Shown here piece by piece: positions 1 to 61,497 of a DNA stretch of 61,497 bases. The notes under the pieces are model-generated. The model ran no database searches. It saw only the letters and a program-made list of their open reading frames with translations, and had not been told where the DNA came from. The stretch lies in IMG/VR virus record IMGVR_UViG_3300030104_001836, positions 1 through 61,497 of that record; one strand, written 5' to 3'. Positions within the stretch are counted from its first letter, which is position 1. Each line of letters opens with the position of its first letter. The DNA is from a virus. Taxonomy: Duplodnaviria > Caudoviricetes. The position numbers and the translations under genes were made by a program.

Positions 1-1
1 G

Positions 2-99
2 TTCTTATAATATGAATAAAGAAGTAGAAGCAATAATTAAAACTGTTTGTGAAGAAACAAACATAACCTTTGTTGAGTTGTGTAGTAAAAGGAGGTCTG
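2..99. repeat. Terminal direct repeat, left copy (98 bp; circular assembly overlap)
   Basis: 2-99 is identical to 61400-61497. Confidence 0.95.
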
Positions 100-329
100 G
101 TAAGTTAACTAAGGCTAGAATTATATTTGTTATTTTATGTCAAAAAATATTAGGTAGTTCTTTGGCAGAAATAGGAGAGTACATATCTAAAAATCATGCT
201 ACAATATCAAGGTATGAAAAGAGGTATGACGAGGAAAATTGGGAGAATGCTTTTATAAGCAATAAAACAAATTACTTTGATACGCTCTATAAAAAAACAG
301 TAAAGGAAATTAGCAATGGAAGAGTCTAA
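12..329 (+). CDS. DnaA C-terminal (domain IV)-like HTH protein
   Basis: IIKTVCE..ITFVELCSKRRSGKLTKARIIF..SLAEIGEYISKNHATI matches the Bac_DnaA_C pattern; GGAGG SD across the circular junction. Confidence 0.75.
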   Translation: MNKEVEAIIKTVCEETNITFVELCSKRRSGKLTKARIIFVILCQKILGSSLAEIGEYISKNHATISRYEKRYDEENWENAFISNKTNYFDTLYKKTVKEISNGRV

Positions 330-744
330 AGGATTTTCTAAAGATGCAATAGTTAGAATTAATAATGAAAGGGATAATGTAGTGACTAAAAGAATATTAA
401 AAATAATTGAAGATAAAGAAGGAGAAATTAATCCTATTACAAATTTACATGAGTCTCCAGTTTATCATATTATGTTTGATGATGCCACAGAGAGAAAATT
501 ATTTCGTCATAAGATGATTGAATATTTGTCAATGGCTTATGGTAAATCTGTACAAAAATTTAAAAAAGTAATTGTTATAACAGATGTAAGCAGTACAGTT
601 GTCTGGGTAGTTGTTACCCAAGATTATCAATTAGATGTATTGCCACCACCTAAATTTTATAGAAAAATAGAAGATGGTCACAGTAATAGAGATTTAGAAA
701 TTAATAGAAAGTTTCAATGGAATTACGAAAAAGCAAACCAATGA
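316..744 (+). CDS. hypothetical protein
   Basis: 142-aa ORF overlapping the previous gene, AAGGA SD. Confidence 0.7.
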   Translation: MEESKGFSKDAIVRINNERDNVVTKRILKIIEDKEGEINPITNLHESPVYHIMFDDATERKLFRHKMIEYLSMAYGKSVQKFKKVIVITDVSSTVVWVVVTQDYQLDVLPPPKFYRKIEDGHSNRDLEINRKFQWNYEKANQ

Positions 745-965
745 GAGTTAAAATATTTAGTGGTTTAGATTTAGTTTTTACTAAAGATTTTCCTCAAAAT
801 AAAACTTATGAAGGAGCTTCTATGTCACTTGAATTTGATAATAACATTAAAACAAAAAATCCAAAAATTACAAAATCTAAATTTGAAACAGAAGAAGTAG
901 AGTTTTGTGAATACGAAGGGTATGACAAAGAAAATAAAAAATACAAAGTAATAATGACAAAATGA
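741..965 (+). CDS. hypothetical protein
   Basis: ORF 717..965; ATGA-coupled start MRVKIF at 741 is more likely. Confidence 0.6.
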   Translation: MRVKIFSGLDLVFTKDFPQNKTYEGASMSLEFDNNIKTKNPKITKSKFETEEVEFCEYEGYDKENKKYKVIMTK

Positions 966-1228
966 AAGTACATGAATACAATATTGGCACACCCATGTGG
1001 TCTAGCCAAAGCATAGGTTTATCTGAGAGTCGAATTAACAGACATCAGATTTTAGATGTTTCCATACTTCATAAGGATGCTTATGGAAATAGGACATTTC
1101 CAGACAAATATCGAGTAACAAAAAAATTTGCAGAGAAATATCCAAAACGAACATTTAAAAATATGAGAGAACAAATGTATGTTATCCCAATAGATGATCT
1201 ACCTGTCTCTCCAGAGGAGGACAAATGA
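962..1228 (+). CDS. hypothetical protein
   Basis: 88-aa ORF with ATGA coupling. Confidence 0.7.
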   Translation: MKVHEYNIGTPMWSSQSIGLSESRINRHQILDVSILHKDAYGNRTFPDKYRVTKKFAEKYPKRTFKNMREQMYVIPIDDLPVSPEEDK

Positions 1229-1244
1229 CATAGCTGAATTTTTT

Positions 1245-1308
1245 AGACGGCAGGTCTTGGTACTCCCTTTCTTTTTATTTATACAAATCCAAGACTTGTC
1301 GTTTTTTT
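1245..1308 (+). terminator. Long hairpin plus U-tract ending the plus-strand operon; possible sRNA
   Basis: 1245-1260 pairs with 1289-1304 (16 bp, 3 G-U), 28-nt loop, then a T run. Confidence 0.65.
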
Positions 1309-1511
1309 GTTTTCCCACCAACCTCCCCGTGCTCTCTTATCTATTTTATATGCTATTAGAGCTTTCTCCGGCCAAACTTTTTCAAAATGCTTTTAAACCC
1401 ATAAAAATTAACGCTGGTTAAGTTTTTATAGTTCTGTAGTGCAATCACACCAAAGACATTTAATTTAAGCATTTACGATACCTTTATGTTATGTTTTTTT
1501 AAGTTTTAGAC

Positions 1512-1544
1512 AAAAAAAAATGTCGCCACACCGAAGCATGACGA
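1512..1544 (-). terminator. Rho-independent terminator of the late operon
   Basis: Minus strand TCGTCATGC-TTCG-GTGTGGCGA (cUUCGg loop) then T9, directly after the last late gene. Confidence 0.85.
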
Positions 1545-1823
1545 TTAAATTAATTCCTTATAAGAAACTGTTAAATATTCGATTGTAACACCCCAAGATT
1601 TTGGAATAGCTATTTCTCCACCACCATGATTGTCATCTTTATCTGTACACCATGATCGCATAATAACTATTCTTTCTTTATCATTAACAATCATCCATCC
1701 TACTTCTTGACAAATAGCTAATCGTGCCTTTTGAATTTCTTCAAAAGATTTCCAACCTGTTTCTGCATCACGAGCATCTTTCCAAGTTAAACGAACCATT
1801 GGATATTTATTAATGTCTACCAT
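1545..1823 (-). CDS. hypothetical phage protein
   Basis: 92-aa ORF coupled to the upstream ORF. Confidence 0.75.
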   Translation of the reverse strand: MVDINKYPMVRLTWKDARDAETGWKSFEEIQKARLAICQEVGWMIVNDKERIVIMRSWCTDKDDNHGGGEIAIPKSWGVTIEYLTVSYKELI

Positions 1824-1963
1824 TACAATCTTACTAAACCTACTTTGTTACCATAAATTAATGACGGGCCTTTCTTTTTTACTTTCTTTTTCTTTTTCTT
1901 TTTTTGTCTTTTTGTTGGTTTTCTTTTAGTTGTCATTGGTAATTTTGAACGAGATATAACCAT
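1823..1963 (-). CDS. Lys-rich microprotein (46 aa), not in ORF track
   Basis: MVISRSKLPMTTKRKPTKRQKKKKKKKVKKKGPSLIYGNKVGLVRL; TAATG coupling at both ends. Confidence 0.7.
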   Translation of the reverse strand: MVISRSKLPMTTKRKPTKRQKKKKKKKVKKKGPSLIYGNKVGLVRL

Positions 1964-3672
1964 TAAAAACCTTTCATTTTAAAACCAGATAATCCTTTAC
2001 CATCTACCATTCCGCCTTGAGAAAAATATTGTTGAGGATTACCTATGTAATTTGTTGAACCACCATATGGTGCACCACCAAATAAAAATTCTTGTGCTGT
2101 TGGATCATAAAAACCACCAGCTAATTGCATTTGTTCTGGCCCACCTGTGTAATTAGGTACAAAACCTTCGTCTTGTCTATATTGACGAACAAGACTATAA
2201 TCTGGAAGTGTTGTAGTAGTAGTGTCATCTTGTTCACCACCACCGCCACCTCCACCTCCACCAGTATTAATACCAGCATTATTTTGTTGTGATTCACCAG
2301 TCATTGGGTTTTTACCCATACGATCAAGTTCCATACGAGCATTAAATATTTGTTGTTTTAAAAAAGGATCACTTACAGATCCAGCATCTAAACCAGCTAA
2401 GTCTGCTAAACCACCAGAGGTTGCAGGGGGTGGATTTATTTTATAATAATCAGCTTGAGTACCATAATAATTTTTATCAAAGTTTTTATTACCAATGTTA
2501 GCACCAACTAAAACATCTTCAAATTCTTGGATTGAAGGATTTTTGTAATTACCTTTTCCTCCTTTTCCTTCTGTAAATAAATCAGTAAAACCTTCTGGAT
2601 TTTTTTCAATAATTCTATTTATATATTCTTGTTTTAATTTTGCTGTTTCTTCCGCAGTTTTACCTGTTATTGAATTAAGTTTATTTAATATGCTTGCCGC
2701 TCCTGCCGAACCAAGAAATTTATTTTCATAAGCTGGTGTTTTTAATGCACTTTTAAGTAAATTAAATGTAAAAAAATCAGATATTTTCATATCACTAAGT
2801 TGATTTAAGTTTTCAGCCGCAAACTTTTCTTCAGCCGCACCTAAACCTTTTATGGCACTAATAATATCTTTTTCTGGTACTCCTTGACCTATTAATCTTC
2901 TGTAAGCACCATACATTTTACCACTTACTTCACCTACACCTTGTATAAAATATTTTGTTTTACCATCTTTTGTTTCTTTTCTAGTTTCATCATCATCATC
3001 ATCATCATCATCAAATTTCATTTCAGTATCATCATCACTACCATCACCTTTACCTGTGCCATCACCTATGCTAAATTCACCTTCATTTACACCACCTGCA
3101 CCTGCTAGAGTTCCACCTACTGGTTTTCCACCTATATTTGAAATACCCGCATTTAGCATAGTTGCGGCCGCATATTGATTTGGATCCATTGGGGTAGATA
3201 CACCAGATAAATATGATGAGCCACCCGGAATAGGATCATTATTTGGTTTAACATAATTTAATCCTTGTTGTAATCCGGGGTCAACTGTATTTGGTTGAGT
3301 TGCATTATAAATTGATTGTCCAACACTGCTAGTTCCAGAACTAGAACCAGAACCTTGACCACTACCTATTGTAGAATAATCTGCTCCTCCACCATGAGGA
3401 CTACCACTACTAATAACATTAGAAGAAAAAGGTGTACTGCTAATTTTTTCTTCTCCAATTGCAGTGTCCTCTGCACCCATACCATCTAAACTAATAATAC
3501 CTTTTGGCCCCATGTTAGGTTTACCATTCATTGATCCATGTATGTTTGCTTGTACAAGCATATCAATTTCTGGTTGCGTTATATAAGCTAACTGTGTGTC
3601 TGGTGCATCTGGAGATGACTTCCATCTTACAGGTGCTTTAACCTCTTTTGTTTTTCCTAAATAATTTTTCAT
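1963..3672 (-). CDS. Gly-rich low-complexity protein, putative internal virion protein
   Basis: 569 aa; N-terminal LAYITQPEIDML..GPKGIISL, poly-D and poly-G tracts, C-terminal SQGGMV. Confidence 0.6.
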   Translation of the reverse strand: MKNYLGKTKEVKAPVRWKSSPDAPDTQLAYITQPEIDMLVQANIHGSMNGKPNMGPKGIISLDGMGAEDTAIGEEKISSTPFSSNVISSGSPHGGGADYSTIGSGQGSGSSSGTSSVGQSIYNATQPNTVDPGLQQGLNYVKPNNDPIPGGSSYLSGVSTPMDPNQYAAATMLNAGISNIGGKPVGGTLAGAGGVNEGEFSIGDGTGKGDGSDDDTEMKFDDDDDDDDETRKETKDGKTKYFIQGVGEVSGKMYGAYRRLIGQGVPEKDIISAIKGLGAAEEKFAAENLNQLSDMKISDFFTFNLLKSALKTPAYENKFLGSAGAASILNKLNSITGKTAEETAKLKQEYINRIIEKNPEGFTDLFTEGKGGKGNYKNPSIQEFEDVLVGANIGNKNFDKNYYGTQADYYKINPPPATSGGLADLAGLDAGSVSDPFLKQQIFNARMELDRMGKNPMTGESQQNNAGINTGGGGGGGGGEQDDTTTTTLPDYSLVRQYRQDEGFVPNYTGGPEQMQLAGGFYDPTAQEFLFGGAPYGGSTNYIGNPQQYFSQGGMVDGKGLSGFKMKGF

Positions 3673-3836
3673 TTCTTCTCTTTCTTGTTTTTGGGTTTGG
3701 TATCACTCTTTCCTTTAGTCATTAAATCGTTGACAATTAAAGCCATTGTTTTTTTATCCAATGGCTTAAATTTGTCTGACTTTTTTTTAGTCTTGAGTCT
3801 TCTGCCAGAAGAAATACGAGATGGTTCTCTTTGCAT
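3669..3836 (-). CDS. basic microprotein (55 aa), not in ORF track
   Basis: MQREPSRISSGRRLKTKKK...; start/stop overlaps at both ends. Confidence 0.6.
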   Translation of the reverse strand: MQREPSRISSGRRLKTKKKSDKFKPLDKKTMALIVNDLMTKGKSDTKPKNKKEKK

Positions 3837-3973
3837 TATTTCTTCTTTGCTTTTTTCTTTGCTCTTTTTTTCATGGATTTCTTTTTACCTTTGACCATTC
3901 CGCCTCCACGCATCATAGTCATGTTTTTATCCATCATCATTTTTGCTCTTTTTTTTGGTGATTTTCCAACCAT
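3836..3973 (-). CDS. Lys/Met-rich microprotein (45 aa), not in ORF track
   Basis: MVGKSPKKRAKMMMDKNMTMMRGGGMVKGKKKSMKKRAKKKAKKK; AGGAG SD. Confidence 0.7.
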   Translation of the reverse strand: MVGKSPKKRAKMMMDKNMTMMRGGGMVKGKKKSMKKRAKKKAKKK

Positions 3974-4503
3974 ATTTTATTTCTCCTATAAGTTTGTCTT
4001 AATAATACAGTATCTTGATAGTATTCTTTATTCCACTTATCATAATACCCTTGTTTATGAAGATCGCTTGATGCTTTCTCCAGCTCTTTAAAAGGCTGAA
4101 TGAGAACCATATAAAATTCATTCTCTAATTCAAAATCACCTTCTAAAAATTCTACTTCTTCCTCGCCTTCATCATCTGGATGAAAAGGCATAAGGTATAC
4201 ATCATCCATTACAAATGTATGGTTTAATGCATTAATGTAACAACTTAGCTCATCTATTGTAATATTCATATCATCAGAAGCTACAATAATAAGTTTTTTA
4301 TTTTGTTCTTGTATTGTTCTTGCTTCCTTTACAACAGTAAACAAATAATCTTTTGCATTTTTTACCTCAACAATTTTTACTTGATCTTTTAATCGAGCTT
4401 GTTTTGCATAAGGACAAATAGGCCAATCATTAAGTTTGTTGCTTTTCTTTTCAACAAAATTAATTGACCAATTTAATATATCTTTTGTTATTTTTTTTCG
4501 CAC
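3937..4503 (-). CDS. DUF1415-like protein
   Basis: WPICPYAK and MPFHPD motifs. Confidence 0.55.
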   Translation of the reverse strand: MRKKITKDILNWSINFVEKKSNKLNDWPICPYAKQARLKDQVKIVEVKNAKDYLFTVVKEARTIQEQNKKLIIVASDDMNITIDELSCYINALNHTFVMDDVYLMPFHPDDEGEEEVEFLEGDFELENEFYMVLIQPFKELEKASSDLHKQGYYDKWNKEYYQDTVLLRQTYRRNKIWLENHQKKEQK

Positions 4504-4652
4504 TCACAAACCGTTTTACCACAATTACATTTAGGTTTTTCTTTTGTATTATTAGTTGTTAACATATTAATTAATTGATTAACCTCTGCCCATGGTTTTT
4601 TACTTAAATAATTTAATAAAATATTTAATTCATTTTCATTAAGTGTTTTCAT
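4488..4652 (-). CDS. small protein with Cys-rich C-terminus (54 aa), not in ORF track
   Basis: MKTLNENEL...KPKCNCGKTVCECEKK fills the gap; AAGGA SD. Confidence 0.6.
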   Translation of the reverse strand: MKTLNENELNILLNYLSKKPWAEVNQLINMLTTNNTKEKPKCNCGKTVCECEKK

Positions 4653-4851
4653 TTCTTTCCTTTATTACCCTTTCTAAATCATCTTCGTGACAAACAATCC
4701 AAAAACCTTTTCTATGTTTTTGACACAAAGTTAACACAGTTGTTTTGTTTTCTGCATCAGCTAATTTTTTTGTAGCATCCCATAAAGAAATAACAGAATG
4801 TTTTTTTCTTTCTTCTTTTTTAACTAATAAATTTAAGTTTATATTATGCAT
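4639..4851 (-). CDS. hypothetical protein
   Basis: 70-aa coupled ORF. Confidence 0.6.
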   Translation of the reverse strand: MHNINLNLLVKKEERKKHSVISLWDATKKLADAENKTTVLTLCQKHRKGFWIVCHEDDLERVIKERNENT

Positions 4852-5123
4852 TAATGTACAGTTGTGCTTGTTTCCATTTGACTTAATAATTTTGTTTTAT
4901 GCATTTCTTCAATAGGTGTTATATTGTGTGATAATATTTCTCCAAATATATTATCTCTTATAACATCTAAAAAAGTTTTACATTTATCGTATGGATATTT
5001 ATCTCTAACAACAAAAGACATAAGTTGTACGGGAAATTCACCATCTGTATCTTCTGGTCTTTCTACAGCAGAATAAATAATGTCTAAAGTTATATACTCG
5101 TTATCTTTTTTTTCAATTTTCAT
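4851..5123 (-). CDS. hypothetical protein
   Basis: 90-aa coupled ORF. Confidence 0.65.
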   Translation of the reverse strand: MKIEKKDNEYITLDIIYSAVERPEDTDGEFPVQLMSFVVRDKYPYDKCKTFLDVIRDNIFGEILSHNITPIEEMHKTKLLSQMETSTTVH

Positions 5124-5367
5124 ATTTATCTTCTATAATTTTATAAATTTTTAAGTTACCTTCTGCATCTGGTTTTAGTTCTGCTTTAACTTGACCACAT
5201 TCATACCGAATAGTATTAACTCTATTATCTGAAAGGTTACGTTCAGCTTCACGTTTTGCTTTTAAACATTTTGATAAGCCATCTGTCATCATATGGCCGT
5301 CAAGCGACCCATTGACAAACATACACAAAGAAAACACTGTGGCGATTGTGCTAGTGATTGGTTCCAT
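5113..5367 (-). CDS. small Cys-containing protein, lysis-cassette associated
   Basis: Hydrophobic N-terminus, CLKAK...YEC. Confidence 0.6.
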   Translation of the reverse strand: MEPITSTIATVFSLCMFVNGSLDGHMMTDGLSKCLKAKREAERNLSDNRVNTIRYECGQVKAELKPDAEGNLKIYKIIEDKYEN

Positions 5368-5749
5368 TTTTATTTTCCCTTACTTTATCTTTTAATTTTT
5401 CTACATCTTTTTGTAGTTTTAACACTTGGTCTTTTAAAAAATTTATATTTACGGTGTTAGACATCATCGATTCCATTTCAGATTGTAACTTTTCTTGAGT
5501 AGCAGAAATAAATTCCACTAACATGAATAATTCATTAATTTGAGGTGAAACCATATCACCTTTAGGAACACCAATAATAAATTCATTAGCGGCTGTTAAA
5601 TCTTTTTCTGTTAAAACTAATGAAGTTTCTACTTGCGTTAGTCTAGCTATTACACCAAAATACGCCCACGTTCCTACAGCAACCAACGTGATTAGGCTAG
5701 CAACCGTTTTAAGTGGCATCTGCACATTAGTGCTCTCAGATACTTTCAC
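5351..5749 (-). CDS. N-terminal TM plus coiled-coil protein (spanin-like architecture)
   Basis: TM VASLITLVAVGTWAYFGVI followed by heptad-like region. Confidence 0.55.
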   Translation of the reverse strand: MKVSESTNVQMPLKTVASLITLVAVGTWAYFGVIARLTQVETSLVLTEKDLTAANEFIIGVPKGDMVSPQINELFMLVEFISATQEKLQSEMESMMSNTVNINFLKDQVLKLQKDVEKLKDKVRENKNGTNH

Positions 5750-5970
5750 GACTCTTTATTTTCTGTTTTAGTTTGTCTAGTTCCTCCTACATACAAACCA
5801 AACCATGCCGCTCCAGCACCAACAACCACAGAAACAAAAGCTGATTGTGCATTCGTTGGGTCTGGTAACTGCATAAACCATTCAGTTGTTCTGTAAAAAG
5901 AAAAACCATACAATGTAATTAATAAACGTGGAAATATTCTCCATGCTGTTAATCTTTGCGGTGTAATCAT
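5746..5970 (-). CDS. two-TM membrane protein (holin-like)
   Basis: WRIFPRLLITLYG and AFVSVVVGAGAAWFGLY. Confidence 0.55.
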   Translation of the reverse strand: MITPQRLTAWRIFPRLLITLYGFSFYRTTEWFMQLPDPTNAQSAFVSVVVGAGAAWFGLYVGGTRQTKTENKES

Positions 5971-6362
5971 TTCTTTTTAAATTGTGCCAGACCTGCTTTA
6001 CCAAATCTGTATCCAAATGAACTACCAATACAAACATATAAACAAGTAGCAAACCAAGATGGAGTGCTTTCTTCAAGAAAAATAAAACCTTCTTTTACAT
6101 ACATTTGAGTCCAAGGCAGAAAACAACAAATCAAAATTCCGCCAAAGATGACTGTCCAAAATTCATCTTTATACGACCCTTTCATTTGGTCTACGGCTGA
6201 TGCTTCCCAAGAAACCTCACCTGCTATTTGTTGCTGACGCAATTTAGTTTTAGCTTGTATTTCTGTAAGTTTAGCCTCTTGCTTAATTCGTTTTGTTTCT
6301 ACGAAGCCAGTTACTGCTTGCCCGGCAACACCGAGCAAGGGTTTTAATAATAAGTTTAACAT
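5967..6362 (-). CDS. 3TM (GTA-type) holin-like protein
   Basis: SYKDEFWT, TM helices, SFGYR and a basic tail; next to the endolysin. Confidence 0.65.
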   Translation of the reverse strand: MLNLLLKPLLGVAGQAVTGFVETKRIKQEAKLTEIQAKTKLRQQQIAGEVSWEASAVDQMKGSYKDEFWTVIFGGILICCFLPWTQMYVKEGFIFLEESTPSWFATCLYVCIGSSFGYRFGKAGLAQFKKK

Positions 6363-6469
6363 TAGAATATTTGTCCCCAGATAATAACAACAACTATAGC
6401 TATAACTGCAACAGTTCCTATCTTACCTTTTTTGGATAAACCATTCCACATTGATTTAATTTTTTCCAT
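6362..6469 (-). CDS. 35-aa single-TM peptide, not in ORF track
   Basis: MEKIKSMWNGLSKKGKIGTVAVIAIVVVIIWGQIF; AAGGAG SD. Confidence 0.7.
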   Translation of the reverse strand: MEKIKSMWNGLSKKGKIGTVAVIAIVVVIIWGQIF

Positions 6470-6480
6470 ATTTTCTCCTT

Positions 6481-6891
6481 TTATTTTACATCATTAAAAA
6501 AAAGATGACCCCCATGATCATAAACAGGTTCTTTACCTTCTGCCCACTTAGGTGGACTTTTCATTGATTTAGCATAATAATGTGTTGATCCTTTTGTTGG
6601 ATCATCATACATTCCACTAATCACTTTAGCTGATAATTCTAAATAATCTTCTAAATCATTTAACTTTAAAGCTAAAATTTTATTTCTATTAGGATCGTTT
6701 TCATTCCAACATGAAAACTGCCATTTTTTTAAACAGACATCTTTAATAGTTTTACCCATCCAAGTTTGTTTGTCTCTTCTATTTTTTATAACATGACCTA
6801 CAGCAATCTTGCCTTGCTCATCTTCTCCACGAGCTTCTCCCCATATGGTTCTAGCCATGTATTCTATATTTTCACTAACTCCCTCAAGCAT
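6481..6891 (-). CDS. SleB/Hydrolase_2 cell wall hydrolase (endolysin)
   Basis: ARTIWGEARGE, AVGHVIKNR, QFSCWN, DPTKGSTHYY, GGHLFF. Confidence 0.92.
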   Translation of the reverse strand: MLEGVSENIEYMARTIWGEARGEDEQGKIAVGHVIKNRRDKQTWMGKTIKDVCLKKWQFSCWNENDPNRNKILALKLNDLEDYLELSAKVISGMYDDPTKGSTHYYAKSMKSPPKWAEGKEPVYDHGGHLFFNDVK

Positions 6892-7114
6892 TTTTTTTTA
6901 CCTTTTCAATTAATATTTTTAAATACCATTCTGCTTTTTCTAAAGATTGATACTTTGGTTCTTTTGATATGTGATCATAACGTAATAAATATTTAAGAAT
7001 ATTTCCTTTTAAATACCCTTGAAACTGTACGTCAGACAAAGTATTTTCTAAAACAGATATGACTTCTTGTTTACCATTTGTATAATGATCTGGATGATTA
7101 ACTGGATCAGACAT
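6884..7114 (-). CDS. DUF3310 (T7 gp1.7/SaV-like) protein
   Basis: DPVNHPDHY, GYLKGNILKYLLR, LEKAEWYL; likely start MSDPV. Confidence 0.85.
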   Translation of the reverse strand: MSDPVNHPDHYTNGKQEVISVLENTLSDVQFQGYLKGNILKYLLRYDHISKEPKYQSLEKAEWYLKILIEKVKKNA

Positions 7115-7814
7115 GAACTTTGCCATCCCAAGTACCACCTTTTTTTAGAACCATAGGTACAATATGTGGTATACCATCAGTAATAACAGCACAAGATAAC
7201 ACAGGTCTTTTAACGGCAACTCTGCTGTATTTAAAAGCTAAATTATCTTTATCTATTAAACATCCTACATTCATTGCCCACATTAATTTCTCTGGACTAG
7301 ATATGTAATTTATAACAGCTCTCGTATGATAATGAGCTTGTACCACATTCATTGATACTGCCGCACATACTTGTAAAACATTTGAAGATTGCTGATGAAC
7401 AAAATATATTTTTTCACCATTACTAGCTTCTAATGTTAAAGTGTGATGCCATGTCCATTTATTACTTACACCTAACATTTCATTGTATGGTTTAAGTAGT
7501 TCAACAGGTATCTTAGCTGTATTAGCTTTACGAAAAGCCATACTTCCATGATTAGATTCAAGAAGATATAACTTAGGAAATATTTTTTCTAATTCCTTAA
7601 TTATTTTTCTTCCTTTTTCTAACTCAATAGCAGGCGAGTCAAGTTCTGTAGATGACTCGTGATATGATGAAGCTGAGTAGTCTAGCTCATCGCCCATATT
7701 TACAACACAATCCGGCTTGTATTGTTTATTAATTTTCTTAATAAAATCTAACGCTTCGGGGTGACAGTACGGAGCGTGGAGGTCAGAGATTACAAAAATT
7801 CTTTTGTATCCCAT
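7107..7814 (-). CDS. calcineurin-like metallophosphoesterase
   Basis: SDLH, GDELD, SNH, AHYH motifs. Confidence 0.85.
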   Translation of the reverse strand: MGYKRIFVISDLHAPYCHPEALDFIKKINKQYKPDCVVNMGDELDYSASSYHESSTELDSPAIELEKGRKIIKELEKIFPKLYLLESNHGSMAFRKANTAKIPVELLKPYNEMLGVSNKWTWHHTLTLEASNGEKIYFVHQQSSNVLQVCAAVSMNVVQAHYHTRAVINYISSPEKLMWAMNVGCLIDKDNLAFKYSRVAVKRPVLSCAVITDGIPHIVPMVLKKGGTWDGKVHV

Positions 7815-7865
7815 ATTTTTCCTTTGTTAAAAAATTATAGGTGATTAAAATTGATTTGACAACAC

Positions 7866-8099
7866 CTATTTAAAAAAACTTTTAAATCCTAAAGCAACCA
7901 AAGACACTACACCAGATATAACTAATCCCCATATAATAAGCCGTATCCTAAAAGATACCTTTTCATGCAATACCCTTTGAGTACGAAGGTATATAAAATC
8001 CCTTTGTGCCTCTTGTATTTCTGCTGGATTTAAGCCAAATTTTTCTAATACTTCTTCTATAGTTTCCTCAACTACTTCTTTAACTTCATGTTTTTCCAT
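7866..8099 (-). CDS. small C-terminal-TM protein
   Basis: IRLIIWGLVISGVVSLVALGF. Confidence 0.65.
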   Translation of the reverse strand: MEKHEVKEVVEETIEEVLEKFGLNPAEIQEAQRDFIYLRTQRVLHEKVSFRIRLIIWGLVISGVVSLVALGFKSFFK

Positions 8100-8106
8100 A
8101 AATATC

Positions 8107-11100
8107 CTAGTCTACCAGTTGAGAAAAATCTAAACCATAGTATTTTTCTAATGCTTTAATTTGATCAATAATTTCTAGTCTTTGTGTTTTAGGTGCTAAT
8201 TTTAAATCTTTGTCTATTTGACTAAAAAATGAATCTTTAATCATTCTTTTAATACCAGTCCTACTAATTTCTATACCATTTTTAATAGCTTCTTCTATAA
8301 TAAATGTAAGTGCAACATTAAGATTTTCATAATCATCACCATATTTACGAACAGCAATGTTAATATTAGTTCTAACATCTTCTAAACTTTTAAGTTTTTT
8401 TTCTTTATTAGAACGAATATTTTGCGTTAAATCATTAAATTGTGCAACCTTTGTAGGTTCAAAACCAAATGTCATTCTAAATACATCACTTAATGTTAAT
8501 TCATATTTAATACTTTGATTTTTATAAGGGTTTGTATACACAGGTTTTTGATCACCTTGTAATGTTTCAGCCATTTTATTTGTAAATAATTCTGTATCTG
8601 TAGCTATTGTAATAAGAGGCATACCACCAGCCATAGCTTCTATAGATTTTAAAGGTTTAAATGCTGGAGATAAATTAACTAAATGATCTACAGCAGTAGC
8701 TCCTTCTTGTTTTAGTTTACTAGATGTAATTAATGTATTAACAAAAGGCCCATAAAAATCTGAAATTTCTGATGGTAAAAATTTATCACCAAATCCAACT
8801 CTATTTGTTAAGTTAATACCTACACCTGTGCCACCTTCAGATATAATTGCTGGAGCACCATGAGTAATAAATTGACCAACCATTCCATTTAAATTTCCTT
8901 TAGCACTTTCATTAATTGCCCATTCTTTTAAATCTTCATCTGGTTCGTATTCTCCACCAGTAAACAATGATATAAGTTGACTTAATAACATATATGCTGG
9001 ATGACCTAATGCACCAGCTAATACAAATGTAGATGCTAAAAATCTAGGAATTTCTGCACCTCGTAAACCAGATATAAATACTAACTCTTGTATAAACCAG
9101 TTTTTAAATTGTAATGGCACACGCAAAAATGTATTTCTAAGCACACCGGGTTTAGCCGCATTATCATAACTAAATTGTTGTTGTTGTATTGCAAACAATC
9201 CAGATTTAATTGCTTGTTCTCTATTTTTTCCTTGTTTTTCTGCTTTAATGTATCCAGCAAAAAATGATGTAGCTCGGTTTAAAGACTCTGCACTTTGAAA
9301 CCATAACATAGATAGTTGACCAAGTTTTGATTGCTCTGTAAATATGTCTGGTGCTCTGTCAGAATAAAAATATGAAGATTTAATTTCTGCTTTTTGTGCA
9401 AGTAATAAAGCATCCATTGCCGCATTAACTTTACTAGCACTATAATTTTTTCTATTTTCTATAATTTCTCTGTAATCATTTCTAGCTAATCTATACAAAG
9501 CAGGAGTAGCTCTTCTAAATCCAGCAGATGTAAGAACAGCACCCATTTTACTATAAGTGTTTAAACCTATTTGTGATAAGTTAACAAGAGCAGATGATAA
9601 ATTAAAGAAAGCTCCAAGTTTTAAATGAGCAGACAAAGATAACATATCGCCTGTAATGGCACGACTTTTTCTTTGTGTTTTACCCATTGATCTTGCCATC
9701 ATTATGGATGTTGCACCACCAATAACAAGAGGAGCAACTGGGCCACCTATAATAAATGGTGTTGCAATAGCACCTATACCTGCCGCATAAAATACTTTTT
9801 TAGGAACAGATTTTTCTAAAGTGTTTAATGCATTGTCTACACTTCTTTCTAAACTTTGAGGGTTATTATTTAAATCACTCCACCAACTTCTTAAATAACT
9901 AGCTATTGGTTCAGCATCACCAGATACTTCACTAACTTCACCCCAACCTTTACGTTCCATAAGGTTTACATAATCATACTTTAATTCATCCATGTAAACA
10001 TACTTAGAAACAGAACCAGCAAATGTTCTAAATACTTTGTCTAAGTTTTTATCATATCCAGCAACACCTCTTCTTTTTAAAGAAAACTCTGGTATTCTTC
10101 TTCTGTTTTTTCTTTTCATTACATCTTTGATATTACCTCGTAACTCTTCAGCAGTGTATTTTTCTGATAAATTTTCAGTTAAAGAGTTCATAATTGATCT
10201 GTATTCTTGATCATTTAATACAGTAGCATCGTTAGAATATATTTGTAAATCAGTAGGTTCAACACGAATTACATCTGTAGGATTATTTTTTATGTGTTCT
10301 TGTGCCGCTTTTATTGCATCTTCTTTACTACTAAAAAATAAAGTATTTTTACTAGATTCAACAGCACTTGCTATTGATTCTATTTCTGCATCAGTTCTGC
10401 CTTGGGCTTTCAATCCTTCTATAGCTTGTTGGCTTAATTGAGGAGTAATTAAATTTTCATATATTTCATTGTTATTTTCATCTACCTCTTTTAAAACTTT
10501 TAATTTAAAATTACCAAAAAATTTATGTGGTACATAACCAACTTTTCTTCTTACAGATGTGCTTTGTAATTTATTTTCTTCAATGTAATATTTTTGATAA
10601 GCATTAATAAAAGAATTAAATGTTGTAGGTGACGTATTAATTAATGGTATACTATAAATTCTTTCATCTATTTCTAATAATTCAGCTAATTGCGTTTGTG
10701 GATTACCAATACCATTTCTTATTTGTCGCATTTTATTAGATCGTTGTACCATTAATCTTTTAAAGTCAGATAAAGAATCTGGACTAATTAAACTATTTAA
10801 ACGAGTTCGTATTAATGCTTGTGCCGATCTTACTTTAGGCAACATACTTCTTCTGTGTTGATCTATATATTTACCAATTTTATCAAATAACAATCTAATT
10901 TCTTTGTACATTGCTATTTCATTGTTACTAAACTTAACAGATTTAATTTTATTTATTTCATTAGTGCTAAATCCTTGACTTCTTAAATCTGCTATTTCTT
11001 GTTTAGTTAAAGTAAAACCTTCTTGTAATTCTTTATCAGTAAATACTTTTTGTGATGCATCACCAACAAACAATATATCAACAACTTTAGAAAATTGTGA

Positions 11101-14100
11101 TCCTTTATATTTAGTTCTAATATTTTTGTATCTATCAATAAAAGTTTTAGATCGTACTCGTATTTTAGATTCATACTCTATTGCTTTTTGAATTAACTTG
11201 GCTATTGATTTATCTTTTAATTGATTAGCAGTAACATAAGTTGGTAAAATATATTTTAAAAGAATTGTAAAACTTGGAAGAATACCTTCTTTAGTTGTTT
11301 TAGATAAGGTTTCTTCTGGTATATGTATTCTATCTGTAGATGATCTATCTTTATCAATAAATGGATCAATTCTTTTTTTGTTTTTTATAATCTTAAACAA
11401 TGAAGTAAGGGTATTCCTTGACCTTTTTATAACATTATCTTTAGTATTATTTTCATTCATGTCTGGAGGAGTAGCCATTGCACCAACTGATCTTGGTGTA
11501 GGGTCTCCTTCATTCTGTAAAATAACTTTTTCTTTAGATTCTTTTGCTATTTCTCTTTCTTTAATAGTTTGAAAGTTAATTCCATTTTCTGCATAATAAG
11601 GTAAAACATAATTTTCTAATACATCTAATTTAGTTGTAGCAGACCATGTTCTACCATCAGATGACTTTTTAAAATCTAAGTCAACCATGCTTTCACTACT
11701 CTTATCTAATCCTCTTTCTATTAAATCTTTTCTTGTAGTAAATACAGTTGCACTATCTCCTCCTGTTTTTTGTATACGCACATCTCCACTATAGGTTTTT
11801 AATTCACCAAATTTACTATTGTAAAGATATGACGTTGCCGCTTGGTAATCAAGCAGAACAGGAATACTAGCTTCTTCTTTTTCATGTTTATAGTTTTTAG
11901 GCATAACAATAGTTTGTATTATTGTACCATCGTTTCTTTGTAGTTTAGCAACTTGACCACCTTTAACAATAGCTGATCCAGTTAACAAATTGCCTGTAAC
12001 AATATACCTTGTTTCTCTTACATTTTCTTGACCAGATACAAACAATTGATCAATTGATTTTCCTTCCGGTGTTGTTGATGCATTTTCAATTCTATTTTCA
12101 GATGATAAATTTCCTTGGTTATCAATAAATCTTGATAAACCTAATGTAATTTTTTGTGCATCACCTTGTGCTAAAGCTATTTTAATTTTAAAACTACCAG
12201 TATTTGTAGCTGTAGATGTTCCTTCATGTTTTCTATCAAGAATAATACCATGTTCAACTATAGCGTTATCTTTTCCTGTGTTTAAAGAAATCCTTACTTG
12301 TGTTCCTACAGGAAAACTTTTTATATTTCTTGTTATTTGATTTTTAACATCTTGTAATTTTTTAACTTGTGATTGTATTTGTGCTGGTTTTTTTGTTGTG
12401 TCTTGACGAATTTTTTCTATAGCAGTATCATATATTTCAACAGCTTGATTTAATTGTTTTTCATTATATTCATCAACTTTTTCTTGAACATTTTTTGTAT
12501 TTAATTCTACATTTTCTGTAGTTAAATCTAAAGTAGTTCTTAATTCTTTTTGTAATTGTAAAGGTGTTAAAGGTTTAGTTTTTTTATTAATAGATACTTG
12601 TTCCATGTAAACTGGTTGTTGAAATATAGTTCCAGTTGTTGAACCATCTTGTATCATATCTACTTCACCAATAGATATTGCATCTGCTTTAGTTAGATTA
12701 GCCATATCTAATGTGTTAGTTCCAAATGCTGTTTCTTCTTCTTTTAACTCTACATATCTTTTTGCAACAAAATCATAATATTCAGTAGCTAATGCTGGAT
12801 CAAATATTAATAAACTACTAGAAACTTTATTAGCAATACCATCTATTTTTCCTGTTAAATCTATATCTAATACATCTCTAATTTCTGCATGAGATTCTAA
12901 AAATTCTTTTGTAACATTATCTCCTAAAGTATTAAAGAAATCTAAAGAGTCCGATGTAGTGTAAACTGAGTCTTGACCACCAGTAACAGTAGCATTTAAT
13001 GATGCCATTTTTTTTGCTAACATAGAAGATAGTCTTTGTTCTGCTGGATGATCAGTTGTCATTATAGTATACTTAGGAAGACTTACTTGTCCTGTTCTAA
13101 ATATACGACCTAACATTTGTAGGTAAGTATTAATTTCTGGTTCAGCTTCTAAGACAATCATGTGTCTTTGTTTTTTATCTTTAGCTCTTTGATCAGAATG
13201 CATAGAGTAACCAGTAGATGCACTTTGATTTATAACTAATACATCTAAGTCACCATTTTGAAAACTATCTATTCTTCTTCTTTTTTTAATAGAGGAGTCA
13301 CCTCTTGGTGTTATAATACCCTTTGAATCTATAGCGTATTGTCTACCTGTAATTTCTCCTACTTTAATATTAGAATTTCGTAAATTGTTAATAATATTAT
13401 CTACTGGATTTAAAGTTAAATTACCAAAATCAGTATCTCTTATTCTACCTTTTAATTCTTCAATTTGTTCTACTAAATTACCTTCACCAAATTCATTAAC
13501 TTCTTCATTAGTTAATTTTTTTCTTGCAGTATAAATAGGAACATCTGCTTTTGGTACTTTAACAGACATAGAATATTCTAAAGCACGATCTAGATACTTT
13601 AATAATAAATCATTATAAGTAAGTGTAATTCTATCACCAGCTTTTAAACTTTTATCTGCCATTATTTGACGAAGTAAATTTTCACCTGTTCGTGAAACTG
13701 TAATAACAACTTTTCTTTGATTGTTTTTTACTTCATTGTTTGCATAATTAACAGCATCGTTTACTTTAAAACTTGTCATTAACATTGTAGAAATATTGTA
13801 CATTTGTGATTTAAAATCACTAGGAACAACTCTACCTTGTAAACCTGTTTTTGCTTGTGCAGATGCAAAATCTGGATCAGAAGATGCAATTTTTTTAGCT
13901 ATGTCAGATAATTGCATATCAATTAAATGTATGTCTAAAAATAAATCAGAAATTTGTTTTGCTAATTCTTTATCGTGTACAACACCTTTTCCATCATTGT
14001 AAACACTATACTCTACACCATCAAAACTTCTTTCAACACGTCTATATTGACCTGTTTGTGCTAACATATTAGTTACAATTTGTTGTAAAGGAATACCTCT

Positions 14101-17100
14101 TGTTTGCATAACATCAACAAATTGATCAGAATCTGGTATAGATTCTTGTATATCTGTATTCATATACAAATCCATAACAACAGGATTTTTAGCCCATGTT
14201 GCAGAAGAAAATACTGCACCTCTAGAATTATTTAAAGCGTGTCTAATAAAAGTAGCACGAGTATTTATTTTGTCAGCTTTTACTTTTCTATTAGAACTAC
14301 CACCAGCGTTGTGACTTTCATCTAAAATAAATATAGCATTTGGTGCAATTGATTCTATAAAATTATGTCTAGCTTTATTAATAGGAGTTTTAAAACCTTG
14401 TTCATCTGCTTTTGAATCTCTATTTAATTGATAATAAGTTGTAAAAATATAATCATAATTATTTTCTAACATACCTTGATCACTAGATAACTTATTTAAT
14501 AAAGCCTCATGTTTTTCTCTTGTTTCAGTTTTAAAACCTTCTTCATTAAGAGAACTTAAATCTACAGTATGATTATTGTCAGTAGGTAATATTTTCATAT
14601 TAGATACATCTTCGCCAATATCTTTCATATCACGAATCATATCAGTATATAAACCAGATTTATGTGTAACAAAAACAACGTGTTGAGCATTTTTCTTTGC
14701 ATATCGCATAAGTGCGGCTACAACTCTACCTTTACCTATTCCTGTTTGATCACCTAAAACAAATCCTTTGTTTGCTTTTAATTGATCAATAGCTAAACCT
14801 AATGCTTCTATTTGTTCTGAACCAAATTTATCATTTACTTCATCTAAACTCATATCTAAATTATCAGCAACATATTGTTTAATGTCACCAACACGAACAT
14901 CTAAGTTACGCAATCCTTTACCAGAAGATGCTAATAACTCTATTGGCATATGAGTGTCTAAAGAATTACCTTTTACTTTAGGATTATATTTAGTTTGAAA
15001 TAATGTATTTCTTTCACCTTGAACATTTTTATATTCAGATTGTATATCTGTAGCAAAACGAACAAATGCACCCATAGATGTTTTCCATTGTTCACTATTA
15101 CTTCTAGCTTCGTTTTTTTGTTCTGGTGTTAAAGAAGTATCAATAAATGATCTGTCAATATCATTAATTAATGATTTCATTGCACTTTGAAAAGGCAATC
15201 CAGCTTTACTATGTTGATCTAATCTTTTTAATAATTGAGGTTTTACTTTATCATATGATTCTTTTGTAGGTTTTATAGTAGGAACACCAAATATTTCTGC
15301 TCCATATTCTACTTGTCCTACACCAGAATCTGGAGTAGCAGAAGCTCCTGCATCCTCTGGAGGTGTTATTCTAGATTTTAAATCATTTAAACTACTAGCA
15401 AAATCATCAAAATCTTCTTCAAGTTTTTCTTGATGATATCTATTTATGTTAGGTGATAACTCTGGATATTTATTTTTTGTTGTGTCATATATTTGTTGTA
15501 ATAACTCTTGTTGATCTTCCATTGTATCAATAAGAGTTTCCTCAATATCATTTTGTAAATAGCTTGGTATTTTAGTTTTTTTAAATCCTTGTAAAGTAGT
15601 AGCATCATAATCTAAATATACTTCTTCAAAAATGTCATAATCATATGTAAAAACATCTTTAATAATTTGTTTATCGTTATTATTTAATCCTTCTATCTTT
15701 CCGATGTCACTGGCGAGGCTTCGTTCAGCCACGACATTATCGTGCTTTCGTTGAGCGTTGTCTCGTAATTCTTGTTGGGTTTCAGTTGTATCGGGAACTG
15801 AACTTGATTCAATTCCTGTGACAGTATCTCCCAACTGTCCAGACACATTTCCAGTAATGTTGTCCCCAACGATCCTTCCTTCAACTTCGTTTCTAGATTG
15901 AACATCCTGTCCCTCGATGGGATCAACAGATTCATCCTCTCTTCTAGGTCTTCCTCGTTCTCCGCTAGTATCTGGAGTCGGTTTGCTAACAGATGTAGGT
16001 ACTCCTCGTACCCCAGTTGTAACTCGTTCTGATGACCCACTAACGTCAGTATCGGGTTGCTCTCTACTGCCCAGAACGCTTTCGCCTCTTTCAACGTCAG
16101 TAATGTCGGTAATTGTTTCAGTGTCTCGCTCACTCACTTCCTCCTTTTGTTCTGCGAACTCCGGTAGGGGAGGAGTCTCTGGTGGTTTTTTATCATAGTT
16201 TTTATTTTTAATATACTTAATTGCATCTTTTATTGGTTTTACCTTAATTTCTTTGGTTTTTTTTCTAATTAATTTACCAGTTGCTTCTTCTTTAATGTCT
16301 AAAGTTGCTTTATTTATTTCATTTATTAAAATTTGAAAATCATTTGGATTACTAGGATTAGTTTGATTTACTAAATATAATCTATCTAATCTATTAGTAT
16401 TTGTAAGTTCATTAACTCTTTGTGCATATGCACTTTCTACATCTTGTAAATATTTTTTACCTGCTACGGATGGATCTATAATTTCTCTTCTATATGCATC
16501 TATAGCATTATAATATTGATTTAGTTTTGTTAATGGTGATCTAGGATCATATAATTTAAATATACCTTGACCATAAGTTATATCGTCTTCTTTTTTTTGT
16601 ACAGCTTGTTCTCTTTGAGTTACTTTATCTTCTACTACAGGTGTTTCTTTTGTAACTGCATCAGTATCTTCTAATGTAGATAGAAAACCAGCCATTTCAT
16701 CTTCTGTTAAAACATTTTTTTCTTCTTCTTTTTTAACAGGCTCAACAGGTGTAGTAGTAGGTTCAGCAAATATTTTTTCAGCCGTAGTTAAAGGTTTTTC
16801 CTCAACAACAGGTGCAACAGCTTCTGGTGTAGTCTCTTCTACTACAGGAGTTTCTTTTACTACAGGAGTAGGTTGTTCTACTGGTCTACCTTCTAATTCA
16901 GCTATTCTTTTATTAATAGCATCAAAGTTTTTTTGTACTGTTTTGTTTTCTAATTTGCCTTGTTCTATATATCTAGATGTAACTTTTAATGCAGATAAAT
17001 TATTTTCTTGAGATAATAAATTATCTAATGGTAATTGTGTTAGTTCATCTTTAAGAGTTTCATTGTCACTTGCAATGGCTTTACCCATTTGTCTATTCCA

Positions 17101-18969
17101 ACCATTGTCACCTGTAATAGAATCTACTTTAATTTTAGGTGTAGGTGTTGGCTTACCTTTTTCAAATTGTTCTCTTTTTTTTGTAAGTTCTTCTAATCCT
17201 TCTTCTAAACCAGTTTTAATTTCGCCTTGCTCATCTCTAATAAGATCATCTTTAGGTAATTGTTTTTGTAAAGATTCTATTTGTGTATCTAATTTTTCTA
17301 TTTTTGGTTTATTAATTTCTTTTTGTTCTTCTGAAAAAAAAGGATTGTCTAAACTTGTTTTTTGTAAAGTTAAATCTGTAATTTCTTTTTGTATGTCTAA
17401 TGCACTTTTATCTGTTTTATCTACAACTTCTTCTTCTACAACACTTTCTTCTATATCATCTCTTGATTGAAATTGTGGTTTACCTTCTTCAAGATTTTTT
17501 TGTTGCATTTCTTCATATGCATCAACTTTAGTTTTAGTTTCTGGTTTATCTAACCAATCTATTTTTAAATCTCTATCTAAAGGTTCTTCAACAATACCAC
17601 CATCATCTAGTTCAACTCTTATGTTTTTACTTGTAGACCCATCATCATTAAGAACAACAGGATATTCTACAACACGACCTTTTCCTATAGGTTCACCAGA
17701 TTTAGTTAATACAATGTTATTAGAACCAACAGGAGGATATCCATCTGGAGAACTATCTGGTGCTACTTCATCTGGTGTTCCAACTTCAGTTGCTTCTTGA
17801 GTTGCTTTTTCTGTATCACCCTCAATAGTTTCAGAACCATCATCTTCTAAAATAGTTTTTTCATCTACTTTATCTTCTAGTTTTTCTTTTCTTTGTACAC
17901 CACCACTTATGCCACCAAATACAAGACCAGCTACAAATCCCGGCCCAAATTGTTCACCTGCATAATCAAATGTTTCTCTTTCTTTATTGTATGTTTGTTC
18001 TATTAAATTTTGTAAAACATTTTGAAATTCTTCTGTTCCACCTTCCCATACACCTTGAGTAACTGATTGTTTAAGTATATTAGCAATTCTACTTTTTACT
18101 CCCGGAACAACTTTATTAAAACGATTTAATAATATTTGAACAGGTAAATAATCAGCAGAACCCGGAGCAACACCAAGTATAGTTGCCATAACAACATCAG
18201 TTTCATCAGTGTCACCATCAAAAGCATATACACGATCTACAGATTCGCCACCTTCCATTGCTATTGCAGTTCCAAGACCAGCTACAGTTCCAACACCAAA
18301 TGGAGCACCAACAACTGAAGCACCTATAATAGGAATAGTGCTACCAATACCTTCAAAACCTTTGTATATTGTATCTGCTAATTTATTATCTTTCCATCGT
18401 TGATCTTGCGGAAATGTTTCTTGTGCAAATTGTTGTAATTCTTCACCAGCTTTAAAAAACTCTGACTCTTTAGCAGAATATTGATTTCTATATGTGTCAA
18501 CTATTTGTTCTGCTCTATCAACAATTTCTGGACTATATTGATCTTTTTCATTTAATATACTAAGAGCGGCTCTATATTGTGCAGTTACTTCCTGTAAATC
18601 ACCAGAAAAATAATCTGGCATTTTTTCAAGACCAGCACCATATTTAAGACCAGAACCTACAGCTTGTATTGTACCAGCAGGTATTGCAGATGTAATTAAA
18701 TCTGCACCAAATTCTGGAAGAGTAGTTAAACCAAATGGTTTTTCTTCTTTAGGTTCTTCTTCTATTGTTTCGGGGGAGGGTTGTACAGACGTTCCTGTAA
18801 GTCTAGATGTGTCAAATGCATTTGTATCTGTGGTAAGAAATTCAGTAAATAATCTTTTATCTGGATATCTATCTTGATATTGACTGTATAACTCGTTTAT
18901 TAAATCTTCATCACTATATAGTAAAAAATTTCTATTATCTTCACGAGCAAGTTCTAAAGGTGTTGGCAT
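8107..18969 (-). CDS. Giant polyvalent internal-virion/ejection protein with Strawberry-notch SF2 helicase
   Basis: 3620 aa; GDQTGIGKGR, ILDESHN, SSATWAK, GEITGR, SASTGYSMHS, QMLGRIFRTGQ; last gene of the ejection-protein cluster. Confidence 0.8.
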   Translation of the reverse strand: MPTPLELAREDNRNFLLYSDEDLINELYSQYQDRYPDKRLFTEFLTTDTNAFDTSRLTGTSVQPSPETIEEEPKEEKPFGLTTLPEFGADLITSAIPAGTIQAVGSGLKYGAGLEKMPDYFSGDLQEVTAQYRAALSILNEKDQYSPEIVDRAEQIVDTYRNQYSAKESEFFKAGEELQQFAQETFPQDQRWKDNKLADTIYKGFEGIGSTIPIIGASVVGAPFGVGTVAGLGTAIAMEGGESVDRVYAFDGDTDETDVVMATILGVAPGSADYLPVQILLNRFNKVVPGVKSRIANILKQSVTQGVWEGGTEEFQNVLQNLIEQTYNKERETFDYAGEQFGPGFVAGLVFGGISGGVQRKEKLEDKVDEKTILEDDGSETIEGDTEKATQEATEVGTPDEVAPDSSPDGYPPVGSNNIVLTKSGEPIGKGRVVEYPVVLNDDGSTSKNIRVELDDGGIVEEPLDRDLKIDWLDKPETKTKVDAYEEMQQKNLEEGKPQFQSRDDIEESVVEEEVVDKTDKSALDIQKEITDLTLQKTSLDNPFFSEEQKEINKPKIEKLDTQIESLQKQLPKDDLIRDEQGEIKTGLEEGLEELTKKREQFEKGKPTPTPKIKVDSITGDNGWNRQMGKAIASDNETLKDELTQLPLDNLLSQENNLSALKVTSRYIEQGKLENKTVQKNFDAINKRIAELEGRPVEQPTPVVKETPVVEETTPEAVAPVVEEKPLTTAEKIFAEPTTTPVEPVKKEEEKNVLTEDEMAGFLSTLEDTDAVTKETPVVEDKVTQREQAVQKKEDDITYGQGIFKLYDPRSPLTKLNQYYNAIDAYRREIIDPSVAGKKYLQDVESAYAQRVNELTNTNRLDRLYLVNQTNPSNPNDFQILINEINKATLDIKEEATGKLIRKKTKEIKVKPIKDAIKYIKNKNYDKKPPETPPLPEFAEQKEEVSERDTETITDITDVERGESVLGSREQPDTDVSGSSERVTTGVRGVPTSVSKPTPDTSGERGRPRREDESVDPIEGQDVQSRNEVEGRIVGDNITGNVSGQLGDTVTGIESSSVPDTTETQQELRDNAQRKHDNVVAERSLASDIGKIEGLNNNDKQIIKDVFTYDYDIFEEVYLDYDATTLQGFKKTKIPSYLQNDIEETLIDTMEDQQELLQQIYDTTKNKYPELSPNINRYHQEKLEEDFDDFASSLNDLKSRITPPEDAGASATPDSGVGQVEYGAEIFGVPTIKPTKESYDKVKPQLLKRLDQHSKAGLPFQSAMKSLINDIDRSFIDTSLTPEQKNEARSNSEQWKTSMGAFVRFATDIQSEYKNVQGERNTLFQTKYNPKVKGNSLDTHMPIELLASSGKGLRNLDVRVGDIKQYVADNLDMSLDEVNDKFGSEQIEALGLAIDQLKANKGFVLGDQTGIGKGRVVAALMRYAKKNAQHVVFVTHKSGLYTDMIRDMKDIGEDVSNMKILPTDNNHTVDLSSLNEEGFKTETREKHEALLNKLSSDQGMLENNYDYIFTTYYQLNRDSKADEQGFKTPINKARHNFIESIAPNAIFILDESHNAGGSSNRKVKADKINTRATFIRHALNNSRGAVFSSATWAKNPVVMDLYMNTDIQESIPDSDQFVDVMQTRGIPLQQIVTNMLAQTGQYRRVERSFDGVEYSVYNDGKGVVHDKELAKQISDLFLDIHLIDMQLSDIAKKIASSDPDFASAQAKTGLQGRVVPSDFKSQMYNISTMLMTSFKVNDAVNYANNEVKNNQRKVVITVSRTGENLLRQIMADKSLKAGDRITLTYNDLLLKYLDRALEYSMSVKVPKADVPIYTARKKLTNEEVNEFGEGNLVEQIEELKGRIRDTDFGNLTLNPVDNIINNLRNSNIKVGEITGRQYAIDSKGIITPRGDSSIKKRRRIDSFQNGDLDVLVINQSASTGYSMHSDQRAKDKKQRHMIVLEAEPEINTYLQMLGRIFRTGQVSLPKYTIMTTDHPAEQRLSSMLAKKMASLNATVTGGQDSVYTTSDSLDFFNTLGDNVTKEFLESHAEIRDVLDIDLTGKIDGIANKVSSSLLIFDPALATEYYDFVAKRYVELKEEETAFGTNTLDMANLTKADAISIGEVDMIQDGSTTGTIFQQPVYMEQVSINKKTKPLTPLQLQKELRTTLDLTTENVELNTKNVQEKVDEYNEKQLNQAVEIYDTAIEKIRQDTTKKPAQIQSQVKKLQDVKNQITRNIKSFPVGTQVRISLNTGKDNAIVEHGIILDRKHEGTSTATNTGSFKIKIALAQGDAQKITLGLSRFIDNQGNLSSENRIENASTTPEGKSIDQLFVSGQENVRETRYIVTGNLLTGSAIVKGGQVAKLQRNDGTIIQTIVMPKNYKHEKEEASIPVLLDYQAATSYLYNSKFGELKTYSGDVRIQKTGGDSATVFTTRKDLIERGLDKSSESMVDLDFKKSSDGRTWSATTKLDVLENYVLPYYAENGINFQTIKEREIAKESKEKVILQNEGDPTPRSVGAMATPPDMNENNTKDNVIKRSRNTLTSLFKIIKNKKRIDPFIDKDRSSTDRIHIPEETLSKTTKEGILPSFTILLKYILPTYVTANQLKDKSIAKLIQKAIEYESKIRVRSKTFIDRYKNIRTKYKGSQFSKVVDILFVGDASQKVFTDKELQEGFTLTKQEIADLRSQGFSTNEINKIKSVKFSNNEIAMYKEIRLLFDKIGKYIDQHRRSMLPKVRSAQALIRTRLNSLISPDSLSDFKRLMVQRSNKMRQIRNGIGNPQTQLAELLEIDERIYSIPLINTSPTTFNSFINAYQKYYIEENKLQSTSVRRKVGYVPHKFFGNFKLKVLKEVDENNNEIYENLITPQLSQQAIEGLKAQGRTDAEIESIASAVESSKNTLFFSSKEDAIKAAQEHIKNNPTDVIRVEPTDLQIYSNDATVLNDQEYRSIMNSLTENLSEKYTAEELRGNIKDVMKRKNRRRIPEFSLKRRGVAGYDKNLDKVFRTFAGSVSKYVYMDELKYDYVNLMERKGWGEVSEVSGDAEPIASYLRSWWSDLNNNPQSLERSVDNALNTLEKSVPKKVFYAAGIGAIATPFIIGGPVAPLVIGGATSIMMARSMGKTQRKSRAITGDMLSLSAHLKLGAFFNLSSALVNLSQIGLNTYSKMGAVLTSAGFRRATPALYRLARNDYREIIENRKNYSASKVNAAMDALLLAQKAEIKSSYFYSDRAPDIFTEQSKLGQLSMLWFQSAESLNRATSFFAGYIKAEKQGKNREQAIKSGLFAIQQQQFSYDNAAKPGVLRNTFLRVPLQFKNWFIQELVFISGLRGAEIPRFLASTFVLAGALGHPAYMLLSQLISLFTGGEYEPDEDLKEWAINESAKGNLNGMVGQFITHGAPAIISEGGTGVGINLTNRVGFGDKFLPSEISDFYGPFVNTLITSSKLKQEGATAVDHLVNLSPAFKPLKSIEAMAGGMPLITIATDTELFTNKMAETLQGDQKPVYTNPYKNQSIKYELTLSDVFRMTFGFEPTKVAQFNDLTQNIRSNKEKKLKSLEDVRTNINIAVRKYGDDYENLNVALTFIIEEAIKNGIEISRTGIKRMIKDSFFSQIDKDLKLAPKTQRLEIIDQIKALEKYYGLDFSQLVD
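15693..16133 (-). CDS. Nested +1-frame gene inside the giant protein gene (146 aa)
   Basis: AAGGAGG 6 nt before a GTG start; outer-frame codons become C/G-ending over this span. Confidence 0.65.
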   Translation of the reverse strand: MSETLKQLPTLLTLKEAKAFWAVESNPILTLVGHQNELQLGYEEYLHLLANRLQILAENEEDLEERMNLLIPSRDRMFNLETKLKEGSLGTTLLEMCLDSWEILSQELNQVQFPIQLKPNKNYETTLNESTIMSWLNEASPVTSER

Positions 18970-18983
18970 TTTAATCCTTTATA

Positions 18984-20528
18984 TTATTGTAATAATGATT
19001 CTAATTCTTTAGTGCTACTTTTTTTAACTAAATCTATTAATTCTTTTGCTTGTTCTATTGATTGTTCAACTGTTAAAGGAGTTAATGAATTACTTTGAAT
19101 TTTAAGAGCTACGCTTTGTAAATTTTCTTCATAACTTTTATCACCAGATGTTAAATCAAATCTTATTAAATCTTCTACAGGTATATTTAATTGTTCAGCT
19201 TTAAACTTTAATGTTTTTATAGCGGAAGTATCTTCTGAACCTTTACCTTTTTCACCTGTATCTATTACTTCACCAGTTGATTTATTAACTCTAACTAATC
19301 TACCATCACCAAGTTCAACTATTTGGAAATCAGATGCTTTATCACCAAAGGCTTTTTCAAATTCCATAGCATTTTTTAATCCAGCTTTTATTCCTTTTGC
19401 TACATTATCTTCAGTTGCTATACCTATACCCATATGCATTAAAAGTTCCCAACCTTTACCTTTAGTAGCTTTTTTCAAATCTGCTAATCCACCTTTATCT
19501 ACTAATTCTGAACCTTCAGCTTCTTCAATTACTTTCTTTTTAATATCTTCTTTTAAAGGTACAGCAGGTAAAGCTCCTACTTGAATTGTTCCATCTTCTA
19601 ATTCATTTATATTTGTTGGATTTTGTAAAGTAGGAAATTTTTCAACTTTATCTTTTTTATCTAATGTATCAAGTTTTGTTTGTTGTGTTATTAAATATTC
19701 ATTTAAGGCTTTTTCACCTGCATTAGGATCACCCGGATTCATCATCTCTGCTTTTTTAACTATTTCTTCTCTTTTAAAAAGTTCATCTTGATTAGAACCT
19801 ATTACTTGTAATCCTTTATTTTTATCAAATCTATCATCTTGGTAATTAATTAAATCTATATCACCAGCAGTTTTCATTCCCATTGCTTTAACTCTATCAC
19901 TATAATCTTTCATTATTTGTGCATCATAAATGCCAGATTTAATTTGATCACCTGCTCGTAAATCACCTTTATTTGTTATCATTCCTTTTTTATATGCCTC
20001 AAAATCATCCATTTCACCTAATTTTGCATCACCTGTTTCGCTTTTACGCATATTAATTTCTGGATCAGAATAGTTATATTTTAATTTATTATCTAAACCT
20101 TCTAAACCTTTTTCAATTAAAGTTTTATTTTTTCTTGGGTCTATAGTATATGTTTCTCCAGTATTAACACCAAAAATTTCTATTGGTATTTCTTGTTCTG
20201 TATACATTTTAGATGGAACAACTTGTTCTGTAATTTTTGATCCAGATTTAGTTCCTTCTGGTACACTTATACCTTGTTCTTGAGCTATTCTTTCACCTAA
20301 TGAAGCATCTCCTGTTTGTGCTTCTTGAAGCATTTCTGTTTCGGGTAAATTACTATTAATTGTTTTAGTTTCTTTTTTTGCTTTTCTATAAGCCTCTTTA
20401 AAATTATCAATAGTTCCATATTTTTCTAGTAAATTAGGAATTTGTGCGTTTTGTATATCAAAACTTTGATCTGAAAGACTATCTAAAAATTCAAAATCTT
20501 CTAATGCTGTTGATGTTGATGTAATCAT
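18984..20528 (-). CDS. putative ejection/internal virion protein
   Basis: 514 aa; lies between the pilot-like and giant genes. Confidence 0.5.
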   Translation of the reverse strand: MITSTSTALEDFEFLDSLSDQSFDIQNAQIPNLLEKYGTIDNFKEAYRKAKKETKTINSNLPETEMLQEAQTGDASLGERIAQEQGISVPEGTKSGSKITEQVVPSKMYTEQEIPIEIFGVNTGETYTIDPRKNKTLIEKGLEGLDNKLKYNYSDPEINMRKSETGDAKLGEMDDFEAYKKGMITNKGDLRAGDQIKSGIYDAQIMKDYSDRVKAMGMKTAGDIDLINYQDDRFDKNKGLQVIGSNQDELFKREEIVKKAEMMNPGDPNAGEKALNEYLITQQTKLDTLDKKDKVEKFPTLQNPTNINELEDGTIQVGALPAVPLKEDIKKKVIEEAEGSELVDKGGLADLKKATKGKGWELLMHMGIGIATEDNVAKGIKAGLKNAMEFEKAFGDKASDFQIVELGDGRLVRVNKSTGEVIDTGEKGKGSEDTSAIKTLKFKAEQLNIPVEDLIRFDLTSGDKSYEENLQSVALKIQSNSLTPLTVEQSIEQAKELIDLVKKSSTKELESLLQ

Positions 20529-20539
20529 ATATTTTCTCG

Positions 20540-21592
20540 TTAATTAAGTTTTTTAAAGTCTACATCTAGTTTAGAATAATCAACTAGAAGATATCCATTA
20601 TCATGTTTTATAGATGCCCAAGGAACTTCTTGTGCTATAACACCTTGATATTTATCTTTATTACCTTTGTAATTAAAAGAATAAATATTTATATTAGAAG
20701 GAGATGTACCTATTAATTTAAGATTTTCTTTTAATTGTGCATCACTAAAAAAACCTGCATTATATGCTCCAACACCAGCTAAACCTAATCCAGCAATTTG
20801 TTGTGCACCACTAGCTGTTGGTTGTTGTTGGTAAGTTGTCATAGGAGAAGGAACGCCACCAAGTATACCAGCACCAAAACGAATTTGTTCATATGGAAAC
20901 TGTTGTTGTCTTTGGAAATCACCATAAGTAATATCCATTCCTCTTTGTAATTGTTGTTGTCCTAATTGCCCAGCTTGTTGTAAACCTGCCATACCTGCTT
21001 GACCTAATTTCATTTCTTGTCCACCAATTGCACCAAATGTACCAGCACCTTGTAGTTGTCTAGCTCTTTCATTTTGTGCCATAGACATAGCATTACGATA
21101 TGCTTGTTCTTGTAATTGTGCCGCAGTTCGTGCTTGAACATCTTGTAAATTACGTTGTTGTTCTGCTTGTTGTACACCAAATCGTGAACCACCATATGCA
21201 CCAGACCTTACTGCCGCATCAGATAGTTTTTGACCTTGTATATCGCTTCTTCTTTGTAATTCATCAAGTGTTTTAGTCATAACTTGATCAATATAAGGGC
21301 TTCGGTATCTTTCTATATCTTGTCCAGAAATAGGTGCTGAACCAACACCGCCAAGACCTCTAGCCATTGCTAAATCTGGTCTATAAGCCTGTGATTGTTC
21401 TACAGCTTGTTGCCTTGCCATTTGTTGTTCTGTAGTTAAAGGTGCAAGTCTTTGCCCTCCATAAGGAACATAAGGAACTTGTGGCCCAGTTACAGCTTCT
21501 GTTTGTCCAACTAAATTTTTTGCCGCAGTTTCTAACCATTCTGGCAATTCTTGTTTAGTAGTTGTTTCTACTATATTACTTCCAAAACACAT
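20540..21592 (-). CDS. Gln/Ala/Gly-rich ejection (pilot-like) protein with C-terminal peptidase S74 domain
   Basis: MCFG start; FSDAQLKEN, IYSFNY, GVIAQEV, VDYSKL. Confidence 0.7.
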   Translation of the reverse strand: MCFGSNIVETTTKQELPEWLETAAKNLVGQTEAVTGPQVPYVPYGGQRLAPLTTEQQMARQQAVEQSQAYRPDLAMARGLGGVGSAPISGQDIERYRSPYIDQVMTKTLDELQRRSDIQGQKLSDAAVRSGAYGGSRFGVQQAEQQRNLQDVQARTAAQLQEQAYRNAMSMAQNERARQLQGAGTFGAIGGQEMKLGQAGMAGLQQAGQLGQQQLQRGMDITYGDFQRQQQFPYEQIRFGAGILGGVPSPMTTYQQQPTASGAQQIAGLGLAGVGAYNAGFFSDAQLKENLKLIGTSPSNINIYSFNYKGNKDKYQGVIAQEVPWASIKHDNGYLLVDYSKLDVDFKKLN

Positions 21593-22017
21593 TACTTATA
21601 CCTCCAAATACTTCCCATTTTTTTAAATTCAAATTTTCTATATAATTTATCATTGTTGTCTCCAGTGCTTGTTGGCAACTGAATTGTCATTCCATTAGCG
21701 TATTTCTTTAATTCTTTAATAAGAAATTTAGCTAATTTATAACTACGATGTTGCGGTAAAACATAAAACCATGTTTCTGCCACAAATTGTTCTTTTGAAA
21801 ACCACCATTCAGTTTTCAAAGCTCCTATGCTACCAATTAATTTTTTGTTAACATATGCATTACTAATAAAGCCATTATTAAAATGTTGCTCTATAACTTG
21901 ACCAACTTTAATTACATCAGCTTTAGGATATATATCTTTATATTCTTTCCCAAACTCTAACAATAAAAGTAATAAATCTTGTAAATTTTCTTTTTTAGGT
22001 TGTTTTATTTCTAACAC
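21592..22017 (-). CDS. GNAT acetyltransferase-fold protein (P22 gp14-like position)
   Basis: WFYVLPQHRSYKLAKFL, KLYRKFEFKKMG. Confidence 0.75.
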   Translation of the reverse strand: MLEIKQPKKENLQDLLLLLLEFGKEYKDIYPKADVIKVGQVIEQHFNNGFISNAYVNKKLIGSIGALKTEWWFSKEQFVAETWFYVLPQHRSYKLAKFLIKELKKYANGMTIQLPTSTGDNNDKLYRKFEFKKMGSIWRYK

Positions 22018-22361
22018 TAAGTTAATTTATTGCCTTTTTCTAAATTATTCATCATATCATACATAGGTTTAGCACCACCAGCATTTTTTACAGCTTTTGC
22101 TGTAAAGACAAACTCACCATTACTTAACATAGCAGGAATATCATCTGAAGTTCCTGTTCCCGGCCCATTAATCATACCAGTTTTTTTAGGAAAACCACCT
22201 GCGGCAAGTTGTAATATACTTACAATACCACCTTTTGATTTTCCAAATTTTTTTTGCAATATATTTAAAAGTTTATTTATATCAGTTTCTAATTTAATAC
22301 CCTTAATACCAGTAGGTTTTTTTTTCTTTTTTATTTGTTTATTAGTTTTAGGGAATTTCAT
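22017..22361 (-). CDS. small basic virion-associated protein
   Basis: GPGTGTSDDIPAMLSNGEFV motif, of a kind seen in tape-measure/internal proteins. Confidence 0.6.
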   Translation of the reverse strand: MKFPKTNKQIKKKKKPTGIKGIKLETDINKLLNILQKKFGKSKGGIVSILQLAAGGFPKKTGMINGPGTGTSDDIPAMLSNGEFVFTAKAVKNAGGAKPMYDMMNNLEKGNKLT

Positions 22362-22729
22362 TATGTCATCTCCAATATTGATGCTACAAGATGTATATCA
22401 CTACCTGTAGTTGTTGCTTTTAATATTTCCGATGATTTTAATATTATCGGATTTGTTGATGCAATTGATGAATCTGCTGAATCTGTTAACATATTACCAG
22501 TTGCTAATAATTCTTGTGAACTACCTTTTTGTATAGTTCTATTTATTTCTAAATAATAAACTACAGAAGAGCTATCTGTAACTGTAAGAGTTATATCTCT
22601 GTCGTTAGACTCTTCTATGTTTGAAACTCGTATAGATTTTACTATGGATGTTCCTGCTGATGGAGCAGTATAAATAGTAGTATTACCTCTTAATATAACT
22701 TTTGCATTTGTATATGTATTAATTGACAT
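22361..22729 (-). CDS. beta-rich structural protein
   Basis: Resembles 34640..34987 (IYT.., ...SI[LM]E[MI]T end). Confidence 0.65.
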   Translation of the reverse strand: MSINTYTNAKVILRGNTTIYTAPSAGTSIVKSIRVSNIEESNDRDITLTVTDSSSVVYYLEINRTIQKGSSQELLATGNMLTDSADSSIASTNPIILKSSEILKATTTGSDIHLVASILEMT

Positions 22730-22902
22730 TAATCCCCCAAAAAGAAATTAAATCGTTCCATAACAACTTTATTTTCTTCAGCAGTATAACTTGTATTAAG
22801 AGTTAATACAATTGTTTCTATTGCACGAACTAATTCGTTTTGTTGTTGTACATTATATTCCTGCGATGGAGATGGTAATCTTACATTTGTTATTTTACTC
22901 AT
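22729..22902 (-). CDS. 57-aa protein, not in ORF track
   Basis: MSKITNVRLPSPSQEYNVQQQNELVRAIE...; coupled at both ends. Confidence 0.7.
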   Translation of the reverse strand: MSKITNVRLPSPSQEYNVQQQNELVRAIETIVLTLNTSYTAEENKVVMERFNFFLGD

Positions 22903-23171
22903 TTTTTCTTTTTATTTCTATTTGCAAAATTACGAGCCGCTTCTACTGAACCAAAACCCCATTTTTTAAGTGCTAAAGCCTTACGAGTTGGGCGACCTTT
23001 AGAATCTTTCATTGGGCCTTTCATTCCTGCAAACCTTGCGGCAAAAGAAACTCTTCTTGGATTTGTTCCTTTAGCAACAGGTTTTTTAAGATTAGCACCT
23101 TCTTTTTTTTTAAAGTATTTTCTACCAGCTTCTGTTAATCCGCCAGTTTTACTTTTGTGTTCTTTTCTCAC
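22899..23171 (-). CDS. basic protein (DUF6321-like)
   Basis: GGLTEAGRKYF, RRVSFAARFAGMKGPMKD, RKALALKKW. Confidence 0.7.
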   Translation of the reverse strand: MRKEHKSKTGGLTEAGRKYFKKKEGANLKKPVAKGTNPRRVSFAARFAGMKGPMKDSKGRPTRKALALKKWGFGSVEAARNFANRNKKKK

Positions 23172-23338
23172 TTTTTAGGAAAACCTTTTTTCATATTTGC
23201 ATATGCTTTAGGCGAAATAGTAGATTTCTTTTTTGATTTACTTTTGCCTTTTTTCTTTTGTTGATTTATGTTGTAATATAAACCTTTTTTAGCTACTTTA
23301 CCACTTTTAGTTTTATGAAAACCTTTTTTTACAGTCAT
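23168..23338 (-). CDS. Lys-rich microprotein (56 aa), not in ORF track
   Basis: MTVKKGFHKTKSGKVAKKGLYYNINQQKKKGKSKSKKKSTISPKAYANMKKGFPKK. Confidence 0.75.
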   Translation of the reverse strand: MTVKKGFHKTKSGKVAKKGLYYNINQQKKKGKSKSKKKSTISPKAYANMKKGFPKK

Positions 23339-23339
23339 T

Positions 23340-23447
23340 TTATTTTTTCCTTTTTTTAATTATTTTTTTAATAACCTTTGATTGTTTCTTATGCATTGAA
23401 GAAGCACCAGCTAATTCTTTAGCTATTTTTTTTAATTTTTTTTTCAT
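23340..23447 (-). CDS. Lys-rich microprotein (35 aa), not in ORF track
   Basis: MKKKLKKIAKELAGASSMHKKQSKVIKKIIKKRKK. Confidence 0.7.
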   Translation of the reverse strand: MKKKLKKIAKELAGASSMHKKQSKVIKKIIKKRKK

Positions 23448-23448
23448 A

Positions 23449-25281
23449 TTATCTTTTTCCATCTGGTTGAACTTCAAATCTTAACGTACCCAAACGCCAA
23501 TCTTCATTTAAATCATCATTATTAACGCCATTGTATCCATCACTTTCTACACGAACAGAAACTTGTCTCCCTCTTGTTCTAGGATTTATTCTTTGCGTTG
23601 ATGTAGAATAATAAAATGGCCCTTTAGTTGTTTGTGTATCACTAGGATAATATCTTGATTTTAAACTAATATTTACATTACCAACTTGGTCTTTAAAATC
23701 TGGTATTAATTTTGTTACAAACATCATATCATCTCCATCTCCAATATCAAAATCACCACTTTCTACAAATGATGTCATAGTAGAACCATCATCATTTTTA
23801 CCACTTTCGTGAATATAAAGAAGTGAATTTTCACCATCATACTCGGTAGCATAAGGTAAAGGATAAGTACCAGAATCGATCCATGTACTTCTATCTAAAC
23901 TTCCAGTATACCACAAGTTTTCTTGATAGTTAAATATAACATATCTATCAACTTGGTTAGATGCAGTTGAACAATAAAACCACATTATTTCACCATAAGC
24001 TGAGTTTGAACCCGCCCACACTTGTTCATATTGTGTTGTATCAATATTATCAAATACAAAATCTTCAACAGTGCAAGGTAATTTTCTTACAGTACCATCA
24101 AATACAAAAAATGACTCACTGCTCATCCAATACGATACACCACCAACATCAATTGCACTATGTGGACTTATAGCTCCACAGTTAGAACCTAGCTGTTGAA
24201 ATCCAAAAACAAATGGTGCTCCAATAAAAGACATACCATGAGCAGATGTATCCGTTAAAATTAATAATTGTCCTCTTGTTCTTATTGCAGTTACTATTTC
24301 ACTACCACCAACTATACGTTGTGAACCAGATGTATTAGTTGCAGTAGGTGTCCAATCTGTTTCGTTATCTTGTGATGACCAACGAATAAACATTGGGTCT
24401 TGTGTTGTACTAGAACCTATGGTTGTTTCTGTTCCAAAACAAATAACGTGTCTATCTGGATTTGATACTAACATAAATTTAGATTTAGTTGGTGCATTGC
24501 TAACTTGTGTGGCAGTATTACTTTCAGTTAAAACACCATCAGATGTATTCCAAATAAATAATTTACCATCAACATCTAGAGCTAATATATCTTCACCCCA
24601 GTTGTCTATCGCCCAGTTTCTTAAAGCTATAATTACTGAGCTTGATGTGTTGGGAGAATCCCAAGTCTGTGCTGAGTTCCATGTTCCTGTTCCCCACCCG
24701 TATCCAGATAAAGCTCTGTCCCTACCTGCTTGAATTTCATATTGTACTGTGCAATTACCCGTAGTTGATACAGCAGAAGAGGCGTTAGTGCCAACATCAA
24801 TAGTATAAGTATTAAGGGTAGGTACTGATTGAATTTCATATTCTCCATTTACTGTAGATGCACCCACTCCTCCTATTGTTGCACTTGTTGCTGATATAGT
24901 TACATAGTCACCTTCATTTGCTCCATGACTACTATGTGTTACTGTAAATATAGAAGAACCATTAGAAGTCGTAAAACAAGATGTAATGTCTGCATCTAAT
25001 CTTGTAGGTGTAGCATCAAAGAAAACACCTTCGTTATAAATATATAATTTTTTATTTGTTCCTAAAGCATCGTAAGCTGTGCCATCTAAAGAGTTCCAAG
25101 CTAATTGTGCTCTAGCAACTCCTATAAATGTAGTTGTAGATATTTTTTCCCAACCACCTATTTTTTCTGGATAGCCATATCTAAATCTTATTTTATCTCC
25201 GTCAGTCCATTTACCTTTAGATGATATGTCAGTATTCTGTTTATCAATTCCCGGTTCAAATTGTATTTTTGTTATTGGCAT
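23449..25281 (-). CDS. tail nozzle / head-stabilisation protein (P22 gp10/T7 gp12-like)
   Basis: 610 aa, beta-propeller-like; FIRWSSQD, WRLGTLR..QPDGKR; upstream of the GNAT and ejection genes. Confidence 0.7.
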   Translation of the reverse strand: MPITKIQFEPGIDKQNTDISSKGKWTDGDKIRFRYGYPEKIGGWEKISTTTFIGVARAQLAWNSLDGTAYDALGTNKKLYIYNEGVFFDATPTRLDADITSCFTTSNGSSIFTVTHSSHGANEGDYVTISATSATIGGVGASTVNGEYEIQSVPTLNTYTIDVGTNASSAVSTTGNCTVQYEIQAGRDRALSGYGWGTGTWNSAQTWDSPNTSSSVIIALRNWAIDNWGEDILALDVDGKLFIWNTSDGVLTESNTATQVSNAPTKSKFMLVSNPDRHVICFGTETTIGSSTTQDPMFIRWSSQDNETDWTPTATNTSGSQRIVGGSEIVTAIRTRGQLLILTDTSAHGMSFIGAPFVFGFQQLGSNCGAISPHSAIDVGGVSYWMSSESFFVFDGTVRKLPCTVEDFVFDNIDTTQYEQVWAGSNSAYGEIMWFYCSTASNQVDRYVIFNYQENLWYTGSLDRSTWIDSGTYPLPYATEYDGENSLLYIHESGKNDDGSTMTSFVESGDFDIGDGDDMMFVTKLIPDFKDQVGNVNISLKSRYYPSDTQTTKGPFYYSTSTQRINPRTRGRQVSVRVESDGYNGVNNDDLNEDWRLGTLRFEVQPDGKR

Positions 25282-26339
25282 TATTTACCTGTAGCAATAA
25301 AGAAGTTAACGACACTAAATGGTTGCATTAATGCATTACTAAAATCACTACCAGAACCTAAATTACTACCACTTTGTGTAGTTTCAAAACCACCTGTTGC
25401 ACCTAAACTTCTTGATGATAAACCAGAACCAGAACCAGAACCTATTGCAGTTCTGCCTTGTAAGTCTGGTAAATTAAATGTGCTTGAACCATCTCCAACT
25501 CCATAAGTTGTACTAATAGCTGAAAATAAATCGGAATATGTTGAACGACTTACAGCCTGTGCATTACACAATAAATATCTTTTTGTTGAATCATCTGATT
25601 TAGTTGGCTCAGTTGCAAATCCTGCCATAATAATTCCACCAGTTGGAACTGTATCTTTTATATCTTCCCCACTACCACTAAATAAATTACCTGTAATTGT
25701 TGAAGAAGCAGTTACAGCACCAGTAACATCTAATGCTACTGAAGGACTAGCGTTTAATATACCTACCTTATCTGCTGATCCATCAACAAATAATGCATGA
25801 GCATTACCATTTGATTCTACTCTAAAGTCTACACTAGCAGAGCTTTCATTTATTGTTACATTACCACCATCTAATTCTACAGCACCTGCAACACTTAATG
25901 TTCCTTTACAAACAAGATTATTTATACCAGTTGCAAATACATCTTTAACAAAAGTACCATTACTGTACATTAAAGCATGAGAACCTTGAGTAACTGCTGT
26001 TCCTGTTCCTGTATTTCCTGTAGTTGCTACAGTTAAAGAATAACTACCTGCTGTATTATTAAATACAATATAATTAGATTCAACAGTTGGAAGTAATACA
26101 TTTATATTTCCAGTTAATGTTCCAGTAAATTCTAATACTTTTTGTCTTGTTTCATCTGCTGTTGCATTACTATTAGTTAAAGTTACATTACTTGAACCAG
26201 CTACACTTTTAGAAGAATATCCATAAATAGCTTCATCTATTAAATCAAAATTAACATTTGTTTTATCACCCCAAGTGTTTGCATTTTCACCTGTAGCTTG
26301 TTTTTCTAATCGTAATCGTGTTGTAAATGTTGATGCCAT
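25281..26339 (-). CDS. tail fibre with tail-collar domain
   Basis: VPTGGII..YLLCNAQAVSRSTYSDLF..GDGSSTFNLPDLQGR; N-terminus paralogous to 34999..36705. Confidence 0.8.
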   Translation of the reverse strand: MASTFTTRLRLEKQATGENANTWGDKTNVNFDLIDEAIYGYSSKSVAGSSNVTLTNSNATADETRQKVLEFTGTLTGNINVLLPTVESNYIVFNNTAGSYSLTVATTGNTGTGTAVTQGSHALMYSNGTFVKDVFATGINNLVCKGTLSVAGAVELDGGNVTINESSASVDFRVESNGNAHALFVDGSADKVGILNASPSVALDVTGAVTASSTITGNLFSGSGEDIKDTVPTGGIIMAGFATEPTKSDDSTKRYLLCNAQAVSRSTYSDLFSAISTTYGVGDGSSTFNLPDLQGRTAIGSGSGSGLSSRSLGATGGFETTQSGSNLGSGSDFSNALMQPFSVVNFFIATGK

Positions 26340-26579
26340 TTATACTCCTAAATCTATTTTATTCATTAATCCTTGTATAGGAAAACTTTCAAATTCTACA
26401 CAATATGCACTCATATTTGTTGCTAATTTATATTCTGTAGATTTGTTATTGTATGCTTCATGCATTTCATATTTTGCTATTTCACAATCTTCTTCATTTG
26501 CATATATAAATCCATTATATTTAACTGAAGGTGCATTTGGCATAGAAAATAATACTAACATAAACCAAACCTTTATCAT
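26340..26579 (-). CDS. small Cys-pair protein
   Basis: Hydrophobic N-terminus, CEIAK...AYC. Confidence 0.6.
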   Translation of the reverse strand: MIKVWFMLVLFSMPNAPSVKYNGFIYANEEDCEIAKYEMHEAYNNKSTEYKLATNMSAYCVEFESFPIQGLMNKIDLGV

Positions 26580-27122
26580 TTATCCCCCTAAAGGATTACT
26601 ATTTAATGTTTTAACTTCTTCAATTAAAACATTTTGTAATTCATTTTCTTTTTTAACAATAGCTACATCCTTGCTAAGTTCTTCTATATCCTCTTCTAAT
26701 TCCCAAGCATATTCTTCTAATTCTTTTAAAGGTTTGCGTAATTTTTTATCTAGATCATCTATATCATCATTAGATGCTGTTTCTGCTAATACAGATTGAA
26801 TAACCTTTATATCTTTAATTATATCTTGAGAAAGAGCTTTAAAATCATTGCTATTACCTGCAATGTCATTTCTTAAATTATCTAATACATCATTATCCAT
26901 ATTAATAATTGTTGTTTCTAATTCTTTTAGTTTTACATTAATATCACTAATAGAATTGTTAACATTAGATAAATCAACAGTTTCATTAATAACAGCTTTA
27001 CGATTATCTAATTCGTCTATTTTTGCCATTACTTTACCGTATTGTACAAATCCTGCTCCAATAGCTCCTACTACCCCTAAAAGTGCCGCTACTGAACTTA
27101 ATTTAGTTACCATGTTACTCAT
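26580..27122 (-). CDS. N-terminal TM plus long coiled-coil protein
   Basis: VAALLGVVGAIGAGFV followed by heptads. Confidence 0.7.
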   Translation of the reverse strand: MSNMVTKLSSVAALLGVVGAIGAGFVQYGKVMAKIDELDNRKAVINETVDLSNVNNSISDINVKLKELETTIINMDNDVLDNLRNDIAGNSNDFKALSQDIIKDIKVIQSVLAETASNDDIDDLDKKLRKPLKELEEYAWELEEDIEELSKDVAIVKKENELQNVLIEEVKTLNSNPLGG

Positions 27123-28930
27123 TGTTTTAATGCCTCCAACTCAGCTAATAATTGTCTTTTCTTTGTGTTAATTTTTTGTAAATTTTGTTTATGTATTTCT
27201 ACAGGATCATTATTTACATAACTATTAAGACTTACAGTTGTGTAAATATCTTTTGAATAAACGCCTAAATCTATTTGATTAAAAAAATCTAGATTAGTAT
27301 TTGTATAAATATCTTTTGATTTATAAAAATCAGTTTTGAGATAGGCGTTTAAAGTATTGTTATTAAAAAATATATCCTCTTTCGATAAGTTTTTATTTGT
27401 TTCTTTTGTTATTTTAGCTATTTGTTTTGCTACTTTCTTTAAATTTTGTTTTAATTTTTTTTCTACATTTGCAACATCTGTAACAATCCTGTCTTCGGTG
27501 TCCAATTTTCTGTCTTCCGATTGTATATCTTCTTGCTCTCCACTTTCTTCTGTTGATACTTCAGATTCCTCAGTTCCTTTGCTATCGGATTCCTTTTCTT
27601 CAGATTCTTTTTGTGTTTTATTATTTGATTCATTACTTGCTACTTGTTTTTCTTCTTCTATAGATTCTGTTTTACTAGGCTCTTCCATTGCCTCTTCTTT
27701 ATCTTCAATAACCTCTGGTACGCTTTCTTCCTTCGTTGCGACTTCTTCCATTGGTTCTTCAAACTCATCAAAAGATTCCTCAGTAAGTTCGTCATTGAAC
27801 TCCTCCTCAGTTATCTCTTCAAAAAACTCTTCGGCTGTTATGCCTTCTTCTTCTAGAAACTGTTCAAATTCTTCTTCCATTCCAGTTTCTTCTATAAAAC
27901 TTGTAAACTCCTCCTCAAACTCCTCTGTAAATAATTCCTCCGTCATCATTGGAGGTTCTTCCATAAACTCTTCTTCAAAAAATACTTCTTCCATTGAAGG
28001 CATATCTTCTGTGTTAAAATCTTCAAACATTGGTGGTTCTTCAAACACATCCATGTCAAAATCTATTGTTTCTAATTCCTCCTCGAAATAAAAATCATCG
28101 TTAAAACCTTCATCTATAATGACATATTCATCTTCAAAAGAATACTCATCTTCCCAAGTGTACTCTTCTTCTTCCCAAGTATATTCATCTTCCCAAACAT
28201 ACTCATCATTATTCCAATCAAAATCTTCTGGTAAATCTTCTACTATATCAATAATATCTTGGTCAATATCATCTATAACATCTTGCGTTTCTTCATTAAT
28301 AGGTGGTATATATTGATAACCTATATTTAGTGAAACATTATCTACATCTGGCCCACGATGAGAGCCATCATAAGTTGTACCTGCCGTTTCATTATATACT
28401 TCTGCTCTAATTGTAAAATCTGTTTGTGTATTTGAGCCTTGAGTATAAACATTTGTATAATTTGTAAATGTACCCCCATTCATTGACCTATTAGGATGAT
28501 GGTCATTTATTTCTCTAACTTGTGTAGATACTGAGCCATCAGAAGAAGTAACAGTTTGTTTAAGGGTAAATGTGTTTTCAATACTGTTCCAAAACCATAC
28601 ATCTGCCGACATAGTTGAGGTAAAGCCTTGGTTTATTTCTGGTTGTGTTAAATGACCATCACCAACTAAATCTACATCTTGATATACATTATCCTCTTCG
28701 TGTCCTTCAAATGCTAATACACCACCAGTATCATCCATACCTGTTTGATATGGAAATCCATTCCAAGCACCATGAGTATGAATACCATCGTCACCACTTG
28801 TTGACCAACCAGTTGTAGTTGTAGTGTTGCCTGTTCCAAAAGTAGAATTTGTAAGTATGTTTCCTGTATTTATTGTTTCTGCATTAATACTAAAACTAAA
28901 CAATAGTAAAGCAATTAAATACCTTATCAT
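27119..28930 (-). CDS. exported protein with very acidic central region
   Basis: Signal peptide MIRYLIALLLFSFSINA, beta-sandwich-like domain, long E/D-rich tract. Confidence 0.75.
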   Translation of the reverse strand: MIRYLIALLLFSFSINAETINTGNILTNSTFGTGNTTTTTGWSTSGDDGIHTHGAWNGFPYQTGMDDTGGVLAFEGHEEDNVYQDVDLVGDGHLTQPEINQGFTSTMSADVWFWNSIENTFTLKQTVTSSDGSVSTQVREINDHHPNRSMNGGTFTNYTNVYTQGSNTQTDFTIRAEVYNETAGTTYDGSHRGPDVDNVSLNIGYQYIPPINEETQDVIDDIDQDIIDIVEDLPEDFDWNNDEYVWEDEYTWEEEEYTWEDEYSFEDEYVIIDEGFNDDFYFEEELETIDFDMDVFEEPPMFEDFNTEDMPSMEEVFFEEEFMEEPPMMTEELFTEEFEEEFTSFIEETGMEEEFEQFLEEEGITAEEFFEEITEEEFNDELTEESFDEFEEPMEEVATKEESVPEVIEDKEEAMEEPSKTESIEEEKQVASNESNNKTQKESEEKESDSKGTEESEVSTEESGEQEDIQSEDRKLDTEDRIVTDVANVEKKLKQNLKKVAKQIAKITKETNKNLSKEDIFFNNNTLNAYLKTDFYKSKDIYTNTNLDFFNQIDLGVYSKDIYTTVSLNSYVNNDPVEIHKQNLQKINTKKRQLLAELEALKQ

Positions 28931-29004
28931 TATATATCTAATGCTATAATAATTAATCCACCTGCAATACTAATTGCGTATGCCATTACTACTATTTCAA
29001 TCAT
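28930..29004 (-). CDS. 24-aa hydrophobic peptide, not in ORF track
   Basis: MIEIVVMAYAISIAGGLIIIALDI; overlaps both neighbours. Confidence 0.5.
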   Translation of the reverse strand: MIEIVVMAYAISIAGGLIIIALDI

Positions 29005-29776
29005 GTACTTGTATAGAAGGTTTTATTACAATTTTTTTGTTTTCTTCTATCTTTTTAAGTCTTTCTTCTTCTTTTTTTGCTTCTTCTTCTAATCGTTGTT
29101 TTTCTGCTTTTTCTTTTTCTAATCTTTCTGCTTCTAATCTAGCTAATTCTTTAGCTTCTTCTTTTAATATTCTTTGATCTATTTTAGCTATAGCTTCTGA
29201 TTTTGCTAAAAACTCTTCATAGTCTGGTCTAAGTTCTGGGTATTTATCCCACATTTCTTGTGCGTTTTTTCCTATTTTACCGTTCCACGGACAAGGAGAA
29301 CCTGCTGATTCCATAGCAGAATGAACACGAGGATCTTGACACAAAATTGACACAGCCGCAACTTTCATACCGTAGTCATATAGTACCTTTGATAGCTTTA
29401 TGCGTTCACAATTTAAATCTCTGACATGTTTTCCCATTGAAGCACCTACACCTAGTGTACTAATACTTCCACTTACACCCATGCTACATACATCTTGACT
29501 CATACTTGAGAAAGATGGAGCATTAGCTGAGTTTACAGGTATGGAACTCCCATTTGAAGTGGTCGAGTTTGATGTCGTGTTTGTCGTGGTTGTGGTATTT
29601 GTTTGCCCATCGTTATTATTAGTCGTTGTTGCTGTATAGCCACCTGTAATTTGCGTATTACTGCCAGAAGTATTTGTTTGGTCATTGTCATCATTTGTTG
29701 AATCTCCATATACTGGTACACTTATACAAAGTATAAAAGTTAATAAAAATGCTAATAGTAAATTATCTTTCATCAT
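28997..29776 (-). CDS. exported Cys-containing protein
   Basis: Signal peptide from MMKDNLLLAF; SANAP..DVC, NCERIKLSK, LCQDPRV..AGSPCP. Confidence 0.7.
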   Translation of the reverse strand: MMKDNLLLAFLLTFILCISVPVYGDSTNDDNDQTNTSGSNTQITGGYTATTTNNNDGQTNTTTTTNTTSNSTTSNGSSIPVNSANAPSFSSMSQDVCSMGVSGSISTLGVGASMGKHVRDLNCERIKLSKVLYDYGMKVAAVSILCQDPRVHSAMESAGSPCPWNGKIGKNAQEMWDKYPELRPDYEEFLAKSEAIAKIDQRILKEEAKELARLEAERLEKEKAEKQRLEEEAKKEEERLKKIEENKKIVIKPSIQVHD

Positions 29777-29798
29777 ATTGATCCGTGTCCTAGTGGCA

Positions 29799-31319
29799 TT
29801 ATCCCTCAAGCGTAGTTACTCTTGCTTCAAGAGATTCTATTTTTGCCATAGCTTCTTGTAATGCTTTAATTGCTTTCATGTAGAGTATAGAATACTTTAC
29901 TTCTTTTTTCTTTTGTCCTGCTGTAAAATTATCTTCACTATCAATACTTCCAAAATCTGAATGTAAAGCAACATCTTCTTTTTCTGGTTTATTTTCTTCA
30001 ACTAAACCATTCATATTAGATGCTTCTAGTTCTTGAGCTATAACTCCAAGATGATAAGGAGTGTTTTCTGCACCATCTCTATTTACATATTTTTTTAATT
30101 TATATTTTCTAATCTTTAATGCTTTAATATCATCCCATTGAGAACTAGCATCATCAATATCTTGTTTAACTCTGCTATCTGAAATTGAGCCATAGTTATT
30201 ATTTGTATTAGCAACATTACCAGAGTCTTTAACTTGGAATACCATTCCACCACCATTACGACCTTGTATTAAAGAAAAACTATTATTACTTGTATCTCTT
30301 GAACACATAAAATTCATAACTGTTGAATCATAGTTTGTGCTTAGTGAATTAAAATGTCCTACTATTGCATTTTGTCCATCTGCTCTACGAACTGCTAAAC
30401 TTGCTTCATTTGTAAAATTAGCAGATGCACCACCAGTACCAAGATTAATGTCTCCATCTGAAAAAAGTCTAAATCTGTCACCGCCAGCAGTGCTAAGTTT
30501 TAACATATTATCACTATGGTTATAATCAATTACACCTGCCGCATTATCTCCACTATCTCCAAATGCAATTCTTCCTATACCATTTGTAGCACTTAAAATA
30601 CTTAATCCTGCGTTTGCACTATTTTCTAAAACTAATTCATCTGCATCGCCACTTACTGATGCACCACTATCGGCAGTCCTAATATGAAGACCTGTTCCTA
30701 AATCTGGAGTTGTGACCATGCCTACTCTATTATTACCACCATCAATAAAAAACATATGTGTATTACCATTAGACTCTACTCTAAAGTCAACATCAGCACT
30801 ACTTTCATTAAATACTTGAGCACCATCTGGGTCTGTACCAAATCCGTTTGCAGTTCCACTATTCGTAATAGTTGCACCAGAATCTATTGTTAAAGTTGAA
30901 CCAGATAAAACATTCATTGCATTTGCTGAGAATTTAAAATCATCTGCACCTGCTATTTTAACATCTATCTGGTCATCTGTACTTGCGTGAAGGCTTGTGT
31001 CACCATCAGCATCTAAAATTAGTTCTGTACCATTTAAGTCTGAGTCTAATGGCCCACCTACTGCACCAGATATTTCTACAATAAATATAGAAGCACCACT
31101 TGCAGGGGCTGTACTAAAAGTTATTTGTGTACCACCCGTAGCTAAAGTATAATCCGTGCCGGGTTTTTGAATAACACCATCATGTGATACTAGAAGCTGT
31201 GCCGGTGAACCAACTTGTGTGCCTAAACTAAATGTGGTGTTAGACCCATTATAGGTGTTGCCACTCGTATCTAAGACACTAAATGTGCCACTCTCTATTG
31301 ATTTTCCTATGTATGCCAT
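29799..31319 (-). CDS. tail fibre with C-terminal S74 autocleaving chaperone
   Basis: ISDSRVKQDI, GVIAQELE, C-terminal coiled coil. Confidence 0.85.
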   Translation of the reverse strand: MAYIGKSIESGTFSVLDTSGNTYNGSNTTFSLGTQVGSPAQLLVSHDGVIQKPGTDYTLATGGTQITFSTAPASGASIFIVEISGAVGGPLDSDLNGTELILDADGDTSLHASTDDQIDVKIAGADDFKFSANAMNVLSGSTLTIDSGATITNSGTANGFGTDPDGAQVFNESSADVDFRVESNGNTHMFFIDGGNNRVGMVTTPDLGTGLHIRTADSGASVSGDADELVLENSANAGLSILSATNGIGRIAFGDSGDNAAGVIDYNHSDNMLKLSTAGGDRFRLFSDGDINLGTGGASANFTNEASLAVRRADGQNAIVGHFNSLSTNYDSTVMNFMCSRDTSNNSFSLIQGRNGGGMVFQVKDSGNVANTNNNYGSISDSRVKQDIDDASSQWDDIKALKIRKYKLKKYVNRDGAENTPYHLGVIAQELEASNMNGLVEENKPEKEDVALHSDFGSIDSEDNFTAGQKKKEVKYSILYMKAIKALQEAMAKIESLEARVTTLEG

Positions 31320-31322
31320 GTT

Positions 31323-31652
31323 TTATTCCTTTGGATTGTCACTACGAACTTTATCGCAATGGTCTTTATAAATTGTTGTGCCATTCTTTTGGTCTTTATA
31401 AATCATTTCCAGTTGATCCTCGAAGGGTAAGTATTCTGTTTGTCTTTTCGCATCTATGGTTGCGGTATTTTCTAAAGTTGTTGCTTGAGAAGATAATGCG
31501 TTTAGTTGTGCATCTGTAGGTTTAGGTTTATCAGAAGTATACCACTCATTAATAGTTTCAACTCCTTTCTCATCCTTTTCAATTTCAACGTCATCTTGTA
31601 AACTTACTTTTCTTCCAAGGTATGCTTCAATTTTATATCTTAAATGTGCCAT
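31323..31652 (-). CDS. XkdW-like tail fibre assembly/chaperone protein
   Basis: KPTDAQL, R..EY...EDQLEMIYKD, VRSDNPK; paralog of 32287..32607. Confidence 0.6.
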   Translation of the reverse strand: MAHLRYKIEAYLGRKVSLQDDVEIEKDEKGVETINEWYTSDKPKPTDAQLNALSSQATTLENTATIDAKRQTEYLPFEDQLEMIYKDQKNGTTIYKDHCDKVRSDNPKE

Positions 31653-31653
31653 T

Positions 31654-32283
31654 TTATAATCCTGCTATTCTAAATCCTATAAAGTTACTACCTTCAATAT
31701 TCTCTCGTCTTACTTGACCTGCACCAGTTGATGTTTCTGCGTGAGCAAATGCTTCTACATAATCATCAGCATCCAAATCTAAAATACATGAAATTTGTTG
31801 GGTCATTGTCCTACCATTATTATTATCTAAATTTGTTCTTTGTTTAGAGGCTGTTGTGCCATTTTTTTTAATTTTTAATCCCGCAATAGTAAGTGTACCT
31901 GCACCCGCATTTGTATCAACATAAGCACTAGCAAAAATAAAATATTTTCCCGCTACACCCGGTGTAAAACGATAATTTGTATCTTTGTCATAACAACCAT
32001 CTGAATCAAAAATTTCTGTTTCATATTGTACTTTAACATCCCCACCACCAGATAAACTTTGGTCTGCACTATCTTTGTAAGCAGAAAATGCAGGAGTATT
32101 TTGTATGTGTTTTATGTCTATTCTCTTTAATGTGCCTGCATCTGATATTATTATTTCATCATCACTTGCGGGCTGTGCTGCTAAAGCTGTCGTGCCTGTA
32201 ATACTACCCACTGCAAAGCCTCCATTAGATGTGCCTACAGTTCCTGTTATCATATTTGCTACGTCTACTTTACTTAGTGCCAT
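31654..32283 (-). CDS. C1q/TNF-like domain fibre-tip protein
   Basis: PAFSAY, YRFTPGVAGKYFI, LDADDYVE. Confidence 0.7.
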   Translation of the reverse strand: MALSKVDVANMITGTVGTSNGGFAVGSITGTTALAAQPASDDEIIISDAGTLKRIDIKHIQNTPAFSAYKDSADQSLSGGGDVKVQYETEIFDSDGCYDKDTNYRFTPGVAGKYFIFASAYVDTNAGAGTLTIAGLKIKKNGTTASKQRTNLDNNNGRTMTQQISCILDLDADDYVEAFAHAETSTGAGQVRRENIEGSNFIGFRIAGL

Positions 32284-32286
32284 GTT

Positions 32287-32607
32287 TTACTCCTTTGGAT
32301 TGTCATCTTTAATTTTTTTGATGCGAGCTTTCCAAGCGTCAATATCCTTATATATCTCATCGAGCTGTTCACCAATATCGCCATAAGCGACTTTACGAGT
32401 ATTTCGTACTACTTGATTTTTTTCTTCTTTATCTGAATCAAAAACATTTAATTGACTGTCGGTTGGTTTTGTTACACCAGAAACATTCCATGTTTTTATG
32501 TAATCACCAGAACCATCATTTTGTAATAAAAATGATTTGTTGTTTATCTCATCTCTCCAAACTTTACCTTTTGATTCTAAATATAATTTTATTTTAGTTG
32601 ATAACAT
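32287..32607 (-). CDS. XkdW-like tail fibre assembly/chaperone protein
   Basis: LQNDGSGDYIKTWN, KPTDSQL, IKDDNPK. Confidence 0.65.
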   Translation of the reverse strand: MLSTKIKLYLESKGKVWRDEINNKSFLLQNDGSGDYIKTWNVSGVTKPTDSQLNVFDSDKEEKNQVVRNTRKVAYGDIGEQLDEIYKDIDAWKARIKKIKDDNPKE

Positions 32608-33228
32608 TTACGACTCCAAACCTGTTAACCTAAGAGCAGAAAACATAGTATTTGTTGCACCCTCTGCTTTTGCTGTCCCAGAACCATCTACATCACAAAT
32701 TCCATACGCTTCAATATAATCATCGCTATCTAAAGTTACTATTGCTTGTAGAGAGGGAGACGCATATCTTCCTGTTGAGTCATGGTCACTGTGATAAGCA
32801 TAATGTATACCAGAACCATTTTTATATAATATACAACCCGCATTAACTAAAGAGCCTGCATTATTAGAATCTAAAAAAACTGTCAAACACACTAAATAAC
32901 GACCCGCTATTGTAGGAGTAAATCTATAATTTGTAGAGTGGTCATACTTTGAATCACTATCAAGAACTTCTGTTGCAAATGCTAATTTAGTTTCAGTGTT
33001 ATCACTTAATGTTTGGTCGCTAGATAAAGTAGCCATAAAAGCAGGTGTATTTGATATATGTTTTATATCTAATCTTTTTAAAGTTCCTGCATCAGATATT
33101 AACACTTCATCATCAGAAGCAGGTTGTGCCGCTAATGCTGTTGTAGCCGTTATAGCAGTAGCGTCTAGATGTTCTTCTGATACTGCATCATCAGCTATTC
33201 CTCCTGCGGGTATTGTTGTTTTACTCAT
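32608..33228 (-). CDS. C1q/TNF-like domain fibre-tip protein
   Basis: PAFMA, YRFTPTIAGRYLV, LDSDDYIE; paralog of 31654..32283. Confidence 0.7.
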   Translation of the reverse strand: MSKTTIPAGGIADDAVSEEHLDATAITATTALAAQPASDDEVLISDAGTLKRLDIKHISNTPAFMATLSSDQTLSDNTETKLAFATEVLDSDSKYDHSTNYRFTPTIAGRYLVCLTVFLDSNNAGSLVNAGCILYKNGSGIHYAYHSDHDSTGRYASPSLQAIVTLDSDDYIEAYGICDVDGSGTAKAEGATNTMFSALRLTGLES

Positions 33229-33231
33229 GTG

Positions 33232-34638
33232 TTACTCCTCTAATGTTGTTATTCTAGCTTCAAGTTCTAAAATAGTTTTAACTAATAATGGAACTAATTT
33301 ACTTTGGTCAATTCCTTGTGCATTTATTTTAGTTGCTTCTTTAACATCTCCAATATTTTTACCTTCCGGTAATTCATCATTAGCAGTGTATAAAACTTCT
33401 GGAACCATAGCATCTTTTTCTCCATAAATAGCTTCTGGCACTACACTAGATACCTCATGAGCAAGAAAACCATCTACTTTATCGCCACTAGGATTTGATT
33501 TCCAATTAAATCTAGCAGGCTTGAGTTGTTTTAATCTTGTTGTTGCATCCCAACTATAATCAACATTTTCTTTTAATCTATAGTCTGAAGAGGTGTTGTA
33601 AGCCGTTGTATGATTTGTAGTATGAACAGTTACTGACCCACATAGTGTTGCATCGCCATCTTTAAAATGAAGAACTGCTTCTTCTCCACTTGTAGCACCA
33701 TGTTGTAGAATACAAGTAGGAGCACCATTACCACCTTTAATTTTTAAAGCTGTAGTGCTTCCTATGCCAATAGCTCCATCGTTAATAGAAACTTCTCCAT
33801 CACTAGCAATACGCATCCTTTCAGATTTAGTACCAATCTTATCATCATTAGTCGCACTACACATAAAAAGAATACGAGTATATGCTTGTAGTCCAAGAAC
33901 ATTTGCACCATGATTATATAAAGCCACATTGTCATTTCCACCAATACTTATAGCACCAATACCACCTGTACTTGCGGCACTTCTAACATTAAGAGGTGCT
34001 GTGTTGGCAACATTACTATCGCCAGAAACAAAATCTGTAGTATCATAAACTTGTAATGTATGTGCTCCACCAGTTGTTCCTATAGCAACACCATCATTAC
34101 CTCCATCAACATGAAGCATATTAGCGTTACCATTAGATTCTACTCTAAAATCTACATCATCAGAATCTTCATTAATAACAACTGCTGTGTCTGTAATAGT
34201 AAGTTGGTCATCATTAGATGATGTTTGGTCATCTATTCCTGCAAACGAAGCCGCAGGTATTAATGCTTTCTTTAATTCACCATCAGTAGCATCTTCTATT
34301 AATACATGGTCATTAGAATTATCTAATGTAACTAATGTTCTAGCAGAAATAGTATCATCTGGTATACCTATTGTGCCCACACTCTTTGCTTGATGAACAA
34401 CATAAATATTGTTTGTGCCGCTAGGAGGAGCACCAGTAAACGTCAGTGTTGTTCCAGATAAAGTGTATGCTGAGTTAGGATCTTGTCTTACGTTACCAAC
34501 AAATACTTCAATGTCTAAAGTTGATGAAGGTGCTACATCTAAAGTAAATGCAGTTGTACTTCCATCACCATTAAACCTCTTACCTTGAAGAGATTGAAAA
34601 GTATTTCTGGTATCAATCGGTGTACCTATAAAAGCCAT
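33232..34638 (-). CDS. tail fibre with C-terminal S74 autocleaving chaperone
   Basis: SSDYRLKENV, GFLAHEV, IDQSKLVPLL. Confidence 0.88.
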   Translation of the reverse strand: MAFIGTPIDTRNTFQSLQGKRFNGDGSTTAFTLDVAPSSTLDIEVFVGNVRQDPNSAYTLSGTTLTFTGAPPSGTNNIYVVHQAKSVGTIGIPDDTISARTLVTLDNSNDHVLIEDATDGELKKALIPAASFAGIDDQTSSNDDQLTITDTAVVINEDSDDVDFRVESNGNANMLHVDGGNDGVAIGTTGGAHTLQVYDTTDFVSGDSNVANTAPLNVRSAASTGGIGAISIGGNDNVALYNHGANVLGLQAYTRILFMCSATNDDKIGTKSERMRIASDGEVSINDGAIGIGSTTALKIKGGNGAPTCILQHGATSGEEAVLHFKDGDATLCGSVTVHTTNHTTAYNTSSDYRLKENVDYSWDATTRLKQLKPARFNWKSNPSGDKVDGFLAHEVSSVVPEAIYGEKDAMVPEVLYTANDELPEGKNIGDVKEATKINAQGIDQSKLVPLLVKTILELEARITTLEE

Positions 34639-34639
34639 T

Positions 34640-34987
34640 TTACGTTATCTCCATTATTGACAAAGCAATGTCAGCCGCACCAGATGCTGTCAGTGACAGT
34701 GTATCTGTTGTTTCCATTACTACTTTATTTCCGCTTAGTAGTTCAAGTGTTCCGCCAACAGGAACCGGTGCATTAGTAACGAGTTCAACTGTTTGGTTTG
34801 CTTCGTTGTTTGCTCCTGCTCTGTTAGAGGTATCTGAACCTAAACTAACTGTAGCAGTGATTTGACCAGTTGTTGTATTACCTACCATAACACCAAGAAC
34901 TACAGTTGTTGTAGAACCTGCTACTGTATAGATAACATCAGCACTGGTTACACCTGCCTTAGTTACTACTTTAAAAGTATTAGCCAT
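34640..34987 (-). CDS. small beta-rich tail structural protein
   Basis: MANTFKVVT..; AGGAGG SD. Confidence 0.7.
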   Translation of the reverse strand: MANTFKVVTKAGVTSADVIYTVAGSTTTVVLGVMVGNTTTGQITATVSLGSDTSNRAGANNEANQTVELVTNAPVPVGGTLELLSGNKVVMETTDTLSLTASGAADIALSIMEIT

Positions 34988-34998
34988 TTATCCTCCTA

Positions 34999-36705
34999 TT
35001 ATCCTAATGCAATTGCAAGAGCAGTTGGGTCTTCACTTGAAAATCCTGCACTTGTTAAGTATGTTTTTACATCAGACAGTGCTACCTGCACCATCGTTCC
35101 ATTATCATTTGTTACTAATCTATCTGCATCTGCTAAAGTAGTAGATGTTGCAGATGTATTACCATCCATAATATTTAATTCTGCGGCAGTTGCCGCTACA
35201 TTTGTACCACCTATGTCTAAGGTAGTTACAGATATTTCTCCTGCAACAGTTGCAACACCATCTGCTAAAGTAATTAAATCTGTGTCATCAGTATGACCAA
35301 TTGTTGTTCCGTTAACAATTACATTATCAACAGTAAGTGTAGTTAGTGTTCCTAAAGAAGTGATATTGGATTGAGCCGCAGTAGTTACTGTAGCCGCAGT
35401 TCCAGATACATTACCAGTTACATTACCAGTTAAAGGCCCTGCAAAAGCATCTGCTGTTACAGTACCATCAAAATATCCATCTTTAAATTCAACACCACTA
35501 CTACCAAGGTCTAAAATATTATCAGCACCCGGTGTTAAAGCACCATCTGTAAGTATTAATTGTTTTTCATTTCCTGCATAAAAGTTAATTGTATTAGCAG
35601 TTTCAAAATCTATTTTTGTTTCATCATCTTCACCAATTTTAATGTCAGTTGCAAGTAAAGATGTAATTGTTGTTTGTGCCGCACCAAGAGCAAAGTCTAA
35701 AGTATTATCGCCATCTTGGTATGTTACAGTAATTCCTGTTTCTGTATTGGAACTTACCATAGCTCCAACAGTATCAGAAATAGTTTCTGCTAATGAAACT
35801 CCTGCTATAGTTATAGCATCAGCTTCTAGTGTACCATCTATGTATGCATCTTTAAATTGTGCAGATGAACTTCCTAAATCTATATTATCGTCTGTAGAAG
35901 GAAGAATAGCACCATCAGTAAATGTAACTTGGTTTTCATTGTTGGCTTTTACTGTAATTACATTTGAACCAGAAAAAGTTATTGATGTATCAGTATCTCC
36001 ATCTCCTGCAATTGAGTCTAATTGTAAAGAACCAACATTAGTAAAGTTTGAATCACTTAGGTCTAAAGTTCCAGTAACATCTAAGTTACCATCTACTGTT
36101 AAATTTCCTGCGGCTGTTACGTTTGCTCCACTAAAAGTTAAAGCAGTAGTTGTTCCAGATTTAATTATTAAATTTCCAGAGGTATTTGTTGCACTACCAA
36201 AAGTAGTACCTGCGTCTTTAAAAAATATATCTCCACCATCAGCATCTAGAATAATGTCTGTTGTTGCATCTACAGTAAAATTACCAGAAGATGTTAAGTG
36301 CGGAGTTCCAAACATACTGTAAACTTCATCACTGCCATCTATGTAGATAACATCTTTCATTCCAGTTGGAATAGTAACAGTAGCTGTGCCATCACCAGAA
36401 GTACAAATTACTGAACTATCTGATCCATTAACAATAAAATAATTTATTTGTTTATCTGGAAAGGTAACTGTTCTTGTTGTGCCGGGAGAACCAGTAAATT
36501 TAATTACTGCGTGTCTTCCATTATTATCTGCTGTTCCATCAGCAAAAGCTAAAGTTACGTTACCAGAGGCAACACTAACTTCTACATATCCACCAATTGC
36601 ATCATCTAACAGATCAATAAGGTTTTCGTTAAGTACGTCACCCCATGTTCCTGTATTTTCTCCATCGGTTTGTTTTACAAAACCTAATTGTGTATAATTA
36701 CTCAT
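34999..36705 (-). CDS. tail fibre (proximal/anchor)
   Basis: GENTGTWG N-terminus, internal repeats, C-terminal ALAIALG. Confidence 0.75.
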   Translation of the reverse strand: MSNYTQLGFVKQTDGENTGTWGDVLNENLIDLLDDAIGGYVEVSVASGNVTLAFADGTADNNGRHAVIKFTGSPGTTRTVTFPDKQINYFIVNGSDSSVICTSGDGTATVTIPTGMKDVIYIDGSDEVYSMFGTPHLTSSGNFTVDATTDIILDADGGDIFFKDAGTTFGSATNTSGNLIIKSGTTTALTFSGANVTAAGNLTVDGNLDVTGTLDLSDSNFTNVGSLQLDSIAGDGDTDTSITFSGSNVITVKANNENQVTFTDGAILPSTDDNIDLGSSSAQFKDAYIDGTLEADAITIAGVSLAETISDTVGAMVSSNTETGITVTYQDGDNTLDFALGAAQTTITSLLATDIKIGEDDETKIDFETANTINFYAGNEKQLILTDGALTPGADNILDLGSSGVEFKDGYFDGTVTADAFAGPLTGNVTGNVSGTAATVTTAAQSNITSLGTLTTLTVDNVIVNGTTIGHTDDTDLITLADGVATVAGEISVTTLDIGGTNVAATAAELNIMDGNTSATSTTLADADRLVTNDNGTMVQVALSDVKTYLTSAGFSSEDPTALAIALG

Positions 36706-37032
36706 TTAATTTGCTATTCCTGTTGTCCATGTTTCTGTTCCTCCAGACGTAGTATTTACTAAAGACCATAATTTTGCTGTTCCTATTGTACTTGTACTAG
36801 AAATACCCGTTATTGTATTTACAGATGCTGTTCCTGTTACATTTTCTGATAAATCAGAAACACTTAATCTTAAATTATCATAACCTACTTGGTTAATAGT
36901 TGCACTACCAGAAGCCTCTTCAGTACCAAGTGCAAGAGTTGCCGCTATACCTGTTTCTGCAAATACAGCACCATCATCCCAACCATTGTCTCCATACGCA
37001 CCTGCGTTATATCCGGCAGTACCCGAAGCCAT
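36706..37032 (-). CDS. structural protein
   Basis: G/T-rich, within the tail module. Confidence 0.6.
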   Translation of the reverse strand: MASGTAGYNAGAYGDNGWDDGAVFAETGIAATLALGTEEASGSATINQVGYDNLRLSVSDLSENVTGTASVNTITGISSTSTIGTAKLWSLVNTTSGGTETWTTGIAN

Positions 37033-37463
37033 TAACTAATCCTAATTAACGCTGTATTATGTGCCGCACTTGGAAACTGTACTTGAAAAGTTCCATTTGA
37101 AGATGAAAAATCAGAACCAAAATCTAATACTGCAATAGATGCATTTGATTTACTATTATTATAAATTAAAGCTCCTCTAGCTGTAATAGTTGCAGATGTA
37201 AAACTTGGGTCAGCCGCATCAAAAAACGCAACATTATTTGAAGAGTCATAGGAAACAGCTTGACTTGAAAGTGTTGCACCTCCTGCCGTGTATCCCGTTC
37301 CACTTACTTCATTAGAAGTTGTGTATGCTGATGTCGTTGCACCTAAAGATGCACTTGATGTGTATAATGCTATCTTTAAAGTGTCACCACTTGTTCCTAA
37401 GTTATGTGCTCCATCTAAACAATCTTGTTTAAATGTATCTGTTAATACTTGTGTTATTGCCAT
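37032..37463 (-). CDS. tail structural protein
   Basis: KIALYTS, NEVSGTGYTAGG, ARGALIYN, VLDFG. Confidence 0.7.
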   Translation of the reverse strand: MAITQVLTDTFKQDCLDGAHNLGTSGDTLKIALYTSSASLGATTSAYTTSNEVSGTGYTAGGATLSSQAVSYDSSNNVAFFDAADPSFTSATITARGALIYNNSKSNASIAVLDFGSDFSSSNGTFQVQFPSAAHNTALIRIS

Positions 37464-37481
37464 TCTATTTTCTCCTTATAT

Positions 37482-38144
37482 TTATGTTGTCATTTCTTTT
37501 AATTGATTTTCACCTGCAATATTAGAAGGAAATTCATAATCATTCCTTCTTCTTCGTCTTGTTTGATTATTTAGTGATTCAACAGCAGATTGATAGCGTT
37601 GCGTATAAATTGCTAAATCTTCTCTGTTTTTACTAAATGTACAAGCCTCCATCAAACAAGCGTAAAGGAGAAGGTCTTGTGCGTTTTGTGTTAACCAGTT
37701 GGTTGTATTTGAACTTGAAAGTTCTGCTAGTCTCCTAGCGTAAGTCATTTCTATTGTGTAAGATGAATCTGGCGTTGGTGCTACTAATATAGCAGTATCA
37801 CTATAATTTGCCCAATATTTAGGAGAACCTGTTGTGCTAGAAGTAGGCCAATAATCATAAATAAATTCATCAGTTCGTTGTTCTAAAAAAATTCTTTTAC
37901 CACTTGAAGTTAACCAAATAAAATGAAAAATAACTTTAGCATCAATTGGTTTGCTTACAAATCTATCACTTGTATTAAATGATGATGTTGCTGATTCGTG
38001 AAAAGCATAAGGTTCAATATCTCTTGATATACGTTGTTCTGCTAAAGAAATAAAATTATCTGTTTCATTAGAAAATTCTGTTCCATCATTTTCCATCCAA
38101 TCTTTAATATCTTGCGTTAAACTTGCATATGTCATTGTTGCCAT
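37482..38144 (-). CDS. head-tail adaptor (T7 gp11-like)
   Basis: FISLAEQRI, APTPD..Y, TNWL..APD-like LLLYACL. Confidence 0.65.
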   Translation of the reverse strand: MATMTYASLTQDIKDWMENDGTEFSNETDNFISLAEQRISRDIEPYAFHESATSSFNTSDRFVSKPIDAKVIFHFIWLTSSGKRIFLEQRTDEFIYDYWPTSSTTGSPKYWANYSDTAILVAPTPDSSYTIEMTYARRLAELSSSNTTNWLTQNAQDLLLYACLMEACTFSKNREDLAIYTQRYQSAVESLNNQTRRRRRNDYEFPSNIAGENQLKEMTT

Positions 38145-38147
38145 ATA

Positions 38148-38597
38148 TTATCCTACATCATCTAGTAATGCCGCTACTACACACGTCACAGTAGATGATG
38201 ACGATATTGCGTGTATATCAGCAACAGTTGTATTTGGTAAATTTGCAAACCAAGAATGACCTGCCTTTATTTTAATTCCATCAGTTACAGAAGTAGAAGC
38301 TGTTCCTGCATCTAAAACAATATAAACATCATTAGAAGAATCAGTATTTTTAATAAATAAAAAATTAACTTTATCTCCTGTAGCAACAGCAGTTGGTGCT
38401 GTATCATCATCTACAGCAGTATAGTCTGTAAAATATCCTGCAATTAAATCTGTACTTGCATTAGAAACACTTGTAAGTTTATAATACCACTTGTCATTAG
38501 CATCAGCAGGACTGATTGTCATACTACCAGAAATAGTTTTAGCTATTTCATCTGGTAATATAGTTGCTGTTAGTGTTACTGTTGCATCATCTGCCAT
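38148..38597 (-). CDS. structural protein
   Basis: 149 aa, T/A/D-rich, beta-like. Confidence 0.65.
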   Translation of the reverse strand: MADDATVTLTATILPDEIAKTISGSMTISPADANDKWYYKLTSVSNASTDLIAGYFTDYTAVDDDTAPTAVATGDKVNFLFIKNTDSSNDVYIVLDAGTASTSVTDGIKIKAGHSWFANLPNTTVADIHAISSSSTVTCVVAALLDDVG

Positions 38598-38737
38598 TAT
38601 TTCTTACCTTCTTTTTTAAGACGTTCTTCTCTTTCTTCGTACTTTTTAACTTCTTCTGCTGACATATTTCTAATATATCCTTTTACAGGATTTTTAATAA
38701 TTGGCATTTTAACTGGTTTAGCTATTGCATCTGCCAT
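38597..38737 (-). CDS. 46-aa protein, not in ORF track
   Basis: MADAIAKPVKMPIIKNPVKGYIRNMSAEEVKKYEEREERLKKEGKK; TAATG coupling. Confidence 0.65.
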   Translation of the reverse strand: MADAIAKPVKMPIIKNPVKGYIRNMSAEEVKKYEEREERLKKEGKK

Positions 38738-38789
38738 TTAATTTTTTCCTATTTTAAATGATAATCCTTTTACAGGAACTACAACGTCT

Positions 38790-39545
38790 TTATTCTTCTC
38801 TTTTAAAGTTAAAGTGTTTCCAGAGTTTTCCAGAGTATTTGTATGAACCGTAATGGATGAGGTTTGAACCAACGTCTGCCCAGATTTTACCTCCAATTTT
38901 TTGCCATCTTCTTGAGAAAGCATAATCTTCTGATAAGTATCTTCCATTTTCATCTTTCATTGTATCAAAAAACAAATATGTATTTTTTGAATCGTATTCT
39001 TTTCCATTAATTATTTGATCTGTTACATAGTATAAATCTGGATATTTTTTTACCATTTTTTCTATGCATGATCTTTTAATCAACATAAATCCTGTTGCCG
39101 CATCTAATACTTCAGCAAAACCTTTTTCTACATTTATGTTATCTTTATCAGCAAAATTTAATACATAAGGATGACATAAATTTTTGTAATCTTTATTTTC
39201 TTTAACAAGTTGTGGTATAAGTTCCCAACTTATCATTTTCATAGGATATGGTGCACAAATTACTTCTTGATCAAAATCTAAATATCTTTTTATAGAACTA
39301 GCTTCAAAACCTATATCTGCATCTATAAACAATAAATGTGTAGCATCTTTGTTATCTAAAAAATTAGCAACAATAGTATTTCTTGCTCTTGTTATTAAAG
39401 ACTCTTGTCCTAAAGTTTGTATTCGTAAAGCTATTTCTTCTTGACGACAAAAATTTTGTAAATCAAGAATACTATGAAAGTAATCTTCACTTAACCAACC
39501 ACCATAACATGGTGTTCCTAAAAATATATTTGCTTTAGCTGACAC
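38790..39545 (-). CDS. GT-A fold glycosyltransferase
   Basis: TPCYGG, ESLITRARN, LFIDAD (DxD), ATGFMLI, LSEDYAF. Confidence 0.8.
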   Translation of the reverse strand: MSAKANIFLGTPCYGGWLSEDYFHSILDLQNFCRQEEIALRIQTLGQESLITRARNTIVANFLDNKDATHLLFIDADIGFEASSIKRYLDFDQEVICAPYPMKMISWELIPQLVKENKDYKNLCHPYVLNFADKDNINVEKGFAEVLDAATGFMLIKRSCIEKMVKKYPDLYYVTDQIINGKEYDSKNTYLFFDTMKDENGRYLSEDYAFSRRWQKIGGKIWADVGSNLIHYGSYKYSGKLWKHFNFKREE

Positions 39546-39903
39546 TTATAGATTCATTACCTAAACTTACAGTTAATGTCAATGATGTAACTAAAGGACT
39601 TGCTGAATCACTTGTAAAAGTTGAAGCAAATGTTTTAGCTGTATGACCTAAAGTTTTTTGTAAAGAATTTAAACTTCCATTTTCTATTTGATCAGAAGGT
39701 TCTAATTTTACTGGTACACGAGCATTTTTTAATGCTTGTGCATCTGCTCCTTTATTTTTTGGGTCTAATTGAGGATGTTTAGTCTCAAATTCAGAAGTGT
39801 GAACAAAAGAACCATTCCATTCCTTACGCATTTCATTATAGGGAAATGCTAAACCACTTCTATCAGATATCGCTTTAGCATATTTACCTTTTGCATAAGA
39901 CAT
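39535..39903 (-). CDS. conserved phage head-module protein
   Basis: YAKGKYAKAISDRSG..FPY..EWNG..KHPQL. Confidence 0.7.
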   Translation of the reverse strand: MSYAKGKYAKAISDRSGLAFPYNEMRKEWNGSFVHTSEFETKHPQLDPKNKGADAQALKNARVPVKLEPSDQIENGSLNSLQKTLGHTAKTFASTFTSDSASPLVTSLTLTVSLGNESISVS

Positions 39904-39905
39904 AA

Positions 39906-40589
39906 TTAAACATAAGATAGTTGTGGCATAATTTTTAAATCGACTTTTTCTCGTTCTTCCGTTATTGCCCTATCAAATTCCTCTTCATATAATAATTTTA
40001 ATTCTTGTCTTCTTTGAGGGTCTATTTGTGGTCTTTTTAAACTCATATAATATGATAACCCACTAATTAAACAAGGATAGAATCTATCTGGTACATCAAC
40101 ATCTTGATATGATGCATCAATATCTTCTAATTTTTTACTTCTTCTATATTTAAAAATATACGCATCATCTGGTGTTGGATATAAATATACAACAGGTGCA
40201 GATCGCAATCTGTCAATAAAATATTGAGATGGTTTACCTTTTGAATTTTTATTAGGTATTTCTAAATAATCTTCTCTACTAATTCTAGTAATATTCATAT
40301 CTATTTCTTCACTAGATGTAGCAGTTTGTAAAACAGCTTCTAAAATATCAACTGTAGCAGAATCTAAAGTGTAACTTGTTGTTCCATTTGCTAAAGTTTG
40401 TTTTACTTCATCTGTTGCCCATAACAAAGTACCTCTATTAATCCAATCTCTAAAAATAAGATTCATTGATCTTCTAGCACTTTGCACTTCTTTACCTATC
40501 TGTGGTTCACCACCAATACGCAATAATGCTTCTTCAATAATTTCATCAACTTGCAATGCAAAAGAAGTTGTTCCAGATGTTGTTGGCAT
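39906..40589 (-). CDS. head-tail adaptor/connector
   Basis: EIIEEAL, ARRSMNL..W.NRG, IPNK..GKPSQY, LYPTPD. Confidence 0.7.
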   Translation of the reverse strand: MPTTSGTTSFALQVDEIIEEALLRIGGEPQIGKEVQSARRSMNLIFRDWINRGTLLWATDEVKQTLANGTTSYTLDSATVDILEAVLQTATSSEEIDMNITRISREDYLEIPNKNSKGKPSQYFIDRLRSAPVVYLYPTPDDAYIFKYRRSKKLEDIDASYQDVDVPDRFYPCLISGLSYYMSLKRPQIDPQRRQELKLLYEEEFDRAITEEREKVDLKIMPQLSYV

Positions 40590-40597
40590 ATTTTATC

Positions 40598-41017
40598 CTA
40601 ATATGTTTTACTTAATTTTAAAATAATTGTGTAGTGGTCTCCATCAGTGTGTCCTGTAGTTGTTAATAATAAATCACCATTAATACCAGAACCAGCATTG
40701 TTTAAAATTCCACCAAACTCTTTTACATCTATATGGCCTTGAGAAGACAATGCTCCATTAGCACCTAGTACCTTACAAACAACATTAGTTGATGCATTCC
40801 ATAATAAATCAACTCTCATTCCAAAAATATCGTAATAAATTTCTTGAATTGCAACTCTAGAACAAGCTGTTCCATCATGACTTGCCTCTAAAGCAGAAAC
40901 GTCTACTTTTGCCACTGCACTCTCTCCACTACCATCAGATATATTAGTAAGTTTTACTAAAATATTTTTAGCACCTACATTATCATTGATGATTTGTGAC
41001 GTTACTGCATCTGCCAT
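40598..41017 (-). CDS. structural protein
   Basis: MADAVTSQ.., GGAGG SD. Confidence 0.7.
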   Translation of the reverse strand: MADAVTSQIINDNVGAKNILVKLTNISDGSGESAVAKVDVSALEASHDGTACSRVAIQEIYYDIFGMRVDLLWNASTNVVCKVLGANGALSSQGHIDVKEFGGILNNAGSGINGDLLLTTTGHTDGDHYTIILKLSKTY

Positions 41018-41110
41018 TTTTTACCTCCTAAAAAAATTTTGTCTATTTCATTTCTTACTATTAAAAGTAAAAAAGCTAATCTTTCACAAATAAGCATAAT
41101 ATTATCCTTT

Positions 41111-41142
41111 AAAAAAAAGGCTAGGGGTTTTATACCCTAGCC
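41111..41142 (-). terminator. Rho-independent terminator
   Basis: GGCTAGGG/CCCTAGCC stem then T8 on the minus strand. Confidence 0.85.
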
Positions 41143-41149
41143 ATTATGA

Positions 41150-42028
41150 TTATTCGTATACGTTTCTACTACAGCAAACATAGTGACAGTTAACTGCTTC
41201 AGCCGCCGCCGCACCTGCTTCAATACCAACGTATGGAATTAAATCAATATCGTTAGTTAAAGCCGCAGATTTAGTAGTACCAGTTGTTACTGCTGTACCA
41301 CCAGTTGAACCAGAAGTAGATGTTACATTATACTGTATACCATTTACAAAAATTGATGCTTTTCTATCTGAATCAATTGTAATTTTTAAATGATAAGGCG
41401 TGTTTGCCGCAACAGTAATAGGTAATTGACTTATGTAGTCAGTACCACCAATACTGTGAACAAAATGCCATTTAGTAAAATCAGTAAATGCTTCTGAGTT
41501 AGTAGCATCAGTTTGAAATTTAAAAAATACTTGGTTAGCATCAGTTGCAACTAATTGATCATTAGTTAGTTTTAATCCTGCCCAAACTTTTTGGTTATCA
41601 ATTGCTGGTAGCATAATTGATGTTTCAAAATGAGTTTCATTTTCTGTTCCCCATTTAGTTCCTGCCCATGCTGTTGCCGCAGTATCTAAGTGAGGTGTTA
41701 AAATTGCTTGGTCTTGATCTGCACCTGCTGTTGTTGCTAAAACTCCACCAGAAGTTGAAGCAAATGTACATAACGCAGTAGTCATGTTAGTTCCAAGTGC
41801 TTCCCAGTTTCTATTTAAAGCACGTTGTACTTCTACTGTTGATACTTGGTCAATGTTTGCATTAAGACCCGGTCTTTGTAAAAACCATTCGTTAAAATAA
41901 ACTCTTCTAGCATCCTGTATAGGAGTACCAAGAGTTCTGTCTGATACTAGACCAGATGTAGTGTTTTTGCTAACTAGCTTCATCCCATTTTCAGATCGAA
42001 TAGGGCCGCTAAAAGTTGTATTAGCCAT
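41150..42028 (-). CDS. capsid decoration/head fibre protein
   Basis: MANTTFSGPIRS N-terminus, lectin-like beta domain, directly after MCP. Confidence 0.6.
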   Translation of the reverse strand: MANTTFSGPIRSENGMKLVSKNTTSGLVSDRTLGTPIQDARRVYFNEWFLQRPGLNANIDQVSTVEVQRALNRNWEALGTNMTTALCTFASTSGGVLATTAGADQDQAILTPHLDTAATAWAGTKWGTENETHFETSIMLPAIDNQKVWAGLKLTNDQLVATDANQVFFKFQTDATNSEAFTDFTKWHFVHSIGGTDYISQLPITVAANTPYHLKITIDSDRKASIFVNGIQYNVTSTSGSTGGTAVTTGTTKSAALTNDIDLIPYVGIEAGAAAAEAVNCHYVCCSRNVYE

Positions 42029-42049
42029 AATAATTCTCCGTAGTTAAAC

Positions 42050-42110
42050 TTATACCATCTCTTCTACGATTGTCTGCTAGGGCAGTTGGTATAATTAATT
42101 AATCCTAGAA
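42050..42110 (-). ncRNA. structured RNA downstream of MCP (Mu-gpT-DE-like candidate)
   Basis: TTATACCA/TGGTATAA stem enclosing the CTGC-CCTA-GCAG hairpin; upstream CTAGG is complementary to that loop. Confidence 0.5.
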
Positions 42111-42119
42111 ATAAGATAA

Positions 42120-42138
42120 GAGGGGGATAAACCCCCTC
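42120..42138 (-). terminator. terminator-like hairpin after MCP
   Basis: GAGGGGG/CCCCCTC stem then a T-rich, imperfect tail. Confidence 0.65.
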
Positions 42139-42152
42139 TCATTTGTACTTTA

Positions 42153-43067
42153 TTACGCTCCCGGTGAACCGAAGATACATCTCCAGTCTGAGAATCCAAA
42201 AGAATATCTTTCAGATGCTTTGAAACGCATATTTCCTGTTTCGAAGTCTGGCTCCATAGAAGTTTTTAAAGGTCTTCTTTGGAACATTTTTAGACCAGAT
42301 TCTCTCAAGTCTGTTAAGATAAAGAATGCATCAGTATCAGTTAGATAGTGGTTAACCACATATCCTTCTGGTAGCATATTCATGCTTTTTAATGCATTAG
42401 TATCATTGTCAGCCGAACCAACTCTTAGGTCACTTTTCAAAATTCTTTGAGCAGTAAACGCTAAGTCTTTTGGTATTACTAACTTACGAGCTTGTACAGC
42501 AACTGGTATGTTTCTATCATCAACGAAACCACCAATAGAAATCATTGCGTTTTCTAGTGAAGTTTCAGATAGATCAGTTGCAGTTGTTGGCTCGTTAGCC
42601 AAGTCTCCAGCTTCAAGTGAAGGGTGATCCGTTGTAATCAACGCTTTTGCATCCCCACCCGGAAAACTTGAACTAAACGCATTATTTAATACGTTAGCTC
42701 CTTTAACTTGTTTAGTATATGCCATAGAACGTGCAAGAGCCGCAGTATATCTCTTTGAAAGTGTATCGTAAAGGTTATCCTCAACTGCTTCTTCAGTAAT
42801 TGCGAATGCCAATGCGATAGTTTCGTGAGTATACCTAGCAGTCCAAAGTTCAGAAGAAGAGTCGTAACCGACTGATGATCCCTCTGCTTTAACTGACGCA
42901 CCTTTAAAACCTGTTAATAAAACTTCTTCTTCAAAAGCTCTGTTAGAAGTTTCAGATGCGAATATCTCTTCGTGTTCTTTTTCCCAACGTGAGTACTCCA
43001 ATCCAAATAAGGCGTGAAGTCCCGGTTCTAGCTCTTTTGCTAGTTGTGATCGTGATATAACAGCCAT
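42153..43067 (-). CDS. major capsid protein (Mu gpT-like, HK97 fold)
   Basis: ISRSQLAKELEPGLHALFGLEY, ERYSFGFSDWR.IFGSPGA; position after scaffold. Confidence 0.9.
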   Translation of the reverse strand: MAVISRSQLAKELEPGLHALFGLEYSRWEKEHEEIFASETSNRAFEEEVLLTGFKGASVKAEGSSVGYDSSSELWTARYTHETIALAFAITEEAVEDNLYDTLSKRYTAALARSMAYTKQVKGANVLNNAFSSSFPGGDAKALITTDHPSLEAGDLANEPTTATDLSETSLENAMISIGGFVDDRNIPVAVQARKLVIPKDLAFTAQRILKSDLRVGSADNDTNALKSMNMLPEGYVVNHYLTDTDAFFILTDLRESGLKMFQRRPLKTSMEPDFETGNMRFKASERYSFGFSDWRCIFGSPGA

Positions 43068-43069
43068 AA

Positions 43070-43657
43070 TTATACTCCCGGTGCGGTTGAAGCACTTCCG
43101 CCAGAGACGTGCTCGTTAAGTTGATGCTCATAGATCACTACTTCAAATTCACCATTTGTTCCTGCTGAATTATCTGGATCGTCAATGAGTCTTAGGATAC
43201 GAAAAGTTGCCGTACCTGTACCTGTTGTTCCACTAATCTCGTGTGCAGATTGTCCAGTTGTTGTACTTCCTGTTCCTGCAACATGATCAGCTAAATTACC
43301 AATGTCGGCAAAATCTGCTGAACCTGCTGATTGGATTCTAAAAGTAATCATTGGGTCGTCATACACATAAGCTGTTACATCAGCACTTGCTAGTGTTGTT
43401 GTACCAGTTGGAAAATATTTTTTGTAAACCACTTCTCCATCTGAAGCTGTATATTTTACACCTGCAAATACACCAAGAACTGGTGTGTCAGTTGCATCCG
43501 CTACATCAATATATCCTGTTCCTAGTAACTTTACTATGTCACCAGTAAATATATTAGATGAAGTACCGCTTGCAATTTTGTATTCGCTAGCTCTAATAAG
43601 ACCGCCACTTAAATGTCGATATGGTCTTGCACCTGCTGGTGCATCTAAATTAGCCAT
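43070..43657 (-). CDS. minor capsid/cement protein
   Basis: IFTGDIV, LGVFAG, VYDDP; immediately before MCP. Confidence 0.65.
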   Translation of the reverse strand: MANLDAPAGARPYRHLSGGLIRASEYKIASGTSSNIFTGDIVKLLGTGYIDVADATDTPVLGVFAGVKYTASDGEVVYKKYFPTGTTTLASADVTAYVYDDPMITFRIQSAGSADFADIGNLADHVAGTGSTTTGQSAHEISGTTGTGTATFRILRLIDDPDNSAGTNGEFEVVIYEHQLNEHVSGGSASTAPGV

Positions 43658-43688
43658 TTGTTATTTCTCCATTGCTATCTGTACACTA

Positions 43689-44156
43689 TTAATTATCAAA
43701 TTTGGGCTTATTCCCAGTTGATACAGAAGTATCTTTGTTTTGTGATATGGGCATGGAAGGATGTTGTTCTCTCATCATATTCTCATCAACAGCACGTTGC
43801 TGTCTTTTTGTTCTATCAGTAGTCCAAGTATTTCTTGCATCTACGAAGTCCTTTGGAATTTTTGCTAAAACCAAATCTCCACTTCCTATCACTCCGGCAA
43901 ACTTACCTCCTTCGTGTACAGGTAATTCTGAATCTGGATGCTCTTCTTTACGCACAAATTCATATCCTTCTCTTCTTCGTCTAGATATGTTTCGTGTATC
44001 ATCCTCTCCAACAGTTTGTACCCTTATCCATCTGTATTTCATATCATCAGAGTGAGGTTTGGGTGCATCCAGATCGTTAGGAGGCGTATAAGTTACTTTG
44101 CGTTCAGTATGTTTACGAGAAACATTAGAACGAGTCGTTTGTGTAGATTTTGTCAT
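43689..44156 (-). CDS. conserved head-module protein
   Basis: YRWIR, RRREGYEFV, GDLVLAKIP. Confidence 0.7.
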   Translation of the reverse strand: MTKSTQTTRSNVSRKHTERKVTYTPPNDLDAPKPHSDDMKYRWIRVQTVGEDDTRNISRRRREGYEFVRKEEHPDSELPVHEGGKFAGVIGSGDLVLAKIPKDFVDARNTWTTDRTKRQQRAVDENMMREQHPSMPISQNKDTSVSTGNKPKFDN

Positions 44157-44157
44157 A

Positions 44158-45138
44158 TTAATTACTCCCTACAAACTTCGCATATTCTTCAGGTGGCACT
44201 CCTAATCTCTGAGCCATTGCGAGTTGGCTTTCAGATAAACGAACTTTATTAGTCGTGTTTTTAGTACCTCGTCTTACACCAGCTACTACTTGTCTAGGTT
44301 TTTCTTCTTCAAATTTATGAGGAAAGGATTCCTTTACCCTGCGATCAACTTCAGCATAATATTCTTCTGAAGATGGGTCGTAACCTTCGTTTTTTAATTG
44401 AGCATCAATGCTGTATGCCGCTCCGGTCATAGCAACATCTTTACCAAACCAAGGGTTCGATTGTGCCCATCTTAGAGCTTTGGGATCAACTTGACTAGAA
44501 CTTGTGTTCGTTGCACTTGTAGTTAATTTTTCCACATCGCTATCAGATGTCGTAACTTTTTTAATAGCCTCACTATTAAGTGATTTCATATCATACTTAA
44601 TATCAGCAATTTTTTCTGTTAAATCTAATAATTTATCAGAGTCACCAGATTCATAAGCCGCTTTATGAGACTCACGAGCTAATTTTAAACCTTCTTCTAA
44701 ATTTTTCTTTTTAGAATCTATAAGGTCTTGTTGAGTCTTTTGATAATCTGGTTTCATTGTTTGAATTTTTGAAACCAATTCTTGATTATAAGAATGTAAT
44801 TTATTACGATCTCTTTCAGCCTCGTTAGCTCTTTTAACAAGTTCGTTTATACGATCTTGATAATTCTTTTTTTTCTTTTTTGGTTTTTTGTCCGAAATAT
44901 CTTCTTCCTCAGTATCTTCTTGTAATTCAACTTCAGATTCTACTTCTTCAGATTCAATTTCTTCTTCCTGTGCGACCTCTTCTTCTTGGTCGGAAGGCTG
45001 TTGATTAGTCTCACTAGGACTTTTTACTTCATTTTCTAACCTAAACGGCTCTAGTTTTTCCTGTTGACCATCATCAACAACCTTCAAAGGTTTAGATTTT
45101 TTATTATCCAAACCAACTTGTTCATGCACTACTTGCAT
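44158..45138 (-). CDS. capsid scaffolding protein
   Basis: Acidic N-terminus, coiled coil, WAQSNPWFG, AQRLGVPPEEYAK. Confidence 0.7.
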   Translation of the reverse strand: MQVVHEQVGLDNKKSKPLKVVDDGQQEKLEPFRLENEVKSPSETNQQPSDQEEEVAQEEEIESEEVESEVELQEDTEEEDISDKKPKKKKKNYQDRINELVKRANEAERDRNKLHSYNQELVSKIQTMKPDYQKTQQDLIDSKKKNLEEGLKLARESHKAAYESGDSDKLLDLTEKIADIKYDMKSLNSEAIKKVTTSDSDVEKLTTSATNTSSSQVDPKALRWAQSNPWFGKDVAMTGAAYSIDAQLKNEGYDPSSEEYYAEVDRRVKESFPHKFEEEKPRQVVAGVRRGTKNTTNKVRLSESQLAMAQRLGVPPEEYAKFVGSN

Positions 45139-45180
45139 AGCGATTTTCTCCTTATTTGCGTTGTTAAAACGAGAAAGTTA

Positions 45181-45540
45181 TTAGGTAACTTTCTTAATAT
45201 TTGGAACTATTCCCAAAATCTCATCATCATTCATTATTCGTAATTCTGCATCACCATATTTAAAACGATGTCCTGCATATTTTCCAAACATGACGTAATC
45301 ATTTATTTTTGCCCAAGGTTTAGACATATCATCTCTGTGATAAGCGTCTTCACCCATTTGAACAATCTTACCTATTGAAGCTACAGAGCGATGATCATCT
45401 ACAGCTTTTCCCGGCAAGTATATTCCTTTACTTGTTTTTTCTGCCACATCCATTACTTTAACTAATATTCTGTGACCTACAGCAACAGGGTGTTCATTAT
45501 CTTTTAATTTTTTTTCTTCAAGAGAAAATTCAGTTATCAT
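45181..45540 (-). CDS. groES: GroES-like co-chaperonin (Cpn10)
   Basis: GHRILV, KTSKGIYLP, FGKYAG, IMNDDEILG. Confidence 0.88.
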   Translation of the reverse strand: MITEFSLEEKKLKDNEHPVAVGHRILVKVMDVAEKTSKGIYLPGKAVDDHRSVASIGKIVQMGEDAYHRDDMSKPWAKINDYVMFGKYAGHRFKYGDAELRIMNDDEILGIVPNIKKVT

Positions 45541-45727
45541 TTATATCCTCCATATTTTTTGACATTTCCGTGAGGATATCTAACACTGTAGTAAAACCGT
45601 TTGCTTTGCCTATGCTTTTATCGTAATCTTCTTTTGATACTCTTCCATCAACAAGAGCAGTAGCAATTAAATCTTTTTCTTTTTCTATTTTTTTACGAAG
45701 GTGATAAATAAATTTTGGTGTATCCAC
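45530..45727 (-). CDS. small helical protein
   Basis: 65-aa coupled ORF. Confidence 0.65.
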   Translation of the reverse strand: MDTPKFIYHLRKKIEKEKDLIATALVDGRVSKEDYDKSIGKANGFTTVLDILTEMSKNMEDINDN

Positions 45728-45978
45728 TAAAATATACCTTTAAACTTTGTTCCTCTAACTTTAATACCAGTTCTAGTTTTTTTCTTTGTAGTATTAGATT
45801 TTTTTTTTCTAATCATACCACCTTTTGATTTTCCATAAATTTCTACAAGTTTTTTTTTTAAATCTACTATTCTATCTGCATAATAAGATTTTTTAAATGA
45901 GTTATCTGTGCCACCCATTAAATCTTCAATCATTTCTATTTGATCTAATATTTTTAAATCTTTATCTCCTTTAATCAC
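45727..45978 (-). CDS. basic protein with GG motif
   Basis: KSKGGMI; ends GTKFKGIF. Confidence 0.65.
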   Translation of the reverse strand: MIKGDKDLKILDQIEMIEDLMGGTDNSFKKSYYADRIVDLKKKLVEIYGKSKGGMIRKKKSNTTKKKTRTGIKVRGTKFKGIF

Positions 45979-46439
45979 TAATATACGCCTTTAAATTTTA
46001 CCTTTTGTTTTTGTATATCGTATTGACCTCTATAATTATTTTTTGATTTATTTTTTTTAACCATACCACCAGCGTTATATTTTGTAGCTAGTGATGGATC
46101 AATTTTTTCTTGTACTGGTTCTGGTAGTTTAGAAAAACCTTTATATTTTGATGGAACTGGCCCACCATTAGACATTTTAACTATACCACCCATTGCATAA
46201 TTACCTTTACCACCTTTTCCGGGTATAATTGTTTTTCTAGGTTTTTTAGGTTTTTCTTTAAGTTCAATAGGATTTTCTTGATCAAATTCTATTGCGTAAG
46301 TTCTACTTACACTATCTGCTATTTCTTGATTAGTTGTTGCTTTAAGAGCTTTTTTAATTTGTTCATTACGTTCTTTACTTATAGCATCTATGTCTACTGT
46401 TCCAGTTTCTTTGTTAATAAATTTACTATTATTTCCCAT
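45978..46439 (-). CDS. basic protein with repeated GG motifs
   Basis: AMGGIV, SNGGPV, NAGGMV; ends KVKFKGVY. Confidence 0.7.
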   Translation of the reverse strand: MGNNSKFINKETGTVDIDAISKERNEQIKKALKATTNQEIADSVSRTYAIEFDQENPIELKEKPKKPRKTIIPGKGGKGNYAMGGIVKMSNGGPVPSKYKGFSKLPEPVQEKIDPSLATKYNAGGMVKKNKSKNNYRGQYDIQKQKVKFKGVY

Positions 46440-48901
46440 TATTTTTTTTCTCCTTTAGATGATACTATTCTTTCATTAGAGCGAATACGACCTGCTTCTC
46501 TTTTTTCTTGAGATTTTCTTTCTTGAGCTTTTTGATTCATTTCTGTTGCCATTTTCATATCATTCATTTCTTTTTGTAAACGAAGTTTTTCTACTTCTAA
46601 TTCTAATTTTTGCATTTCTAATTGGTTTTTCATTTCCAATTCTTTGTTTTTTAAATCATTACGCATCATATCATCTTGTGCTTCTTGTTGTGCTTCTTGT
46701 TGACGTAATTGTAAATCTTGTTGCATTAATTGTACTCTAGGGTCTTGCATTGCTTGTTGATTTTGTTGTGCTTGAATTAATGCTTGATTTCTTTGTGCAA
46801 TAGTATTTGCAACATTAGCCTGTGCAATAGATACTTGATTTTCTGTATCTGGATCAAGTGATTCATATTTATCATCTTTAGCTGGATTTTCTTTATTGTA
46901 ATCGGGAGGAGTAGGTAATTCTTGTTGACTTTCCATTTCTATCATTTGTCTATACAGATGTGCTTTATGTTCTGCAATATGTGAAGTTACAAGTTGCATT
47001 AATTGATTTGCCATCTGTTGACCTAATGCAGGATTAGATGATTGTGGCAAATTAGAAGGATCACTAACAAATGCTGTGTGTACAGCAATGTGTGCTTCGT
47101 GCTCTTGCCAACCATATGCTTTAACAGGTCTTCCTTGTAACATAGAATAATTTTCCGTAGCTGGGTCTAATGGTTTCTCACCCATCTCTGGCATAATTAA
47201 ATCATCTATGTTTTCTATATTGAGAGCTTCATACATTCTTTTGTATGCTTCACGCAAATCATGTATTTGCGGTGCAGATTGTGCCATTTGTAATTGAGTT
47301 TGTGCAAGTATAACTCTTTGTGCTGTGGAGAAAATATTAGGATCAGAGACAGGGAAAACATCTACCCTGCCATCAAAATCCTTTTTAAATACAAATCGGC
47401 TTATACCCTCAACATCGTAAGGGTAATAATCCGGCAAGTAGTCTGCATTGATTCTCGATAAAACTTTTAATTCTTCTTTTTGTGTATTGTGTAATCTTTT
47501 ATGAATAGACGACATTACCTTTGTACCTTGCTCCAACAACGCTATCGTTGTCCCTACTGGAGCTTGGGTGTTGCCATCACCAACTTGCATATCAGTAATA
47601 GCGGCTAGTCGTCTACCCTCATCCGTCATTGCACCAAGTAATTGTGTTAACACTTGAGACGGTTCTTTAAATGGTAATGGTATAACCGATTTTTTTATAT
47701 CATCACCATAACCTTCAACATCTCTAAATTCACCAAAGCCTATAGGTGTATCACCACCTTCTACTCTCATTCCTCTTGCTTTAAATCCAGCAGGAAGATT
47801 AGAGAATTGACCAGCATCAATTAAAGATCGTAATATTGTCGTTGCCGATTTTTGTAAATTACCTAATAAGTGTACATATCCAAGTCCATAAAAACCAAAT
47901 CCGGGAATAAACTTGTAATGTACAAAATGTTGTATTCTTTTTTTCTCTTCATCATCTTCATAGTAGTTAGCACGAATGCTTAAAACTTCAGATGTATCTT
48001 TACAAATAGTTACAATATAAGGAAGTGCTACATTGTTTTCATCTTCAAAACCTTCAAGGTCAAGATCAACGTGCATTTCTAGTAATGTATAAATTTTATC
48101 TTTAGAAGAAGCGTCTCTTGTTACGCCTTGTACTTCTTGTATCTTATCTTCGATATCCCCTGTTTCTGGAGATGCATCACCCATCATATCCATCTCTTTA
48201 TAAAAACCAGATACAATTCTTTTTCGTAATTCGTTTTCTGTTAAACGAATAACATGAGTGTATCTTCCAGAAGAACGAAGATCGGGTGTATCATACGAAA
48301 TGATAAAATCTTCGACAGGGATAAATCGTGCTATAGGTCTCTTTAAGGATTCATCGTAATAAATCTTCTTAAAGCATGAACCTACAATCGGGAGGTAGAA
48401 AAGCATTTGATCTAAATCGTCAAAAAATTCTTCCATGACTTCAGTAATCTGATAGTTCATAAAGTTTTTAACACGATGTGCTTGTTTAGATTTCTCTGGT
48501 GTTACAGAGCCTACAACTTTTGTACGAACTGGCCCATTAGCTGGGTATAATTCTTTAATTGCTTGGGATTGAAATTGTACTGCCGCTTCAACCATTAAAG
48601 GATGATGTGCAGAACACGCACCTTGGAATGGTCTGTGTGTATCTTCTAATTTTAATCCCAAAAGATCAATACCTTTTTTCATAGTCGCTTCATATTCACT
48701 ACGACTACGTTTATCAGATTCATATTGATCAATTAATTCACTAGATAAAGACTCTAATTGGTCTTCATCCATTTTATCAGCAAGGTTATCATCAATACCA
48801 ACAGTAATAGTAGTTTCTTCTATTACTTCATCTGGTGTAATTACTTGCACTTGATCCATTTCAACTGTTTGGTCAAATTCTGATGTTTTTTGTCTTGCCA
48901 T
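46439..48901 (-). CDS. portal protein (P22-like, long Q-rich C-terminal barrel)
   Basis: HPLMVEAAVQFQ, GFGFYGLG, LIDAG..SNLPAGFK; follows TerL. Confidence 0.88.
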   Translation of the reverse strand: MARQKTSEFDQTVEMDQVQVITPDEVIEETTITVGIDDNLADKMDEDQLESLSSELIDQYESDKRSRSEYEATMKKGIDLLGLKLEDTHRPFQGACSAHHPLMVEAAVQFQSQAIKELYPANGPVRTKVVGSVTPEKSKQAHRVKNFMNYQITEVMEEFFDDLDQMLFYLPIVGSCFKKIYYDESLKRPIARFIPVEDFIISYDTPDLRSSGRYTHVIRLTENELRKRIVSGFYKEMDMMGDASPETGDIEDKIQEVQGVTRDASSKDKIYTLLEMHVDLDLEGFEDENNVALPYIVTICKDTSEVLSIRANYYEDDEEKKRIQHFVHYKFIPGFGFYGLGYVHLLGNLQKSATTILRSLIDAGQFSNLPAGFKARGMRVEGGDTPIGFGEFRDVEGYGDDIKKSVIPLPFKEPSQVLTQLLGAMTDEGRRLAAITDMQVGDGNTQAPVGTTIALLEQGTKVMSSIHKRLHNTQKEELKVLSRINADYLPDYYPYDVEGISRFVFKKDFDGRVDVFPVSDPNIFSTAQRVILAQTQLQMAQSAPQIHDLREAYKRMYEALNIENIDDLIMPEMGEKPLDPATENYSMLQGRPVKAYGWQEHEAHIAVHTAFVSDPSNLPQSSNPALGQQMANQLMQLVTSHIAEHKAHLYRQMIEMESQQELPTPPDYNKENPAKDDKYESLDPDTENQVSIAQANVANTIAQRNQALIQAQQNQQAMQDPRVQLMQQDLQLRQQEAQQEAQDDMMRNDLKNKELEMKNQLEMQKLELEVEKLRLQKEMNDMKMATEMNQKAQERKSQEKREAGRIRSNERIVSSKGEKK

Positions 48902-48921
48902 ATTTTAAAAAATTTTTTTTA

Positions 48922-50391
48922 TTACCAATAACTACCTGTAGGTGCAGAAGGTTCTAGTGGAATGTCCTGCGGATGTTCTACAAATAGTCCTTGTCTTAAT
49001 CGCATTAACGCTTGTGTCGTAGAATCTACCAAATCATCGTAATTTGATGATGGAAATTGTGCACATTGGTTAATAACATCCTCTGCCCAATATTTTGATG
49101 AAGGATACCATACCCTTCCAGACTCAAATAGTGGCGTTACAGAGTGTGCTCTTGTCTTTTTATCTGCTTTTTTAGGATTAAAAGGCGTAATAGGTATACC
49201 TGCTCTTTGTAATTCCTGTATGAGCGACCAACCAGATGCTTTTGCTTCAATTAACACCACGTCTGGCCTAAATTCATTGTATAATTTAATAGCTTCTGAC
49301 TTGAGTTCGGGAAATTCCCACCTCTCACGTCTAGCTGATAGTAAAATAGCATTCTGTATGCCATTATGTTCAAATATACCCCATGTAGTTACTGCACTGT
49401 AGTCACTTGTGCTCTTAACAGTATACGCAGTATCCCATGATTGCAAGATATAATTGCATTCGGGGGGGTTATCTTCTGTCCATTCTTTCCACCAGTACCT
49501 TTTTAGGATGTTTCCTTCTTCAGCACTTGGTCTTTGCATATAGAGAGAGTTCCACTCTCTCGATCCTGCTGTTTTTTTTATCTCTTCTAATCGTTTTTTA
49601 TCGTAGGCTTCAGGCCAAAGGGCTTGACCCTTTGGTCGTTTCAAAATTTTTGAGGCTTTCTCGTCTAGTACCGCAGGTAGTTCTACAACTTCCCATGGTT
49701 CGTGACTTGTTTCTCGTAATATCCATCCTGCTAAATCGTCTTCATGCCATCTGGTTTGTATTAGGATAATACTACCACCGGGCATTAATCGTGAATATGC
49801 AGTTGATCTATACCAATCGATTAAGTTAGAACGCATTGCGTCACTATCTGCATCTTCCCTACCTTTAATTGGGTCGTCTATTAGGAGTAAGTGTGCACCC
49901 CTACCGGTAATTGCCCCGCCAGCACCTACTGCATAATACACACCACTACCGGTGGTATGGAATCTTCTAACAGAACTACTATCCTTTGACAAGGTACAAT
50001 CGTTAAATATACGATTATAGTCTTCATCCTGTATTTGATTGCGTACTGACCTACCAAAATCATCCGCTAAGTCTTGTGCGTAGGTTGTTGCAATAACAAA
50101 TTTACTAGGGTTGCGACCTAAATACCATGCAGGAAAAAATTGTGACGTTAGCTGACTCTTGCCATGTCTAGGTGGCATGAATATTGCTAATCGTTTAATG
50201 TTACCTCGCTCTACTTCTTCAAGTTTATGAGCTAGTAATTTAATGTGGGCAGGTGTTTGGTATTCGGGCATTTGGAATTTTGCGTATTCCAAAAGTGAAC
50301 CTTGTACTTTATCGTGTTTTTCTAAAACGGATAGCCTATTTATGGCTTTTTGTAGTGCAGAAATTTTATCTATTTGTTCTGCTGTTTGCAT
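48922..50391 (-). CDS. terL: terminase large subunit
   Basis: MPPRHGKS, GRGAHLLLIDDP, QTRWHEDDL, SWDTA, YDDLVDS. Confidence 0.95.
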   Translation of the reverse strand: MQTAEQIDKISALQKAINRLSVLEKHDKVQGSLLEYAKFQMPEYQTPAHIKLLAHKLEEVERGNIKRLAIFMPPRHGKSQLTSQFFPAWYLGRNPSKFVIATTYAQDLADDFGRSVRNQIQDEDYNRIFNDCTLSKDSSSVRRFHTTGSGVYYAVGAGGAITGRGAHLLLIDDPIKGREDADSDAMRSNLIDWYRSTAYSRLMPGGSIILIQTRWHEDDLAGWILRETSHEPWEVVELPAVLDEKASKILKRPKGQALWPEAYDKKRLEEIKKTAGSREWNSLYMQRPSAEEGNILKRYWWKEWTEDNPPECNYILQSWDTAYTVKSTSDYSAVTTWGIFEHNGIQNAILLSARRERWEFPELKSEAIKLYNEFRPDVVLIEAKASGWSLIQELQRAGIPITPFNPKKADKKTRAHSVTPLFESGRVWYPSSKYWAEDVINQCAQFPSSNYDDLVDSTTQALMRLRQGLFVEHPQDIPLEPSAPTGSYW

Positions 50392-50724
50392 ATGTAGGTA
50401 TTACTTTGTTTTTTTGAATTTTCTACCTACAAAAAATACTACAAGGTTTTGTGCTGTATTAACTGTGACCATTAATAACAACCACATTTCCCATAATTCC
50501 ATTAATTTTTTTTGACGTATTAATTCAGTATAGAATTATAACATATTTTAAAAAAAAACACAAGCAATCCTTTATTTTAATAGGGGGGTATCTGCTATAT
50601 AGTGTTAAAATATAATTTACTGGCTATATGGATGTTATATCGATTATGTCAGATGGGGGGGTGGGGGTACTTATTGTTGCCTTGCCCTGTCTTTTCCTAT
50701 CCAGCTTGGGCTTTGGTCTCTGGT

Positions 50725-51255
50725 TTAGTGTGGCTTCTTGCCTTGCCCTATGTTCTCTGGCTTTTCTTCTAGCCCTAGATCATACATTAACTTAGAAATA
50801 TAATCCTTTAGCTCGTTTTGTGTTAAGCTCTCTATGTTATTAAGTTCCGTTCTTTCTGATACACCACCAGTTAAGACTTGAACCTGTTTACTGACAGATA
50901 AAGCTAGATCACCTAACGCTTTTATATGTTCTGGTTTATCTATGTTAGTTATGTTCAATGTTTGATTTATTTTAATTAATAGTTTCTTGTTAATCTCTTG
51001 TAGTTCGCTGATCTCATTAAATGTTTTTTCACTTAATTCTATACTATGCTTTTCTTTCATGGTCTGACGTGCTTTAAAATCGGTTTCTTTGGCTAATTCA
51101 ACCCAATTATATTTGCTACACCACCTTTTCAATGTGTCATAAGCTGGGGAATTAATACCTAATATTTTATTTAATTTATTAAGTGAGCGACCTTGACCAA
51201 GTTCTAAATATTTATTCAATGCTTCTTCTGGTTTTATGGTTATTTTTCTACTCAT
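50725..51255 (-). CDS. putative terminase small subunit
   Basis: N-terminal HTH (RSLNKL..TLKRWCSKYNW), helical, upstream of TerL. Confidence 0.6.
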   Translation of the reverse strand: MSRKITIKPEEALNKYLELGQGRSLNKLNKILGINSPAYDTLKRWCSKYNWVELAKETDFKARQTMKEKHSIELSEKTFNEISELQEINKKLLIKINQTLNITNIDKPEHIKALGDLALSVSKQVQVLTGGVSERTELNNIESLTQNELKDYISKLMYDLGLEEKPENIGQGKKPH

Positions 51256-51433
51256 AATTTGTTTTATCTCTCTATATGTAATATGTTTAATTAGTGGCTA
51301 AAAACAGGGAAAAACTAATATTTTTTTTAAAGCTTTGTTTTGGCTGTTTTTGGCTGTTTTCTGGGGAATTCATGTTTTACTTTTTTACTCCCTTTTTACT
51401 GTTTATTTACTATAATTATTTTAATTAAATCTA

Positions 51434-51450
51434 TTGTAATAATTTCAAAT
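51434..51450 (+). promoter_or_regulatory. operator/promoter repeat 1
   Basis: TTGTAATAATTTCAAAT. Confidence 0.65.
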
Positions 51451-51493
51451 CTATATTAAATCACTAACTATGAATAATAAGAAAGGTTATAAA

Positions 51494-51739
51494 ATGAATA
51501 CACCAAAACAATTAGATTTATTTAATGACTTACCTAATAAAAGAGTTGATACTGTGAGAGTAGGCACAACCTTAAAAGGTTTTTTCCATATTGCTTGTTT
51601 GGTTTTAATTAATCCAGCTAACAAGAGAAATGGCGTAAACGATAAAACTTTTAAAATGATTATGAACCTATGCGAACAAATCGAAAAACAAGGGGTTTTA
51701 GATATGGATCAACTAGGATTATTAAAAGAAAACAATTAA
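51494..51739 (+). CDS. hypothetical early protein
   Basis: ORF 51470..; GAAAGG SD favours the ATG at 51494. Confidence 0.65.
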   Translation: MNTPKQLDLFNDLPNKRVDTVRVGTTLKGFFHIACLVLINPANKRNGVNDKTFKMIMNLCEQIEKQGVLDMDQLGLLKENN

Positions 51740-51785
51740 TTTATTATCGAATTATAGCATAATATAAGGAAAAAATAAAGGAAAT

Positions 51786-51809
51786 AGGGGGCAAATGCCC
51801 CCTTTTTTT
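51786..51809 (+). terminator. Rho-independent terminator between convergent genes
   Basis: AGGGGGCA/TGCCCCCT stem plus T run. Confidence 0.85.
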
Positions 51810-51814
51810 GTTTA

Positions 51815-52213
51815 TTACATACTGAATTGATCAACACTTTTAAACTGATATTCCATATCGTCTGTGTCTGGCTCTTGTAATAGTTCTTTTTCTAAATAAC
51901 TTGGTAAATGATGATGAGGAATATCACGAACTTTTTTATTTTCAAAATGTCTATCCCTTTCAATACCTAAACCAAAACGACCTTTTACGCTTTCTAATTC
52001 TGTAAGGGAAAATGTGCCGTATTCATTTTCAAATCCAGAAACATAACCGTAGAAAATTTTGTTTTCTGGGTCATATTCTGTAGCGTACCAAGTCCAAGAG
52101 CCAGTAGGATCAAAGAACTTGACAATTATTTCAGCATTTAAACCCTTTTCTTCTTGCGAATAAAAAGGAAATTTAAGGGCTTTTTTCTCTATTTCTTTTG
52201 TCATTAGTTGCAT
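51815..52213 (-). CDS. DUF2958 family protein
   Basis: VKFFDPTGSWTWYATE, EYGTFSLTEL, IERDRHF. Confidence 0.8.
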   Translation of the reverse strand: MQLMTKEIEKKALKFPFYSQEEKGLNAEIIVKFFDPTGSWTWYATEYDPENKIFYGYVSGFENEYGTFSLTELESVKGRFGLGIERDRHFENKKVRDIPHHHLPSYLEKELLQEPDTDDMEYQFKSVDQFSM

Positions 52214-52255
52214 TTTTTCAACCTTTCTTTTTATTAATAATTATTTATAAATTAT

Positions 52256-52272
52256 ATTTGAAATAATTACAA
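52256..52272 (-). promoter_or_regulatory. operator/promoter repeat 2
   Basis: Minus strand TTGTAATTATTTCAAAT, in a divergent intergenic region. Confidence 0.65.
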
Positions 52273-52317
52273 ACATATTATAAAAGAATATTAATAATAA
52301 TTAGAAAGGGTTTAATT

Positions 52318-52500
52318 ATGAAAAACGAAATAAATAAATTATTGATAGATAGTATCAATATAAATAATATTAATAAAATGAAATTATCTAAATTAAATTT
52401 TATTAATGATCTTCTTGATGGTAAATTATCAGAAGAAGAAAAAACAAAAAGAATTAATAAGATATTTTTAGAAGAAGAAAAAAGAAAGGGTAAAAAATGA
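52318..52500 (+). CDS. hypothetical early protein
   Basis: GAAAGGG SD. Confidence 0.6.
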   Translation: MKNEINKLLIDSININNINKMKLSKLNFINDLLDGKLSEEEKTKRINKIFLEEEKRKGKK

Positions 52501-52592
52501 ATTTTAAACAAATGATGACAGTATTTTTTACAGGTTATTTTACTTGTATTATTTCTTTTGCTTTCTTTCACATTTTTACGATGGTCGTATAA
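52497..52592 (+). CDS. 31-aa TM peptide, not in ORF track
   Basis: MNFKQMMTVFFTGYFTCIISFAFFHIFTMVV; GAAAGGG SD, ATGA coupling. Confidence 0.55.
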   Translation: MNFKQMMTVFFTGYFTCIISFAFFHIFTMVV

Positions 52593-52593
52593 A

Positions 52594-53016
52594 ATGGGTG
52601 ATAGAGTTAGTATACAATTTATAGACAATGACGGGGACAAGTCCCCCGTTTTGTTTCATCATTGGGGCGGAACTTATTTTCCTAAATTTGCTTTAACTTG
52701 GTTTAGAGAGTTAAAAAGCAAACTTAAAAAAAATGATTACGATCCAATAACACGCCTTGAGTCAAGAAATATGCTAGTTCAATTTATTTCTCATTTAAAA
52801 AGTAGAGAAGAATTGAGAGAGTGTACAGGTTTTGAAAAAGATGAAAAAGGAAAGGATATTTTTGATAAACCTATTTATTCTGATGAATTATTATCTCATA
52901 GTATTTATTTGGGAACAAATGAAAATGATGGAGATAATTCAGACAATGGACATTATGTTATTTACACGCAAAAAAATGAAATGTTCAACGATAAAGGGGA
53001 AAAAATTGAATTATAA
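52594..53016 (+). CDS. hypothetical early protein
   Basis: MGDRVSIQF..LFHHWGG..GDNSDNGHY. Confidence 0.7.
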   Translation: MGDRVSIQFIDNDGDKSPVLFHHWGGTYFPKFALTWFRELKSKLKKNDYDPITRLESRNMLVQFISHLKSREELRECTGFEKDEKGKDIFDKPIYSDELLSHSIYLGTNENDGDNSDNGHYVIYTQKNEMFNDKGEKIEL

Positions 53017-53025
53017 AACAATCAT

Positions 53026-53052
53026 AAGGGGCGTAATAACTACGCCCTTTTT
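53026..53052 (+). terminator. Rho-independent terminator
   Basis: GGGCGTA/TACGCCC stem plus T run. Confidence 0.75.
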
Positions 53053-53076
53053 AACTTTAAACAATAGGATATAAAT

Positions 53077-53427
53077 ATGTTTATAAAAAATATAAAATTA
53101 GATGTGATAGCGTCTTTTGATAATGATTTTGAACAAGAGTGGTTTAATTGTGTTGTCACAGAAAAAAGTTTAAAGAGTGAAAAAACTTTAATAAATTACA
53201 TAAAAAAACAATTAGAAAACCCAATGGAAAGTTTATACAAAATATCTTTGTGTTGGTATTGTAATGAAGATATGGTTAATAAATACAAAACCATAAAAGA
53301 AAGCGTTAATAAAAATGCAAAATACTTTTTTACGAAAGGAAAATTAGATGAGAGTTGGAAAGATTATGACAATCGAGTAAAAATGTCTGGAGATAATCCA
53401 ACAGGAGAACTTGATGATGTTCGATAG
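53077..53427 (+). CDS. hypothetical early protein
   Basis: 116 aa, AGGA SD. Confidence 0.65.
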   Translation: MFIKNIKLDVIASFDNDFEQEWFNCVVTEKSLKSEKTLINYIKKQLENPMESLYKISLCWYCNEDMVNKYKTIKESVNKNAKYFFTKGKLDESWKDYDNRVKMSGDNPTGELDDVR

Positions 53428-53635
53428 AATACTTGATAAATGCCCTAATTGTAGAAAAGATAATATACCTTTTATCCTATACGATAATATGGGGATTTCT
53501 TGTGGTTATGTTTGTGATGAGTGTGTTGAGGAAAGAAAGAAAGAATATGACCCAATTATATTTAAAAAAAATACAAAAGAATATAGGCAAAAAGTTGCTG
53601 AATATGGAGAGGAGTTTGAACCAGATGGCTACTAG
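53411..53635 (+). CDS. Zn-finger small protein
   Basis: CPNC...CDEC; AGGAG SD. Confidence 0.65.
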   Translation: MMMFDRILDKCPNCRKDNIPFILYDNMGISCGYVCDECVEERKKEYDPIIFKKNTKEYRQKVAEYGEEFEPDGY

Positions 53636-53810
53636 AAACGAAATAATATATTGGAAAAGAGTCAGTAATTTAGTCGATATGATTGATAAAATAGACGAAA
53701 AAGACGAGGTTTATAGGGAAATGTGGAAAGATAAATTAAGAGATTTAATGCTCACAAAATTACCTAAAATACCTACTGATGAAAACCCAATCAAACCACT
53801 AAAACATTGA
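53625..53810 (+). CDS. hypothetical protein
   Basis: 3' part of ORF 53433..53810; likely start MATRNE after GAGGAG. Confidence 0.6.
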   Translation: MATRNEIIYWKRVSNLVDMIDKIDEKDEVYREMWKDKLRDLMLTKLPKIPTDENPIKPLKH

Positions 53811-53885
53811 TTATTTGATGAAAATCTATATAAATAAGCTAATTTATTATAGTCATTATTAATAAATTTCCTTGTTGTTTGGGAT

Positions 53886-53911
53886 AAAAGGGGGGAAACC
53901 CCCTTTTTTTT
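53886..53911. terminator. bidirectional terminator
   Basis: AAAAGGGGG-GAAA-CCCCCTTTT between convergent genes. Confidence 0.85.
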
Positions 53912-54056
53912 ATTTTATTCTTTGCAAAATAACATCATCATAACCTTGACTTATCCAGTAGTCATAATCTCTTTTTGCATCTTTGTAATGTAAATAATAA
54001 TCATCACAACCACCTACCCAAACTATCCATGAATAAGTCATTTTATGATGTTTCAT
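53910..54056 (-). CDS. 48-aa protein, not in ORF track
   Basis: MKHHKMTYSWIVWVGGCDDYY...GYDDVILQRIK. Confidence 0.6.
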   Translation of the reverse strand: MKHHKMTYSWIVWVGGCDDYYLHYKDAKRDYDYWISQGYDDVILQRIK

Positions 54057-54192
54057 GTTCTAATTCTTCTTGTGAAATAGCTATTTTATCGCTTTCACTA
54101 TCCCAATAATCTTGCATTGGATCACGATCTGGATCATATCCAAGCTGTTCAATTAATTCAGCTTTTTCTTTTTTTCTATTATTTTCTGGCAT
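54043..54192 (-). CDS. 49-aa acidic protein, not in ORF track
   Basis: MPENNRKKEKAELIEQLGYDPDRDPMQDYW..; GAAAGGTGG SD. Confidence 0.6.
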   Translation of the reverse strand: MPENNRKKEKAELIEQLGYDPDRDPMQDYWDSESDKIAISQEELEHETS

Positions 54193-54249
54193 AAAACCAC
54201 CTTTCTTTAATATTTATATAAAAAAATGTAAAAAAAAGCAATTTAATTG

Positions 54250-54266
54250 TTGAAATTTTTTCAAAT
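54250..54266 (+). promoter_or_regulatory. operator/promoter repeat 3
   Basis: TTGAAATTTTTTCAAAT, in a divergent intergenic region. Confidence 0.6.
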
Positions 54267-54284
54267 ATTCTCATATATACATAT

Positions 54285-54617
54285 ATGAATAAAAAAAATA
54301 ATAATACAAGTGAAATAGAGTTGTTGGTTGACGATTTAAAAAAGAGAAATCTTTTACCTACTGACAAAGATATAATAAAATTTCTTGAAACAGCATTAGA
54401 TTATTATTGTATCACAGCAGAGAGAGATATCTTTATTGTACCACCAGCTAAAAAAGAAGATCACATAATTTATTTAATGGAAGAAATTATGAAAACTGTT
54501 CGCATGATTTGTAAACAAATTATTGAGAACAAAAGATCACCTTTAGTTGATGGCATGAGATTTGATAAATTTTTTCAAAAAGAATTTGATAAAGTGAAAA
54601 AAAGTTATGCCAATTAG
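54285..54617 (+). CDS. hypothetical early protein
   Basis: 110-aa ORF. Confidence 0.6.
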   Translation: MNKKNNNTSEIELLVDDLKKRNLLPTDKDIIKFLETALDYYCITAERDIFIVPPAKKEDHIIYLMEEIMKTVRMICKQIIENKRSPLVDGMRFDKFFQKEFDKVKKSYAN

Positions 54618-54951
54618 TAAAGAAGAATTAAAAGAAATCAAAAAGTTAGCTCTAGATTATAGGGCTAACTGTGTTTTTACCTCTTGGGATTGTTATGATA
54701 AAGACCCAAACAGATGGGCAGATAATTTAAGAATGATTTTTTTACCAATAGGTTTAGGTGCTAACATAAAAAAAGAACATACTTTTTTTTATTGTTATAG
54801 AAACCCAAGACATGAACTACCAAAAGGTTTTAATGGTTTTCCTATGTTTGACAGAGTAAATTGTTTTACAAAGGAAAAAGAAGAAAAGTTATTAGAAATA
54901 TTAAAAACTTTAGAAACAAAAGAACAAAAAGAGTTAGATAAGATAAATTAA
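54607..54951 (+). CDS. hypothetical early protein
   Basis: 114 aa; MIFLPIGLG, NGFPMF. Confidence 0.7.
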   Translation: MPISKEELKEIKKLALDYRANCVFTSWDCYDKDPNRWADNLRMIFLPIGLGANIKKEHTFFYCYRNPRHELPKGFNGFPMFDRVNCFTKEKEEKLLEILKTLETKEQKELDKIN

Positions 54952-54962
54952 GTTTTATATAC

Positions 54963-54979
54963 TTGCAATCATTTCAAAT
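54963..54979 (+). promoter_or_regulatory. operator/promoter repeat 4
   Basis: TTGCAATCATTTCAAAT. Confidence 0.65.
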
Positions 54980-55016
54980 TAGTTTAAAGATATATTTAAA
55001 CAAACAAGGAGTTTTT

Positions 55017-55553
55017 ATGGAAAACTTTAGACTATCTACTAAAAGTAATCTTAGAGATTTACCAATTAAGCAACGAATAAAAGCTATTCAAGAACAATCT
55101 AAATTATATGATGTTAAACCTCTTACTTGGGAACAAGCTAAAAAAACATTAGCTTATGTGACTGCTGGAAAAACATATATTAATGACACTTACCAAGTCC
55201 AGCATTGTGTTGGAAACGAGGTGCATGATTTGTTTGATCCAAAATTAAAAGGGGATTTAGATTATCTATCAATTAAAAGACATGATAAAAAACCTTGTCG
55301 TAATTGGACAGATTTTCAACAAATTAAAAATATGATTTGTAAAAACGGTGAGAATAGATTTGCAGTTGAAATTTATCCACCAGAAAAGTTTTTAGTTAAT
55401 TCAGCAAATCAATATCATCTTTGGGTATTTGATGAAAAAGTTGATCTTGGTTTTGGTTTTAGATACAGAAATGTAAATTTAAAACATGGGTATCAAACTG
55501 TTAAAGTAAATGGAGTTGAGTTTACTACTGGACAAGGAGATATTGATGAGTAA
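55017..55553 (+). CDS. conserved phage protein (DUF7694-like)
   Basis: LSIKRHD..W.DFQQIKN..AVEIYPP..LVN.AN.YHLW; AAGGAG SD before 55017. Confidence 0.65.
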   Translation: MENFRLSTKSNLRDLPIKQRIKAIQEQSKLYDVKPLTWEQAKKTLAYVTAGKTYINDTYQVQHCVGNEVHDLFDPKLKGDLDYLSIKRHDKKPCRNWTDFQQIKNMICKNGENRFAVEIYPPEKFLVNSANQYHLWVFDEKVDLGFGFRYRNVNLKHGYQTVKVNGVEFTTGQGDIDE

Positions 55554-55725
55554 AAAATTTGATCTTAAAGACAAAGTAAAAACTAAAGAAGATAAGGAAT
55601 TTTATGACAAATATATGAAAATGATAAATGATGTAAAAGGTAATAAAAACTTATCAAAAGAAAAAAAGTTAGAGAGTTTTTTTGAACAATTAAACAAATG
55701 GGAAGATGAAGAAGAAAACTCATAA
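55546..55725 (+). CDS. hypothetical protein
   Basis: MSKKFDL.. after AAGGAG. Confidence 0.6.
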   Translation: MSKKFDLKDKVKTKEDKEFYDKYMKMINDVKGNKNLSKEKKLESFFEQLNKWEDEEENS

Positions 55726-56119
55726 GAAAGAGAGCTGTGGGTACTGTGGATTACAGTACCTTACAGACAATATGATTGGTCATTATCCTACACAAGACAA
55801 GACAAATTATACTTACTACTGTATAAGATGCTACAATTTTGGAAAACATTTAAAGGAGAAAATAAATAATGAAGAAGATAGAATTAGAACAATTCGTAGC
55901 ACGGAAAAAAAGAATGACCTCAAAAGAGTTCACAAAAATAACCGACAACATATTCGGACAGAACGACATAATGAAGATAGCAACATATCTTGGTCTAACT
56001 TGGAGACAAATATACAATTACAAAAAAGGGGTGACAGATATACCAAATCCTGTGGCATTGTGTTTGTTTCAAAAAAAGATCATAGACCGAATACCACAAA
56101 ATTGGATAGGAAAAATTGA
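55706..56119 (+). CDS. Zn-finger protein with overlapping C-terminal extension
   Basis: CGYC...CIRC. Confidence 0.5.
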   Translation: MKKKTHKKESCGYCGLQYLTDNMIGHYPTQDKTNYTYYCIRCYNFGKHLKEKINNEEDRIRTIRSTEKKNDLKRVHKNNRQHIRTERHNEDSNISWSNLETNIQLQKRGDRYTKSCGIVFVSKKDHRPNTTKLDRKN

Positions 56120-56126
56120 TGGCTAA
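55869..56126 (+). CDS. XRE/Cro-like HTH protein
   Basis: IATYLGLTWRQIYNYKKG..IP; AAGGAG SD. Confidence 0.7.
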   Translation: MKKIELEQFVARKKRMTSKEFTKITDNIFGQNDIMKIATYLGLTWRQIYNYKKGVTDIPNPVALCLFQKKIIDRIPQNWIGKIDG

Positions 56127-56676
56127 CTGGTATAGATCACCACCAGATAAAACGAGTAATTTTACAACTTTTTTTTTAGAAAATGAAGAAAAGTATTATT
56201 GGCAAAAGTGTCAATTTGATGGTTTAATTTATAATGTTTCAGAACGAGAACCATTATTTGAATATATTTTTAGGTATATGAACGTAGATATAGTTTGTCA
56301 ATTAAACGAAATGCAAGATTGGTCAGATTTGTATAAAGAACCTAGATACAATTACGATTTTCAATTTCAAAATAAAAAATTATTAGACTTAGATAAAAAA
56401 GTTTATGATAAATACGGATATGATTATGTTTGTTTAACAAATAAAATAACACAAAATATATCAAGTGCTGAAAGACAAAGAACATGGTCAGTAAAAATGG
56501 AATATAGATTACCATTTTCGTCATCTGGATTTAAGAGTGTTGCTGGACTTTTTTTAAATAAATTAATTACAAAAAAAGAAACAATGATAGATACAATGAT
56601 AAAAATTGTAAAAGGTCAAACGATTGATAAAGATTTTATACAATGGAACAATAGGAGATTGCGTAATGATATATAA
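56116..56676 (+). CDS. hypothetical protein
   Basis: 186-aa ORF. Confidence 0.65.
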   Translation: MMANWYRSPPDKTSNFTTFFLENEEKYYWQKCQFDGLIYNVSEREPLFEYIFRYMNVDIVCQLNEMQDWSDLYKEPRYNYDFQFQNKKLLDLDKKVYDKYGYDYVCLTNKITQNISSAERQRTWSVKMEYRLPFSSSGFKSVAGLFLNKLITKKETMIDTMIKIVKGQTIDKDFIQWNNRRLRNDI

Positions 56677-56818
56677 AGGACAAGAATTATCAGATAACTT
56701 AACAAAATCGCAGATAGATTTATATAAAGGATTAATTGACAGGGGATTTACTGTTCAAGAAATAATAGCTATGTATATAGAGCCAGACAATATTATAAAT
56801 GAGTTAGAAAATGACTAA
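56666..56818 (+). CDS. hypothetical protein
   Basis: MIYKGQ.. after AGGAG. Confidence 0.55.
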   Translation: MIYKGQELSDNLTKSQIDLYKGLIDRGFTVQEIIAMYIEPDNIINELEND

Positions 56819-57032
56819 ATCACAGGCAAAATTGTATATATTTATAAAAAAATTTATAAAAAAAAATGGTTATTCTCCAACCTATGAACAAATGGCTAAA
56901 GGGATAAACCTAAAGTCAAAAAGTGGTATACATATAAAACTAACATCATTAAAAAAAGCAAATAAAATTGATTGGACAAAAGCTATTGCTCGTTCAGTTG
57001 AGATAGTGGAAATAATTGATATTGAACATTAA
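56811..57032 (+). CDS. LexA-type DNA-binding domain repressor (no peptidase domain)
   Basis: TKSQ..FIKK..NGYSPTYEQMA..LKSKSGIH..L..ARSVEI. Confidence 0.88.
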   Translation: MTKSQAKLYIFIKKFIKKNGYSPTYEQMAKGINLKSKSGIHIKLTSLKKANKIDWTKAIARSVEIVEIIDIEH

Positions 57033-57532
57033 TTTTTCTTTTCTCTAACCATATGTTTAGTTAATTTTTTAAGAAATTTTTTTAAGTTTTTATACATTGG
57101 TATTTCTTTTGCATCCTTTTGCAATAAATAATATGGTGCAATATCAAAAATACAAATATGTCTAAAAGTGCCATGTGTTTCTGGACTTGCGTTTTCAACA
57201 ATAAAATCTTCTATTCTGTCTAAGTGTTGCCTAATAAATAAATCAAACTTACTTTCTTTATCAGCAACTTTAGATTTAACACTTCCTATTGCTCCTAGAC
57301 TACTTGTAACAAAAGGTTTTCCATACATTGATCTATGATAAAATTGATAATTTTGACAAACTGTGTGTTCTTCTAAAGTTATTAATTTTCTAGCCAAATG
57401 CATATCTAATACAGATGTAGATAATTGAGGATCATTACCTTCCCCTACATTTTCCTGCCTTTTAGCCTGTAGTTCTGGTGTGCCAATATCCCTTATAAAT
57501 GGTTCTTTTTTTGGTCTGCCTCGTTTAGCCAT
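57029..57532 (-). CDS. putative late transcription regulator (DUF6456/Q-like?)
   Basis: KRGRPKK AT-hook, DIGTPE, LD..LARKLIT..EH; downstream of the initiator. Confidence 0.35.
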   Translation of the reverse strand: MAKRGRPKKEPFIRDIGTPELQAKRQENVGEGNDPQLSTSVLDMHLARKLITLEEHTVCQNYQFYHRSMYGKPFVTSSLGAIGSVKSKVADKESKFDLFIRQHLDRIEDFIVENASPETHGTFRHICIFDIAPYYLLQKDAKEIPMYKNLKKFLKKLTKHMVREKKN

Positions 57533-57544
57533 TATTTACACCTA

Positions 57545-58363
57545 TTACCATCTTTTAAATTCTTCTTCAGTAATTAAACCTTTTACCAACATTTGCTTTA
57601 CCATAGTATCATCTATAAAAGTAGTATGTACTCCTTTTTTAACAAAATTAACATAATTTTCTAGTGGTTTTTTACGAGGAAGAATATCAAATTCATCTTT
57701 TGTACCTTTATCCATAGGTTTATCTAAATAACCTTTAGCATTTAACCATGTACTAGGATGTTGTGCAAATTTCATATCAGTTTGAATTTCACAATGTTTA
57801 TTATACAGGTCAGCTAACTGTTTAGGAGACATATTTTCTTCTACAAAGTTTTTAATTAATTTAATAAATGTTGTTTCTGCTTGTCCTTTTTTAACCTTAT
57901 TTTTAACATTTTTCCAAAATTCATTAAATAAATTTATATACTTTTTATTGTTAATATTACTATTACTGTTACTCTTACTGTTACTGTAACTGGTACTGCG
58001 TTTGGATTGCGTTTGCATTGCGTCTGCATCCCATCTATCATTTGCAGATTTAGTGTTTGCAATAGAGATTTTCTGTACTCTTTCCCACTCCTCAGTTTGT
58101 GCTGTATTGTAGTAATATTGTTTTTCTTGATTGTATTCGAAATATCTATTTAATAAATACTGTGTCATTTCTGTGTCACTATTCTTACTTATATTGTCAA
58201 TTCTTTCTATGTAATTAAATCTTGAAGCATCTAATCTTGCCTTATTTTTCCAAGCATAACATAACATTCTTACATATTTTCCAAACTCTTTGTCTGATAA
58301 ATCAACTGTGTCTGCTATTAATTGATCAACTGCCATTCCCATCTTCCAAACTTTTGTTGTCAT
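57545..58363 (-). CDS. DUF1376/YdaU-like replication initiator
   Basis: IADTVDLS..EFGKYVRMLCYAW; FNEFW..K..K; HPSTWLN. Confidence 0.8.
   Translation of the reverse strand: MTTKVWKMGMAVDQLIADTVDLSDKEFGKYVRMLCYAWKNKARLDASRFNYIERIDNISKNSDTEMTQYLLNRYFEYNQEKQYYYNTAQTEEWERVQKISIANTKSANDRWDADAMQTQSKRSTSYSNSKSNSNSNINNKKYINLFNEFWKNVKNKVKKGQAETTFIKLIKNFVEENMSPKQLADLYNKHCEIQTDMKFAQHPSTWLNAKGYLDKPMDKGTKDEFDILPRKKPLENYVNFVKKGVHTTFIDDTMVKQMLVKGLITEEEFKRW
57997..58029. repeat. three tandem 11-bp iterons (putative origin)
   Basis: TGCGTTTGGAT TGCGTTTGCAT TGCGTCTGCAT, next to hexamer repeats and an AT-rich tract. Confidence 0.7.
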
Positions 58364-58420
58364 TAAATCTCCTTGTTTAAGATTAATTAATATTATTTTG
58401 TTAATTGGTCAATAATATAT

Positions 58421-58450
58421 TTGACAACTTTTAAAATTTAATGTTATGTG
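58421..58450 (+). promoter_or_regulatory. candidate sigma70 promoter (divergent region)
   Basis: TTGACA at 58421; -10 element imperfect; TTGACC on the opposite strand at 58407-58412. Confidence 0.4.
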
Positions 58451-58454
58451 ACTT

Positions 58455-58587
58455 ATGTTAGTTATTCTATAAGAGGATATTCTAACATTGTGGTAATTTA
58501 GAGAGGTATTGTGAAGCATGGATAAAACCGCCAGCGTCTTAAGTGGTCGACATCACACTATAACTAAGGAGGTCAGTATCTCTCTAA
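58455..58587 (+). ncRNA. unclassified structured leader RNA
   Basis: Hairpin 58455-58488; 14-bp stem 58498-58511/58574-58587 with 2 G-U, enclosing inner stems. Confidence 0.55.
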
Positions 58588-58609
58588 TAAAAACAATAAG
58601 GAACAAACA

Positions 58610-58831
58610 ATGAACGCACCAAGTATAAATAAAAGACAACTTACCACTAAAGAGGTTGTTGAAGCTATTAGGTCAAGGGCAGAACAAATAGAAGCTCACA
58701 TGGATGAAGGTGGAGAAATAAGTAGAGAAAATATGTATGATATGTGTAAGCACATAAAAATATTATATCAACTAAATCAAGTTAATGAAAAAGCATTTGA
58801 AGATGTGATTAAAAGGGTAAACAAACTATGA
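58610..58831 (+). CDS. hypothetical protein
   Basis: AAGGA SD, 73 aa. Confidence 0.65.
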   Translation: MNAPSINKRQLTTKEVVEAIRSRAEQIEAHMDEGGEISRENMYDMCKHIKILYQLNQVNEKAFEDVIKRVNKL

Positions 58832-59694
58832 CAAATTTTAATGATCCATTAGTTTTTAAAAGATTTAACATTAACCATTTGTCACCTTCACACATAGGAG
58901 AATTTGTTACTATGAAATCTATGTGGGTTATGAAAAGAGGTTTTAATTATAGTGATGGAATAGCACCACACATGATAAGAGGTGAGGCAATAGGAAAAGG
59001 TTTAGCTTATTTTTTAAACTCTAAGCCTAACAATATTGATGATGTTGTTGAATTTGTTGAGCAATATTATGATGCTAGATATTTAGACACTAGAGAGTCA
59101 GTAGAAAGATCGGATGAAATACAAAATGTAAGACTTACACTTAGACCAATAACAAAATGTGGTGTGGATGCACTAAATGGTATTGGTAATTTTGTTAAAT
59201 CAGAAAGAAAATTAGAATTAGAAGTTTCAAAACTTTTTAATGATGAGAGATTTCCAAATTTAATTGCTTATACTGATTTTACTTTTGCTGAAGATAAAGG
59301 TAATGAATTTACTGTTGAATTAAAGTGTCCTACAAAAAAAACTGATTTAAAATATAGACATTTGTTCCAAGGTTTTACAGCTTATCATTATGGACAAGTT
59401 AATCTTAATCCAATTAATGATAGTAGAATATTATTTTTATTACCTAGAAAATCTACTGATAGAAAAACAAAAAAAGTAACACATAGTGCAGAACCAGATG
59501 TGCATTATTTAAAAGATTATGTTGATCAATTTCATTATCAAAATGAATTAAAAGGAGTTTACAATTCTATGATGAACATATTAACGCAATGCCAAACGTG
59601 GCATGACGTTGCCAAACTTTGCCCTCCAAATCCAGACGATTGGTATTGGAATAAAGAGAGCATAAAAATGAGGAGAGAAATATGGGGGATATAA
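58828..59694 (+). CDS. PD-(D/E)XK exonuclease (RecB/Cas4-like)
   Basis: HLSPSHI, AYTDF, VELKC, Q..Y; next to ERF. Confidence 0.75.
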   Translation: MTNFNDPLVFKRFNINHLSPSHIGEFVTMKSMWVMKRGFNYSDGIAPHMIRGEAIGKGLAYFLNSKPNNIDDVVEFVEQYYDARYLDTRESVERSDEIQNVRLTLRPITKCGVDALNGIGNFVKSERKLELEVSKLFNDERFPNLIAYTDFTFAEDKGNEFTVELKCPTKKTDLKYRHLFQGFTAYHYGQVNLNPINDSRILFLLPRKSTDRKTKKVTHSAEPDVHYLKDYVDQFHYQNELKGVYNSMMNILTQCQTWHDVAKLCPPNPDDWYWNKESIKMRREIWGI

Positions 59695-60413
59695 TTGAAA
59701 CTAAGGTAATACCTGTCCCAGAGGAAAATATGTTACCATCTCTTGCACCTATTCCTAAAGAAATTGCAAGAGCGTTAAATTATGTGTGTAAAAATTCTGT
59801 TAAATTAAGCAATGCACATAAGAACGAATACCATAATTATAATTTTGCTAGTATTGATGATTTCTTAGAGGTTTATGGAAGTATTATTGCTGAAGCTGGA
59901 TTAACAATTATTATGGATGAGGTAGAAGAAAAACAAAACGATAAAGTTTTAAAAATAGTTTATCATTTTATTTTAATCCATGAAAGTGGTTCTATGTGGC
60001 AACATCCTATTAAAAGAAGTATTCGTGTTAATTCTTCTGCTGGATCACAAGCATACGGACAAGCACAAAGTTATTGTCTAAAACAATTTTTACGAGGTGT
60101 GTTTATGATACCAACAGGTGAGAGTAAACATATGAAAGCTGAAGTAGAAACTGATTTAGACTACAGCAAACAAGAAAAACTTAATATGAATAAAGCTAAG
60201 TTTGACAATGCTAATGGTAGTAGCAATGTTATTAAACCTAAATTTCATGTTGATGTTGTTAATGATATTGAAGATGAACTATCTAAATGTAAATCTGATG
60301 GTGATATTGATAATGTTTTTAATAAAAATAAAGAAACGATAAATGGTTTGTCGGATAGAAACAAAAAAACTTTAGAGGCATCCTTTAAAGCAATGAGGGC
60401 TACAGTATTATGA
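59682..60413 (+). CDS. erf: ERF-family ssDNA annealing protein
   Basis: NEYHNYNFASIDD, QAYGQAQSYCLKQFL..F.IPTGE. Confidence 0.85.
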   Translation: MGDIIETKVIPVPEENMLPSLAPIPKEIARALNYVCKNSVKLSNAHKNEYHNYNFASIDDFLEVYGSIIAEAGLTIIMDEVEEKQNDKVLKIVYHFILIHESGSMWQHPIKRSIRVNSSAGSQAYGQAQSYCLKQFLRGVFMIPTGESKHMKAEVETDLDYSKQEKLNMNKAKFDNANGSSNVIKPKFHVDVVNDIEDELSKCKSDGDIDNVFNKNKETINGLSDRNKKTLEASFKAMRATVL

Positions 60414-60655
60414 GTAAAGCAGAATTTTATATAAATAAAAATCAATATAAAACAGAGGATAAACATCCTTCGTATGTTAATAAAAAGGTTGTTATTTCAG
60501 AACCATTACCAGCAGGAACATATTCAGTTGCCGCATGGGGTGGTAAAAATCAATATGGCCCATACATAAAATTAACTTTGGAAGCCAAAGAAGATATACC
60601 ACAACCAGCACCTATACAAAATAATGATAATCTTGAAGAAGACATTCCATTTTGA
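60410..60655 (+). CDS. small SSB-like protein
   Basis: KHPSY, SVAAW, acidic tail EEDIPF. Confidence 0.65.
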   Translation: MSKAEFYINKNQYKTEDKHPSYVNKKVVISEPLPAGTYSVAAWGGKNQYGPYIKLTLEAKEDIPQPAPIQNNDNLEEDIPF

Positions 60656-61128
60656 GAAGTGATGAACCTAGGTATAGATCAGAAAAACATTTACGAAAGA
60701 TTGCAAGTGAACCCTGTTTGGTTTGTGGAAGAAAAGATGTACAAGCACATCATCTTACTCTTTCACAGCCACAGGCAATGTCTCTTAAAGTTGGAGACCA
60801 GTTTACTATTCCTTTATGTGTTTTTCATCATTCAGAATTACATAGAATTACTGAAAAAAAATTTTGGGAAACACATAAGGAGATAGACCCATATGCCAGA
60901 GCAAAAAGATATTGGAATGCCCATGAAGGAGGATTGGGAGATATTACAATTCGATCCCAACAAAATAGTTCAAAGACAAAGAGAGTTAGGAAAAGATTGG
61001 GTAGAAAAACAAGCGTATTACGAGGAGCTAATAGACTTAAAGAAACCAACGAGAGACGACAACGCCTCAACATATCTCAATGGGGGAAAAGGAATTGGGG
61101 AAAGCGAGATGAGGGGAAACGCAAGTAA
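60652..61128 (+). CDS. DUF968/HNH-like Zn-finger nuclease
   Basis: PCLVCG, QAHH, IPLCVFHHSELH. Confidence 0.75.
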   Translation: MRSDEPRYRSEKHLRKIASEPCLVCGRKDVQAHHLTLSQPQAMSLKVGDQFTIPLCVFHHSELHRITEKKFWETHKEIDPYARAKRYWNAHEGGLGDITIRSQQNSSKTKRVRKRLGRKTSVLRGANRLKETNERRQRLNISQWGKRNWGKRDEGKRK

Positions 61129-61282
61129 TAAGTATAGAGATTTTCTTGCTAAGTTAAGTAAAGCAAGAAAAGAAGCTATGTTAGCTAAAGTTGATTATGA
61201 TTCATTTTGTAATTGGGTACAGCTTTTACGATCTAAAGGTGCAAATTTAAGAACAGAAATGCAATTAGCAAATATAACATGA
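60917..61282 (+). CDS. coiled-coil protein (UvsY-like?)
   Basis: Helical protein in the recombination operon; start uncertain (60893/60917/60923). Confidence 0.55.
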   Translation: MPMKEDWEILQFDPNKIVQRQRELGKDWVEKQAYYEELIDLKKPTRDDNASTYLNGGKGIGESEMRGNASNKYRDFLAKLSKARKEAMLAKVDYDSFCNWVQLLRSKGANLRTEMQLANIT

Positions 61283-61300
61283 TAAAGAAGGGTAAAGAAA

Positions 61301-61408
61301 ATGGATTGGGAAAAAGTATTGGAGACAGTATCACTGGTTGTAGTGGTTGCATTTATATTTGTGATGTTTTTAGGAATGTCTTTAGCAATATTAGGAGGAT
61401 TCTTATAA
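61301..61408 (+). CDS. 35-aa TM peptide, not in ORF track
   Basis: MDWEKVLETVSLVVVVAFIFVMFLGMSLAILGGFL. Confidence 0.6.
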   Translation: MDWEKVLETVSLVVVVAFIFVMFLGMSLAILGGFL

Positions 61409-61497
61409 TATGAATAAAGAAGTAGAAGCAATAATTAAAACTGTTTGTGAAGAAACAAACATAACCTTTGTTGAGTTGTGTAGTAAAAGGAGGTCTG
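61400..61497. repeat. Terminal direct repeat, right copy
   Basis: Identical to 2-99. Confidence 0.95.

Follow-up and report, generated by a model that had tools for sequence, protein, structure and literature searches.

Does the large loop of a hairpin at the end of a phage replication operon act in trans on early genes, or does it belong to an ordinary transcription terminator? The hairpin lies near the start of a virus record, the whole of which (61,497 bases, GC ~30%) was analysed and is referred to here as the window. A sequence-only reading of this DNA had proposed that the hairpin closes a middle operon and that its loop, antisense to several ribosome-binding sites (RBSs), forms part of a 3′UTR-derived sRNA that shuts off early-gene translation in trans. 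The analysis favours, with a probability of about 0.7, an ordinary terminator with an odd loop, in which the resemblance to early leaders is most likely incidental or reflects a small inverted leader copy.

Bases 2-98 recur as the last 97 bases of the record (window 1-98 / 61401-61497), which indicates an assembly overlap and a presumably circular or terminally redundant genome; given this repeat, the ORF at 12-329 has an AGGAGGA RBS at the end of the record. The replication/recombination operon runs on the plus strand from ~58.6 kb across the record junction to 1228 and encodes an Erf-like protein (Erf recombinase; 59682-60413), an HNH protein and a DnaA-C-terminal-domain protein (12-329). 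The late operon extends on the minus strand from ~51.25 kb down to 1545 and includes TerS, TerL, portal, capsid and tail proteins together with lysis genes; the two operons converge between 1228 and 1545. The last ORF of the plus-strand operon had no match in PHROG or Pfam, and its homologues in three IMG/VR contigs are 95%, 68% and 49% identical.

Three proteins of the genome deserve a separate remark. The 105-aa protein encoded at 12-329 contains the DnaA C-terminal helix-turn-helix domain (PF08299, 58.9 bits), and its gene lies ~1 kb 5′ of a conserved non-coding element described below. A small protein encoded at 56811-57032 contains a LexA-type DNA-binding domain. A 3620-aa ORF of the late operon, at 8107-18969 on the minus strand, carries AAA_34, Helicase_C_4 and ResIII domains (Strawberry-notch-type helicase domains) at residues 1384-2009; its product resembles a giant polyvalent virion protein or an injected one, and its homologue in the relative G007 is called at 4143 aa.

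GenBank phages gave no DNA match to window 1-1900 in near or distant mode, and the best GenBank TerL matches, Pelagibacter phages among them, are 37-46% identical. Relatives were found in marine metagenome contigs and marine metatranscriptome runs. The tRNA/tmRNA search of the window returned none, and Rfam 15 gave no match over the whole window at gathering scores; a search of 1150-1600 gave two matches at chance level (E 0.74 and 2.9). The coordinates of the features discussed here are collected in Table 1.

Table 1. Coordinates of the putative terminator, its neighbouring elements and the leaders that its loop matches.
Feature	Coordinates	Strand	Basis or detail
ORF of 88 aa, last of the plus-strand operon	962..1228	+	ORF list
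Invariant 14-mer ATGACATAGCTGAA overlapping the stop of ORF 962-1228, preceded by GGAGGA	1225..1238	+	10/10 sequences, two clades
Putative terminator stem, 5′ arm	1245..1260	+	fold; 95.8% of cells paired, 6 distinct sequences
Loop TACTCCCTTTCTTTTTATTTATACAAAT, 28 nt, G-free, pyrimidine-rich, contains CUCCCUUUCUUUUUAUU	1261..1288	+	unpaired in MFE and centroid
Putative terminator stem, 3′ arm	1289..1304	+	fold; compensatory G-C to A-U at one position, G-U/G-C swaps at two neighbouring ones
Putative terminator U-tract TTTTTTTGTTTT	1302..1313	+	kept in all relatives, G007 included
Conserved non-coding C-rich, G-poor element TTTTCCCRCC..CC..CCCC..GCTCTCT..TTAGAGCTTTC..CCAAACT	1305..1385	.	three clades
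Predicted small-loop terminator of the convergent late operon	1523..1544	-	terminator scan
RBS of gene starting at 51494	51473..51486	+	13/14; strongest duplex among all start sites, -16.9 kcal/mol
RBS/leader of the DUF2958 gene (51815-52213)	52222..52235	-	14/14 complement of loop 1266-1279
RBS of gene 52318-52500	52296..52310	+	13/15
RBS of 31-aa ORF 52497-52592	52479..52490	+	12/12
RBS of gene 54043-54192	54200..54208	-	9/9; 21/23, one gap, over longer leader

The stem comprises 16 pairs, of which seven are G-C and three are G-U (1246-1303, 1250-1299 and 1253-1296). The plus-strand MFE is -22.8 kcal/mol (z -4.22), which is equalled by one of 200 shuffles, whereas the minus-strand fold is poorer (-16.2 kcal/mol, z -1.65, 12 of 200 shuffles), in agreement with the earlier claim that the G-U pairs place the hairpin on the plus strand. 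The T-run at 1302-1308 is followed by a G and then by TTTT. The hairpin starts 17 nt past the stop codon of ORF 962-1228, opposite the minus-strand terminator (1544-1523), and an A/U-rich single-stranded stretch, GAAUUUUUU, lies just 5′ of the stem. From the stem pattern, the U-tract and the position past the last stop codon, facing the late terminator, hairpin 1245-1313 is interpreted as the Rho-independent terminator of the plus-strand operon, as had been proposed.

The loop is the unusual part. Loops of intrinsic terminators are usually small, typically 3-10 nt, and in the other convincing intergenic terminators that the genome contains they measure 3-8 nt; at 28 nt, this loop is unusually large, as the sequence-only reading had noted. 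A scan for hairpins followed by a T-run, with loops of up to 40 nt, gave 21 candidates, among which 1245-1304 is the sole intergenic large-loop case; a terminator scan restricted to loops of 3-8 nt overlooks it. The composition of the loop is A7 C6 G0 T15, with no internal pairing and with a UCCC motif. As G-free 28-mers make up 1.7% of the sense 28-mers in the plus-strand operon, the lack of G is unremarkable.

The genes to which the loop is complementary are early genes that share the leader TATnAATAAnAAGAAAGG, in which a -10-like TATnAAT is combined with an AGAAAGG Shine-Dalgarno (SD) sequence. All five matched sites are located 7-8 nt 5′ of an ATG, and the antisense of the loop matches the leaders over longer stretches at 17/18 positions for the DUF2958 gene, 16/18 for the gene starting at 51494 and 21/23 (one gap) for gene 54043-54192. 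The five complementarities reported by the sequence-only reading were recovered exactly as quoted, and its assignment of the DUF2958 gene was borne out (PF11171, 60.3 bits). The minus-strand orientation that it gave to the target mRNAs applies to the DUF2958 gene and gene 54043-54192, whereas the genes starting at 51494, 52318 and 52497 are on the plus strand.

The contrast that had been drawn between early AGAAAGG and late AGGAG-type RBSs also stands. AGAAAGG occurs nine times on both strands; five of the nine are early-region RBSs (four at called genes, and 52482 before the uncalled 31-aa ORF) and one is the minus strand of the loop itself. Late genes mostly use GGAG, AGGAG or AAGGAG, according to a crude list of 98 ORFs that contains some spurious small ones. 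The leaders matched by the loop belong to a few genes adjoining sigma-70-like promoters.

Two further observations concern the early region. The decamer AAAGGGAGTA at 51386-51395 (minus strand) is an exact 10-nt complement of loop 1261-1270; a 28-aa ORF (51287-51373), which heads the leftward operon ahead of terS, follows 14 nt downstream. The palindrome TTGNAAT.ATTNCAA occurs four times between divergent early genes (51434-51448, 52258-52272, 54250-54264 and 54963-54977), where it overlaps -35-like boxes, and an extra copy is found inside the late region at 22209-22225; the four early copies are probably bidirectional promoter/operator sites.

How far the loop matches exceed chance depends on the measure. 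Of 1500 random genomic 28-mers, 101 (6.7%) likewise have an exact complement of 14 nt or more in another part of the genome, and the 14-mer complement taken alone is therefore unremarkable. For the best single duplex energy over 98 start regions (-16.9 kcal/mol), dinucleotide shuffles give p=0.14-0.16 and sense-strand 28-mers 0.087. The sum of the four best duplex energies (-63.7) is equalled by 4/500 dinucleotide shuffles (p=0.008) and by 6/700 sense-strand 28-mers (0.0086), and the loop has eight sites at or below -13 kcal/mol, a number reached by none of 500 shuffles; these RNAduplex energies disregard the accessibility of target and loop. When the loop antisense is aligned locally with the -40..+3 regions, the top score is 31 (17/18 identical; p=0.003), and the top-4 sum is attained by none of 400 random 28-mers. 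All four best-pairing sites fall within 51.4-54.3 kb, where 9 of the 98 start regions lie, whereas only 5 of 300 shuffles place at least three of their top four there.

Single-site measures of complementarity thus give p values of 0.07-0.16 and multi-target measures 0.003-0.01, for a case picked post hoc and with targets that are not independent. The scan of the loop against RBSs with controls, which the sequence-only reading had put forward as a check, favours the multi-site match and not the 14-mer or the best duplex on its own. At this locus, the multi-site match to early leaders looks rarer than chance, at p ~0.003-0.01 relative to random genomic 28-mers and shuffled loops. As the early leaders are alike, the matches count as roughly one independent coincidence, and the hairpin was chosen post hoc from a genome with 21 hairpin-plus-T-run candidates; when both are allowed for, the match is mildly significant, at ~0.02-0.06.

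The homologous region was recovered from nine more loci, giving ten aligned sequences with the window. Among the 80 loci listed by a stem-pattern scan of metagenomes, seven were true relatives by BLAST; one IMG/VR pattern match (L008) lies inside a coding region and was discarded as chance. Within the clade of the window, one locus (L030) is identical to it, two (L005 and L016) are ~90% identical, L063 is 86% and L052 82% identical; the sister-clade loci (L006, L049, L034 and L066) have 65-69% identity to the window.

Over six distinct sequences, 95.8% of the stem cells are paired and ten pairs are invariant. The changes consist of one G-C replaced by A-U on both sides and G-U/G-C swaps at two neighbouring pairs, and one G-U pair is invariant; the swap patterns imply that pairing is preserved only in plus-strand RNA. 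Comparison of the two clades shows that the loop varies more than any other segment, whereas stem, U-tract and flanks are nearly identical. The only loop piece common to both clades is ACUCC at its 5′ edge, and the size of the loop is kept in the sister clade (27 nt). The alignment shows that the stem forms in plus-strand RNA and that selection acts on the stem and the U-tract but not on the loop.

Divergence of the loop is already visible within the clade of the window. The L052 loop has three changes, including CUCCC to CUUCC and the loss of a C from UUUCUUU, and the altered C's are exactly those expected to pair with the G's in AGAAAGGG. The L052 contig extends over just 5.6 kb, and the loop was scored on the start regions of the window, where the top-4 sum is -51.8 (shuffle mean -51.9) and one site, not eight, lies at or below -13. 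In the sister clade, the record G001 (24.6 kb) is colinear with the window over the entire early region, and its DUF2958 RBS reads AAAAAGCGAGGT (GCGAGG); the other G001 leaders have diverged too. Against its own 57 start regions, the G001 loop scores at the null median, with p 0.43-0.57 for energy and 0.83 and 0.50 for local alignment. Co-variation between loop and RBS in relatives, which had been suggested as a check, is absent from G001: its DUF2958 RBS has changed without a matching change in the loop.

A more distant relative, G007 (61,846 bp, 100% complete; homologue of ORF 962-1228 at 49%), has an ordinary hairpin with an 8-bp GC-rich stem and an 8-nt loop at the place of the terminator, followed by the same U-tract and downstream element. 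Sequences resembling the arms are present in G007 (L174 1560-1745, minus strand of the locus), ~110 nt apart and not pairing together; the RNA between these remnants folds as a long hairpin of its own (z -4.1), and the GC-rich terminator, a separate and bidirectional one, comes next. The 187-nt 3′UTR of G007 was considered as possible support for targeting, its best 28-mer pairing with start sites at p=0.05 (3/60 random segments); since this score comes from a single GC-rich site with no relation to early genes, it was not counted.

With a terminator kept throughout, while the loop drifts in L052 and G001 and a different hairpin stands in G007, the conserved function at the locus appears to be termination, and the large antisense loop is not conserved. 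The sequence-only reading had itself staked its proposal on a conserved loop, and what was found is a loop that has diverged between kept stem and flanks. With the loop unconserved in the L006 clade, L052, G001 and G007, a trans-acting sRNA that shuts off early-gene translation is not supported.

We therefore favour the ordinary terminator with an odd loop. According to this reading, the terminator would end the Erf/HNH/DnaA-domain operon and would halt transcription running antisense into the convergent late operon, and the hairpin probably also protects or stabilises the 3′ end of the operon mRNA. The likeness of the loop to the leaders would be limited to the near relatives of the phage and could have arisen by chance, given a loop rich in pyrimidines and free of G; alternatively, an early leader may have left a small inverted copy of itself in a loop that tolerates it. 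In either case, the loop is probably no conserved trans-acting seed. Three features fit this reading less well, namely the size of the loop (28 against 3-8 nt, with 27 nt kept in the sister clade), the leader match at p ~0.003-0.01 with its four top targets all at 51.4-54.3 kb, and the ACUCC that both clades share at the 5′ edge of the loop.

The first alternative, which we regard as unlikely, is an anti-leader RNA specific to this lineage, in which the open loop would serve as a seed pairing with the shared leader and SD sequence of five or six early genes. Either within the mRNA or after processing to the hairpin and its U-tail, such an RNA would, with the same low probability, block ribosome binding once the replication operon is transcribed. 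The complementarity to five leaders is exact or near-exact and extends over the -10/SD composite (17/18 and 21/23), the multi-target tests are in its favour (p=0.008 with 500 shuffles, 0.0086 with 700 sense 28-mers and 0.003 by local alignment), the four top predicted targets are all in the early region, and the large loop is unique among the terminators of the phage. The loop is moreover wholly unpaired, G-free and UCCC-containing, features that mark the anti-SD loops of staphylococcal sRNAs (PMC2790875). Yet the proposed seed varies more than the rest of the element, the reverse of known sRNAs, and two of the pairing C's are gone in L052; G001 has neither complementarity nor co-variation, and G007 lacks the hairpin. 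The best single duplex energy is ordinary (p 0.14-0.16), and the five similar targets amount to about one coincidence in a case picked post hoc among 21 candidates.

One target leader does show marked conservation. The contigs G003-G006 contain DUF2958 homologues without the operon end, and in G004 (L096 2941-3000) the DUF2958 gene is preceded by 50 nt that match the window exactly, whereas the protein is just 73% identical, a point in favour of the anti-leader RNA. The DUF2958 RBSs of other relatives are GCGAGG or TAGGAG. This suggests that the DUF2958 promoter/leader module may be under strong constraint or has been exchanged recently.

The complementarity could also stem from DNA rather than RNA, an explanation that we consider still more doubtful. 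The minus strand of the loop, TTTGTATAAATAAAAAGAAAGGGAG, would then be an inverted cassette of early promoter -10 and RBS, either as the decayed start of a minus-strand gene or as a weak antisense promoter, and the RNA complementarity would be a by-product of descent. That the likeness spans the -10-like TATnAAT plus the SD sequence (17/18, 16/18 and 21/23) argues for such a relic, as does the minus-strand TGTATAAAT, which resembles what we take to be an extended -10 consensus; in G007, the arms lie ~110 nt apart with other sequence between them, so the spot evidently accepts insertions. Against it, the minus strand has no start codon 5-12 nt past the SD-like GGGAG, no -35 box is found at the proper spacing, and the promoter scan is blank here; the TTGNAAT.ATTNCAA of the real early promoters is missing, and in a short AT-rich sequence homology is not provable.

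The sequence on either side of the hairpin is conserved in its own right. The downstream element at 1305-1385 is 76% identical to G007, whose neighbouring protein is 49% identical, and its indels of 1 and 2 nt exclude a coding sequence. Its plus strand is rich in C (24 C against 8 G over the 77 nt of 1309-1385), and on its minus strand the G-runs GGGG/GG/GG/GGG are kept with varying spacers. The element matched no Rfam family, and consensus folding of 1205-1525 on both strands gave, beyond the main stem, merely a 5-bp hairpin (GCUCU/AGAGC). A single bacterial-genome match to the downstream element, in a Chlamydiae MAG, was rejected as chance. The element may serve in Rho loading, as an origin or as some other site in the DNA.

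Very unlikely is the last alternative, in which the hairpin is half of a junction element formed with the C-rich 80-nt stretch, its large loop serving that element (a rut-like Rho-loading back-up terminator acting in plus-strand RNA, or else a site in the DNA, for instance an origin or a packaging signal) and no trans target: the stretch does outconserve the neighbouring genes in three clades with a plus-strand C:G of 24:8, follows the U-tract directly in G007 whatever hairpin precedes it, and has a DnaA-C-terminal-domain protein encoded nearby at 12-329, but no consensus structure extends past the 5-bp hairpin, and G007 keeps the C-rich element without the large-loop hairpin, which makes the two separable.

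Upstream of the hairpin, ATGACATAGCTGAA is invariant although the codons around it vary, and it is absent from G007. GGAGGA and ATGACATAGCTGAA together (1214-1238) make an SD sequence plus an ATG-ACA-TAG mini-ORF, and ATGACATAGCTGAA would be single-stranded just 5′ of the hairpin. As a candidate seed it was rejected, for the phage genome contains 13 complements with at most 3 mismatches against 9.5 expected, which is no enrichment. Coding explanations of the hairpin were likewise discarded. An ORF at 1194-1421 (75 aa, hydrophobic), which runs through the hairpin, meets an early stop by a 13-nt insertion in the L006 clade and is disrupted by 1- and 2-nt indels, and a minus-strand coding frame across the hairpin has no start codon. 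Assembled contigs from four marine metatranscriptome runs of one study (X1, X2, X5 and X6; compared with 1-4000) cover 709-1207, 1061-1252 and 1439-1638 free of errors; the contigs cannot reveal RNA ends or abundance, and the uncovered 1253-1438 is an uninformative gap.

The C-rich element, ATGACATAGCTGAA and the palindromic early sites are all conserved better than the loop, and the C-rich element and the palindromic early promoter/operator sites are the better-conserved regulatory candidates in this phage group. We think it improbable that the terminator doubles as a riboregulator in this phage and its nearest relatives, with early genes beside the four palindromic operator-like promoters as targets. 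If it did, the early-to-middle switch would be set by a terminator loop alone, an economical timing mechanism of which a non-exhaustive literature search found no case in a marine phage. The locus is also a cautionary case, as a striking and statistically unusual complementarity between loop and RBS can occur in a single lineage without conservation; claims of this kind consequently need co-variation or RNA data.

Several known systems invite comparison. In the icaR mRNA of S. aureus, a C-rich 3′UTR motif reportedly pairs with the Shine-Dalgarno sequence within one mRNA; the phage differs in that predicted terminators (~53030-53050 and 53886-53908) stand between its plus-strand target genes and the 3′ end at 1245-1313. 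In known 3′UTR-derived sRNAs, the seed is conserved and single-stranded and precedes the terminator, whereas the seed proposed for the phage is in the terminator loop, and its conserved single-stranded piece is ATGACATAGCTGAA, without an enriched target. The phage hairpin shares with such sRNAs, by its position, a terminator common to a protein-coding operon. The regulators described in PMC7038943 and PMC13250501, e.g., NarS, reportedly use the terminator of their parent mRNA likewise, and CisR, which acts on the CTX-phi cep mRNA, demonstrates that control of a phage gene is possible. Candidate UTR-derived ncRNAs have been reported in virulent Pseudomonas phages (PMC10914365).

The Rsa RNAs of S. 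aureus (RsaE etc.) and the loops of RNAIII bind SD regions through an unpaired UCCC motif and block initiation (PMC2790875). The phage shares with these anti-SD sRNAs an unpaired, UCCC-containing loop complementary to RBSs, but the C-rich motif is the most conserved portion of the staphylococcal RNAs (PMC2790875) and belongs to the least conserved portion of the phage hairpin. The staphylococcal RNAs are independent genes with proven expression, whereas the phage case is an operon terminator known from its sequence. In E. coli, the terminator loops of SdsR, RseX and ArrS reportedly determine the regulation of fepA and thereby resemble the phage proposal, in which regulation would likewise depend on an intrinsic terminator loop; they differ in acting ‘likely without base-pairing’, far upstream in the 5′UTR and in dependence on Hfq and RNase E (PMC11979758). 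Compared with intrinsic terminators, the phage hairpin departs in its 28-nt loop, which lies outside their short-loop range, and shares with them a stable stem with a U-tract right after it, G-U pairs that are strand-specific, a compensatory change and a place just past the last stop codon of its operon.

What the first reader, a model, noticed from the sequence alone, without database searches (positions are those of the whole stretch)
15693..16133. Hidden nested gene overprinted inside the giant helicase gene
Seen: a 146-codon same-strand +1-frame ORF with a perfect AAGGAGG SD (16140-16146) 6 nt before a GTG start. Over this span the outer frame shifts from A/T-ending to frequent C/G-ending codons and encodes a disordered R/G/S/D linker, whereas the inner frame reads like a folded helical protein (YEEYLHLLANRLQIL, TIMSWLNE). 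It lies upstream of the helicase domain. Inference: a co-expressed partner (inhibitor, chaperone or loader) keeping the helicase inactive during assembly, forming a two-component system that annotation would miss.
Basis: partly seen in the sequence, partly recalled or inferred. Interest (0 to 1): 0.85.

Follow-up and report, generated by a model that had tools for sequence, protein, structure and literature searches.

The report
Hidden gene inside giant phage gene
A marine phage hides a conserved 146-codon gene, read in a shifted frame, inside the flexible-linker part of its giant helicase-containing protein gene; the gene looks real, but what its small acidic protein does is still unknown.

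Summary
The ORF 15693-16133 (minus strand) lies in the +1 frame of a 3620-aa gene. It has AAGGAGG 6 nt before its GTG start, and it sits on the highest G+C peak of this complete 61.5-kb phage genome.

It is very probably a real overlapping gene (about 0.88).
- A same-length ORF in the same frame and at the same place is nested in the homologous giant gene of three divergent marine lineages for which DNA was available. Each has GGAGG or AAGGAGG and a start codon. Two further lineages were inferred from codon compatibility.
- The inner reading scores far higher between lineages than the outer one (82-117 versus 22-67 bits).
- Outer third codon positions change from most to least variable.
- Both frames stay open against expectation.
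- AlphaFold2 gives the inner reading a fold (pLDDT 74) and leaves most of the outer reading unstructured.

The giant gene is a Strawberry-notch-helicase "polyvalent protein" in the virion/ejection gene block. The inner protein (pI 4.6) matches no known family or fold. The closest known architecture is lambda Rz/Rz1. Translation has not been shown.

The parts
8107..18969 (-). Outer gene: a 3620-aa giant polyvalent protein (P0002) with a Strawberry-notch-type helicase, lying in the virion/ejection gene block.
   Evidence: ORF. Pfam AAA_34, Helicase_C_4 and ResIII. 383 giant homologs with polyvalent-protein domains. Neighbouring DNA-ejection and virion structural genes.
15693..16133 (-). Nested +1-frame gene: GTG start, 146 codons plus a TAG stop at 15693-15695. 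Its product P0001 is a small acidic protein (pI 4.6) predicted to have an alpha/beta fold.
   Evidence: Distant homologs of the same length. Nested in the same frame in L010/L011 and L009. Frame-specific conservation. AF2 pLDDT 73.8. pI.
16140..16146 (-). Shine-Dalgarno sequence AAGGAGG, 6 nt upstream of the GTG start.
   Evidence: It is one of only 3 AAGGAGG on the minus strand of the 61.5-kb genome, and 30 of 57 window ORFs have an SD core. AAGGAGG or GGAGG lies at the same place in L009 and L010/L011.
16134..16136 (-). TGA stop in the inner frame directly before the GTG start. It closes the inner frame to any read-in from upstream.
   Evidence: TAA sits in the same position in L009 and L010/L011. 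One close variant reads TAA here (site 16135). Database variant P0006 reads W here.
15790..16152 (-). Outer-frame residues about 940-1060: a hydrophilic linker predicted to be unstructured. It carries most of the overlap.
   Evidence: AF2 of outer residues 907-1123: pLDDT below 50 and no secondary structure for model residues 34-154. Composition.
15634..16284 (.). G+C island, the highest in the genome.
   Evidence: By codon position.
12943..14820 (-). Strawberry-notch-like helicase module of the outer protein (residues 1384-2009), downstream of the nested gene.
   Evidence: Invariant helicase columns across 50 homologs.

Best explanation
The 441-nt stretch codes for two proteins.

Frame 0 is part of a giant virion-associated 'polyvalent' protein. 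Here it encodes only a hydrophilic, largely unstructured linker between variable N-terminal modules and the Strawberry-notch helicase module.

Frame +1 is a separate gene. Ribosomes start at the strong internal AAGGAGG-N6-GTG site, directly after an inner-frame stop, and make a 146-aa acidic alpha/beta protein of a family found only in this phage group. Selection acts mainly on the inner protein. The outer frame is kept open and hydrophilic but is otherwise nearly free to vary.

What is shown: the ORF, its start signals, conservation, the selection pattern and the openness of both frames. What is inferred: translation itself.

Function is inferred only. My best guess (about 0.35) is an accessory partner of the giant protein, for assembly, packaging or control. 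The grounds are that the gene is inherited as one block with the helicase module under different N-terminal modules, and that Rz/Rz1 offers an analogy. An independent anti-defence or host-takeover factor is about as likely (0.3).
For: 1. Homologs exist. phmmer of P0001 against 1.84 billion representative proteins gave 7 hits at E <= 0.001. Five are distant (34-46% identity, E from 5.5e-33 to 2.4e-4) and all are 129-146 aa long. They share the motifs FWA, LTLVG, an invariant arginine (R52) within a conserved L-L-x-x-R stretch, FPIQLK and an invariant C-terminal tryptophan (W135). The ATG of P0007 aligns with the window's GTG.

2. The arrangement is conserved. All 3 distant metagenome loci (L010/L011, which are identical in the overlap, and L009) carry the homolog as a 146/149-codon ORF in the +1 frame of a giant same-strand ORF. 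Each has GGAGG or AAGGAGG, an ATG, and a TAA directly before the ATG.

3. Two further lineages follow from codon compatibility. P0007 fits the +1 frame of giant P0014 (55% identical to P0002) at 132 of 145 positions on one diagonal, against 24-38 on the 8 neighbouring diagonals. P0010 fits P0016 at 134 of 146 and P0015 at 126 of 146.

4. The inner frame is the conserved one. Each frame was given its own optimal blastp alignment. Bits for outer/inner/third frame: window-L010 21.9/81.6/27.7; window-L009 48.5/93.2/38.9; L010-L009 66.6/117/36.2.

5. Outer third positions (which are inner second positions) are the least variable in the overlap.
- Fraction differing: 0.30-0.36 with an inner-guided alignment, 0.33-0.45 outer-guided, 0.29-0.40 DNA-guided.
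- In the flanks of the same genes they are the most variable: 0.53-0.58 for window-L011 and 0.68 for L009-L010.

6. Both frames are open in all 3 lineages. Synonymous permutation gives P(no stop) of 0.0017-0.016 for the inner frame and 0.0011-0.014 for the outer frame.

7. Outer GC3 in the overlap is 0.28-0.33 in four lineages whose background GC3 is 0.09, 0.27, 0.35 and 0.46.

8. Among close relatives there are 14 variable sites in the overlap. The inner frame has 6 nonsynonymous and 8 synonymous changes. The outer frame has 11 and 3. About 0.78 nonsynonymous is expected, giving binomial P of about 0.01 for the inner frame.

9. AF2 favours the inner reading: pLDDT 73.8 and pTM 0.72. The outer reading of the same DNA has pLDDT below 50 over about 120 residues.

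10. SD-led starts are normal in this phage: 30 of 57 ORFs have an SD core.
Against: - There is no direct evidence of translation. Contigs from RNA libraries cover the region (3 runs, 2 studies), but they show neither strand, level nor translation, and they may derive from DNA.
- DNA was available for only 3 independent lineages.
- A whole-gene sliding-window statistic (third-position identity minus the mean of positions 1 and 2, window vs L011, outer-guided global alignment) does not peak uniquely at the overlap. The top window is residues 2148-2209. The first half of the overlap is unremarkable and the second half has z of about 2.
- Only 1 of the 5 AF2 models exceeds pLDDT 70; the others are 48-59.
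- Inner-frame third-position G+C is 0.61, against about 0.13 for this genome's genes. This is atypical codon usage, although it is expected for an overprinted frame.
- On function, there is no family, fold or context clue.
Confidence: 0.88

Rival explanations
1. A chance ORF. A G+C-rich linker with few hydrophobic residues has few xTA/xTG codons, so the +1 frame is open by accident and nothing is translated from it.
For: +1-frame stops can arise only from outer codons with T at position 2, and the linker has few such residues (hydrophobic fraction 0.19). Given local codon usage, the open frame is only moderately unlikely in one genome (P 0.008-0.015). Long spurious antisense ORFs are common in this window.
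Against: - The inner frame is conserved as protein at 34-46% identity, with the same length, start position and SD, in divergent lineages.
- The inner frame scores 2-4 times the outer frame.
- Outer third positions are the least variable.
- The joint probability of open frames in 3 lineages is about 2e-7, the product of the P values.
Confidence: 0.04
2. A mosaic or horizontally acquired segment. On this view the G+C and GC3 anomaly marks DNA recombined in from a phage with higher G+C, without any second gene.
For: The genome is compositionally patchy, with gene GC3 ranging from 0.06 to 0.35. The giant gene is mosaic. Compared with the close relative L002, the interval 16200-16700 differs at 10-36 sites per 100 nt, while the overlap and the downstream part differ at 1-2 sites per 100 nt.
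Against: - Relatives with background GC3 of 0.27-0.46 keep outer GC3 at about 0.3 in the overlap. In BS-TP4 this is lower than the rest of its gene. That fits an amino-acid constraint on inner codon position 2, not an imported base composition.
- It does not explain the inner-frame conservation or the SD-plus-start.
- No foreign source was found.
Confidence: 0.03
3. A structured RNA or other nucleic-acid element (a regulatory RNA, or a packaging or replication signal) constrains the synonymous sites.
For: The 454-nt stretch folds somewhat better than shuffled versions: -120.7 against -110.6 +/- 4.8 kcal/mol, z = -2.1, with 3 of 100 shuffles folding as well.
Against: - No Rfam match at E <= 1.
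- No notable repeats in the region.
- No significant structure at the start sites of the 3 lineages (z from 0.07 to 0.51).
- The constraint has the three-base periodicity and amino-acid pattern of a protein.
Confidence: 0.03
4. The inner frame is read by programmed frameshifting from frame 0. This would give an N-terminal-module-plus-inner-domain fusion instead of a free 146-aa protein. The internal SD-like sequence would act as the frameshift stimulator.
For: SD-like sequences inside genes stimulate frameshifting in known cases such as prfB and dnaX (recalled, not from a call). The SD lies inside a translated frame.
Against: - An inner-frame stop lies directly before the start codon in all 3 lineages (TGA, TAA, TAA). 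Any shift upstream of it would terminate at once.
- A canonical start codon sits 6-9 nt after the SD in each lineage.
- I saw no slippery motif on reading the sequence.
Confidence: 0.04
5. A rival on function. The nested protein is an independent anti-defence or host-takeover factor that merely uses a sequence-tolerant linker as spare coding space. It would not bind the giant protein.
For: It is acidic in all 8 family members, with pI 4.3-5.3. Small acidic phage proteins are often anti-restriction DNA mimics (recalled, not from a call). For Rz/Rz1, the authors of PMC6139136 conclude that the only advantage of embedding is coding capacity (passages read).
Against: There is no match to anti-defence families, though PADLOC was not searched. 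Pfam, PHROGs, PDB and BFVD all gave nothing. The gene's constant position next to the helicase module in lineages with different N-terminal modules fits a functional tie, but it also fits plain linkage.
Confidence: 0.3

Closest known systems
Lambda Rz/Rz1 two-component spanin, 'embedded' architecture (PMC6139136, passages read)
   Same: A gene lies wholly inside a longer same-strand phage gene, in the +1 frame, with its own start. Part of the embedding segment of the outer protein is a flexible linker.
   Different: - P0001 is not an o-spanin. Reading the sequence shows no N-terminal lipoprotein signal or lipobox.
- It is 146 aa long and predicted to be folded, not a short proline-rich lipoprotein.
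- The outer gene is a 3620-aa polyvalent protein, not a lysis gene.
- Whether the two products interact, as Rz and Rz1 do, is unknown here.
Overprinted (de novo) viral genes, as reviewed in PMC3494269 and PMC8227390 (only search listings and the starts of abstracts were seen)
   Same: The family has a narrow phylogenetic distribution, with no relatives outside one phage clade. The codon usage of the inner frame lies further from the genome norm than that of the outer frame.
   Different: Here the embedded reading looks like the ordered, better-conserved protein, and the embedding reading is the disordered one. As I recall it, this is the reverse of the usual pattern. It leaves open whether the small gene or the linker came first.
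Polyvalent proteins of phages and conjugative elements (Iyer et al. 2017, PMC5512222; passages read)
   Same: The outer gene fits this class.
- It is a giant multidomain protein with a Strawberry-notch SWI2/SNF2 ATPase.
- Relatives carry DdrB-like ParB domains, N6-methylase and other polyvalent-protein domains.
- It is encoded among late virion genes.
   Different: That paper does not use the word 'overlapping' at all (0 occurrences). I found no description of a second gene embedded in a polyvalent-protein gene.
Phage P1 Dar system, in which small accessory proteins are needed to load DarB into capsids (recalled; only the DdrB passages of PMC5512222 were seen)
   Same: It offers a possible functional analogy: a large helicase-containing, virion-packaged anti-defence protein that depends on small co-expressed proteins.
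   Different: No sequence or fold similarity was found. In P1 the genes are separate, not overlapping. This is an analogy only.

Membership tests
Embedded same-strand overlapping gene (Rz/Rz1-type architecture) | The inner ORF lies wholly inside a longer ORF on the same strand, in another frame. | tested here: met
   15693-16133 lies inside 8107-18969, frame +1. The same holds in L010, L011 and L009.
Embedded same-strand overlapping gene (Rz/Rz1-type architecture) | The inner gene has its own translation start signals. | tested here: met
   AAGGAGG-N6-GTG in the window. GGAGG or AAGGAGG plus ATG in the relatives. SD use is general in this phage. Actual initiation was not tested.
Embedded same-strand overlapping gene (Rz/Rz1-type architecture) | Purifying selection acts on the inner reading, and the outer reading is kept open. 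| tested here: met
   One whole-gene scan was not decisive.
Embedded same-strand overlapping gene (Rz/Rz1-type architecture) | Both products are made, and in Rz/Rz1 they bind each other. | not testable with these tools
   No proteomics or ribosome profiling was available. The complex prediction gave no answer.
o-spanin (Rz1-like) | An N-terminal lipoprotein signal with a lipobox cysteine, in a short periplasmic protein. | tested here: not met
   The P0001 sequence has no N-terminal hydrophobic signal or lipobox. Its only cysteine is internal (EMCLDSW). The protein is 146 aa long and acidic.
Polyvalent protein (outer gene) | A giant multidomain protein of a phage or mobile element carrying conflict-related enzymatic domains, including an SNF2/Sno helicase. 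| tested here: met
   Pfam AAA_34, Helicase_C_4 and ResIII. The relative L011 adds ddrB-ParB. 383 homologs carry polyvalent-protein Pfam domains.
Polyvalent protein (outer gene) | Encoded among late or virion genes, and presumed to be packaged and injected. | tested here: inconclusive
   The neighbours match a DNA-ejection protein and virion structural proteins. Packaging itself was not tested.
De novo overprinted gene | The family is restricted to one clade, with no homologs elsewhere. | tested here: met
   - 7 hits in 1.84 billion representatives, all within this group.
- Among the genomes of 185,579 species, 56 stretches matched the FPIQLK-based pattern but none encoded a relative.
- Only 1 IMG/VR locus, a close relative.
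- No longer, fused forms (weak evidence).
De novo overprinted gene | The newer frame is the one with the more atypical codon usage and the more disordered product. | tested here: inconclusive
   Codon usage points to the inner frame as the newer one: third-position G+C of 0.61 against 0.31 for the outer frame and about 0.13 for the genome. Order and conservation point the other way.

The most novel reading that the evidence does not exclude
The nested protein is a dedicated partner of the polyvalent protein: a chaperone, packaging adaptor or off-switch for the Strawberry-notch helicase module. Embedding it in the linker makes 'helicase module plus its partner' a single recombination-proof cassette that can be shuffled under different N-terminal modules. 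If so, giant polyvalent-protein genes may commonly hide such accessory genes in their linkers. The candidate +1 ORF at the same place in Bacteroides phage BS-TP4 would extend this beyond the marine lineages.
Probability: 0.3. Interest if true: 0.75.

Novelty: new member of a known kind. Interest (0 to 1): 0.6.

Why it matters
Gene callers forbid long same-strand overlaps, so this gene is absent from annotation. It surfaced in databases only where contigs cut the giant gene.

It adds a well-supported example of an ordered protein encoded inside the disordered linker of another protein. In this example selection clearly favours the embedded frame.

It also points to the linkers of giant phage and plasmid polyvalent proteins, a large class with 383 relatives found here, as places to look for hidden accessory genes.

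The phage is widespread in marine metagenomes: 14 DNA runs hold at least half of the sampled words.

If the product controls or loads the injected helicase protein, it would be a handle on how such giant anti-defence proteins are assembled.

Tried and rejected
Searches for a name or fold for P0001 all came back empty.
- Pfam and PHROGs, with the single sequence and with all 8 family members: nothing below E = 0.03.
- PDB sequence profile: best E = 0.42.
- Foldseek against PDB and BFVD: best E = 3.7 and 2.3.
- ESM Atlas: no usable hit.

Complex prediction of the helicase module (residues 1325-2130) with P0001, using single sequences, scored 0.00 and returned 'no answer'. This is evidence neither for nor against binding.

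Searches for relatives gave little beyond what is used above.
- blastn of the region against GenBank phages: no match.
- IMG/VR scans found only one close relative and nothing for P0009.
- The alignment A1 was too variable to scan with.
- The genome-contig scan found no relative.
- The search for longer, fused forms found none (weak evidence).

Other checks led nowhere.
- Promoter and terminator scan: not above shuffled sequence, 5 promoter-like sites against 5.4 expected.
- RNA-library contigs cover the ORF, but they cannot show strand, level or translation. Their ends do not coincide.
- Parts of the stretch without RNA contigs say nothing.
- The whole-gene sliding third-position statistic was not specific to the overlap.
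- The first codon-compatibility scripts either required a matching prefix, which missed P0007, or timed out. They were replaced.

Bacteroides phage BS-TP4 has a 119-codon +1 ORF at the equivalent place, and it is the longest +1 open stretch in that gene. However, its homology to the family is borderline (hhalign probability 41%, P = 2.7e-4) and the per-frame blast is ambiguous. I treat it as a candidate only.

The Acinetobacter phage MD-2021a homolog has no nested ORF of 60 aa or more.

The contig context of P0007, P0009, P0011 and P0012 could therefore not be looked up. Supplementary files of PMC6139136 and PMC5512222 were not seen. They may list further embedded genes or architectures.
Full report
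**What is there.** The window is a complete 61,497-bp virus record. On the minus strand lies a 3620-aa ORF, 8107-18969 (P0002). Pfam finds AAA_34, Helicase_C_4 and ResIII at residues 1384-2009, which is a Strawberry-notch-type helicase.

The gene sits beside a gene matching 'DNA ejection protein' and among virion structural, portal and terminase genes. A search found 383 giant proteins with E <= 1e-10. They carry typical polyvalent-protein domains: ddrB-ParB, N6-methylase, LPD families and the 'PLxRFG' name. The outer gene is therefore a polyvalent protein in the sense of Iyer et al. 2017 (PMC5512222, passages read).

AAGGAGG at 16146-16140 is followed by 6 nt (AAGTGA) and then the GTG. The TGA in the spacer is an inner-frame stop. 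Of 75 ORFs of at least 100 aa in the window, this is the only one wholly nested in a longer same-strand ORF.

**Is it more than chance in this genome?**
- The stretch is the highest G+C peak of the genome: 0.493 against 0.32 +/- 0.048.
- In the outer frame, GC1/GC2/GC3 are 0.61/0.49/0.31 in the overlap and 0.45/0.35/0.09 in the rest of the gene.
- GC3 near 0.3 does occur elsewhere in this patchy genome, with a maximum of 0.35, so composition alone does not decide the matter.
- With the outer protein fixed, the +1 frame stays open in 0 of 20000 draws from rest-of-gene codon usage (mean 10.6 stops). It stays open in 1.5% of draws from local usage and in 0.8% of synonymous permutations.

**Comparative evidence.** A full HMMER search of P0001 against 1.84 billion representative proteins gave 7 hits. 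Two are near-identical variants. Five are distant (34-46% identity; E from 5.5e-33 to 2.4e-4), and all are 129-146 aa long. The alignment shows a normal protein-family pattern: FWA, LTLVG, an invariant arginine (R52) within a conserved L-L-x-x-R stretch, FPIQLK and an invariant C-terminal tryptophan (W135). The ATG of P0007 aligns with the window's GTG.

A metagenome scan returned 7 loci. Four are close relatives. Three are distant (L009, L010 and L011), and the last two are identical in the overlap. In all three distant loci:
- the homolog is a 146/149-codon ORF nested in frame +1 of a giant same-strand ORF;
- AAGGAGG or GGAGG lies upstream of an ATG;
- a TAA sits directly before the ATG.

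For two lineages I had proteins but no DNA, so I tested whether the small protein can be encoded in the +1 frame of a giant protein. P0007 fits giant P0014 (55% identical to P0002) at 132 of 145 positions on one diagonal, at the same place as in the window. The 8 neighbouring diagonals fit at only 24-38 positions. P0010 fits P0016 at 134 of 146 and P0015 at 126 of 146.

**Which frame is selected?** I gave each frame its own best local alignment:

| Pair | Outer (bits) | Inner (bits) | Third frame (bits) |
|---|---|---|---|
| window-L010 | 21.9 | 81.6 | 27.7 |
| window-L009 | 48.5 | 93.2 | 38.9 |
| L010-L009 | 66.6 | 117 | 36.2 |

Nucleotide differences are lowest at outer codon position 3, which is inner position 2. 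The fraction differing is 0.30-0.36 with an inner-guided alignment, 0.33-0.45 outer-guided and 0.29-0.40 DNA-guided. In the flanks of the same genes, position 3 is the most variable: 0.53-0.58 for window-L011 and 0.68 for L009-L010.

Both frames are open in each lineage although each should carry stops given the other. Permutation P is 0.0017-0.016 for the inner frame and 0.0011-0.014 for the outer frame.

Outer GC3 in the overlap is 0.28-0.33 in four lineages whose gene backgrounds are 0.09, 0.27, 0.35 and 0.46. This is what a constraint on inner codon position 2 would give.

Among close relatives and RNA-library contigs there are 14 variable sites in the overlap. The inner frame has 6 nonsynonymous and 8 synonymous changes. 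The outer frame has 11 and 3. About 0.78 nonsynonymous is expected, giving binomial P of about 0.01 for the inner frame. Between P0002 and P0014, the overlap is the least conserved segment of the outer protein (37% against 45-71% elsewhere), while the inner proteins are 44-46% identical.

**Results that weaken the case.**
- A whole-gene sliding statistic (window vs L011, outer-guided global alignment) does not single out the overlap. The top window is residues 2148-2209. The first half of the overlap is unremarkable and the second half has z of about 2. A/T-rich third positions in poorly aligned regions inflate that statistic.
- DNA exists for only three independent lineages.
- Nothing shows translation.

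**The two products.** AF2 with the 8-sequence family alignment gives the inner protein pLDDT 73.8 and pTM 0.72. The other four models score 48-59. The best model shows short strands at the FWA, LTLVG and FPIQLK motifs and seven helices.

The outer reading of the same DNA (5 sequences, 3 lineages) has pLDDT below 50 and no secondary structure over outer residues about 940-1060. A helix follows at about 1062-1090.

The outer reading is hydrophobic-poor (0.14-0.19), whereas the inner reading has 0.33-0.36. All 8 inner proteins are acidic, with pI 4.3-5.3. No family or fold match was found.

**How it most likely works.** The late mRNA is translated in frame 0 through a sequence-tolerant linker. 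Ribosomes also start at the internal SD and GTG and make the 146-aa protein. SD-led starts are usual in this phage: 30 of 57 ORFs have an SD core, and AAGGAGG occurs only 3 times on this strand. The inner-frame stop directly before the start in all lineages argues against read-in by frameshifting.

The function is not known. The nested gene stays next to the helicase module while the N-terminal part varies. It is preceded by 283 codons in L009, 945 in the window and 1721 in L011, which adds a ddrB-ParB domain. This fits a functional tie to the giant protein but also fits plain linkage. The one complex prediction gave no answer.

[quoted passage not shown] P0001 is not a spanin, however, since it has no lipoprotein signal. 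The case also fits the class of overprinted viral genes (PMC3494269 and PMC8227390, of which only listings and abstract starts were seen). Unusually, the embedded frame here looks ordered and better conserved.

I found no report of a gene embedded in a polyvalent-protein gene. PMC5512222 has 0 occurrences of 'overlapping', and the searches found nothing.

**Extent.** A candidate 119-codon +1 ORF lies just upstream of the helicase in Bacteroides phage BS-TP4. It is the longest +1 open stretch in that 5391-codon gene, but its homology is borderline. The Acinetobacter phage MD-2021a homolog has none.

**Verdict.** The nested gene is real with probability of about 0.88. Its function is open. It is a new member of a known kind, the embedded overlapping phage gene. 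It encodes a new protein family and sits in a new setting.

Noticed in passing
window 16200-16700 (outer residues about 757-923): Compared with the close relative IMGVR_UViG_3300030419_001198 (L002), this part of the giant gene differs at 10-36 sites per 100 nt. The nested-gene region and the downstream part differ at only 1-2 per 100 nt. The close giants P0004 and P0005 also have replaced or inserted N-terminal segments (3701 and 3930 aa). This suggests a recombination-prone variable module just upstream of the nested gene.
   Followed up: partly
L012 (Bacteroides phage BS-TP4, PQ571277.1) 8597-8956, + strand: A 119-codon +1-frame ORF (P0013) lies inside the 5391-aa giant gene, ending 45 nt before the helicase homology begins. 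It is the longest +1 open stretch in that gene. The outer reading there is again a Gly/Arg/Glu-rich linker, with GC3 lower than the rest of the gene. Homology to the family is borderline (hhalign P = 2.7e-4). There is no SD, as I would expect for a Bacteroides host.
   Followed up: partly
database proteins P0006 and P0008 (variants of the window's nested ORF): P0006 reads W where the window has the TGA before the GTG, which extends the inner ORF upstream to an ATG (177 aa). P0008 is a chimera that switches between outer-frame and inner-frame readings, probably because of indels in its source contig.
   Followed up: no
L011 13944-14267 (+2 frame of the giant gene; open stretch of 141 codons at gene offset 12359): This is a second long alternative-frame open stretch near the 3' end of the L011 giant gene. 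It has no counterpart among the longest off-frame stretches of the window's gene.
   Followed up: no
window 16169-16173 and 16140-16144: A CCUCC stretch 25 nt upstream can pair with the GGAGG of the internal SD in the predicted fold of the start region. The fold is no more stable than shuffled sequence (z = 0.07), and the pairing is absent from L009 and L010.
   Followed up: partly
window 12340-12530 (outer residues about 2148-2209): This is the top window of the whole-gene scan in which third codon positions are more alike than first and second positions between the window and L011 (D = 0.14). Amino-acid identity there is only 0.18. It is probably an alignment and A/T-composition artefact. 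No long off-frame ORF lies there.
   Followed up: no
whole window: The phage is common in marine samples. 14 DNA runs from several studies hold at least half of the sampled words of 15000-17000, and 6 runs recorded as RNA hold part of it. About half of the genes use SD-led starts, so a Bacteroidota host seems unlikely, although the nearest named relative of the giant gene is a Bacteroides phage.
   Followed up: partly
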